A DNA stretch of 61,867 nucleotides, counting the filler, from Streblomastix strix (Eukaryota): the NCBI GenBank assembly GCA_008636045.1. It is 2 parts of 2 records of this genome, joined end to end, with 100 filler letters (N's around TTAATTAATTAA, not from the genome) between each part and the next. Parts side by side here need not be neighbours in the genome. Positions count along the whole stretch, not along the records: positions 31,050 to 61,867 come from SNRW01000088.1; 1 more part is not named here. One strand, 5' to 3'. The notes beneath the pieces are model-generated. The model searched no databases and had not been told where the DNA came from. It saw nothing but the letters and a program-made list of their open reading frames with translations. The stretch's first letter is position 1. Every line of letters begins with the position of its first letter. The translations under genes were made by a program, and so were the position numbers. Positions 1-61,867 of this stretch are shown here, piece by piece.

Positions 1-71
1 ATTATTTAAATTATTTTATTTTTTTAAAATAAATTTTTGATTGCCTGTTTTTTTAATAATAAAATTAGTAC

Positions 72-1035
72 ATGACTGAATTCAATTTATATGTAGAAGA
101 GATAGATAAGTTATTTAGTGAAATTGAGATTTAAATTGAAGGGTTGAGCTAAACTACTGGGGCTTCGCGGAAAGAATCTCGCTTTGCAATAGAAAATAAA
201 CTTGGTGATGCAAAACAGATGGTATTTTTTCATTCTTTGAAAAGGATCATTTAAATTTTCACTAATAATGCAGCTTGATGAGCTTAATGGACTTGTTTAA
301 GAATTATCTTCAGATGAGCGATACAATAAGGCAATTATTCTTACTAATATGAGAGGAAGATTGCAAAAAAATAAATAAGCTGCTGAGTATTCCTTTTTAA
401 TATTCTTTTATATATAATTTTTTACTTTCGTTTTTCTTTCAAAGTGCATTTTCTAGATAAATTTCTGATAGTTCTGAGATGAGAAGATAACTTCTTGGCA
501 AGCACACTGATGGGGATATTGAAGTTATTTCTTTTTGTTTATTTTCAAATTTTGGAATAATTTTCTTAAATTATCTTAGCTAGGAGATTTGGATGGTATT
601 GAAAAGATGAAGAAAAACACATCACAACTTGAAGACGGTAATTTTTACTTTTCATTATTATTAACTTTTTGAGAATATGCTTTATAGGAACCGAGATTAT
701 CAATAACATGCTTCTTGTTGCAAATTCCACAACTGATGTAGCAAGTGGGACTGTAAGTGAGTTAAGCAGGCAGGGAGACGTTCTTTTTCATGCACGATCT
801 ACAGTGTAATTTATTATTCAAAATGAATATATTTTATTATTTCCATTATAAATTTTACAATTATTTTAAGTCTGGAGATATTCATGATGACCTTGGCTCT
901 GGAGCTGGTATATTACGGCGTATGAGAATAAGAGCAAGGTAAAATTCATTCATATTGGCTATGATTGTTATTGTCCTAGTTGCAGTAATCGGGTTAATTA
1001 TATTTTTCTTAATTAGGAAACACTTCAGTAAGTGA
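72..1035 (+). CDS. Vti1-like Qb-SNARE (intron-containing)
   Basis: Starts MTEFNLYVEEIDKLFSEIEIQ. Has a helical N-domain, a SNARE motif (TDVASGTVSELSRQGDVLFHARST...LEDIHDDLGSGAGILRRMRIR) and a C-terminal TM segment (FIILAMIVIVLVAVIGLIIFFLI). TGA at 1033-1035; several GT-AG introns. Confidence 0.75.
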
Positions 1036-1430
1036 AATAAATTGAGTAAAATCTTATGTCTACAAATATTTATGAATAATTAAAAAAAAAATGATTGAAT
1101 TTGTGATATATTAAGTTTTATATTTTTCAATCTGGTAATGAGAAATGGATGGGTTTGCAAATTCTGATGATTCGATGACAATTATCGCTGATTGAAAATG
1201 ATTTGTAAAATAAAAAAAGTTTTTTATAATTCGCTAAACAGTATTATATTAAGATAGACTTCTTTATCTATTATTAAAAGATCTGCACTTACATTCAATT
1301 GTTTATTTTATATTTTCATTGTTTTTATTGATAATTTGTGAATTGAAAGCCATATTACTTTATATTAATGGAATTCACTATCTTCATGTTTAATAGACAG
1401 ACATCTTCTTTTGCTTTATTTTCATATAAA

Positions 1431-4400
1431 TCATGTGAAATGGTGAAGCAAAGGATTCTAGTTTCCCTCATTAGTCCTTTAACCTTGATTGGCTGGTTGT
1501 AATCGTGCAATTTCTTAACGCTTCGCAAAATCTTCTAATATCTTGGCTTGTTAAACTTTCCATATTCGATCTTCTTCTTCTTGATGACGCTAACGAACAT
1601 TTTGATCAATATTTTTCATCCATTTTTAATCCTATTCATGCTTCTTTTGACGTTGAATTTCCAATAGCCGTCTTTTGATTATTCTAAGTTATTTTGCTCT
1701 CTCAACTTATTCTTACTCTTAAATCTTTTATTATTATTTTCTAGCTCTTTATTTCTCTAACATTTCTTGTCGAATAGCAATTCTTTTATTCATTTAATCT
1801 TTATCTTCCATTCCCAATCTTGATGATATAAATTAATTATTATTATTAATTCCACCTTAAAAGGTAATATTTTATTTTATTTTTGGTTTGGGTGTATATA
1901 AAGGCTATTTGTTCTAACCTTTAATTTATAAATATTGATTATATAATTAAACATATTGAGTGTCGTTCTAGAGAGATTAGTCATTAATACCCCCAAGAAG
2001 TAAAGGAAGATGTATGGCTTGAACTAAGTTAGGTTGTTGATTCTGTTTTTGTTCATGAGTAAGTCCTTTGAGTGGTTTCAGAGGTTTCTTTGTTACATCA
2101 ATCATAGACTGAACTTATTTAATTAAATTTGGTTACACGCCATTTTTATTCTCTAATTTATTTTCATTTATTTATGTTTTATTCTTTTATTGAACAACTT
2201 CTAATTATCTATTGCGTTCATCTTCCTAAGGAGTTAAAAGAAGTTCATCATTTTTTTATTAAACAACTGAATGTGAGCTATGTTATCTAATTTGAATATT
2301 AAATTTATCATTAGTTTGTTCATATTATTTAGTCTAATTTTATACTGGTTAGTTTTAATTATCGCTTTAGCTTAATGCTATCACATTTTCAGTTCCTGGA
2401 GTATAGAAGAAAAGTCTATTTTTAGCGTAGATAGAAAGTAAAACTTATTCAGCTGGTGAATCCTCAAAAGAGGAAGAAAAATCTCCAACTATGTTATCTG
2501 ACTTAATAATACTGCGCCAATCAAAGTCGAAATGAAATATGAGTAGATCTTGGAGAAACAGAGTTTATAGTGTAATTCCTTGTATTTTATTCAACCAATA
2601 TGAAAATGGAAACAAAGAAGGGTCAAACTTCGCATCTAATCTAATAGGATTACTTGAATCAGTATCTGAATTTTCATCAGACGAATACTATGATTAAGAT
2701 GAATCATTTTCACTATATGAAGAATTAGATTATTGATCTACTAAAGAATTGTTATCTTTCAATTTATCATGAATATTTTCATTATATTTGTTTTGGATAA
2801 TCCTAAGTTGCTTAAGTTTCTCTTATTAATTCTTAATTTATTCTTTCCTAGCTTGAGCACCCAAACCGAAGAAGTGAGCAGTTCTTCCAGCTAAATAAAT
2901 TATTAATAACTCTACTCCTTAAAGATCAAATTATGATAATCCTTTTCTTTCATTATTATTCTCATATTCCATATATTATTCATTTTAAAAATCTAAGCAC
3001 TCTTATGGAAGAACTGGAAGTTATTCTTTTATTGACGAAAATAAAGGAATTAAATTAGATGATTGATGTTGAGATTTCTTAACCTTGTCTTAAATTAAAG
3101 GAGAATTCTCTTGAGGTTGGTATTTATTATTTTATAATTACAATAAATTTGCATTATAACTTGATTTTGGCTTAGGTTTCCATACATTATTTGTAATAAT
3201 GCGTGTTTTTTTAATCCGTATTTTTTTCATTTTTGGACTTTATTATGAATTTTACAATTAGATTTATATATTATTGGTTTATTAATCATCATTAAATTTA
3301 TTATTCATTATATTATTTCTTCCTTCTCTTTCTCTTTATTCATCTCCAACATTTTCATTTTAATAATTTTAATCATTCTTTTATTTATTTTATATTTTCT
3401 CTTATTATTTCTTCTCATTCTTTTCCTTTTCTATTCTTTCTTTTTATTCATCTTTCTCTCTTTACTATTTTTATCTCTTTTCATATTCTTCTTTCTTTGC
3501 TTATTATTTTCTTTAATCTTCTTCTTTCTTTTCTTGATTTTTCTTCTCCTTTATTCTTTTTTATTCTTCTTTCTATTTAATTTTCTCTTAATAAAGCGGT
3601 TAGGGTGTTTCGCTTTCTTACACAACAGATAATTATGATCTATTATTGTTAATTTAATAATTAAAATTAATTGAATTTTCCCCATTTTGCTATTTAATTT
3701 ATTTATTAACTTTGGCATTTGAATTATTAAAATAACTATTTCCATCAAGAAAAGATTCAATACTTGACTATTATGTCTTATTATCGTTTTACATCTCATT
3801 ATTCTTTACTTATTAGTTTCTATTTTGTTACAATAATTCTTAATTTTATCTTAGATTTTATGCATCTGGATAATTGAAATAACTATTTCCATCAATAACA
3901 GAATCAACTGTTGATTGTTCGGCATTATTTTCTATTTATTTATTTATTATTTATTAATCATTATTTTTTTCTTTCTTTTTATTTTTTAATATATTTTATG
4001 CGTCTGGATTAATGAAATAACTATCTCCGTCAAAAAAGGAATCAATTGTTGAATTATCATTATTATTATCAATTAATTTTTTATTGTTCAATTAAATATT
4101 TTCCCCTACTTCCTCTTCATTTTCATTATTCAAATCATCTTATTCTATTTTACCATTGCCATTATCATTCAAATTATTATTCTGTAATTCATTATTATAT
4201 AACTCATTATTATATTCTATTCCTCCTTGTTCATCTCCTTATTCATCTCCAAATTCACTTCTTCCTCCAAATTCAATTTCTTGATCTTCACCATCATCTA
4301 AAACTTCATCATTATTTTCTAATTATTCCTCCTATTATTAATATATCATTTTGTCATCCTGATCTATCCTTTCTATATTATCCATATTAATCTAGTCTTA

Positions 4401-7400
4401 TTTATTGTTATCCTATATCATAAATTCACTGTCATTCTGTTAATCAACATAATTATCATCTATAACCTCTTCTTCTTCAGAGTATTCCTCTATTTATTCT
4501 TCTTATACCCATTCTCCATCTCCAACTCCATCTTATGCCTAGAATTCATTATTTGTATTTTATTAATTTTCTCCTTTAATATTATCTTCTTAATTATTAA
4601 ACATTTAATCTTATATATTCTTCATTTACTATTAATTTTAGGCACACTGATAATTATAATTTTCACTACTAGAATATTATTATTATTAATTCTATTTCTC
4701 GACTATTACACCATTGAGTAATTAAATAAGAGTCTATAGTACAAATTTAGAAATAATTGAAGGTTGAATGGATGTTTGTTCTTGATTTCTGCTTTAACTT
4801 ATCTGTGATTATTTCTCACTCAAAGTATTAATTTCTTTTTCTATTTAAATTCCAGCTCGGGCATGGACATTGTTAAATAAAGAACTAAAGACATATTCGA
4901 GAGTTTACTTAATTCTGATAGTTTTATATTCATCATTATGTTCTTAATTTGCATTATTAATAAAACATAATATATTGTCCAATTAGTCTACTTCTTTAAC
5001 GTCCTCCTATCCAATATCTTTTTCACTTCTTTATTAATTTTCTTTTTCTGTTACATTATATAAATTTATATCACTATTTTCATTCTATAGACACATTAAA
5101 GAAAGAAGTAAATCAACAAGAACTTTTTGTCCAATTGTAGGAATCCATGAGTCGCTTATGCAACTGGAGTTCATGGACATTATACTTGTAGTTGTAGAGG
5201 AAAGTGTAGTCGGATAAATTTTCATCTTATGAGTTTTTCTCCGACTAGAAATATTTCTATGGTGATGTTTGTGATGACGATTCTTTATCTATTAATCTCT
5301 TTCTCTGTTTGTATTACAAAAATGTTTATTTTTCTTCTTCTTATGAGTTATATCATCATTTTAATTATCAATGTTATTTTATGTATCTTAACTATTCTCA
5401 TCAAACGATCTCCTTTCATATGAATTTTATGTGTTTGATTCACGTATAGGAAAATATGGATCGTCTAAATTTTAAGCAGCTCTCTTTTTAGCAGCAGCTT
5501 CTGCTCTTTGCCTAGAAGCAGCTGTGGCAGCAAGAATTTTAGTAACATCTGCAGTATTTGGAGATTAGGTTCTCAATGGAATAAGCTCAGTCTGCACTTA
5601 TACATTTTCTTCTTCTTCTTCATCTTCATCATCTATTAGATTATTGTTATTAGCTTATATTTGATTTGTTTAAATAATTTTTTGACTTTATCTCTATTGG
5701 AGATTAAGAATATCTTAATATTCATTGAAATCTAAATTTGTGTTATCATCTGATGATTGATTATCTTTTCCATCACTTGAATTACTAGATAAATCATTAT
5801 CCTCTAAAGTTTTCATATTTTTACCTTTATTACTTTTTTCTATTTATTAATTTTGTTATTAAATTCTGCTTTAGTTTTATATCAATTAATTTTTAGAGAT
5901 GTTAATTCCAAATACATTTTCTATTTCATTTATAAAACTTTCTTCCATTTAAGTTTACCTATTATGATGTTTGAGAGATTTTACAAAATGTTTATTTTTA
6001 AGTAATTCTGAAAAGGCGTGTTTTACTATTGATTCAATAAGTATAAATAAAATTTATTCTCTTTCTTTTCTTTATGATTCTTATCGAATTTGAGTTTCAT
6101 ATAATTTGTTTGATTTTTCACTTTATTTATCTAACTTCACTTAAGATTCATTTTCTTTAATATTTTTCTTTTAATATAAATTAATTGCTCTTTCTTTCTC
6201 TGTGTCTCCGCCTTCAGCAATTCTTTACAAAGCTTTACGAACAATTTCAGCCAGTTTTCGGAAGAGGATACTCTTATTTAACCCAGGTGGAATTTATAAT
6301 ACATCATTTTCAAGATGGTTTCTAAGAGCACTGAATGTGTCATTAACCCAATATTTTGCTGGCATATGATTGTACTTTGCTTGAAGTTCGGCAAGTCTCC
6401 ATGCTTCATCACTAGAAGAAAGTATAGATAATGCACGTCTAACATGATCTTTCTCAGTATTCTCAGTCTAAACATTGTCTTCGCTTTGAAGTCTTAATTA
6501 ATCAAGTTATTCTTCATTTTTATATCCTTTCTATTTCAATTCATTATTAAAATTGATATTATCTTTCCCATTTTGACTTTTTGTTAATATATTCTCTTTT
6601 CCATCTTCATTCACTTTATCATTCTCAGAATTACTATCTTCATATTCGCCTTATTCAAAGTCATCTTAAATTTCTGAATTAACTATATCCCAATTAAAAT
6701 TAATTTACCTTTTCCCACATAATAATAGAGGAACAATTATACGAATTATTCGAACTAAATATTATGTAGATATCTTTGGGAAGTGAAGCAATGACAATAA
6801 TAGTTCAATATCTCCCTCTTCGCAACGTCTGCATCCAAGACGACTTCTCAATACTTCAATGACCATGTCAAGTAATGAAGAATTTGATTGTAGGTTATTA
6901 AGCTAAACTATTTAATTGTCTTATATATTATCATTTATACACTAAGAAGGTATTGCTTATAGAATTTATCCAAATTAAACTGCAACTTAAGCAAATGAAA
7001 GAGGAAGATAATGCGGTTTGCGAGAGAAATCAAGTAAAATATCACGTTTTATGCCTATTTATTTAATATTGTTTATATTTTAAGCTTTCTTATCAATATT
7101 AGATGAAGGCACAGATTATGCTTATTAATATGATATTTAGGACATTGCAGATGAAATTGGAGTTAAATAAGAAGAAACAGTTGAATTATCTGAAAGAGAA
7201 GGAGGAAGAGATACCAAATCTGTAAATGATATGAATGGTAATGACAATCGAATGAGTACGGATGTTCGAAGTAATGGGAAGTGAGAAAAGAATAAAGCAA
7301 CATATCGTCTTGCAAGTAGAATTAAACGATTTGGCCAACTCTTTAGTTGCCTTTATTCTTCATCAAAACGCATCTAAATTAAAAATTATGCTTTTTATTC

Positions 7401-10400
7401 TTCAAATATTTTAGTTTATTCTTTTTCTTTTTTAATATTTGGTATAATATTGTTATTGCTATAAAAATCTAATTATTCATTGGATTTAATATTCTATAAA
7501 CGGTTATTAAATTTTTATTTAGATGATAAATTTGCGAGATTCCTTTAAATTTAATTTTTTGCTAGATCTGAAGCAATATTCTCTAATTCAAGAAAAGAAG
7601 TCTTTTTATGTAATGTTTAATACAGCATTGATGTTAGAAGAAGTGATAAACAACGAAGAAGAAGAAAAGCCCAGAAATCAACAAATGGGGTTAAACAAAC
7701 GCACTATATAATTGATGTTAGATCATCCACACGTCTTGACACAATAAAATTATCCATTCTATCATAATTTTATATTATTTTCTCACCATCATTGTCTTTA
7801 GGCAAATCTTAATAATTAAAGATGGAAGGAAATAGTTATAAGATACGAATGCAAAAAGATATTGAAGATAATACTTAAACTGAATATTAAGGATAATTAA
7901 GAGAAAATAAAGTGAGAGGAAATCTCAATTAATCTTAATTTGGAAATTGATTTACTAATTAAGGAAGTTATATTGATCTTCTATTCTTTTTCTTTTTGTT
8001 CTTCAACTTCTTTTATTTAGTTTTCTTTTCTCCATTTTCATCAGCATTTTATTCATTGGTAATATTCTAAACTTAAAGTATTGTTGTACAAAATTCTAAT
8101 CCAGCATCAACAATTTATCTCAATACATCTTTAATTTCAGAACGTTTTCTTCTCATATAAGCCAATCGATCAGCAAGAAATGAACGCAAATCATTTTCAT
8201 ATCGAATAGTTGCAAAAACCCATTAACTTATTATTGTTTCTTACTATTCTTCCTCAATATCTAGCTTTTTTTATTCTTCAAGCTCTTGTTCAAGATTCTG
8301 ATGTCGAATATGTTATAATTGTTTGTTATTGATCTATGCTTAAACTGCAAAATCATTAGAATCTTCACTCTTATCATTTTAATCCCTTCAAGTTTCATTA
8401 TTATTATCTATATCTATATTATTTAATTCTTCTTCATCCTATTCCTCGTTTTCTATTTTCTATAAATTAAGAACATTTTGTTTTATCATCTTAATCAACC
8501 CTGGCATCTATGCTTCCTCTTAAACTTTTCTCTCTTCAGTAATTTTCTCTTATTATTTAATATATTCCTATTCTTTGCTTATCTAATCAACTTCCATCTT
8601 TTCTCTATATTCTTTTTGTTCAATTTCCTTCTTCACTCTTCTCATCCATTCTGCGCGTTCTTTCTTTCGCTTCTCTCTCGTATGTGCAAGTTATTATACT
8701 CTTTTTTATTGCATAACAGCAGCAGCAATTCTGGCTTTAAATTCAACTTCATACTTCTCTAAAAGTGTATCATTTGTTAAATATACAAATTCTTATGACA
8801 TTCTTTCAGTAAATTGAAGGTATTTTCCTACATCCCCAACAAATAACATTGGGATAATATCAATAAGTAATTATTCTATAAGGGGTTTCTCTTTCAAAAC
8901 TTTGATCTTATTTTTCTCTTCAGAATTTTAAATGTTTGGAAATTATTATTATTAATCTGGAGGTGAAGAAACACTCAGAAGTAGACGAGCAAATGCACGA
9001 GGAATCGCGGATGTATCATTAGCATCAATTAAACAATATTACTATTTAATTCTCTATTATTCAGATGCATTCATCTACGAATACTGCTTCCAATATTATT
9101 CTGATTAATAAGATTACAAAGGAGTTGATGTTGGAGCAATCATATAATACGAATTTGAATTTAAAAGCATCATTAAAGCTTTCTTTAAACCACTCTTCCC
9201 AACTTAATCAACAGATGATTTTTATGATTTCTTCTATTATTGTTGTGATGGAGATTATCCAATTAACCAATTCCAGGCAGTTCGCTAAATTATATGAAGG
9301 TTATGCTTCAACGCTCTCACGCTACTTAACGAAAGAACATTATTAAATTTTGATTACAATCTTCCTGTTTTGCCATCATGTTTAATTGCACTATCATCTT
9401 ATGATATATTACCCCTGTTTCTATTATTAATTAATATATTATTGATATCCTATTTCTCATTCTGTTATATTTCAGTATTTAACTCTTCTTAAATTTAAAT
9501 TTTTTCAGTTAATGTATTTTATTATACTCCAATATTTATTCTTCTTTTTCCATCAATAATTAATTCACCATCATTCTTTATTTCATGTAATTAACTAAGC
9601 ATGAAAAAATCGTGACTTCTTTCTTCTTCTTTAGTTATATATTAAGGAAGCTCATTGAAGATACATTCGAAAAGTCTTGCAACAGCATTACATGAAGAAG
9701 CTGCAATAAGAACACGTTCTGCGTAATCTTCATCAAAATGATTTTCAGTTCTATTATCATGAACTTGTGATTTAAATTATGAACAGTCCATTCCAAATGC
9801 AATTAAATCAAGAATGAATGAAATCATTTATGGTGTTTCTATTGCTAATGTAACCATTCTCATAGCCTCCTTCTAAGCTAAGAGAAAGAATGCTAAAGAT
9901 GGTCTATTAAAAAGAGGATGAATGAAAGATATTGATGATTCTTAATTCATATCCTGATTAGAGTAAATGAACTCAGGAACGAAGGCACAATATGATGGGA
10001 AAGTGAAAGATATCATTGAATTTGAAACTGGTGTTAATATTTAAGAAGAAATAGATTATTATATGGAATCATTAACACTTTGATTGTTACTTGAGTTAGA
10101 ACGATTTAAAGCATCAATTTTACTCTTATTAATATCATTTTAAAGCTCTTAGAAGCGATTAAGTTATTCTTAATTTTTGAGTTATTTATACTAATTATTT
10201 TACCTTTATGCGATTAATTGTCTCCCAATTTATTCATTGTTAGTATTGATTTCAATAAAAGAATGAAAAGCATTTTTATCATTTATTTTTCCATTTAAAT
10301 TATTATTATCTCCAAATTGGTTTAATGGATAAGATATATTTTATTTACGTTATTGATTCTTTGGAAGAGTCTTCATTTATACCAATTTATTCTGTAAGGA

Positions 10401-11969
10401 TGGTTTTATAATTTATTTTTTCTTAGATTTTGGATTGTTCAATCTTTCAGGCTTTTTCTAATCTTAAATGAGTAATTATTATTATTATTATTATTATTTA
10501 TTTTTCCTTTCTAATTCTACTCTGGATGGAATAGCTTCTGAAAAAAGGTCCTGAAGGGTAATTGTCCCATAAAAATACATGGTGAAGAGGTTCGAAATAA
10601 TTTCATTATTAAGACCATAAGCTGCTTCAGCGAGAGCAAACAAAAGATCAAAACAAGTAGTTGAATGACATATTAAGTCAGAAAGATTAATTGTATTCTT
10701 ACCTGAGATGTTACTACCATCATCATTTTATAATTGATTAATTGACTGAATTGCAATATCCAAAAAAGATGCTGTTGAAACAATTAAAACTTTATTATTT
10801 TGTGTCTCTCTAGATTATTTATTATCTTTTAAATCTGCATTCATTTCAGTTTTTGAACAAATCTTTGTGAATAATTTTGTATCTAAAAAATCCCGAGGAG
10901 ATGTTTATAAAACAGCTTTTGGGATATCAGAAATATAATGTGCATCTTCAATTGAAGATCCCAGAGCTACATTACAATCTCCACCAATGCATTTATTCAA
11001 TTCTAATCCCATTTCTGCTGCAAATCTTTCTCCAGATTCACGAGAAATAACCAAATCTTGCATCTCTCTAAAATATGAAGATTAAACTACATTCTTAAGG
11101 AAAATGAACACTGATTAATGAAGTATCACAGAGCCAGACTCTTCCAATTAATGCTGTTTCTCTTTCTCTTCTAATTAGGTATGTTTCCCTTATTAATCAT
11201 CTTTAGAACCTTATCTATCAACTTATTAGAAATCAGTATTAGACAATTGAGATTAGAAATTTACATTTTATTACTCAAATTTTTCCGCTTTTAGTCTTAT
11301 TATTTCATTTTCTTTTTATTTTCTCATAATTTCTTCTTACGCAATTTTCCTTCGTTTTAATTCTTCAACTTCCATCATTTACCTTGCCATTAACCCAATT
11401 TCTTCCTCCTTTGTTGTTTCTTGCTCATTAATTTGATGAAATTGGTTTTATATGGGATTGTCAGGTAATTATGAAATAATTTCATTTGATGTACTAGAAC
11501 TCATTCTTTCTCTTTCCAATTTTCTTCTCAAATATACATTTCGTTTCTTTCTACTTTCACCGCTCTAATCTAATTAATTTTCATTCATGATCTATTCAAG
11601 TTTCATACCAAGCTTAGTAAATAATGAAGAAATAGCATTTTCATCAGAACTGCTAATCAACGATCTTTAATTAAGTGGAATAAATATTTCAATTTATTCA
11701 AGTGGAGAGTATAATAATGAGTAATTTAGGTTGCTTATATTTGGACCTTATGGATATAGTCTAATACTTTAAATCTCTTGCATAAGACGTTCATTTTCAA
11801 ATTTTTAAGCACATAAAAGTAGGAGCTTGTAACATAGGTGCCCTGATATCATGGCATTGCACAGATCTTAGGGTACAATAAACTCTCCATCTCCATCTTC
11901 ATTTTTAATGCCTGTAAGATCGATTCCAAATGTTTGAAGTGTTAAGGCTAAATTTTATGAAATTTTCAT
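1431..11969 (-). CDS. Giant hypothetical protein (~3512 aa), apparently intronless, with Q/N/E/K-rich and coiled-coil regions
   Basis: ATG at 11969 to TGA at 1431-1433 is 10539 nt, divisible by 3. Spot checks near 9000, 6845 and 3743 are in the same frame with TAR=Gln. No family recognised. Confidence 0.7.
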
Positions 11970-12648
11970 CAAAAAATTCTAAATGTAGATAAATATAAGA
12001 ATTTAGAAGGTTATAGTAAATTAATGAATTAAGTTTTGATAAACTCTAGTTTAAATAAAGATATATATATGTTTATCTATCAATTTTTTCATTATGTGAG
12101 CAGCATATGTTGGGGTTTTATGCCCCAACTTCAAATTCCGATTATTTTTTTAAAATCTCTGCTCCAACAGTTCATAAGTTTGTGGCTTGCAATTTATAAA
12201 ATTTTCTCACTTAAAGCTAATGCTTCTCGTTCGAAAATTAATATTTCATTGTTCGCCTCTCGCTTATAAACTGAATTTCGAGGAATTTAAAAAATTGTTC
12301 GGCATTTGAAGCTAGTACATAAATCCCCAACATATACAGTTATCATAAATCAAAATAATTAATTAATCCACATCATCCCTTATATAATAAAAATAAAAAA
12401 AATTAAATTAATAGTTTAAAAGCTGTTTTTAAAAAATTTTCACGAATAAGCCAGACCATGTATTTATATTAATATATTATAACATATAATAAATGTGAAT
12501 AATTTTTAAAATAATTTTTTTTAGCTACATAAATTAAATTACATTTTAATTTTATTATATATAATAAATATCAAACATTCAAACAATAATTAACGATACA
12601 TATAAAATGACTTTGATGAAGTGAGATGATAGAATTGAGAAATATTTT

Positions 12649-15600
12649 TCATTAATTTGCATCTCTATCCTTTTTTGCATTAAATGAGTCGTGCGGATGA
12701 AGCACTTAGCAAAATTTATCAATATGCTACTGCATCCATGACGTTGTTAATAAACATTTGCAGTGCGGGCACACTTACTTGTTCACCCCATCTTGGGCAT
12801 CATCTGAGTTAGTTCTGTTCCATGATCCAGACTCTGAAAGGTCATCCATGCTACTTAGGAGTGGACTATTATATCCTGGATCTGCATTGTCTGATAAATC
12901 TAAACCTTCTTCTCCTGTATGCTTATTCCTATAACCCCCTCCATGTATTTCATCGGGATTATTCATTCCATATAAAGCTAAATTCTCACGAACTAACTGT
13001 TCCCGTGCAGTCTTCCTTTCACGTGCCATATTAAATTTTGAACTCTTCTTATCTCTTCTCAAATTATCTCCCTTATCATATTCTCCTCTTGGAGCCATTC
13101 TTTATCTTCCTTGAGAATAAATTGGGTGAGTTTTTATTTATCCCAATCTTATATTATCTGAAATAAATTATTCAGCTGATCCTGTTTGTCTACCTTCAAT
13201 ATTATTACTATCTATATCTCTAGGTTAATTATCTTCAAATACACCAGATTCATCATTTTCTAATCCACTAAAGCTGTCTTCATCCCTACTATCCCTACTA
13301 CGCTAATCAAAATCACTATTACTTGAATTAAACCCAGGAGTTTCATAATCAGAAACACTGCTATCATATGAATCTCTTCTCATATAACCCATTTCATCTC
13401 CGTATTCATCCATATCTTCTCTATCATAATCATTATTATTGTCATTTCCATCTTCATCACTGAATTATTTCTGCCAAACATTATTGTCATCTTCATCTGT
13501 CTTAACTTCTTCATCTTCAATTCCTTTACTCACTTTACTAAGTTCCAAACCTTCAATTATTCTCTCAATGCCATTTTATTACTTCTTTTATACCTTATCA
13601 AGTATCGTTTATTTTTAAAGATGAAATGTTACATTTCTTGTTTCTCCTCGAATTGATTTCAAAGGAGTATGAGGTGACCTGTCTCCACGAACAACCTTTG
13701 GTTTCTGAGTTCTATCAAGACCTCTGCTTCGAAAAGGTGCACGTGGGCGCTTTTCATTGTCATTTGAACTTTAGCTATTTTGATCATTGCTCTTTTTCTT
13801 TCTTTACTCTAAATGTTTTCGATGATTTAATTTATGATGTATATTTTACTAATTTTCTTGTTTTCTTTCAGATTCCTTACTTATGTTATTTTCTTTTCTT
13901 TTGTCTCTTTATTTTTTACTTGAATCAGAATGTTTTCTTTTATCCATTAATTTCAATTTATTATCATTCTTTGCTTTTTCTTTTTCTTTCTTTCTTTCTC
14001 TCTCTCTTTTATTGTCTGTACTATCATTTTCTTTTTTTATTTTAGAAATCTGATCTTTCTTTGCAATTTACCAATTTTCATAATCATTCTAGTTCTCCTT
14101 GTTCATTTCTTTTCCTTTCTTTTCTACTAAATATTAAGTTTTTATATCTCTTTTTTCATCTTTTATTAACTCTTTATCATTTTTGCTGTTTTTTGTTTCT
14201 TTACTTAAAATCTATTACTCTTAATCTATATTAAATTACAATGTAGCATTCTTATCTTTGAATTTATCTTTCAGTATTTGTTTTTCCTTCCCTTTCAATT
14301 ATTATTCGCTTGCTATCTCCTGTTCAATATCTCATTCTCTTTCATTTAAGTTTTTGTATTTATATTGACCATCAATTCTTGAAGCATTTGTTCTCTATTT
14401 TAGAATAACTCTCTACCTTCCTTCTTCAATCATAACTGAGCTCCCCTTTGTTATATTATTTGTTTTCCCAGACCATGAAACTGGTTCACTTTCCATGCTT
14501 CCTTTCCATGATTTCTCGCTTTAACCTTAATTCGAACTTTTGATACTAACAGATGAATTCGAATTTGATGAGCTAATTTTCATATTACCTACACTCATAG
14601 ACGAACTCATATTATCTTTAAAAGTAACTTTCATCATTCCTTTACTTTAAATTCTATTTAGTTTTTTATCATAATTCTTATTAGATTCTATATTTTATAA
14701 ATCTTAATCTTTTTTTTCAGCGTTTATATTTTAAAATAAATCTTTTTATTAATTTTATTTCTGTTTTAATTCTTTATTTAATTTATTCCTCTAACCATCA
14801 TCAATTCCCCCATCTGCATTATCTTAAGAATTCAAGTGTGCATCAATTCCAAAATGCTCTCTTTGAGTTTTATTTAATATATCAAGTAATACATTAATTT
14901 CATCTTACTTATAATTATCTATTTCTTCTAATTATTAAATTTTATCTTTCTTAATTAGTTTATCTTTCTTTTCTTTATCTTCTCTTTCTCTTTTATCTTT
15001 TTCATCATTTTCTTTACTATTTTTATTATCTTTATCTTTCTTGCTCTTATCTTAATTCAGTTTCTCTTTCTTTTTTTCATTATCTTTATCAATTTCTTTT
15101 TTCAATACTTCTTATTTATCTTTTTATAAATCTTTTTTCTCTTTCTTCTATTAGTCTTCTTTTTCTTTTTATTTCTCTTTTATTTTCTCCTCTCTTTTTT
15201 CCTTTCTTTCTTTCTTCTCCTCTTTTTTTTTTTCTTTCTCAATTCTCTTCTTGTCTTTTTCATATATTTCATATTCATGCTATCGACAATGATATAAGAA
15301 TTCAGAAAACTAAATTCTGACAAAACATACTTCACATTATAACGTTTATTTTTATATTTCTTCAGAAACATAATTATCATCCGTATCATGCCATTATCTT
15401 TAAGGAATTTACTCAATTGCATCTTACAATTAATTTTAATCTATGTTAAAAAATTCTACTTATTAAGGTGCATAGGAATTATTATTTATTTCAATAGGAG
15501 ATTGCGTATTTTGTTGAGGAATATTATTTGTATCAATTTATGAATTCTGAATTATTTTATTCATCTCTATTGTAGTTGTTGCTGCTAATGCAGCAGCTTA

Positions 15601-17594
15601 TGCAGCAGCTTGAGCAGCAGAAGTTTAATTAAGATCTAACTGTCCAGAAGAGAAAAGATAATCTAAAGTTTGATTAATAGAAATAACAGGTATTGGAGGA
15701 GGTGGAGGTAGTTGTAGTTTAGTTTCAGGTGCATGTTTAATGAATTAATGAATATTTTAATTATTTGAAGTGTATTAATTAATGTGATTTGGAGGAGGAG
15801 GATATAATACTTTGGATTAATACTATTAGGATACATATACAATATTAAGACTTTATTATTCATTTAACGATTATTATTATTTCATTATATCAGAATTATC
15901 TGGCAAAAATTTTTGAATTTTTGGTTTTATTGAATTTGATTAACATTCTTATTTTATTTTTAGCATTAATTAATCTAAATAATAATAATAAAATAAAAAT
16001 AAATGATCTTTTATCTCAATTATATTTAATAAGATTTATTTCATAATAATAAAATAAGATTAAACCTTAATTACAAATGAATTATGAAATATCATTCATT
16101 TTTATTTAATTCATTCCTTATTATTCGAATGAAGAAATGAAAGGATGTTTAAAAACATCTTAACATGTATTCATTACATCAGGATGCGGTGAAAGTAACA
16201 GACTAATGAATTCTAAGCATTGAGGAGAATAAGACTTGAAATGTGGAGACGAAGAATCAATATTTAGAAGAGGAATTAGTTTTCTAATGTTATTATTGTA
16301 TATTATTCATTATATTATAATTCAATAAAAGAATAAATTATTAATAAAGATAATATATGAATGAATTAAAAAAGGATCTTTTAATATACCCTTTTGTAAT
16401 TATCATCATCATTATTATTCCAATAAAGAATATATCAAATTTCTAAAAATAGAATGGATCGTTCTATGCAAATGGAGGCTTTGAATAAAATACAATGAAG
16501 AAGTCAGAGTATTATTATTTTACTAAATAAATAAATAAATTTCTATTATTTCAATACCAATTCAAGATCAAGACTGTAGTTGAATATCAAAACAAATAGA
16601 AAAAAGAAGTATATTAAACAATTATAATTTACAACATTAATGTAAACCATCCTTTGATAGTGTCAACTTCTTCATTAGATAAAGGAAGCGTATATCCATA
16701 ATTTATTAATTTAATTTATACAGTGTTATTTTCTATATTTTGATGAAAAAGAATATTCTCTGAAATAAGCTTTCTAATTCAATATTAAAAAATAATAATA
16801 AAATCCATAAAATCTAAATTCTAATAAAATAAAGATAAAACCCATGAGCTAGTCCTTTTAAATGAAGCTATGAAATACCATTCACTAAAGTAAGAAATAT
16901 AAAACCATTCATTATAATCTAATTAAAAGAATAAAATTCACACAAATTTGAATAGAAATTTATCTCAATAAATTTTCCTGAGGTGGCATAGTCTCAGAAT
17001 ATATTAAGTAACAGAGTGACTAAAAAAATTATAAAAAAGTAAAATAAAAAAACAATTATTATTCAAACCTTCATATTTGCATATTCCATTAATATTACTA
17101 CATCATTTGTAGTTTCAAGCAGTTATTCATATTTTATGAGATAATGATTTGACCTTAAAAAGAATAAAGATAAGAATGTATCAAAATCAAATAACAGAAA
17201 AAAAATAAATCAAACTTTCCTTCTTCAAATGTTCTCTCCCAGCCATCTCTATCAAATTTATACATTGTTACAAGCTTGGCCACACACTCTTCCTTCTTTT
17301 CTGTTCTAACCAGATATACTCTTCAATAATAAAGAAAAAAAAATCAAAAAATATACAAAATTATGTAAATACCTACTAGTGTCTTCTCCTGCTTAAATAT
17401 CATAATAGATGATTATCAATATAAAATATTAAGTATAATGTATAAATGCTGAAATAAATACCCAATTTTTGTAAAATCTAATAAGAAAAAGTTTAATTAA
17501 AAAAATTAAGTGAAAAAATTATGAATATTGAATAAACCTTTAAGTTGATTTGAGAAAACTCTTATAAATCTTACGATCTTGTATCAATTTCCAT
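12649..17594 (-). CDS. Protein kinase-like protein (probable pseudokinase) with long low-complexity tail and small Cys/His clusters
   Basis: Multi-exon N-terminal kinase fold: VYLVR...CVAKLV, ILMEYAN, AHGKLISENIL, IKLINYG. The long last exon contains CEVC...HCRQH and a terminal CPHC...H...C. TGA at 12649-12651. Confidence 0.7.
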
Positions 17595-18146
17595 TTCCTT
17601 ATACAAAAAATAAACGTGAAATCAAAAATTTATTTTTGAAAAAATAAAATAATATAAATATTAATTAACAAATACTTCTAAACAGCAAAAATAAATTTAT
17701 ATCTTCATTAAATATATTTAGTTACGATGTACGGAATAATTAAATGAATAATAAAAGAAATAAATGAATTATTATTATAGAAATATATGTTGATTAAGAT
17801 TATAATTGTTAGATCGGGTTAAAAAATACATTGTGCAGAAAATTTCTGAGCATTCGTTTTTTGCCCCGCTTTTGTTTAAAAATTAGAATAAATCAAGAAT
17901 TTGAATGTAAATATGGTAGTAAGCAATTTGAAAGAATTTCAAATGGAATATTATCAGGCGCGTACTAATTGCTGGTATAATTAATTTTTATAGTTCTAAT
18001 GGAAATGAATAGCCACTAAGAATGTGAATTTTAAACGATCAACTATTATTCATGTGTAATTATGATTACAATAAATTATTATGTAAAAGAATAAGATGCT
18101 CCAACTAATAATTTGTTTTATTATCAAACAATTTTCCTTTTCGATA

Positions 18147-19748
<1,602 letters not shown>

Positions 19749-20670
19749 GTCTATATACGTATTAGTAATAATTAAAACATGAAAAATTAAGAGCAAAACA
19801 AAATAATTCTCCGCGAAAAAGAAGATAAGGTTGAAGATATAGATACGGCCTATATATTATTGAAAGTACATGCAAAACATATATGATTATAAGATAAAGA
19901 TTACTCTTTCAGTTTTGGGGTGTGAAGGCTCGAAAAATTTTGTTTTGTTGTATTAGTAGTTTGTAGTGATTTAAATAAATGATGAAATAAAAAAAATAAT
20001 TTAGATTAAATGAATAAATAACAATATTGTGAAAAACACTTTAATTCATTTCACCAACCGTCTCGGACAGTCAATTATTGGGAAATGCCCTAAACATAAA
20101 CAATTTTTTAAGTTATTGTAATAATAACAATTAAATAAAATTTTATTAAAAAATATAATATTATAATCAATATTAGCTGACAATAGAAATTTCAAAAATA
20201 TGATCAAATCCATACACCTGCGCAACTTTGCACTGGCTGGTATGATTAATCGTTATTAATCTGAATATACCCAATAAATTGTTCACATAATATGTGTTGA
20301 TGACATAGCGTATTCATATATCAAATTTATGATACAAAAGTTAAAATATCCATTTTTGCTCTACGCTCTATAATATCACAAATATGCATACTTAATAATA
20401 AAAAATTATAATTATAATTAAAATATTTGATTTTTGAAAGGATTAGTTAATAAATAAATATATAAATCAAATATTTTTGCTTAAATAAAACATTTTAAAT
20501 TTTAAAGATTGCAATATTCCTTACCCAATCACTAGTCTTAAAGTACACTTTTAAAATTGAATTGTAAATATATCTAACTATACATTTATCTTATCTTTTC
20601 TTATATTGTCTTATCTATCTTATCTTATCTTATCATATTATCTGTTACTTTATTTTATTAGTTAATATTA

Positions 20671-23600
20671 ATGTGTTAACCTAACATAATTTCTATTGAG
20701 AAACTGAATAGCTTGTTTTTGGCATTAAATGTTTGCGTACTATCTATTAATTAAATATTTAAATCAAATATTTAGCTCACAAAAGTTAGTGTTGATACGC
20801 TCATTGAATGGGGCATTTTAAGAGAACGAACTTAAGAGTTGAATTAAGAACAAATAAATAGTCTTCTTCTCTTTCCGCGATTTCATCTTGAAAATGATCT
20901 TGCATAAACTGGAATAAACAAAAGAACATCTACACATAATGTGAAGGCTTTAAGAATTGCGCTCTAAATGTACTTAAATAAATAGTTTAGGTATAGAAAC
21001 ATTTATTTTGTTTTTTATAAGTTATTTATTCATAAATCTAACAGCATCTTACAAATTGGAAGGAGTGTAAGAGTTTTTAGTATTTATGAAGAAGCTGATG
21101 GATTAGATATTTCCAATCTTAATCTTCTAAATATATGCCTTGAGGTCTGATTATATTTTTTGATATTTATTTCAAATTCAATAATTTTAATATTTTTAAA
21201 TTATTCATTTTCTATATATTCATATCATATTAAATAGAAAAGTAAAATAATATTATCACCAAAAAGATTAGATCAATATTTGCATGATATACAACCTCTT
21301 GATGTTCCAAATAGGCTACCTTTATATAGCTATTTGGAAATAATTCAAATGGGAGTTGATAGACCTGATTTCTAGGAGAATTCTAAGATATTCTGGGGTA
21401 CTACTCTTATCAAGAGTTTACCATAGGCAATCAGTTATCTCGATTTTGAATATAATAAAGAATTGGCTCAAATGAAAAAAAAGAAAGTTATTCCAAATAT
21501 AAAAAGTATATTATTGAAACCAGTAATAGTAAGTAAAGATAGTAATATTCCAGATCCTATATCTGAATTAGAATAAAGAATATTTAAAGTTGAGAATGAA
21601 AGTGCCTAATAAGAATAAATAAAATAAAGTTCATCAAAAATAAATAATTCTGTATCATCAGAAAATGAAGACAATAGAAATACAATGTCGCCAAAACTTG
21701 AAGGATAATTAAAAGAACTGAGAACAGGAATTGCAGTTGAATTTGAATCATAGAGATAAGAAGATTAAATAAGCGAAGAATAGGATATTGAATAGATTTA
21801 AGAAGTTTAATAAGAATAAGAGAAAATAAATATAAATCAGGATAGAGAAGATAATTAAACTGCAAATGAACAAGATAACAATTAGAATGCTAATTAATTA
21901 TTAATAAATGATAAATTACATTAGTAATAGTAATAATAAAAGAAATATCGATCTCCAGGATTGTAAGAATCAAGAATGAGAAGAATAATTGAAGAAAATT
22001 CAGAGAAATAAATAAAATTTAGTAATGAAACACTGAATAGATTATATCCATTGCCTAGAATACCTAAGAAATACGTCAAGTCTCCAGAACACAGTAGAGT
22101 ATTTTATGTTTATGCTGATCCAAATGTAACATATGCACTCCCACGTTCTGTTGAAGAAATTGACAGGTATATTCAAAATTTTATTTTTAATGTATTTTTT
22201 ATATGACTTGCTGTATTAATTTTACATTATTAATCAAACTAATTTACATTATTAATCAAACTAATTTACATTATTAATCAAACTAATTTACATTATTAAT
22301 CAAACTAATTTACATTATTAATTTATGTCATTTTATATCATTAAAGAGAATAAAAGGCGTGCTACTAACCGAATCCTCTTTTCCTGCACGATTTTAAGTN
22401 NNNNNNNNNNNNNNNNNNNNNNNNNNNNNNNNNNNNNNNNNNNNNNNNNNNNNNNNNNNNNNNNNNNNNNNNNNNNNNNNNNNNNNNNNNNNNNNNNNNA
22501 TTAATCAAACTAATTTACATTATTAATCAAACTAATTTACATTATTAATTTATGTCATTTTATATCATTAAAGAGAATAAAAGGCGTGCTACTAACCGAA
22601 TCCTCTTTTCCTGCACGATTTTAAGTTCCCTATCGATATTCCATTTCTCCCTTAAGAATTTGAAATGAAGAGTATTTTAAGATAACCAGATGATTTTTAA
22701 CGAATAATCAGTGAAAGAAAAATGAAAGAACAATTATTATAAAGAGAATTTGAACTTTAATTGAAATATGCAAAAGAGAAGAAATAAGCAAAGAGATTGG
22801 CAGAGAAATAGAATCCTAGAAATAACAATGATAATAAAAATATGAATTAAGATTAATAGTTAGAAAAAGAAAACAATAATAATTTACTAAATAAGAGTGG
22901 AGAAATATCAGAAGAAGATTTTGAAGAAGATGAAGAAGATGAAGAAGAAGCATTAATTCGCAATGCATTCAATTATGCAACTGATTAAGAAGGTCGTATA
23001 CATTCTCTTCCGAGAGTCTTTGAAAATATTTCATCTGATCAAGCAACATCTTCATCTGCTAATCCCGTTCCAATTCATTAAATAAAAAGAGAATTCTATA
23101 AAGTTAAATCACCTCCTCATTCTAATAAATTCAAAAAACTCCATTGGAATTAGCTGAAAGAATCAAAATTCATATATACTGATGAATTAGATATGCTTTT
23201 GAGAGAAGAAGGAAATGAACCAGATAAAGAATGGAGAGAAAACAAGAAGAGAACGAGAATAGAAAGATTATCTATTCCAATTCATGATAGAAGTATTATT
23301 CCAAAGAAATTAAATGAAATAAATGCAAAAATAAATTAAAAGACACAAAGTAGAAACATAAAATTAAGTGGAAATAAAGAAGATGAAAGTTTCAATCCAT
23401 TAGCTGTTAGTGCTGATGAAGTATTAAAGAAGTTCAAACCATAAAAATAATAAATTGAAGTTTATCAGTAATTAGGAAAGGCATTGAAATTAAAGTAATT
23501 GGATCCAAAGGCAGTAGCTGAAAGATCAAATACAGAATATATATTTTATAAGGAAAATAAAGAAAACAAAGGTGAAAAATAGCTTGATTTGTCATAGTAT

Positions 23601-25676
23601 TCAAAAGTTCCATATGAATCACTATCCATGGGATGGAAACCATCTCCAAATTAACTATAAATTAGTATCAAGCTTTTTGAAGATAAGATGAATGAAAATA
23701 AAGGATAATAAATAAAAATCAAATAAATGGAGAAGAAGCGTAAAGAAGGAAGAATTTAAGAGATAGTATAAAAAGATGGATCAATAAATGGGATTGAATC
23801 TGATGATGAATTTAATTATGGATCACAAAGTACAAAAGTTAATGTTGCTCCAACTCTGCTGTTTATGATTCCTCATGCATTCATACAAGAAGATGAAGAT
23901 GAAACTAATGGATAATAATAACAATAATAATTTACTAATGGAAAATAAAGTGAATATACTGAAGTAGATTCACCTTCTGAAAGAGCTAAAATAAGAAAGC
24001 AATAAGAAAAATAATAAGAGAAGATGAAAAATAATAAACTTAATTATTCATAATTATCAGATGAATAGAAAAGTACAATAGTATAATAAACGTACTATTT
24101 GTAAAAACAGTTAACCATGGAACATGCAAAAGAAGAAGATATAAAATGCAAATAGCGAATGGATGAAGTTCTAAAAGAAAAATCAAGAAAAGAAAAGAAT
24201 AAAATAAAATAATAACATATTTCTTAGGAGTAATGTTTAACATCAGGAGACGAAAATGAAGAAGAATTTGAAGTGGAATTGAATTAAACAACAAATTTAG
24301 GTATTACTACTAAGAAAGAATTATATGAAAAGAAGAACAAAGAAAGATAAGAAAGACTTAAGAAGAAAAAAGAATTTGCAGAAAGTTTAAGAATTAAAAA
24401 TAAACAAAAAAATAAAAATTTGAATTATGCAGAATAATAAAATAAATATAGATAATAATAAAGTAAGTAGGATGAATAATAATAATATTATTAATAAACT
24501 GATATTGAATAATAATAAACATATAATCAATAGGAATAATAATAATAATAAAAAGAAAAAGAATTATGTTAAATTCTCCCAATAATTGAATAAGAAATAC
24601 CTGTGAACATAGAAAATGAAAATGAAAATGAAAGAATTGAAATTGTGCAATCTTAAGTTAGTAATTAAAATACTTATCAAGAAGAGAAGGATAAATAAGA
24701 AAATGAGACTGATAAATAATAAAGCTAAGAATTATAAGATATAAATATTGAAATTGAAAATGAGGAAAACGAGTAATAATTATCTGAAACAGGAAGATTC
24801 AATTCATTTTATTATAATTAAATGATGCATCGTGTAAAGAATCAAAAATTACTTAGTCTAAAAAGCAAGAAAGAAATAATGTTTTTTATTAATGAAGATG
24901 AAAGTAATACTGAGCGTATTTACCCTCCTAATATAATTGATCAAATGGGTTAATTAGATGAAGAAAGACTTAAAAGAATGAGTTGGGCTACAGAACCAGG
25001 TGCATCTTCATCTCTTCCTCATTTATACTCATCTTAAATGACATCCAGACACATCAACAATTAAGATAAACTAAATTAGGAGAATTATTTCCAAGAATAA
25101 AAAAGAATTAATTCAAATTCAGGATCTCCAATTGAAAGGAAATAATCAGCAATTAATTCATCATAATTGTAAGTGAACCAATCAATTCCTGTTTCACAAA
25201 GATCAGATGCTGGTGAATTCCTTTCGTTACGTAATGGTGTTTAAAGAGGAAAAGAAAAAGAGATTAAACAATGGAATTCTTATGAAGATAATGTTGAAAT
25301 AAATAGCGAGAATAAGAAATCTAGAAATATTCTTGATTCTTTAGATTAGGATAATGGAATCTTAGGGAATGGCAATAATAAATTCAAAATTATGCATTTG
25401 CGCGGTATATACCAAACTGAAAGCATTGAGGACAACACAGAGAGATAATCAGCATAGAAATTAAAAGAAACCAGTAAAATCAATGAAAAGGATCTCAAAA
25501 ATAAACGACTTCCAAGCCTACACACACCTGGATAACATCAATCACAGAATCACTAAAACAGGACAGAATCTCAGCTTCAAAAGAGCCTTTCTTCTACACG
25601 CACACTCTCGATCCGAGGTTCGGCACAGCTTCCTTCAGGTCATTCGGGCTATCGTGCTGCTGTCAATAAAACATGA
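20671..25676 (+). CDS. Large hypothetical protein, Q/E/N-rich, intron-containing, spans an assembly gap
   Basis: Long TGA-free frames with TAR=Gln and GT-AG introns near 20990, 21145 and 22167. Ends GYRAAVNKT-TGA at 25674-25676. Start uncertain. Confidence 0.6.
22219..22322. repeat. Intronic 22-bp minisatellite (AATTTACATTATTAATCAAACT)n
   Basis: About 4.5 exact tandem copies; partly repeated again after the gap. Confidence 0.9.
22400..22499. other. Assembly gap with overlapping (duplicated) flanks
   Basis: 100 N; the sequence just before the gap is repeated at ~22500-22627. Confidence 0.9.
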
Positions 25677-25958
25677 ATTTTCAAACTGTAAATATAAAGT
25701 TCTATTTAACTATTATCAATTCTAAAATATTTTATTTTTACTTGAAATTTGTACATTGAAAGCACGTAAAATTGTTTTTTACTTGCGGAATAATCATTTC
25801 AAATCAAATATAACTGAAGAGCATATGAATTTGCTTAATTATTTCAATAAAATTAAATTTATTTATTTTACTTGGCTATTTTGGTAATTTCAATTTTATA
25901 TTATTTTATTAATCTTTTTATATTTAATTATATAGATTATTGCATAATATTATAAAAT

Positions 25959-26685
25959 ATGGCAATAGTGCGCAATTTATCAAACAAAAGATTCATTTTC
26001 CCTAAATCATCATTTGAATAAACGCCACTCAATTACGCTGATCTGAATAACTGTGAAATTTATATAATTCATGAAACAGGTTTGTATATACTATAAATAT
26101 TTATTATTAATGTAAAATAGAATTGTTGTATATACTTTAGATCAACTAATTTTCAGAAGACTCTTAAACTGTAAAATTTTTGCGACATCAATATAAGGTA
26201 TGATTATGATTGATAGATGCTCAAAGTGCGAATTTCATTTCATTGCCTCTTAAGTATGAAGATTCACTTTTATTTATTTATTTTTTACATTTTTATATTC
26301 AATATTCTAGACAAGGATAAAAAGTTCTGATACATGTGTTTTTTTCGCACATTCATACCAATAACCAGTCCTTGAAGGCACAAAAAAGGACTTATTTTAT
26401 GCAAAATATTTTGCTTGGCATTCATCAATTGAAACACAGATTCCAGACGAGAAGAAATCGAAGCTTAACGAAGCATATACAGGAGCAAAATTAAAAGGAA
26501 CCGAAGGTGCGCCAACTCATTGGATGGCTGTACCAGATGATTGGATTGAGGAAGGTAAATTTTATTTGGTGCCTGGGTGTATTGAAAAATTGACATTAGC
26601 ATCATCTGCAACATAAGAAGATTTACCATCCAATGAAAGCTTGGGATTCTTTGTAGCAAAAATTTTATCTTTCACTTAATAATGA
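25959..26685 (+). CDS. Tubulin-binding cofactor C (TBCC)/RP2-like beta-helix domain protein
   Basis: Spliced (2 introns) translation LNNCEIYI...LNCKIFATSIQGMIMIDRCSKCEFHFIASQTRIKSSDTCVFFAHSYQQPVLEGT matches the TBCC/RP2 pattern, including Q-x-R and QPxxE. TGA at 26683-26685. Confidence 0.75.
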
Positions 26686-26763
26686 ATAACCATAATACAA
26701 ATTAAATTTATAGAAAAATATTATTGTTATTGTTATTTTGTTGCCAATTATATTTTGGTTGAC

Positions 26764-26942
26764 ATCACAGAATCACTAAAACAGGACAGAATCTCAGCTT
26801 CAAAAGAGCCTTTCTTCTACACGCACACTCTCGATCCGAGGTTCGGCACAGCTTCCTTCAGGTCATTCGGGCTATCGTGCTGCTGTCAATAAAACATGAA
26901 TTTTCAAACTGTAAATATAAAGTTCTATTTAACTATTATCAA
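26764..26942 (+). repeat. ~179-bp direct duplicate of 25541-25719 (3' end of the upstream gene)
   Basis: ATCACAGAATCACTAAAACAGG...TAACTATTATCAA appears at both positions with no difference seen by eye. Confidence 0.92.
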
Positions 26943-27596
26943 CTCCAAAGGAATGTGCATAATTCATAAGATAAAACTATTGCTGTTTTCTATGTTATTT
27001 CTCATGTTTTTTAGTATAATTTTATAACTATATTAATAATCCTATTATCTTTCCCAAATTTAAGCCGAATATTATTCTCTATGAGCGAATGCAGTTTTTT
27101 TGACAAAATAGCATTTTTCACATTAACTCAATTGAAATTCACCAATTTTTTATTAATATATTCAAAATAAATATATATTGCTAAGTTTTGAATATATGCC
27201 TACATTAAAATTCTCCACAACAATGTGCAACATTAAAAAATATTTTTTTTTAACTTTGATTCATTCTAGCACAGCGTTACTAAATTCCTCTGCTCATAAT
27301 TACTCAAAACTTTACATTTCTCATATATACTTTACTGTGAATCTGAGTTTGAAGCTTCCATAGCTCCTCTACTCTCCACTTGGGCAGCCAAATATGATGT
27401 TCCTAATAATAACTTCATCAGTAATCAATGATTAATGACTGCCCTTTATTAAATGAAACTTTTTAGTTATATTATACCAAATTGCACTCATTGAATCACA
27501 ATCATATACTAAAACTACTAATAATGATCTTTCTCAAAAAAAATATCAATTCTGAGACATATTTCACATTTTTAATTTTGTTTAATTTTTTAGAAA

Positions 27597-30245
27597 ATGG
27601 AAGAAGAATCAGAATTATTTCCACCTGAACTGAATTTTGCAAATATTGTCATTGTTGGTGGGCTTCCTTTTGTAGAAGAAAAAAAAAGATCAACGTTCTT
27701 GAAATATCTTGAAGGAGTCTCTAAAAGAAAGATTGATCCAAATTCAGCAACTTTTTAGCCAACAGAAGACAAAAAGTAAATGTATGTGAAAATACTTCAT
27801 TGACTCGAAACTTTAATTTATTGTATTTGTAGGATCTTGTTTGTAGTGCAGGAATCAGAAGAAGAAGCAAAATAACTCGCAATTAGTCTCGATGTAACAT
27901 ACAAGAACTACAAATTTACAGCTACAAGACTTTCAGACTTTTTTGAAGTTGAGGGGGTGCCTGACACATATACTGAGCCTGAAGTACCTCCATTTCAGGA
28001 AAAAGTTTGTTTATTATATATATACCAATTTATATACTAATACATATTTTTTTAAATTATATAGAAAGATTTGTATTCATGGATGCTTGATAAATAAGCT
28101 AGAAGTTAATATCTTCTTTATAGAACTAGTAGTGTTAAATGCCAATTTTTTGATCCATTGCGAGGAGTTGAAACTATTTTTGAAGAAGTTTGAACCTCTT
28201 ATATATACTATAATTATTAATATATATGATATACAGATTGGAGAGTCCAGGCCAATGTGGTCACCAAATGGAACTTTTCTTGCATCACACCACGCTCAGG
28301 GTGTCCTTGTTAGAGGAGGTCCACATTTAGATAGTTTAATTCATGTTCCACATCCAAATGTGCAATTCTTCGTATTTGGATATTTAGAAGCACACATGCT
28401 CACATATTCATATGTATGGAATTTCATTCATTAACTTGGTTGATCTTCTATTTTTCATTTTAGACTAATTTTCTAAATGGAATTCGTGTAGGAAGACCTC
28501 GTGTATGGCGTATTGATCCTTTGGAGAGCTTTGAAGTACCTTTGGATATTGATATGAAAGCGCATCCATTGCATTGGTCAAGCGATGAGAATTGGTTTGC
28601 ATATCATGATATAGATACTCTGCGTTTGATGTAGTTACCTAGTATGGAATAGCATTAGATCATTGTTCCAAACTTATAACCAACAATGTGTTGGTCACCA
28701 AATAAACCATTCCTTGCTATTTGGGCAATTGGAAAATAAGAAACAATTGAAAAAAAGAAATAATAAGGAAAGAACACTGGAAAAGAACAAATTGATGTAG
28801 AAGATGAAGAAGAGAAAGAATATACAACTATTTATCATTCCCCATCGTAATTGAGAATTCTAAATGTAAAGAAATTGTAATTTGAAGCAGTTAAAACAGC
28901 TTTTGATGCCGTAGAGGTCTATTTCTCGTGGTCTTTGAATAGTGAATTTCTCATTGCAATATGTTCAAATTAAGTTCGTAAAACAAAAGTTGGATGTACA
29001 TTGGAACTCTTTCGTGTAAGTGAAAAAGACATTCCAGTTGATACACTTGTTATAAAAGAAGATATTATTAACTTCAGATGGGAGGTATTATTATTTAAAT
29101 TTAATTCATAATATCTTATTTTTATATAATTTAATTTTTTTTATCAATTTATTTATATTCAGCCGATTAATTGTCATTTTGCATTACTTTAAGGTGAATC
29201 TAGACGCCCAACTCCAGTGATTTATTCGACAAAAAAATCTGGAAAGATAGAAATGCTGTGTAAATTAGAATCAAGACCGTGTAATAATCTCTTTTGGGCT
29301 CCAAGTGGAGATTACTTAGTAATCGCTTAGTTAAGTGGAAGTGGTAATTTTTGGGGGACAGGAATTGGATAAAGTGGAATGGCTGGTTTAGGAACAATTG
29401 AGATTTATTCAGCTTAGTTAAAAAGACGAATTGCAAGTTTCATTCATCCTCTTGCATCCAGTATAATGTGGGATCCTACAGGAAGGTATCTTGCAGTTGC
29501 TGTTGAAGGTTCAAAAGATACTGCAGGTTTCTCTGTATATAATGCCAGAGGTGACATTGTATATGAATCTGGATTACTTCCTGGTCTGGCTCGTTTCATG
29601 TGGAGACCAAATGCACCGTTGGTTTTAAGCAAAGAAGAATAAGTCAAAATTGAAAAAGACTTAAATGTATATTCAGAAAGATTTGAGAAGGAAGATGAAG
29701 CATTTTAATAGTCAGCAGAAGAATCGAGACTTGAAGAACTTGATTAAAAGAGGTTTTCATTTATTGAGTGGAGAAAAACATCAAAAAATTAAACAGAAGA
29801 AGAAAGATCTTCATTGTTTAAATTGAGTCATTAAAATAGATCATTAAAAGGATCTCATGAAATTGTATGGGTAACCACAGATGAAGAAGTGCTTGTTGAA
29901 ATTGGAAGAGAAGAAACGTTAGAGAATTTAGATGGAACAGTTATAACCTCATTACCATCTCCTGCTCCTTCACCATTCTAAACTACATCAATACAATAGG
30001 TATAATCTTCATCCCAATCTACATCAATATAATAGATATAATAGGAAGAAGTATCCATTCAACCTCAACAACCTGTTAATAAAGTTACAAAAGGGAAATT
30101 CACAATTGATTTAGAAGGTGTGAAACCAAAAACTAACAAGCAATCAATATTCGGAGAAGCTGTTCCAGTAAATACAGGTTAAGAAGGTGGAAGTGTTGAT
30201 GTTAAAGGACTATCAAAAGAGAGTGATAATCGTGGATGGTTTTGA
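27597..30245 (+). CDS. EIF3B: Translation initiation factor eIF3 subunit b (Prt1)
   Basis: N-terminal RRM FANIVIVGGLPFVEE, then DLYSWMLD, WSPNGTFLASHHAQGV, ELFRVSEKDIPVD, FWAPSGDYLV, WDPTGRYL, FMWRP, KIEKDLNVYSERFEKED. TGA at 30243-30245. Confidence 0.9.
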
Positions 30246-30949
30246 ATATTGTGAGTTAATATACTTGAGGTTATTATTGTTCACATTTAAAATAATTATA
30301 TAATTATGATCAAATAAATATATGAGTTGATTTATTACCATTTGTATTTGCCAGTAAACATCTTCATAGTTTTGCATTAACATTAGGCAAATTATTAAAT
30401 CCATTTTTTTCATAAATTGCAATCGTTTAAAGAGTCATATACTAAATTGTGCACTTTTACTAACCTTCAATTTTCAGCACCCACTTCAATAACAAAATCT
30501 TACTTCAATCGCACTCTCATTACAAATATATAGTTTTAGTTATATTAATTTAATTGACACTAATTTCATTACTAAAAAACCAGAATTCCGGTATGGACAT
30601 AAATTTGCGTATAGTGTTAATGAATATATCCATTGTAGATAACTATTGATATCTATAATATCATCTAAACAATATACATTACATTTAACTAAAAATAATT
30701 TCAGATTCAACAGATTAACACATTTTTTTTCAAATTTAACACAATAGTTATTTATATTATATTTTTTTATTTGTATTATAGTTACTTACTAAAAAAACTG
30801 TTTATTTTAATTACACTGGTATTAGTAGTATATCATGAATAAGTTTGTTCATTCTTGTTAATAAACTTATTTTAGTTTTGAGAAATAGCCAATTATTTAT
30901 TAATCTTTTCCAATTATTATATTCATTAGAGATGGAGCTGATATACTTC

Positions 30950-31049
30950 NNNNNNNNNNNNNNNNNNNNNNNNNNNNNNNNNNNNNNNNNNNNTTAATTA
31001 ATTAANNNNNNNNNNNNNNNNNNNNNNNNNNNNNNNNNNNNNNNNNNNN
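30950..31049. other. Artificial contig junction (N-run with TTAATTAATTAA linker)
   Basis: Ns flank a palindromic 12-mer at 30994-31005 that gives TAA in all six frames, a typical concatenation spacer. Confidence 0.9.
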
Positions 31050-31055
31050 AATATA

Positions 31056-32385
31056 TCATTCGTTTTTCAATTATAAATTAAAATTATCCATAAAATGAGA
31101 CATTCGGTGCTTTTTATCTATCTAGATAGAAGTCTCCAGACAATATTTTCTCTAATATTGGATTTAATTCATCTTGTACATGTATTACTTCAGACATAGA
31201 AGTTCTATTTTGATCTTAAGAATCTATTTCTTTACTGTCGTCTGATGGAATACCAGAATCTATATATTCATCATCAGAATTAATTTTTAATCTTTTACTT
31301 TTTGATGCTTTCTTCTTCTTTTTTGTTGACTTATCTTTTTAAATAATTTATTATTCTTTATCATTTTTGTTCATTTAAACTGGATTTTATGAGATTTGTT
31401 TACTTTCTTGTAATCTTTTCATTCTTTCTCTATCTTAATTTATTTTTTAATCTATTTCAGTATCTTAAATGCTCGGAGATTTTTCCAAATTTAAGTTTTG
31501 ACCGTTTGTATTTATACCTGGATTTGATAAACTATCTTCAGATTCACTAATATTGTCTTTAATTTTCTAATTTTAAGGATTTTTTTTCATTTTTTTCTGT
31601 TTTTTTCTTCTTTTAACTTCTTAGATTTATTTTTCTATCATTTATGGAACTTGATTTTAACTTACCAGAGAAACATCTGCAAATCTTTCCATTAGATAAG
31701 TTTATAACTCTTTTCATCCAGTAAGTATGTACTCTTTAAAGAATATAATAACTCCAGGTTTGTAATCAATTATTAGATTAAAAAAAAATTTTTATAAATA
31801 TTATTAAAACTTAAAAATTTTAAAGCAATATAATACAAACCTGCAGAAAGTGGTACCATATAATTCCTTTTCTTTTATACCTGAAGCTATTGAGGAATAG
31901 ATATGTATAGCACATCTTTATTTTAAAAGAGAAAAATATAGAAATTAAATTAAAATTGTAAAATTGAATGTAATAATAACATACTTCGCCCCTTTTGACT
32001 AACACATGAAGGGTACGAATAATACAATAAAAAATAAAATGAACAATTAACGATGTTGCTGATGTATTCCATCGTTTTTCACTATTTCGTATCGATATTC
32101 TTGCGTTTACTTAAAACTCCATGCACCGAGCCTCTTTGTAGAAGAAACAACTTTTGATTTAGTAAATTGTGTTGGGTTAAATTAATTTAATTAACCAAAT
32201 GTCTTTCTAACGAGCAAGGGCGTTCGTTATACGGTGTGCGTTTATTCTGGTGAATAATCAATGATCTCTATTTGAATGTCTTCTTTTAACTTTATTATTG
32301 ACTCAAGCTCTTCAACACGATTCCGAAGTTTATCAATTTCTTTTTATTGTTCTTCGACAGCGGAGGATATAGGCGGCTGTTACAT
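31056..32385 (-). pseudogene. Degraded intron-containing hypothetical gene
   Basis: Starts MQQPPISSAVEEQQKEIDKLRNRVEELE. A later exon reads KEYILTG-TGA-KELQTYLMERF, followed by an apparent frameshift. Confidence 0.45.
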
Positions 32386-32521
32386 TTTTTATATAATTTT
32401 CACAAAATTCATAGCGAACAACATTTGACAATAATTGCAATTCAAACTTTGATAATAAAATTATTTTATAGTACAATATGCAATAAAAATGATATTGGTT
32501 GTTTTGATTTATAAACACCCA

Positions 32522-33620
32522 TATGACGGAAACATTACAGCAACTAAATTTAATAAAACAGTTGGAACAAATAACGACATATTGCTAGCGAATAGAGTCA
32601 CTAAATTTATTAATGGTGTTAAAGTAAAAAATATTTTAAATATTACAGGTTAAGATAAATATATAAAATTATGTCATTTTAACACAAGCGCCGATTTTTA
32701 ATCAACATTTATTGAATTTGATTTGTAATGTAGATAGGGATTTGGAAAAACATAAGCAAATTTATACTATAATGATGGTATGGGTGGCTACATATATAAC
32801 TATAAACCATGTATCTTCATTAATGAGCGCATTGATAATCCGATTGCTTTGTTATATGGCGATGGTGTAAATAAAACAGCTGATTTATAGTGCCGATTAA
32901 AAAAATATTGCCGTGAATAATAGATAACATAAACAATTGAACCATTCAATCACCCTGAATGTATTACTGATATATTAACATCGGAGCCTGTTGATTAAAT
33001 GCCAATCTAATTTATAAGTTCATAAGAGTTTTTACTTAATTTATAATCAAATTAATTTATACTAAATAATGATCCATTCACATAAAATGATAGTATGTAA
33101 ATAAATCCTATAGCAACTAGTTATGATGATGATTTGAGAATAGCCAGATCTGAAACAGAAACAGGTAATTCATCGGTATAATTAGGAAGTAGTAGAACAT
33201 CTACTTCTGAACTTATTGAAAGATAATGGGCTGGCGATAATATAAGAGCATTATAAATATCACCTAATGGATAAGCATTAACATTTAATGGTAATAGATT
33301 CGTTGATTTACCAACTGATTAAACAATAACTAGAATAAAAACATTCGGTAAATTAATATAAGTTAATCCATCAGTTGAAGGAACATATAATGAAGAGATA
33401 TGAATAAGTAGACCATCATAAAACTAATGTAGTTATATATAGTTTGGTTATGATCCATATTCAAATTTTGGGTCTATTAATAACTAATGGATTATAGGAA
33501 CTGCTGTAAATACCAATATAAATCCATTATGCATTATCATTGCAAAATCTGGTTAAGAATTTGAAGCTAATAGAGGATTAATGATATCCGCCGATGGAAA
33601 CACATTAACATTTAATGGTT
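32522..33620 (+). pseudogene. Tail-fibre-like protein, fragment 1
   Basis: YDGNITATKFNKTVGTNNDILLAN...QINPIATSYDDDLRIARSE...DQTITRIKTF...RGLMISADGNTLTFNG. Paralogous to 34490-36373. In-frame TGA at 33401. Confidence 0.7.
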
Positions 33621-34167
33621 TGCTCTATTGCATAAATTGATGTGTCCAATAACTTTGTATTATCTTTACATATTGCAAATTAATTAAAAGGGCCGCATGC
33701 AGTCGAGAATCCAAGCCAAAAGCGAAGAACTTCAGTTAAAGCATAGCCTTATCCTCCAAACAATGTTACTGACATATCTCCTTGTGGGGTATCCACATCA
33801 GCATCAGCGTTAAAATTAATTATCGCATTTGGAGTGATGTCAGATGTTGGGGCCGTGGCAGTAACTTTATTTAGTTATATTGCCAGTGTATTCGCAGGTA
33901 TCGTAATAGTCCAATTAACTTAGCAAGTTTAAACCTTGGAACAAATAGCCGTGCTTCTAACCGCTAGTGGAGCACCGATATATTTATGTCCAGAGAATTT
34001 TAATGAATCAATTTGCTAGTCAAAGAATTATTATTTTTATATTTCAAATGATTATGGTTGTATGCCCATAGTCTTCTCTACTTCCCTCATTTATATATAG
34101 CCACTAATATTGTCCGAATGTTGCATTTTTGCCAATCTATTTAAATAATCGCGTGCTAAGAATGATT
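33621..34167 (-). pseudogene. Candidate major capsid protein, N-terminal fragment
   Basis: Open beta-rich frame SFLARDYLNRLAKMQ...GYALTEVLRFWLGFSTACGPFNQFAICKDNTKLLDTSIYAIE, cut abruptly at ~33621. Capsid identity is inferred from composition and context only. Confidence 0.45.
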
Positions 34168-34241
34168 TTTTTAAATAAATAAAAATAAATAAAAATATCT
34201 AACGATTAGCATTCATTCTTATTATTTATATTATAAAGTAA

Positions 34242-34448
34242 ATGGGTCTTATCAATAAGATAGCAAATTTTGAATCGAATATTTTAGGAGGTGTAAAACA
34301 TGCCACATAATGGGTTGCTCCAGCTCTCCATAAAGTTTTTTCAACAGAAGCGGGCACAGTGGGTATCATCCATCCAGCCATCGGTTCAGCATTAGGTGCT
34401 GGTGCAGGACAAGCGGGAGCAGTGGATCGATTAGTCAATAAAAGATGA
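34242..34448 (+). CDS. 68-aa Gly2 amphipathic protein, candidate virion membrane-penetration protein
   Basis: Intact ORF MGLINKIANFESNILGGVKHATQWVAPALHKVFSTEAGTVGIIHPAIGSALGAGAGQAGAVDRLVNKR-TGA. Confidence 0.6.
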
Positions 34449-34489
34449 TTCCATTAATGAATTCGATAATTATTTTTATTTTTATATTA

Positions 34490-36373
34490 ATGCAAAGAAA
34501 TAATTCGCATTCTTAATAATAGATCCGCACGGTAAGATAATTAATCAGTAATGATATTGCTTATTATATCCAGTATTCGAAACGTGGCGGCAACTCCGCG
34601 GGTGGTATGCAGCAAAATGAAGATTATTAACTGTTTATAGATAACGATAACGCTTTAGTTTATGCTGCCAATAATTAAATCGTTGATGGTCAAGCTTCAG
34701 ATTTTGCATTAAAAATTTTCCCTCTTGGATTATTAACGGTAAAGAATTTAAAGGTTCTAAATTTTGATTTCGTCGCATAAATTAACCAATTAATTAATGA
34801 AGCAAATTAATTATAATCTGATTTAGGATCTATTGATGTTGATATTGTTGGGGTAAAATATGACATAAAAACCATTCAGTAAAAGCTTATACGATAATAG
34901 CATTTAGGGTATTTTATTTATTGAACACATATATTTAAAATTTGCCAAATTCAGCTGATGGTGATTTTGCATTCAGTGCCGAGAGTGGGACCGTATGGAT
35001 GTATGACACTGCGTCGTATAATAGCGGATAAGTAGTTCCTGATTAAGTTTCCCACGCTAGTGATGCAACTTCATTAGTGTATAACGCTGTTGGTGCTGCT
35101 GGCATTTCAAATGATTACGCTAAAGGGGACTACTAACATCCTCTATAAGTTTCTTCTGTCTTACCCCAGCCTGATACTGTCGCAGGAGAAGTAGGCACTA
35201 CAAATACTTATGCTAGATCTGACCATACTTATCATGTAATTTTAAGTAATGACATATCCGCTAAAGACGTGGGAACAGGAACAGCAAGTACATCAAATAT
35301 ATATACTAGTGCTGGTCATTAACACCCTCATTAATGTTGATCCCAGTGTTGCAAACGTGCATCTGGTAAATGCCACCGCTGCAGCTAATGGCACCAGTGA
35401 TTATTACTGTAGAAGTGACCATGTTCATGCTCAATAATTAACATAGGATGGAAATATTACCGCAATTAAATTTATTGAAACTAGAGGATTACCTACAGAA
35501 ATTTTAAGCGCTAATGGTGATAATAAAGATATTAATGGCGTTGTTGATATAGCTACCGATTAAACGATAACAGATATAAAAACATTTAATAATATATTTT
35601 AAGCAGTTCCTACTGGTTTCAATTATAACAAAGGAATACGAATAGCAAAAGCAACCAATGGGCCATGTTAAATATTATCTGGAGTTGATCCAGATTAATA
35701 TAACGGAGAAATAGAAGGTTAATAGACTGTTGGAATCATGATAAATTAAAGTCCCATTGCACAATAATTTGCAATTTGTTAATCATATAATTTTGAAAAC
35801 TTTGATAGAGAATTGCATATATCCGCCGATCGAAATGCATTAAAATTTAATGGTAATGGCTTCATTGATGTTGGAAGTGATTAAACAATTATAGGTAAAA
35901 AAACATTTGCTACTGGGTTTGATTCAGGTAATATTTAAATAAATCCTACAGCAACTAGTTGTGATGACGGATTGAAAATTTCAAGATCAGAAGAATATAC
36001 AGGCGGTTCTTCACTTATGTTTGGATGTAGTAGATTCTCTAACACTGGAGCTATAACAGGATAATGATAAATATTTTCACCACCAAGTCATTATGTTAAT
36101 AATCCATTAGGCTTAACATTAACATTAGGGTTTAATTCAGGTGATACAAATAGAGGATTATAAATATCCGCTTGTGGAAACACATTTAGTTTCAATGGAT
36201 AAATTATAGCAGGAAATGGTGCTCCTAATGGGTAAGTCAATCATTCATAAGGAAATCCAAATTTATGGGGTATAAGTAGTACTGGAACAAATTGCGGTTT
36301 CTATAGCAGGGGAAATACTGTATTCTGGAGGGACAATGCTTTGCAATTTGATCCGTATAACTAGGAACAATGA
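34490..36373 (+). pseudogene. Phage-tail-fibre-like protein (near full length, frameshifted)
   Basis: N-terminal coiled coil; repeated YA(R/K)xD(H/Y)xH-type motifs (YAKGDYQHP, YARSDHTYH, CRSDHVH); two DQTIxxxKTF...ISAxxNxxxFNG modules; ends VFWRDNALQFDPYNQEQ-TGA. Frameshifts near 34905 and 35330, internal TGA near 36065. Confidence 0.75.
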
Positions 36374-36404
36374 TGACTTAGCTTACATATTTATTTAACA
36401 TAAA

Positions 36405-36647
36405 ATGGATAAACCAATTAAGCAGCTTTTTAATGAACTGGTTAAATGCCACTTTGAAAATGAGGATGCAATATGGGTTTCTATTGATGCTTTATAAAAT
36501 ATACTCAAAAAAGACAACATCCCCTTTCAGCACCCACTTTTGAAAGTATTACAGAGGATAAATAAATAATTCTTAAATTAATAAAATAAATTATAAAGCA
36601 AAAAATAATATGTCGATGATTGGATTATAAAAATAAACTATTTAATG
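36405..36647 (+). CDS. Small hypothetical viral protein (possibly truncated)
   Basis: MDKPIKQLFNELVKCHFENEDAIWVSIDALQNILKKD... is open with TAR=Gln. Confidence 0.4.
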
Positions 36648-37077
36648 AACAGAAGAAAATTTTTAAAAATAAATGCAATTAAATAAAATAGCAGTTGAAT
36701 TAAAATAACTAGCCCATGCAAATAAAAAAATATATAATTTCTGAAGTTAATGATATAGAGAAATAAATATATACTGACTTTATAAATGAAGCATAAAATA
36801 GTTGCTTAGTCAATCATTAACAGCTTAATTAAACTTCATAAGCAAATTTAAGTTATGCAAATAGTTAATGATTTCTATTATTTTATCACCGAGTGATTCA
36901 AAGAATGAATAATGATTTTTGTATTTCTGATAGGTTTATTTTTCCTCTTCATTTAAATTATTATTTCTATCAGTGTTTCAAATATTTTAAATATCTCATA
37001 ATCTGTTGCGTTATATTATAGGCCGATATTTGTTACTAATTAAAATAATTGATCCATTTATATAAAAATAAAAAATT

Positions 37078-37431
37078 TCATATCCGTCATTATTCTTCTT
37101 CTGTTTTGGTTTCATTAATATAGCCGTTTATTGATTCAGTTATGGCCTTCGTTTTGTGATTTGATTGTATAATTTGTTTTATGTTTCTTTTCTATTCTTT
37201 ATTATTCGTATCATTAGCAAATATATATTTTTCGTTATATTTCCCTTATTATTTTAGTTTTCTATAATAAGTATAATCGCTGTTTTTGGCCTTAGTTAAT
37301 TGATAGAATTATTGGTTCCATAAGCGGAGCTCATTAAATTATATGCAGTTTATTTATTCTATTAGTTGCCCGTCTTTCCTATCTTTGTTTTGGCTAAGGT
37401 AGAATTCCACTTTTTCAAATTGATTTGTCAT
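37078..37431 (-). CDS. Small hypothetical viral protein
   Basis: MTNQFEKVEFYLSQNKDRKDGQLIEINCIQFNELRLWNQQFYQL... Confidence 0.4.
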
Positions 37432-37472
37432 TTTTATATCAGATAAAAAAAATAAAAATAAATAAAATAAAT

Positions 37473-38287
37473 TCAATTCATTAATATTAGGCATTAACTA
37501 GGTCGTCCAATTGATTTAAGAACTTATTATTATCCTCCTTTTTAACTTCCATCGTAATATAACTAATTGAAATATTTTATAAGCTAGTTCTAATTTATTT
37601 TATTATCTTATAGTTTCCACTTAAGCCTACGGGTAAATTATCAAAAATATATATAGCTGTTTGTCTTCTTTAAAGTTGTTTTTATGCTTTCTGTGGAACT
37701 TGTATATTATTGAGTCTTCCTTTTCTTGCATTAATTATAACGCTAAAATAAAATCGTTATCTTAATCAAGTGGACCAACTCGATTTTATAATTGTTATTT
37801 TTCAAATTTAAGCAATTAATTTTTTTCTTATAATTCTTAAATAATCGAATTAATTGTATCCTCTGCATATGCTTATATGTTTGTAGTTTCATCATATGTT
37901 GCTTAAACTTTTTCATTTTATTTTATCCATTATCTTACGAATATAAACAACATATTTTGGGCTTATCCATGTTAGTACATAGTTTATTAGTATTGGACTG
38001 ATATTATAACCTTTATAAGCACTTTCAAATTCTTTATTGATTTGATACATTAATGGGTATGCCCTTTATTGGGCGGACTCCAAATCAGCCGTTTCTGCTT
38101 TTAAATAATCTTTCCAATTTGTGTTTTGTTATAAATTTCTGAATCGCCTATCATATTTCTCGCAGAATAAAGTCGTTTTCGTGAAATAGTTATCTATCTT
38201 AATAAATAATTTTAACCCATTATATAAACCTTCAACGAATCTAAAATTATTGTTTGAAATTTTAGCGGAAGTCTTGACTTGTTCCAT
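37473..38287 (-). pseudogene. KilA-N (APSES-like) DNA-binding domain protein
   Basis: YNGLKLFIKIDNYFTKTTLFCEKYDRRFRNL...W...KGYNISPILINYVLTWISPKYVVYIRKIMD fits the KilA-N pattern (NATKLC...GTYVHPxL...WISPxF). It is followed by a coiled coil; 3' part appears frameshifted. Confidence 0.75.
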
Positions 38288-38349
38288 TTTATAGTTAGAT
38301 AAAAAGTAGAAAAAAAATAAAATCAAACGTTACTTATTTTTTTTCCATC

Positions 38350-38495
38350 GATTTTCAATTCAGCCCTCGACCTACTATAGGAAAGCATAAATGAAAACCC
38401 ATCGTTCACTCGGTACGCTGGATTTCCAGCGGATCCAATTTTTTATGATTTTCAAATTAACCCTCGACCTACTATAGGAGACCATAAATTCAATT
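38350..38495. repeat. Imperfect ~45-bp direct repeat with core CCCTCGACCTACTATAGGA
   Basis: Identical 19-bp cores start at 38364 and 38461 in the intergenic region between KilA-N and the ATPase. Confidence 0.85.
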
Positions 38496-38559
38496 TTATT
38501 AAATTTCAAATTTTCCGAGCCACTTGTTTAATACCATAAATTCAAATTTATTTAATGTA

Positions 38560-39507
38560 CCATACAGTAATAAAAATTTTTCATAACCTAAATTATAAAT
38601 TGAATATTCCTCGTAAATTTATTTTAAGTCATTCTCGTTAAAATATAGCCCCGAAACAAATGATGTGCGATAGAATGCGCGCAGTCTTAAATAAATATTT
38701 GGGACGCTGGGTAATAAAGAATATAGTATTTTTACTATGGCATGATTCACTAATAAGGTGAGTTATTGTTTTAGATAATGAAGACGAAAATCAGTGTATA
38801 TCAGCATTGGATCCTACATCATCGAAGAACATTAAAGTATTCAATAGCTGAGCATCTTTAAGTATAGAAATTTTTAATATTTTTATGTCTGCTGTTTATT
38901 TATCATCAATGAATTTCAATTAGTTTTGATAGCTAACATTTTAAATCAAAGCAGGCACTTAGAATCGTAATATTTCAAAACGCTATGAATATTTATTAAT
39001 AGTTTCCATCACTGTAGATTAAAAAATCACTGCAATTCTTTCGACATATTGTTGGGGCTCATCATCTTTCTTTATTCGGTTATTTTCTATAATTTTCTCT
39101 TTCATTCTCTTAATAAAATCGCTATTGTAATCATATTTTTACTCTCGAAGCTTATAATAAGTGTATACCTCTTTAGTGTTATTTTTTACCTCGTTAAACT
39201 CTGGCAAAAAAATCATTGCCTCGCCTTAAGTTATATTTACTATTTATATACCTTTGCTATTTAAAATTAAGGTCATTGTTTCGTCCGCTCCAAAATTAGA
39301 GAAATAAATAGTGTATGTGTTAATGATTTTTTAATATAAAGCTATTAGATTAGATATTAGCGTTGTTTTGCCCGAGCCAACAGCTCCGATTATATAATGA
39401 TTCGCGTTAATTAAAAACAATGAATTTTTCGTAAGGGGCTTTGTTTTTTACTCATCCAATAAATCTAAGTTCACAAATTATATATTTCATAAATCCGCTT
39501 ATGACAT
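38560..39507 (-). pseudogene. A32/FtsK-HerA-type DNA packaging ATPase
   Basis: Walker A YIIGAVGSGKTTLI and Walker B LMFFDDVG. After a frameshift, ILFITQRPKYLFKTAR provides the conserved Gln strand. Internal TGAs. Confidence 0.85.
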
Positions 39508-39957
39508 TTTTATTTGGATAAAATGAATATTTTGAATTTAATAATGGCCATCATGAAGTATATGTCTTATGGCTTCAATTTTGTTATATCTATCCTATCT
39601 ATATCCATACCCTAAAAATTGTGCTTAACAGTTAATTTAATCAAATAATTATGGTGGTATTTGGATATAATATTGGTTCCGTAGAACTTAACAATTTATA
39701 TAATAAAAATTTTTTATCGTAGAAAAATGAAGAAGAATGAAAAGATTATTCATTGATTATAACTAACGGAGTAATAAATTGAGGCATTTATGAACGAAGC
39801 AATAGCAAAAAAACATTTTGAATAAGTTTATCATTGGCGTTATATATTATATTTAAAAATGCTTAATTTCTCCGAGAAGGAATAGGTTTGAATCAAAAAT
39901 ATTCTAGGGGTCCTTTCAAATTGAAGGCACTTGGCTAGAATGGCCCGACGGAATCAC

Positions 39958-42900
39958 TCACTAATCAATAATGGACTCAATTATATAATCATTAGCTTTT
40001 AAACCCAAGATATAAGGACAACAGCTTTAATCTTTTAATACTATAGCCATAGTGTGAATTCCTGTAATTCCGTTCTTTTGTGTAGCTATTTTTGACATAA
40101 TATAGTTTTTCTATCCGAGTCGCATATTTGTTGCTATTGTTATTGTTGCACTATTAATATTATCCACAATGTTTTATTTATTTATTTTTATTGCCTTCTA
40201 ATTGACACCCTACAATTTTATCTTTCCTTTTTCACCAACTTTTATATAATAATTCATCGGGGCAAATGCATTCATTTCAATTCATTCATTTTTGATAGAT
40301 AAACCAAGTATTTTCTTCTCGTCTAATAAATCATTTTCAATTATTGGAAAATAATATTTAGCATTATCATCATAAAATTATTTATCTTTAATTACGTAGT
40401 TAAATTTCTATTAATATCCCGCCACTGCCGAGCCACTAACGGCCCAATAAGACCAATCAGTATCACCTTCCACGAAGTGCATTTTTTCCATATCAAAAGC
40501 TTTATGCATAAAATTATATATAAAATTAAGATTCCAATATTTGGCATTATCCAATACAAAATAAGCTTAGTAAATTGATGTCATACTTGTGCATGTCTCA
40601 AGGTTTAATTATACTGCGTAAGAATTATCAGATAATTATTATTCATCCATAAAAGTATTTGATAAATGAGACTTTAGCGCGCCCATCTTATCCATGACTT
40701 TTATTTCTGTATATTTCTCCGTGTTCATTCCTTCGGATCCATATAATGAGTTCATAGTAATTTTACAAAATTATTCTAATCCTTTATTTCCTTCTATTTT
40801 CGCTTATACTCTCTTGCCTATAAATTCCTTGACGTACGGATAAAACCTTTCATGCTTATTAAATAAAATTAATTGTTTTATATAATCAATAAAAAAATAG
40901 CAGTCATCGATTAAGAACCATAAATTGTAAGTGCGGAAAGACATAAATTCGGCGTGGATTGATAATAAGTTTGTTGATTTTTTTTATTATTAATGAGTTT
41001 TAATATTGTTTTTTTCATATGGTTATACATATACGAACCAATGATTTCCTTATTAGTGGGGAATGCAAAGTTTCTTAAAATAGGGGGAGATTAATCAATT
41101 ATTGATATATTTTTCGTAAATGTGCCTCTTTAATTCTGCTATAAATAATTAATCACGTCCCCTTATTATATTTATTATTTTTTGTTTATCATCCGTTCTT
41201 CCCTATACGCTTCCTGCCACATACATTTTGCCACCCATATATTTTATAAATTTATGCGGCTCTGATGGCAAAACGCTGGGATATAAGGTAATTGAAATCA
41301 AAGCCGATAATATGAGAAATTATATTATCTGAAGTTTGAACATGAACCTTCTTATTCTCTGGGTCTTAACTGAATTATTTTAATGTGTCTTTTCCTGCTA
41401 AATTTTCCCTATGCATAACGATAGATAAACCGCCAGTTATTCCATTACAAATCAATTTATAATCGTCTATATTGGTTATATTTGTAGGGAGACAATGCAA
41501 AATGCAAAATCTTCGATGCTGGATAAAATAAACGGCTAATATTCTTTTCATTATTTGAACAATATTTATTGCAATAGAGGCAGCACGGTTATACATTATC
41601 ATTTGTGTGTGGCAAATTATTATTTATTCTATCAAGTGTTGGTTTATTATTCTCAGAAAATTTATCGCCTCAAATGGCACATACTGACGATTCGAGTAAT
41701 TGCTTAAAATATTCGAAGTCATTAACGGAAACGTTATTTGATGAATCCCTGCGCTTGATCTAATCTTGAAATCTATAAACATTTACTTTATATTTCCAGT
41801 AAGAGGGAAATAAAATGAACTTATAAGAGTTATCAATATAGGGGAGATAATTAGCATTTAAATCAAATTCTTTATAAGCAAGTGCGTATTTGATAGCGTT
41901 TGCACAAGCAGCCATAGACATAAAGCTAAACGTATCAATTTTATACTCCATGTTAATTTATATCTAATTGTCTATTGGTGCTATCATTATTTTATATCTT
42001 GCACATTATAATACTGCAGATATTCCTACCGATTTTTAAATTATTTTGCATCGTCTAAATAAATATTATATTCATCTTCGCTCATTGAAAAATTCGTTAG
42101 TGTTGAATTGAAAGCCTCAATAGGAAAAGGACAGATTAATTTAATAGCTAAGTATAGTTATCATTGTTAATATATTCATATGAAAATAAACCTTTTTCGT
42201 TGCCTTTTTAGCTGGAGAAATTTTATGCGAAATCTTTTAATGTCATCACTTGAACATAGACCATAATATCATAGATTTTCAATTTGATTTTTGAATGCTT
42301 TAGTTATACAATAATTGATTTCGCTTGTGATGAACTACCAATGCAATTCTTAATTTCCCAGACCTAAGATTATATATTTTTAAATATCAATGCAAAAATC
42401 AAACTATGTGCTATTGAATCCAACGATGGGAACCTCATTTGATTAAAGATAGTTAATTGAAGAATCTATATATTAGTTATCTTCTTAAATTGATTATGCT
42501 TCGATAAATATTTATTTAAGCCATTAATTTATAAAATCATCGCCATTTTTCAAATCATAGTAAATCGTTTTTATACCTTATTTGTTCTTAATTGTCGAGG
42601 CTACAGAAAGAGGAACCAATTATGAAATCTTTTTGCTTGATTTGCCAGATTCTTTTTTGATTACTTTCTCCATTGTTTCAAAATCATAAGTGATATAGTT
42701 GCTCGTAGGTTTAAATTCGTTTTCTCTATTATTTGCTAGTAAATAAGCGTATGTTTTGTTCTGCATTATATGCGGGCAAAATGGCCTTTGAATAGCTTCC
42801 AGTTTCACCTCCTTTATTTTCTTTTCTTCGCTAATTTCGCATTTCTTGATGTACCTCTCATATTGTTCTACGAAATGATGTTCTTTAGGGTCGAATATTT

Positions 42901-44280
42901 TTGATTTACAGAAGGGGCAAAATTGTAATCCTGTTAATGTTTCTTTATTCTAGATATAAAAGGCATGGGTTTCGTTATTTTCAGAGGAGCATATTAATAC
43001 GTTAAACTCGGGGGCACTAACGGGTTCATCAATGGATTCATCGATGGATTCATCTTGTGCTTTTTCATTAAATTTATATGTTTTTGAATAGTAATATATT
43101 TTTTGCTTTGTATCATAATCATATATATTTATATTAATTTTCTCGTTTTAAATGAATTTTTCAAAGAATGATTCAATAAAAAATCCTTTATAGTCTTATA
43201 ACCAATTTTATAATTATTTTTCGGACACATTATAATATTTCATCATGTGCTCCTTTGCCATGCGCTCCCGAGAATGTTCTCTAATTCTTTTATCTGGTGC
43301 ATCGGGATATTTATATAAATTATAAGCGTATAACCAACATATATAATATTTGCATCTTGTCGTTCTCAAACAATTCTTATGGTCCACGAGATGAAAGTCT
43401 ATTAATTCTTTTATGCTGCCGCCAACGCGAAACTGAGGAAGAGCAAACTTTTTGATCATCATCGAATAAAAGGCAAAAATTCGTTGTTTTATGCTATCCA
43501 AATTAAAATTTTGCATCAAAATTTTTTCAGATTTAACATATTTCTTATATTCTTCTATGTCTTGCTCAGTGGTTATCGACTTAGGGATATGACTTTATGT
43601 TCTTGCTTCTTGGAGTAAAATATAATCGCATGAATTTGAAAGATGTCCCTAATAGTCTGTGTTTTGCTCCTAATAAATTACTCCAAAATCAAAGATATTT
43701 TTAAATGGTTTATGATTTTGTTTTTAGTATACTGAGTCAATAAATTTATTTATCTCTTCTAAGGAATAAATCAAATTATTATTGTATATGTTGCAGATTT
43801 CTCCCAGTTCTATGTCTTTCTAAAACTGATATCCCTGTCTTACCTTATCAGCCGTATCGAAAATATATCCATATCTGCAGGTTAGAAATAAAGCAAAGTA
43901 TCAGAGTAATCACTTTATATTTCATTAAAATATTCATTACCATATTTAATAATTTTATCGCTTCTCTCTTCATTCTAAATCATGTCAATATAAAGCAGAG
44001 TTAAAACGAAAGCGTTTTTTTGTCCCTTAAAAGTTCTGGGACTTAGTAAATTATTTTGTCTAATCGAGTAAATGCTTTAGGGTTTATCGATCCTGTTCAG
44101 TTCGTTTATTTAAGACACTAATGAATTTATTTGGATTATTAAAATTATTCCTTCCTCTATTTCGTAAATTAAAAGAATCTAGTTATTGGTTAAGTTATTA
44201 TTTTAGTTTATTTTTTTTAATTTGCTTTTTCCATTTGAAACTAATAATTTGATAATTTCACTTTTCTTTAAGTAAAGCAT
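39958..44280 (-). pseudogene. Protein-primed family B DNA polymerase (pPolB)
   Basis: ExoI YITYDFETME; motif A IGFDFNYLYPS; motif B CKITMNSLYG; motif C FVEGDTD; ITGGLSIVMHR; long N-terminal extension. Ends IIESIIDQ-TGA at 39958. Frameshifts present. Confidence 0.92.
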
Positions 44281-44679
44281 ATTTAATATAAATTAAAAAA
44301 ATAAAAAATATATAAATAAATTTAGTTAGGATAAAATAAACATAAAATAAATCAAATATCAAATATAAATTCTTTGTTTAACATATCAAATTCATTTTTC
44401 AATTCGGGATAAGTTTAATATAAAACGTCGATGATTTCTTTATTTTAATATAGCCTACATTTATATAATTTTATTTAATATTATGATTTATCGATAATTT
44501 CATTAATGTTGGAAACCTCTACCTAGAAAGTACTTTGCCATACTCTTCTTATTTATTTTGAATAATTTTTGGGGGTGAATTATTAAATCTTTATATTGAT
44601 TTATCCTTTTGATACAAAGCGCATACTCTATCGCTGCTGTTTGATAACAATTGTTTTTTTTATATAATTTGTCAATTTA

Positions 44680-45588
44680 TGATAAATAATAATAGTGCAT
44701 AAAATGGATTCACTAAAATTATATCTCGAGTAGCAATTTGTTATAATAATCCATATATTAATTTGTTAATTTACAGCCAAAGTTACCTTACATTGTAAAT
44801 ACGACTGATTTATTCTAACCAATAAAACACTCTAGCGAGAGCATGTTCTAAAACCATAAAACAGGAACATCAACCAAGTTCTATATGAAGCATGCATTAT
44901 TAAACCCATTACATCCGACTGTTTCCATTGTTATACCTAATCATTAATTATTAACGCATATAATTAATATCTGAGGATATTTTATAAAATTACCTATGAA
45001 TGGGCAAACTATCTATATATCTGGAATCAAACCATCGACCTAAAATTTGGTCTTATAAAACTATGTTTCCAAATTAATTTATTTTATTGCTGACGAAAGA
45101 TTTGACAATTAATTTGATCCATTCTTATTTAGACCGTCATATAAATCTAAACTTCCCGCTAATTGATAATATCAATTTGGTGATAATATTATTATATTAG
45201 CATACCAATTAATGCGCTCAACTGATGACTATTAGCTAACAACTTCAGCTATGAATTAACGATAAATGCCAGTCCTTCCAACGGCTGCATAAATATCCGT
45301 TCATTCTTGGGTAGTGAACGCTGGCAGCAAGCCTATTGTTCGCACGGGGAAAGTACTTATATTATTGATTATCTGTTGCATGGACTATTATTGAACGTCT
45401 ATGGGTTAATCATCAAATGTGGTAATAGCACCTGCTGAACTTATATTTTTCCGCTTGCCGAATAAATAATGAACTGATAAAGCATTTGGTGCCAGAGGTT
45501 CAACTGAAGTTATAAAATTATTTGAAGTTTGGCAGTATAAACGAATCAATCCAATAGCTCTATAAGCGGCACTAGTATTGTAATCCAT
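44680..45588 (-). pseudogene. Hypothetical viral protein, possibly structural
   Basis: Long frame interrupted by TGAs (...STFPVRTIGLLPAFTTQE*TDIYAAVGRTGIYRQF...). No family recognised; boundaries approximate. Confidence 0.4.
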
Positions 45589-46171
45589 TTTTCAATAGAG
45601 ATAAAGAAACGCGTCAATTCTTAAATTTATATAATTTATCGCTGAATATACTATATCCCGCCAAAATTTGTATTTAATGAAAATTACTTAATTTATAATT
45701 TTTATTTATTCTCATTTATTGGGTTATTGAAGCAAATATCCCTCTCGATTAATGGATGATTATAATTTGAAATACTTTTCTTATGCATTTATGAAATTAA
45801 TAAAATAAGAAACTTAAAGAACAAGCAATTACGGTACATATTTATATCCTTAATTATCTTAGTCATCAACATATTAATTAATGATAGCAGTATTTAAATT
45901 CAACCTAATTGCGGGAAGCTCCATCAATGCTTATAATGAAAATGAAACATTTCCGTTATATTGTTAATAATATATTTTCCTATTGGGAGTTGAAATTATA
46001 TTGTGTTAAATTTCTACATAATCACAGTTCAAATTATATGTAAAAATTTTTTTGTATATTACTAATGCTATTCACTTTAAAAGAATTGTAGCCCGAGGGT
46101 ATGGTGGTCTCCAATGATACTTAGTCTTCATCTGAATCAAAGCTAGTCATTTATAAGCCAATGTTTGACAT
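45550..46171 (-). pseudogene. Candidate minor capsid (penton) protein
   Basis: About 200 codons, beta-rich, starting MSNIGLQMTSFDSDEDQVSLETTIPSGYNSFKVNSIS; frameshifted. Assignment is by size, composition and context only. Confidence 0.35.
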
Positions 46172-46585
46172 TTATATAAACATAAATTTTTGGATTTCAT
46201 TTATTTCTTTCATTGAATAATTCCATTAATTTTAAAATTGTATCTTAGCCATTTTCTTAGGCTATCGATATAATTTATTTTAGTTCCTTCATCCTCAGCC
46301 GTTTATTAAATTACCTCAATAAGAATCTTAACTCAATTTCTGGGTCGGATTTCGTCGCTAAAGAAACCAGAGAACTTACGAATGAACTATAAACCGTGAA
46401 TTCTTAAACTGATACTTTAATTATTTAATTTAAAAAAAATATAGAAAAAACCGAAGTTTTTTTCATAAATACTGATTGCCGCCGTCAGTGATTATCCGTT
46501 AGCCCCTTTGATTTATGGCTACAATTTGAGTTGTATCAAATTAAAATATTAAATTATAATTAAAATATTTTTAAAATCAAATAAA

Positions 46586-47524
46586 ATGCAAAAAAAGTCG
46601 GATTTGAATAAATCAGAAGGTATTAAGATGCGATCAGGAAACATATATAAATATGATAAAGAAAATAAAAAATCTAAGGGCCATAATAGAGCACCAAGCA
46701 CACTCCAAAAAGTAGGCCCATAGAATTCAACCTCTTAGAATTCAACTTCTTCGAATTAATCCATCACTGTATAAGAACCAGATGATTATATTTAATAGCA
46801 ACACCAAAAATATTAAATAATGGATGCAAGATATAAAGCAAATTAATGGCATGATATACTATTTGGAAAATTAAGCCCGATAATAAAATCATATCGCTGA
46901 TTCGCTTTAAAGAGAAAGAGATCCAGTATTTACTGATACATTTAATCCTAACGCAGTGATAAATGAACCCGCTAATGATATAGCTAGCAGAGCCATACCT
47001 TGGCATCTATTATTTGCATAAAATTAAATGTTAAGCGGTAGTTCATCAATAGGCGCCCCATAAATAGGATACGAAACAGATTCATAATCAGGAACATCAA
47101 AAAAAGACCCAGATGTTCAATAAATAGACTAAGACGCGAGAGGGTATTAGAACGAAAATATTAGTTAATAATAGAATGAACAGTTAGATTAGGCTAAATT
47201 ATGGGCCACTTAATTAATATAGGACAATAAAGAAACAAAAAAAGATATAAACAAATTGGAATATAAAACAGGAGCACAGATTGGGGATAGCCTGCTTTAA
47301 ACACCCCATACACTAATAATCCATATCCTTTGAAGAACATGAGATACTATATGAATTAGGGTGGGATGCCGTCAGTAATGCAGAAGAAAGAAATTTATTA
47401 TAAATCGAGCAAAATAAATAAGCTAAAAAAAAGAAAGAATTATATTAAAACTAGCCAGTTAAAAAAATCAATAGCTGAATAAGATAAATTAAAAAAATAT
47501 GGTAGGAAAAATAAGAAGAAATGA
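46586..47524 (+). pseudogene. Hypothetical basic/low-complexity viral protein
   Basis: Starts MQKKSDLNKSEGIKMRSGNIYKY, ends in a K/R-rich stretch at TGA 47522-47524; frameshifted. Confidence 0.45.
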
Positions 47525-47527
47525 AAA

Positions 47528-47974
47528 TCAATTAGAAATATCGTCAGTCTATTCCTTTGGCCCTCCTTCGATTATTTCAACTATCATTGTTAGGTCATCC
47601 ATTGAATAAACTACTTTATTTAATAACTTTTAAGCCGATAATTATAACTCAGAAATGCCTGATTTTAATACTTTCTATTTTTCTCTCAGTCTCTATTTAA
47701 ATTGCTTCCTATATAATCTTGCCTTTTCTTTAGCCTCTTCTTCTGTTTGATATTTTCGGGGCCTTCCCTGCTTTGGAGCTTCCACTTTAGGCTCCACTTA
47801 TGGCTCCGTTGCTGGCTCTATTACTGGCTCCACTTATGGCTCTGTTGCTGGCTCCACTTATGGCTCTATTACTGGCTCCACTTATGGCTCTGTTGCTGGC
47901 TCCATTGCTGCCTTCACTTTGCGAATATATGTTTTACGAGGCTTTTTTTATTCTTTAATTTCTTTATTTTTCAT
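47528..47974 (-). CDS. AT-hook protein with EPxx tandem repeats
   Basis: KPRKTYIRK-(EPAT/EPQV/EPVI)n-KQGRPRKYQTEEEAKEKARLYRKQFK. 12-bp repeat array at ~47783-47906. Possible frameshift near the 3' end. Confidence 0.65.
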
Positions 47975-48004
47975 TTATTAATAAATAAAAATATAAAAAA
48001 CAAA

Positions 48005-49170
48005 TCAAATTAATTTAAAAGTTCGTTTGAATTTCTATTGTAGTTTATCAATAGAATCAGCTACTTTTCTAGTATAATATGCTAGAATTTCTACCGTTTT
48101 AATATCTTTGTAGTGCTTCAATAATTCACATATAACGTTTCCATGACTATAATTTATAAATATTGCTATTTCGTTAAATTCTCTTTGTTTCTTTTCGAAA
48201 TTGCGTGCCGTTTTTGATAAATCTAAATGAATCATTATTATATTTCCTTTCTTTAGATTCAATAACTAATATTTATTTTATAGTTCACTTATGTTGGCTG
48301 CTTCGTTCATTTTCAAACGGATATATGTACCTTCTAAATTTTCTGATTCATTTACTTATGCAGGAATAAATTTATTCATGAACGCTGAATGATTGGTGTT
48401 ATTGTATTTATCAACGACTTACTACATTTATTTATTATTGGCCATCTGTTGGTCATCGTTTTCAAATGCATTTCTGATAGTTCGAACTATAGAATCAACA
48501 ACTCGATTTTTATTGATAAATTACGAAAAGTTAAAATAATAAGTGATGTCATTTTATTTTAGACAGTCCTATATTTATTTGCAACCGGGTGCGGCCTCAC
48601 CATCAGAACGAATATTTGAAACTCTATGATTATCTACTAATAATTATAGACATTTCAGTAATGCACTAGTTGATTTATCTTTGATTGGATATATAATTAA
48701 ATATTTTGTATTAATATTTATGGCAAAAAATAGTGCTGGATGATTTTATTTATGGTCGGATGCATTTCAAATATTATATCAATTTCCTAGCTGCCTAATA
48801 GAGGCGAATAATAAGACCGTTTATATTTCTTTAATGGTTCTAATTTAATATCATGGACAATTTCGGACTTATCTTTGGCCTTGCTACGAAATGGATTTTA
48901 TATTTTTGGTTGTTCAATTTATTATTTTTATTGAACAGGTTTTGTTTTCTATTTAATTCTTTCCGCGTGAAATTTTAAATAATTATCTAAATAAATTTTA
49001 TACCATAGCGAAATTGTTTTATTTTAAAACATCTATTCTTAATTATTTATTGATAATTATTAATTCAAATAATTATTAATATTTCTAATAAAATTCATCA
49101 ATTTTATTTTATCTGGTTTAAAACTTAAATTATCGATTACCTCGTTAATTGGTTCATTTTTATTACTCAT
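48005..49170 (-). pseudogene. Retroviral-type (RVE) integrase
   Basis: EID...FAININTKYLIIYPIKDKS...NIRSDGEAA...NKNRVVDSIVRTIRN...YNNTNHSA; frameshifts in the 5' half. Confidence 0.88.
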
Positions 49171-49220
49171 TTTATATCTATGTAAATTATTTTAATACAA
49201 AATGAATAAATATTAATCTT

Positions 49221-49356
49221 GTCCGTAGTGTCTCAGTGGGTCTGGTCCCCTCACTGTCCCAGTCGAGTGTCTAGGTTCGACACCCCCCGCTCACGTTTTT
49301 TCGTTCGTTAAAATTAACAGTTCATTTTAATTTTTTCTACGAGTGGGGGGACAACT
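49221..49356. repeat. GC-rich candidate right terminus (TIR) of the element
   Basis: GC island directly upstream of the integrase, ending ...CGAGTGGGGGGACAACT (5'-AGTTGT on the minus strand, compare Polinton AGT termini). No partner found in the window. Confidence 0.45.
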
Positions 49357-50281
49357 GTTCTTGCAAAAAATTAATAGATCATGACTAATTCCGCCCTGCA
49401 GCCAAAAAATAAGGTGTTGGGTGCAGTACCAGCAAAAGCTGACGCGAGGCTTTTTTTTATTTTTTTTAAAAATTGCGTAAAAATTTTTGTAGATAAGTTT
49501 TTTTTAATTGAATATACAAATTATATTTAATTGTTACTTCATAAATTAATTTGTCATAAATTCGAAACTAATTTCAAAAACAGAATACACCTACGAGAAA
49601 GTAAATTTTTTGCACATTTTTTTGATTTTCGTTGGATAGCAACTTCAATCTATGTTTTTATTATTTAATTTACATTTATTTATGATTTACTTATTATGAA
49701 ACATGATCATATATATTTATAAACAAAGTTAACTTTTTTTAATTTTTAATTTTTTTTATTTTATAATATTAATGTAGTTTTATAATGTTACAGTGATATT
49801 ATCCCGTAAAGTTCGCATTAACTTATAATTTTCTCTTTGAAGGTGCTGATAATATGAAAAATCGAGATTGAATATTATGAATGAGGATATGAAAGCATTC
49901 CGAATGAATAAATATGAGTGAATCGATTTTATTTATCCGTGATTACGTGCATAAATCAAATGTGTTATACGTTGGGGCGAACTTCACACTCTAATACTAC
50001 TTAAATTTCTTGTAATGTTAAAATTATTTAAATTATCTCTTCTAATTGGTGTGAGAATACGATTAGAAAACAAAGAATGATAAATAAACATATAAGTTTA
50101 AAAAATTAAATAAAAATTAAAAATAAAGATACTGGCTGAAGAACACACTGCTGAAATTAAAATTTTACCCAAAATTCTAGTTGAAGTATATTTGAATCCA
50201 TATTTTTCTAAAATATATTTTTATAAAATGCATTAAAATTATTTTTTTAAAAGAACAGTGGTAAATACTCTTGTCTTGAAT

Positions 50282-50368
50282 GACCCAGACTAGGTTGGGT
50301 CTGGTAGGTTTGGGTCGGGTTAGGTTGGTTCGGGTCAGGGTTGTTCAGGTTGGGTTAAGTCGAGTCGT
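50282..50368. repeat. Degenerate G-rich pentamer array (GGGTC/GGTTA/GGTTG)
   Basis: TAGGTTGGGTCTGGTAGGTTTGGGTCGGGTTAGGTTGGTTCGGGTCAGGG... Confidence 0.8.
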
Positions 50369-50545
50369 ATTTTTTAAAGCCGAATTTGGATTATAGCATG
50401 AATTACGCGCCTGTAGGATAATAGAACATAAATTGGTTAAGACAGAAAATTGAGAAATGTTATCTTTAAGTTTGTAAACATAGTTTTCAGCGTCAACTTT
50501 TGTACATCATAAGTAAATAAAATTTCAAGATCATGATGAAATCAT

Positions 50546-50705
50546 CATGCTTCATACTTGGTAAGCAGAAAATTAATCATATTTCATAATTAATACGCAA
50601 AAAATTAGCCATGTTGCATACTTGGTAGAGCCCGATTTCAACATGTATTATACTTGATAGAGCTCATTCTCGACATGTTTCATACTTGGTAAAGCACATT
50701 TTTGA
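50546..50705. repeat. 32-bp-period tandem array, 5 diverged units
   Basis: Units start at 50546, 50578, 50610, 50642 and 50674 with consensus CATGTTTCATACTTGGTA.AGC... Confidence 0.8.
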
Positions 50706-53170
50706 TGATAACTCTTTAGCACAATCAGTATATTAACAAAATTTCGCATCTGTAGTGCTCAGTTTTGATGCCTTCTCTAGCTCTTCGCTCGTTGATTTAC
50801 TAAAGATGAAATGAATAAAATTCCTGAAAAATAAATAAAAACTACGGAAAATAAAATTAATTGTATTAATTTGCAGTTTCGAGTAGAAAATTCAATTTAA
50901 ATAAATTTTAGATTTTCATATTTAAATATTATATTATTTTCGTATTGGTTAATATTATTAGAGTTTAATTAATTTTTTTGTATGAACTAGTATAATTATA
51001 TCATAAAATCTTATTTTGCTTGTTTTGTAATTTTTGGCCAAAAATAGATTTTAAAATTCAATTTTAAGAGTTTGATATCTAAAATTTGATTCAATATGAT
51101 CGGTTAATAATTCTTCTCAATATTATTTTAAATAAAAATTTTAGACATTTGCAAAAACAAATTGAAATAAATAACAATTGAAACAAAATTATTAGTAGAT
51201 ACTGCAGAATTAAGATGCAGATTTCTTTAAATTATATTGCTTATTTAGCTTGTTCTCTTCTGCCAAACACTTTAAAAACACTATTAAATTTATAATTATA
51301 TATTATTAATTTGCTTTACTTACAAAATATATTTATTAACATAAACATGTTGAGAAAACTTGGCTGCAACTTAAAATTAACACACTTACCTTCAAAATTT
51401 CATTTATTTATTAAATATTACATTTTCTAAACAATCACATCATTTAATATTTAACTAGCATGTATAATACAATATTTTAACTATATTTATAATCGAACGC
51501 TTTTTTCATAAATTCTACGATAAGCCTGCTCCTAAAATAATTTAAACATATTCGATAATATTTATTACTTTTTCATCTATAATATATCTGTTTTCTAAAA
51601 ATATTGTAACTGATTTAACAAATAAATATGCCTAAACTACCACGTTTAATTTTTCCAGGTCTTGAGCGTATTGAAAGATATATTGCATTTAATTTAATTG
51701 TGTTGAGTTCAGACACCAAATTTTCATACTAACTTTTAAAGTTTCGCACTGAAAACTTATTTCGCATTTTCTGAAATTGACAAACCGGACAGATTTGGAA
51801 AGGCAACAATTTTAATCCAATACTAATTTTTAACTTTAAAATTCTGTAAATGTTTTTATTATTCAAGTAAGAAACATTTGATAATAAAGTATGATGCATT
51901 ATACTCCAAATGAATTAAATTTTAATTAAATTTTTATGAATTTCAACAATTTTTTGAAATTTTTCTGACTCAATTTGTTATTTTTGGTATTCATTTTTGA
52001 ATATAAATTATTAAATTATTTAATACAGCAGAATTCACTTAAACAGGGTTATTCTTTAAAATGTTATATAAAAAAATATTCAAAATATGAGATCAAAAAT
52101 TAATTGAAATATTATAGATTCATTTTATGAACACTTATTTTATTCATAAATTTTTGATGTAGTGAGTAAAACTTCTTTATAAACAAATTTAAATTATGAA
52201 TTTTATATAGGCTAACCGATTATGTGCAGTCAATCTTCGTTGTAGTTTCGTTTTACAAATATGTAATTTGGATTCTCATTATTTATTTATAATCTAAAAA
52301 CGCATCTAAATTATAGTTCGTTCAACAATAAAAAATAATAAAAATGCTCTATTTAAGGAGAAATTCCATATTAAAATAAAATTGAATTGATCTTGCATGT
52401 ATCGAACAAAAAAATTTTCAAATTAACTATATAAAAATTGTTTTAATATAATCAAATTCAAATTATGATGAATTATTTCATGTTTATTCATTTGATTAGA
52501 ATAAAGTAGGAAAAAAATTAGCATGTCTTGTCTTATTCAACTTCTTCTGAGCTGCAACGAAATTTATCCAAATTTAACATACTCTATATGAATATATTAT
52601 CATAAACGTTCCAGATTTGCAAGCTTTAAACATTTTGCACGACTAAAGCTTCAGGATAAAGAAATGAATTTAATTTTGTCAGTTTCTCTCACTTTAATGT
52701 ATCATACTTTGTTTTAATAAGTTTTTTATTTTTCTTAATAATTATATAATTATAAAAATAAAAATTGAATATATATGTCACTGTCACTTTTAATTAACAA
52801 TGATTTCAAATTTTTTACATAATAAATTTGCTTGCTTCTCCACTAGTAACTTCCACTAAAACTTTCAACAATTATATTTATTAAAATAGTCGCCATTAGC
52901 TTAAAAATAATTAATATTTTATTAAAATTATTTAAAAAAATTTAGTCCAAACTATTTCAAAAAATTTACTTTGATTTTTTTTCGTGAAATTTAAAAATTA
53001 AAAATTTAGTATAGCATAATTTATTTTAACTTAGATGTACTTTAGGATGAACTGAAAATATCCTAAAACCAATAAATAAATTTGGAAAAAGACACTATAT
53101 ATATTTTTTAACTGTGCTTAACGGGTTAGACTATATAAGTTTCTTTAATTTTGTATTTTTGTAAGAATTT

Positions 53171-53550
53171 ATGATATTAACTTCATTCTCTAAGCTTGAA
53201 ACTTGCCAATAATTTTAATCAAATAATAGCATCAACGATCGACTTAGAATCATTGAATAAATAAGCAGTGGATTGTATGGCACTATTTTAGAAAATAATT
53301 AACTCGGAGAAAACGGCTTCATATAGATTGCGATCAAATTTGAGAATACGGAACATAATAGTTCGAAGCTACCGAATGAAATTCTAATTACATAAACATT
53401 TACTCGTATGATTCGGTTTTAGAATCTTTTATTCTGTAAATTATATTGATTTTCTTTAGATGTCAAACATTATGCTCGCTTTTATTAATATGGAACACGT
53501 AAAAAGAACAAATTTGTCGTAATGGATCTTTTCGGTCCTTCTTTAATGAA
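53171..53550 (+). pseudogene. Truncated CK1/TTBK-like kinase (N-lobe only)
   Basis: ISSGLYGTI...IAIKFE...LPNEI, one intron, then ARFYQYGTRKKNKFVVMDLFGPSL; the sequence then breaks off. Confidence 0.8.
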
Positions 53551-53636
53551 TGATTAATACATTAATAAATAAATTAATTAAATTAATTTAATACTAGCTA
53601 TCTAGTAAATTGTTAGAAACTTTACAAATTCAACCT

Positions 53637-54900
53637 TCATTTATAAGCTCTAGCAGTTGTTGCTCGTTCTGAATCCTTAGTAAAACTTGAATCCTGAGCT
53701 TCATCATGTGATTTCAAGTGTATTTCATCATTTTACATTTAAAGTTTTTAATCTTTTGCACTATCATGATCTTTACGAGAATCAACTTCAACGAAAAGTT
53801 GAGTCGAAATGATCGGGCGCGAAAGAGGTGAAACAAGAGTTTCCTAAGTAGATAATTATAAATCATCTACTTATGGAGATTATTGTAGTTCATATCCTTC
53901 GGAGACTCTTGCATCACCCCTTTATTTTGAGATAATCTAAGTAGCTTGCTTCATGCCGTGATTGCTTTTGAGTGCGGATGCTATAGAATCCTGCTCCTTG
54001 ATGACAGCGAAAATGTAGAACTTCTTATTCATCTTTGAGTCTGGTGAGTGATGGGTAAAGACGTTTATTGTCCTCCCATCAATCCTCTGAGTTGCTTGAT
54101 CTGTAGAAAAAGCGTGTATTACGGTGTTCACGGTAGCGCTCTTGACTACAAGTGTCTCATCCAGTATTTCAAGGCGAGTCCTAATATTTGTCTGATCAGC
54201 TTGTTTCGAATTTTCAGGCTAGAATAAATGAATGAAATTTGAAGAACTTTGTTAGAAGTTTTCTCTAAGTCCTGTTAACCAAACAAAAAATTGCTCTGTT
54301 GGACGCTCTCTAGGATCATTTGTTCTTCTTTCATCATATCTCTCTCTTACTAGATTGTTTGAGTGGGATGCAAACTGCTGCTGTATGTTCTTCATCATCT
54401 ATGATCGATACTGATAGCTCTATATTTAACATCTCTTCCATTCTCACAAAACGTAAAGATATAAATTGTGAAGCTAGCTTTACTTATAGCTCTTCATTCA
54501 AGAAAATATTACTTTCAGATCTCTCACCCCAGTGCACATAAAGTTAACTGATGTCCTAGATACTCCTATATCTTGAGTTATTAATCTAATGATTGGAAAT
54601 TGCATGGATAGTGTGTCTTTAAGCAGTTGCGGAGACTTGAACTGTTCAAAATAAGAAAGAAAGCATTGTGTTGTTTAATGATGCATGGTGTTTTGCTAAT
54701 AATTGCTTTGTTTTCTTTGTTCTTGTTAACTATGTCATGAATTTAGTGTGTGTCAATGATATATTCTTGTTCATAATATACTCGATTGTATAATTCTTTT
54801 CTTTCATCCAATCATCAAACACTCCAATTTTCTACAATTTTTTCTTCTGAGTATTATATTTCTATACTTCTATTATCATTTGTTCGGTCTCTCTAGTCAC
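53637..54900 (-). pseudogene. Tyrosine recombinase
   Basis: LASQFISLRFVRMEEM (catalytic R), TVIHAFST (decayed SxRH), FTHHSPDS...FYIF (H and Y); TGA at 53637-53639. Confidence 0.8.
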
Positions 54901-55079
54901 GTTCACATTGTCTAAAAACTCTGTTATTAATTTTCTTCTTTGAATGACTCTTGGACCATGAAATATGTCGCGATTTTTCTAGAAGATAAGATGTCTTTCT
55001 TTTTCGTCATCTCCTTCCTCGGGTTCAGAAACAGAGAGCTCTCTCCAAGAATATGGTATCTGTTATTGTCTGTTAGTAT

Positions 55080-55340
55080 GTGTGTGATCTATACTTGACC
55101 TTAAAACCATGATGCTATCATGATCGACTTATTTTTTAACTTTTCCCAAGTGATCTGTATTTTTCCAATTTTCGGAATTGGTTGATGGACCAGAAAGATC
55201 TCCTCCTTCCATGATTTCGAAAATGCGTTCAACCATTCTGCCCCTTCCTCTTCCTCTCCTATTGTTACGAATCTATCCACGAGTTTATTTTCCCATGTTG
55301 CGAACTGGTCCTGAGTTAATATTCTCTCCCACGCATGGCA
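55080..55340 (-). pseudogene. Dam-like methyltransferase domain of DIRS elements
   Basis: FATWENKLVDRFVTI...LNAFSKSWKEEIFLVHQPIPKIGK...IMIASW resembles the DLFA...NAF..W...(N/H)PP pattern. Confidence 0.65.
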
Positions 55341-55399
55341 AAGGGCTATGAATATCTCTTTCTTTACTGTATATTCGCACTGTTTGCTTAGTCCATTTA

Positions 55400-55799
55400 G
55401 AGCATCTATTATCTTATTTGATACTTTTGAAATATGTTGAGTCTGCGTTTGTATTTTCAGTTAATGACATTGCTTAGCAATTTTCTTCACTTCCGCTACC
55501 AGTGTTTAACCTACTCTCTGTCATGTTAAATCTTATACAATTAATGAGCAGCCTTATCTAATGAGGATCGCTTTGATTTGCAGCTCTTTAAAGATAAATC
55601 CATAATGGAATAGACATAAATATACGGCTTCCATCTCTATGTTGTTTCTTATCCATCTCTTCTTTTCAATGTTCCATTCTCCATGTTGGACTAAAGTGTC
55701 TCCTGTTTGTAGTTCCAGAGTCACTCCCCAACCCTTCGGGGATGCGTCCGATACCATCACTGCCTCTGGAATTCTTACATCTAATGTCATCTCTTAATT
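55400..55799 (-). pseudogene. DIRS-type RNase H domain
   Basis: VMVSDASPKGWGVTL...GEW...NNIEMEAVYL...ILIR. Confidence 0.85.
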
Positions 55800-56900
55800 C
55801 CTCATTATCACTTCCTATCACCAATACAATTCCTGAAGGATTTACTAGGGTAGAATCATATTCTCACTTCATTAGTTATTCCTCAATGCCCTAGTTTTTG
55901 TAGAATCTATTAATTTTAAGTTGATGGAAGCTTCTTTTACTTGAACTCTTAGAAAATTCAGCTTGTCTATTATCGAAGCTAAATATTTCATCTTAATCTG
56001 GATTCATCTCTCTTTAAGGATAATAAATCTTTTTATTTGGAAGCATAGTTCCTGTTTTTTAGGTCTGTCATCTTTAAATACATCTTTTTAAAGAACTATA
56101 CCCGTCATAGGTAGTTATTCTGTTGGTTTGGTTAAATTTGCTTTTTTATTAGGCTATTGTCCAACCAAATGCTTCCAAGATATTCATTTTTATCAAGGTT
56201 TATTTTTGCAATCATTCTTTGTTCTAATGTAGGAGGAGCAGATCGTCTACGTAATTCAAGACTCCTATGTCTTACCCTCTCCGTATCTTAGTTAGAACCA
56301 TTGCTAGTGCTTGTGCGAAAAAGATTGGAATGTGCTGTGTTCCAAACAGCATTGCACTATATTAATAAACTTTCCTTAGTGCATCTAATGCAAGAAATTG
56401 TCTGTGCGATGGATATTTTATTAGGTGGAGAAAGGCCGAATTAAGATCTAGACATGTTGCCCAGTCTCCATTCCTTATCAAATCTCTCACTTGATCTGCT
56501 CCATTCATCTATAAAATGAACCGTTTATATCTATTTTTTCAGTAAACTCGCATCTAGTATTTTTCTCGATATTTAGTGAGGCTTCGGAATTATAAATTTT
56601 GGATTGAACCATTTTGCATACGTTGTATATATCACATCTATTATGTTTTCTCTTAGTTCATCCTGCAATTTCTCTGCGTATGCTATTTTCTCTTCCCTTT
56701 AGCCCGAGAATGGACAAATCCTCAGTCTTAATTACAATCTCTTTTCGCTATCTTCGCTTTTTAATAATAGGAAAACCGCTTTTTATATAAATTTCACTTT
56801 TTATACTCGTTTCCAAGTCTCCAGATAAAGAATTGTTTTTTTCTCAATCTCATTTTTGGATGAAGTTGTAATATTTCCTCCATTAGCGTCCTAGGAAAGA
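55800..56900 (-). pseudogene. Reverse transcriptase domain
   Basis: DWATCLDLNSAFLHL...YSAMLFGTQHIPIFF...VLNYVDDLLLL (YVDD at 56242-56253)...LEAFGWTI. Confidence 0.92.
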
Positions 56901-59900
56901 TCTCCAGTGTATGAATCTCTTCCTTTGTTCTGTTCCGAATTCCTAATTGTAGAAACTGGCCATGGGCTCACACCTGGCTGTCAGCGCTGCTAGTTTTCGT
57001 TATAGTTCTAGATTGCGATAACAAAAGTATTCATACTTGTTACCTTATCTTTGAAATGTGTTGTTCCTTTTTTCTTCTAAACTTTGGGTTCGCGAATAGG
57101 ATTTCCCTGGAGTTACATAGATAGTTCAGTATAAATATTTATTGGTTTAATTCCAGCAACCCCTACTTAGCCCGAAACTATGCTGTCTGTAGAAGATGCT
57201 ACCCTTCTTACATTTCCTTCTGTTGGAAAATCTCTCTAGGTAAATGATAAGCAAATGCTGTCTCTCCTGCAATCTATTAATATTATATTTCTATCAGAAC
57301 TGAGGAGAGATTTTTTAATCATCCTCATAAAATCAACTTTCAAAATTAAGCTTTAAATCTAGTTTGGGTATGACATAATCACAATTTGTGTGTCTGTTTA
57401 TGTTAGAGGGACAATCATTTGCTTAATACTGGAGAGTTTTCTCAATCTCTGTTTTGGGTATGACTAGTAGGGGGCCCTCACTGGCGATTCCGGATATTTC
57501 ATCCAACAAAACAATAGTCAAAGATGACTGTCAAACGCCTAATTGTTGTAGTAAAATTGTGTTTATGCTTTGTTGCTTCTTGACTTTTTTCTAATTCTTC
57601 TAATGTTTTCAATGGTTGGTTTTCTTATTATTTTTGCCTAATAGTCTAAATTCTAAATATTGAGACTTGTTCACGAAGTTTGACTGAACTACATCTTATT
57701 GTTCACCGATTTCACTACCAAAATCTCAACCCGTATCAATGTGAATTGCGTTACAATTCAATTCGCTTATCATGCTTAATTTTTAGGATTCACAGAAGGA
57801 TATTAGTCTCATTTATGGTCCAAAATCTCTTTTCACTCTTAAATATTCTTCAGGTGATAATTTATTTAGCAGTTCCATTCGTAACCTCATGGCTTCATCT
57901 TCATAAAAGTGGTTTTATAGTTTATTCATCATATTACTGATCATGTTTAGAAATTTTTCATTTTTCTCTATTTATTGAAGTATTAGAATCGTTCTTCTGT
58001 ATATGCTTAAATTACAACTTGTATTTTAGGATCCTCTGAGAGCAATGGTAGAAGAGTAACAGCCAGATTGATTGGGATATATTTTGATTTTTTATGCTTC
58101 TTTTATGAATTAATGGTTAGGATTAGTAACAAATAGGGATTATATCTGAACAGGTTATTAATTTTATTTAATTTAAATTAATAATAATGATGATAATGAT
58201 AGTGATATGGATAGCAATCATTATTATTCATTGAGAGAATCGGTCACAGATAGTGAAGCTTAGTGAGTTAGATTATGCAATCCTGGGAAAACTTATATAG
58301 GTTAATTTGAATTTTGTTCTGCTGCATTATTCAAGTCATCATTTTGTCCTACTTGTTAATGTTATAGATTATCAGGTGCTTCTGTTTAAGGTGTATGGGT
58401 TGCGCTTGTTTGAGTCGGTTATTCAGCTTCATTATTTATGTTTTGTTGTCCATTCATCGGGATGTTCTCTATATTCTACTGGGTATTCTACTCCAAATTT
58501 ATAACATCTATCTATTATCTCTATTCATTCTATGTATTATTGATAGTAACATCCTGTTGTTGGGATTGTATTTCTCTACTAACTTCATGAAGTTAATTTA
58601 TCTATTATTAGATTTGTTTGTTCACTTGCTAATTCAGATATTCTTAATTATCTTATTCTGTGAGTAATTGTTGGGCCATTCGGAAGTTCGCAATTGGTGT
58701 ATTACTCTCTTGGTTAATTGTTTCTGGGCTTGTTCAGCAAACGCTGTTTTCTTCATCAAGGTTGGGAGAAATGTATTTTGCCGTGCTAAAAGCCTCTTTT
58801 CGAGCCGTTCGAAGACTTGACATATAAACTGGGGCTCCAGAAACTGTTTAAACTGGAGGTAAAGCCTGTTCTCGTCTATTGTGAAATATTCTGAATTATC
58901 TTAATTATTGTCTCTCGACATCGATGTGCAGACCTTCAGTTCAGTCCTCATTATTCTATCCATTTCCTGAACCTTCACTTGAAAATACTCTCCTTCTCTT
59001 CCTGTTTCTTCCCAAATCTAATTAATCGTTCCTATCATTTCGTTCTTTATCATATCTATGATTGTGGTCGTGATCATGATCATAGTCATGGTGCTGATGG
59101 TGATTATCATCTTCATCCAAGTACATTCGTGCAATATCTAGGTATAGATCTGTATCCACTTCTCTCCAGAATGCTTTCCAATCGTTGATTGTTAAATATT
59201 CATGTCTTGTATGCCTTTAGATCAAGGCACTCACATTCAGGAGACCATCTCCAAATCCTCTGTGGTGTTCTCCACTCGCTTTTAAGCTTAAGTATCTTAA
59301 CGAATAACTTCTTTATGCCCAGAAATCTCTATGTGCATTAAACTGTTGTTCATTCATGTTTATCGTTAATTCTGGGGGGTCTACTGGAGTTAAAGACTCT
59401 AGTCTGTTCTTTATGTTCTCTTTCTGTTCCTAAATGGCTATTAGTCTTATGAAATTGTCCTTGTAAGGGCTGTTCCAGGTGAATCTGTTAATCTTCCATT
59501 AACATTTCTCGGTTCTTGAACCTGGCCTTATTGTCATATCAGTGTTGGTGGTTTAATTGTGGGTAACTGATTATAATATTAATTTGGTTACTCATAATTC
59601 TAGCTCTTGAAGCTTGATTAAAAGGTTAGATGGCCTACTGAGCTTGGTGTAGGTGGGGTTATTAAATTATATTTTAACGTTCATTATAATCCAATTGTCG
59701 GAGAACTTTACATGAACTACGGTAAGCCTTCAGTGATGCTCGGCTATCTGTATAATTATGCGCTATTGCATTGAATTTAAACTTTATGCATTACGAGTTA
59801 AAAATTTAAATAAAGTAATTTATAAACATTAAGATATTGCGAGAGCCGAAGGGGTGAGTGAAAAATTTTCTAATAAAAATTGAAGATTAATATTTTTTTG

Positions 59901-60433
59901 GGAGGCCCGAAAGGTCGAGCGGAAATTTTGTATCTTAATATTTATCTTTTCCTACAATTTTCAAAATGACTTGAAGTACCTTCCAATTAAATTCTTTCTT
60001 GACTTGTTGCAAAGTGCAACAAGTCCAAAGGCTAGAGGGAACGCTGGTCGAGATTGAAATATAAAAAATAATTTTAAACTTTTTTCAAAATTTTTACCAA
60101 AATCAAAATTTCAAAACTGCATGAATTAAAAATCAAAATTTCATTAATTAAAATTTATCATTATTATTAATTTTCATAAATGTTTTTGTTTTCTTAGTGC
60201 TTTAAATTTAATTAACTTTTGATCTCTTAATAATTTGAAATTTTTTGTAACTAATAATAAACAAGCTCTTACTCGGATAAAATTATTAGTTTAATTCTTT
60301 AATTATTTTATTTTAATAAATACATTAATGTTCAATCAAAATAGTTAAACTAATAACTAAGAACTATTTAACAAAATTAAAAAATAATAAAAATAAATAT
60401 TGGCATAATAATTATGGTCTATGATAATTATAT

Positions 60434-61867
60434 TCAATCATTCATCTTTTCCAGGAAGTCAGCCAATTATGAATTGAATCTTGCAACAGTACAAGCCAAT
60501 CTAAGTGCAGCTCCACGAAGTGCAATGCTTCTATATGGAAGTTTAATACTGAAGAGTTGACTAGTTGGAACATTTACAGGTTGGCACATAAGAGTAATAA
60601 GAAGAGAAGAGAAATATGGTAAAGACGAAAGATATTCAGCAACATCATAATGAATAACAGTACATTTATAGAACATATTCAAAATAAATGCCAGATTCAT
60701 AGATATTCTATATTAATAAGTATATGATGGTGCTTCTACTGATATTGGTGAAGCTGGCTAGTCTGGAGAAGGTATTGGTACAGCGAACATAGAAGGTATC
60801 TATGAATATTGATCTGGTGGATTAACAGTGAACACAATCTTCTCTCCAATTACTTCTGAGTTGTTTCTGAATAATTATGATCCAGAAATAGAATGCTATT
60901 AAACAGGAGAATGTTGTGTAATCAATCCAGAAACTGCAAAAGGATCTTCTTTACTCTGTATTAGATCATATGGAGGTACAAGTGGTAGTTCATTCTCTCC
61001 TTATAGTAGTAATGCTGATAAGAATAATGTATAATTCAATAATTCCTCTCTGTAATCTATTAATGCAACATAAAATGTATGAGTTCGATTAACAGTGATC
61101 ATTTCAATGAAGAACATCATTTTTGACAACATTTCAAATTGAGCTCTTGTAAGAGTTCCACGAACTGGAATATTCTCTTCTAAATGTGTATATCTTACAA
61201 GTGGTTTTGTTTTTAGAATAATAGGAGTATCTCCTGAATTAATAATTGAACGCTTTGAGAAATCAATACTGCAAATATCTCCTCTTTAATGTAATGTTTG
61301 TTGAAATGATGAAGAAGATGATTATCCTGTTTGATGTCTAATTGATGGTTTAACAGATCGTGAATTGTGAATAGTAAAATCAAATGATGTTAGAACCGTC
61401 GCTGAAAGCACAAAGTTGAAACTTTAAGAATCAAAACTTGCAAATTAATTCAAATGATTAATAAATCGTTCCAAATAACCAGCAGTAGTTACTAAGCGCA
61501 TTATTGATTAGAATAAAGTGTCTGGAATAACAGATTTCCCTTTCGCTTCAATACCATTTGCTATTTTATAACTCAGAATGAAGAGTTTTTCTTTTGATAA
61601 TTATTTTATAATTTGTTGTTAATTTGATTATTCGTCTTATTTCAATGACTGTTTCCCATCTAAATTATTTTCAAATTATCCTTATCCATTTTAATCAGCT
61701 TTCAATTCAACATTTTTAATTTTAATTTATTTTTATTTTTATTTCTTAATTGTAAGCATATTATCCAAAAGCATTTCTATTTATTTGGACATCAGTGGAA
61801 GTGTTACAATTTCATACAATAGACGAACGAGATATGGCCAAATTATTTTATTATTAGCTTCATTAAT
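60434..61867 (-). CDS. 3' part of a hypothetical protein running off the window
   Basis: Continuous frame with TAR=Gln ending ALRGAALRLACTVARFNSQLADFLEKMND-TGA. Confidence 0.7.

Follow-up and report, generated by a model that had tools for sequence, protein, structure and literature searches.

Mavericks/Polintons are defined by a protein-primed family B DNA polymerase (pPolB), an RVE integrase, a packaging ATPase and a capsid, and mavirus-type virophages carry pPolB and an RVE integrase as their replication and integration pair. Endogenous viruses of Streblomastix strix that use the host table, in which TAA and TAG (TAR) encode glutamine, are already published (Bellas et al., 2023; PMC10120064); that paper suggests a long virus–host association, and a row of its Table S4 gives 820 S. 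strix capsid copies (5.4 per Mb) in a cluster seeded with Trichomonas vaginalis. Additionally, another paper describes a giant-virus bin as best read in code 6 (PMC13524828). A literature search for Streblomastix together with Polinton, Maverick or capsid, with subscription papers outside its scope, returned PMC10120064 only, and further searches brought up no description of this element.

The window analysed here, a stretch of 61,867 nt of AT-rich eukaryotic DNA (28% GC) from the S. strix assembly, contains what is very probably a defunct and incomplete insert from a Polinton-like virus family that is present in many copies and has TAA/TAG=Gln genes; the host is likely the oxymonad S. strix or a close relative. 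The standard code leaves one ATG ORF of at least 100 aa within 32520–49356 and three in the whole window, so the host genes are as invisible to it as those of the element. The initial annotation had described these genes as legible only with TAR=Gln and the element as nearly invisible to standard-code ORF calling; both statements hold, the second for the host genes likewise. Reading the six frames with table 6 yields 169 ORFs of at least 100 aa, many of them overlapping on opposite strands. Because TGA is then the sole stop and the DNA has 28% GC, ORF length alone validates no gene, and the genes were therefore judged by their homologues.

On the grounds of such sequence similarity, pPolB, an A32-like ATPase, a KilA-N protein, a likely RVE integrase and a piece of a capsid gene are read within 33614–49356. 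The pPolB gene (39958–44280, minus strand) matches Pfam DNA_pol_B_2 (PF03175) at E = 3.7e-10 in a scan of 126 frames and carries DTDW as motif C; with 42272–43900 as query, 41 proteins were matched, 38 of them named Streblomastix strix and three unnamed. The KilA-N domain (PF04383, E = 1.6e-7) is found together with a coiled coil in a frameshifted gene at 37480–38287 on the minus strand. The best Pfam match of the ATPase (38490–39506, minus strand) is Pox_A32, with an E of 4.6e-4 when X is placed at the stops and 20.2 bits against a curated cut-off of 22.8, and the gene carries Walker A (GAVGSGKT) and Walker B (FFDD) motifs. The gene at 48005–49170 (minus strand) is likely an RVE integrase: rve ranks third among its four Pfam matches (E = 0.033) and the D-D-D motifs were read by eye, while searches against PDB and plasmid sequences gave no match. 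The gene list of the initial annotation stands for pPolB and KilA-N; its ATPase and integrase matches both lie below the curated cut-offs, and that of the integrase is weak.

The accessory genes are less readily placed. An AT-hook protein had been proposed, and the open 148-aa ORF with 12-nt tandem repeats at 47528–47974 (minus strand) does contain a GRPRK motif, which we take to be AT-hook-like, but it has no AT_hook Pfam match at E<=5. The two proposed fibre-like genes are indeed two stretches homologous to each other (32524–33619 and 34490–36373, both on the plus strand, the latter with about two frameshifts and one TGA); the label "fibre-like" is tentative, and neither stretch matches Pfam, PHROGs or phage sequences. 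The minus-strand frame of ~490 codons at 44719–46200, interrupted by seven TGA stops, is a candidate minor capsid or spike gene for which the homologue search gave no match. Orphan ORFs were found at 36405–36698 (plus strand, ~97 aa), at 37087–37432 (minus strand, ~115 aa, start approximate) and at 44352–44630 (minus strand, start approximate), together with a broken orphan gene at 46560–47478 (plus strand), and the intergenic segment 38350–38489 (no strand) holds a pair of 43-nt direct repeats that are 88% alike. No cysteine protease was detected by Pfam among the 126 frames, in agreement with the earlier failure to find an adenain-type protease; the left part of the element is absent from the window. 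At 49356 the minus strand reads AGTTGT, close to the AGTAGT with which five related loci begin, and 49343–49356 is likely the right terminus of a Polinton-like element; no left terminal inverted repeat matching it occurs in the window.

At the left side of the element, 33614–34165 on the minus strand encodes the N-terminal ~185 of ~650 codons of a major capsid gene, without a start codon and with the remainder absent from the window. This fragment was not on the earlier list of genes seen. Divergent from it lies an open 68-aa ORF (34242–34448, plus strand) with a Met-Gly start, a Gly/Ala-rich composition, a modestly amphipathic N-terminus (hydrophobic moment 0.53) and no Pfam match; small amphipathic ORFs show the same arrangement in a metagenome locus (L001), and the protein might possibly be a membrane-active or cementing component of the virion. 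With the capsid fragment as query, 135 proteins were found, of which the best 120 are all named S. strix. The fragment is 48–75% identical to this ~650-aa family, and many copies retain capsid frames of 644–658 aa that are 55–75% identical to each other. Sequence searches of the family against Pfam and PDB gave no match. When 1.84 billion representative sequences were searched with a capsid profile, 210 matched at E<=0.001, and the best 150 of these include full-length genes, unnamed or called "hypothetical", on metagenome contigs of 2.5–21.8 kb. No relative turned up in viral contigs, whether these were scanned with pPolB, with the capsid alignment or with three distant capsids; the capsid alignment also matched nothing in a metagenome scan, and two genome-contig scans were equally negative.

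A first structural model of the capsid, built from an alignment of 64 rows that were S. strix only, reached a pLDDT of 46 and had no structural match. The fold became good because 15 distant relatives were included in an improved alignment of 40 rows: the model of a full-length relative (P0066), which is 55% identical to the window fragment and to which the fold belongs rather than to the window's own protein, reached a pLDDT of 82.5 and a pTM of 0.86. Foldseek placed the mavirus capsid on top (E = 2.3e-12), with mavirus, PBCV-1, faustovirus and Sputnik capsids between 2e-12 and 2e-9, and VIA-align aligned 337 residues with the PBCV-1 capsid (Z 15.2, rmsd 3.5), all 50 of its listed rows being viral capsid or scaffold proteins. 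In an Atlas feature search NCLDV and Sputnik capsid clusters matched at 0.95–0.96, and a Parabasalia cluster was also among the matches (0.96). The agreement between the P0066 fold and the Atlas therefore points to a predicted double-jelly-roll major capsid protein in the family, of which the window copy keeps ~185 of ~650 codons; the jelly-roll capsid anticipated by the initial annotation is thus predicted for the family.

The use of TAR in the element was examined by mapping relatives onto the window codons and scoring TAR against columns in which glutamine is the family majority. In the capsid piece 10 of 11 TAR codons fall on such columns (background 14/186), and in pPolB 9 of 26 do so (background 40/695). 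The other 17 pPolB TAR codons include some at variable columns and a few evident decay changes at Trp, Ser, Leu or Lys columns, and most relatives are only ~40% identical there. Where a conserved Gln column retains glutamine in the window, 17 of 29 codons are TAR; at His/Pro columns, where the matching C-to-T change could be tolerated only in a dead gene, it appears in 2 of 31 (Fisher p = 1.5e-5, with columns treated as independent). Among eight distant relatives, glutamine occupies 28 of 86 cells that face a TAR codon and 51 of 1189 that face a non-Gln codon, but these are mutually related sequences whose own code is not visible, and no p is attached to the cell counts. Since TAR stands at glutamine sites and C-to-T is rare at His/Pro, TAR was already used when the genes were functional, and by this alignment the recoding of the element is genuine. 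Adoption of the host code by the lineage, an earlier proposal for this locus, is supported by the alignment but already in print; the alignment confirms the statement in PMC10120064 that integrating DNA viruses can adopt the reassigned stop codons of a eukaryote.

The copy in the window is heavily damaged. A frameshift-aware alignment locates nine frameshifts in pPolB (~43861, 42396, 42130, 41993, 41527, 41289, 41098, 41087 and 41013), with TGA stops at 41672 and 40284; one of the breaks falls within motif A of the polymerase. The ATPase gene is interrupted by two TGA stops and a frameshift, and the integrase gene by a frameshift near 48724, a site at which seven contigs of sequencing run X1 carry a one-base difference. 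Run X1, a termite gut metagenome, is the only run that matches the stretch and may be the source of the window itself. Its contigs matching the stretch at 80% or more number 6852; their summed depth is 1,200–8,000 in most bins vs 7–11 for near-identical contigs, figures that do not give a copy number. To the left, the capsid gene ends at ~33614 and adjoins the fibre-like fragment 32524–33619, which has both ends cut and one internal TGA, is 74–82% identical in patches to the gene at 34490–36373, and keeps the orientation of the family with an overlap of ~6 nt. Other X1 contigs let the fibre-like letters run on past 33618/33619 or join 35476 to 32600; at the 32524 boundary one contig covers 31842–32524 and then departs from the window sequence, with a different repeat adjacent. 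The retained orientation and the short overlap fit deletion or recombination between two copies. It follows that the span of 17 kb is not a single element, as had been supposed, because 32524–33619 derives from another copy, and "tightly packed, apparently intronless ORFs" was an overstatement given that nearly all core genes are broken. The initial interpretation is therefore partly supported: it is right in kind, but the copy is a pseudogenised chimera rather than an intact ORF set.

The same breaks could be explained by a copy that is intact in the cell, the frameshifts, stops and capsid/fibre junction being assembly or amplification artefacts of a high-copy repeat. PMC10120064 shows for other protists that stops of this kind can arise from assembly, there are N gaps of the scaffold 1.5 kb further left, and no contig bridges the 33619 junction among the 16 listed of ~7,700 contig pieces. 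However, two gap-free X1 contigs, 40854–41479 with no difference and 41714–42342 with one, reproduce six of the nine pPolB frameshifts, which therefore lie in sequenced DNA, and most database relatives of the element are fragmentary too; the artefact explanation, which we consider very unlikely, bears mainly on the junction, where an amplification chimera is conceivable. A different objection concerns the origin of TAR: a standard-code virus might have been inserted once and its TAR codons be tolerated mutational decay, as could be argued from the AT-rich DNA and from those TARs whose column is one of Trp, Ser, Leu, Lys or Glu. This reading has next to no probability and is, on the alignment, largely refuted, since TAR makes up 59% of codons at Gln columns vs 6% C-to-T at His/Pro, near the share of about 68–82% in seven long ORFs of the window taken as host.

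It is also conceivable that the family spread in the host purely as a transposon, with capsid genes as passengers and no particles after recoding, and the lack of an identified protease or minor capsid, together with viral-contig scans without a relative, would fit this. We regard it as rather unlikely, because many capsid frames of 644–658 aa persist at 55–75% mutual identity and are foldable as a double jelly roll, and because conserved capsid Gln sites use TAR; kept frames and TAR at glutamine sites both indicate that capsid function was still under selection once the code had changed. Particle formation is thus argued for from the many copies in which a full-length capsid frame has been conserved, and we infer it for the family on that basis.

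For the preferred reading, a dead insertion of a recoded virus family, Polinton biology suggests that the active element would be linear DNA copied by the protein-primed polymerase and inserted by the integrase, and that the A32-like ATPase would load it into a double-jelly-roll capsid. Because the host ribosome reads TAR as glutamine, TAR became fixed at glutamine sites while selection still acted on the genes, as the alignment shows, and this would bind the lineage to hosts with the altered code. Once inserted, the copy lost its function by frameshifts and TGA stops, and its left part was replaced by the 1.1-kb fibre-like piece of another copy, likely through deletion or recombination between neighbouring copies over the ~6 nt overlap. 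On balance we favour the view that this is a second, uncounted Polinton-like lineage of S. strix, with a ~650-aa capsid beyond the reach of Pfam, PDB and Trichomonas-seeded searches, full-length kin on metagenome contigs, and glutamine codons rewritten in its oxymonad branch after entry into a recoded host. If true, the rewritten codons would bar the lineage from standard-code hosts and make the genetic code a host-range wall, and the 820 capsid copies in the Table S4 row would appear to undercount the viral load of S. strix. The contigs of up to ~21 kb with distant capsid kin are possibly whole virus genomes from other protists of guts or anaerobic habitats. With recoded relatives set beside standard-code ones, host entry could be dated and recoding tested as a host lock-in. 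The novelty is modest, and consists of an apparently separate capsid family and distant full-length relatives on those contigs.

Compared with known systems, the element shares with the S. strix "Metamonada group" of PMC10120064 the host name, TAA/TAG=Gln, high copy number and a double-jelly-roll capsid. Four S. strix capsids named there (EZS28_010462, 022745, 002970 and 017327) are ~560 aa and ~32% identical to T. vaginalis, and none of the four is among the best 120 of the 135 matches (~650 aa) to the window capsid. The profile of the window capsid reached the L001 capsid, which was classed as Trichomonas-type by eye, at E = 0.41 through one short motif only. By these sequence comparisons, and with regard to those four capsids, the window capsid seems to belong to a family other than the Trichomonas-type one already published. 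Like Mavericks/Polintons, the element combines pPolB, a likely RVE integrase, an A32-like ATPase, a capsid, a length of ~16 kb and an AGT-type end; unlike them, it has no identified protease or minor capsid, one end in the window and a non-standard code. It resembles mavirus-type virophages in its pair of pPolB and likely RVE integrase and in the mavirus capsid as top Foldseek match, whereas VIA-align puts NCLDV capsids higher (Z 15.2 vs 11.7), so that the two methods differ on the nearest capsid; identity to all of these is 7–10%. Six metagenome loci (L001–L006) have a pPolB that is 36% identical to the window's in the C-terminal part, and use the standard code, with 0 TAR in a pPolB of 1584 codons and 7 of 9 L001 ORFs ending in TAA/TAG. 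L001 differs from the window in capsid type and gene order, its pPolB is open, and its ATPase has no significant similarity to that of the window. The six loci share with the window a Pox_A32 ATPase, an AGT-type end (AGTAGT in the loci) and small genes for amphipathic proteins that are transcribed away from the capsid gene.

The related Polinton-like element of the metagenome loci uses the standard code and is mostly intact in locus L001 (123-11023), where it begins with AGTAGT and carries an open pPolB of 1584 aa as well as a Pox_A32 ATPase; it also has a capsid-like gene and a pair of small amphipathic ORFs. Copies in L002-L006 are decayed. Its host flank in L005 (1-7700) contains eukaryotic genes that are compact and apparently intronless, with small GTPases and a Rad23-like gene among them, and so may point to a trichomonad-like host. 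Further full-length capsid relatives (P0192, P0210, P0248, P0255, P0257, P0266, P0269 and P0300) match P0066, a full-length relative of the window's capsid fragment, at 23-31%; they are unannotated, lie on metagenome contigs of at most 21.8 kb and had no match in Pfam.

In the window, a host gene with WD40-like repeats (28416-30245), which we take to resemble the translation factor eIF3b/eIF2A, has TAR at 31 of the 40 Gln codons in its frame. Scaffold N gaps occupy 22400-22499, 30950-30993 and 31006-31049, and the exact 127-nt repeat on either side of the first (22273/22500) is probably an assembly overlap; a 186-nt direct repeat (25541-25726 and 26764-26949, 99% identical) has its copies 1.2 kb apart. 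Immediately left of the fibre-like fragment, a different repeated sequence (31842-32524) contains a coiled-coil-like minus-strand frame and is covered by one termite gut metagenome contig (depth 392, 54 differences). Right of the element lie G-rich tandem arrays (50291-50343 and 50544-50700) with units of 15-20 nt and 32 nt, and GC is raised at 53637-61867 (0.28-0.37), where several broken table-6 frames presumably resemble genes of DIRS-type retrotransposons.
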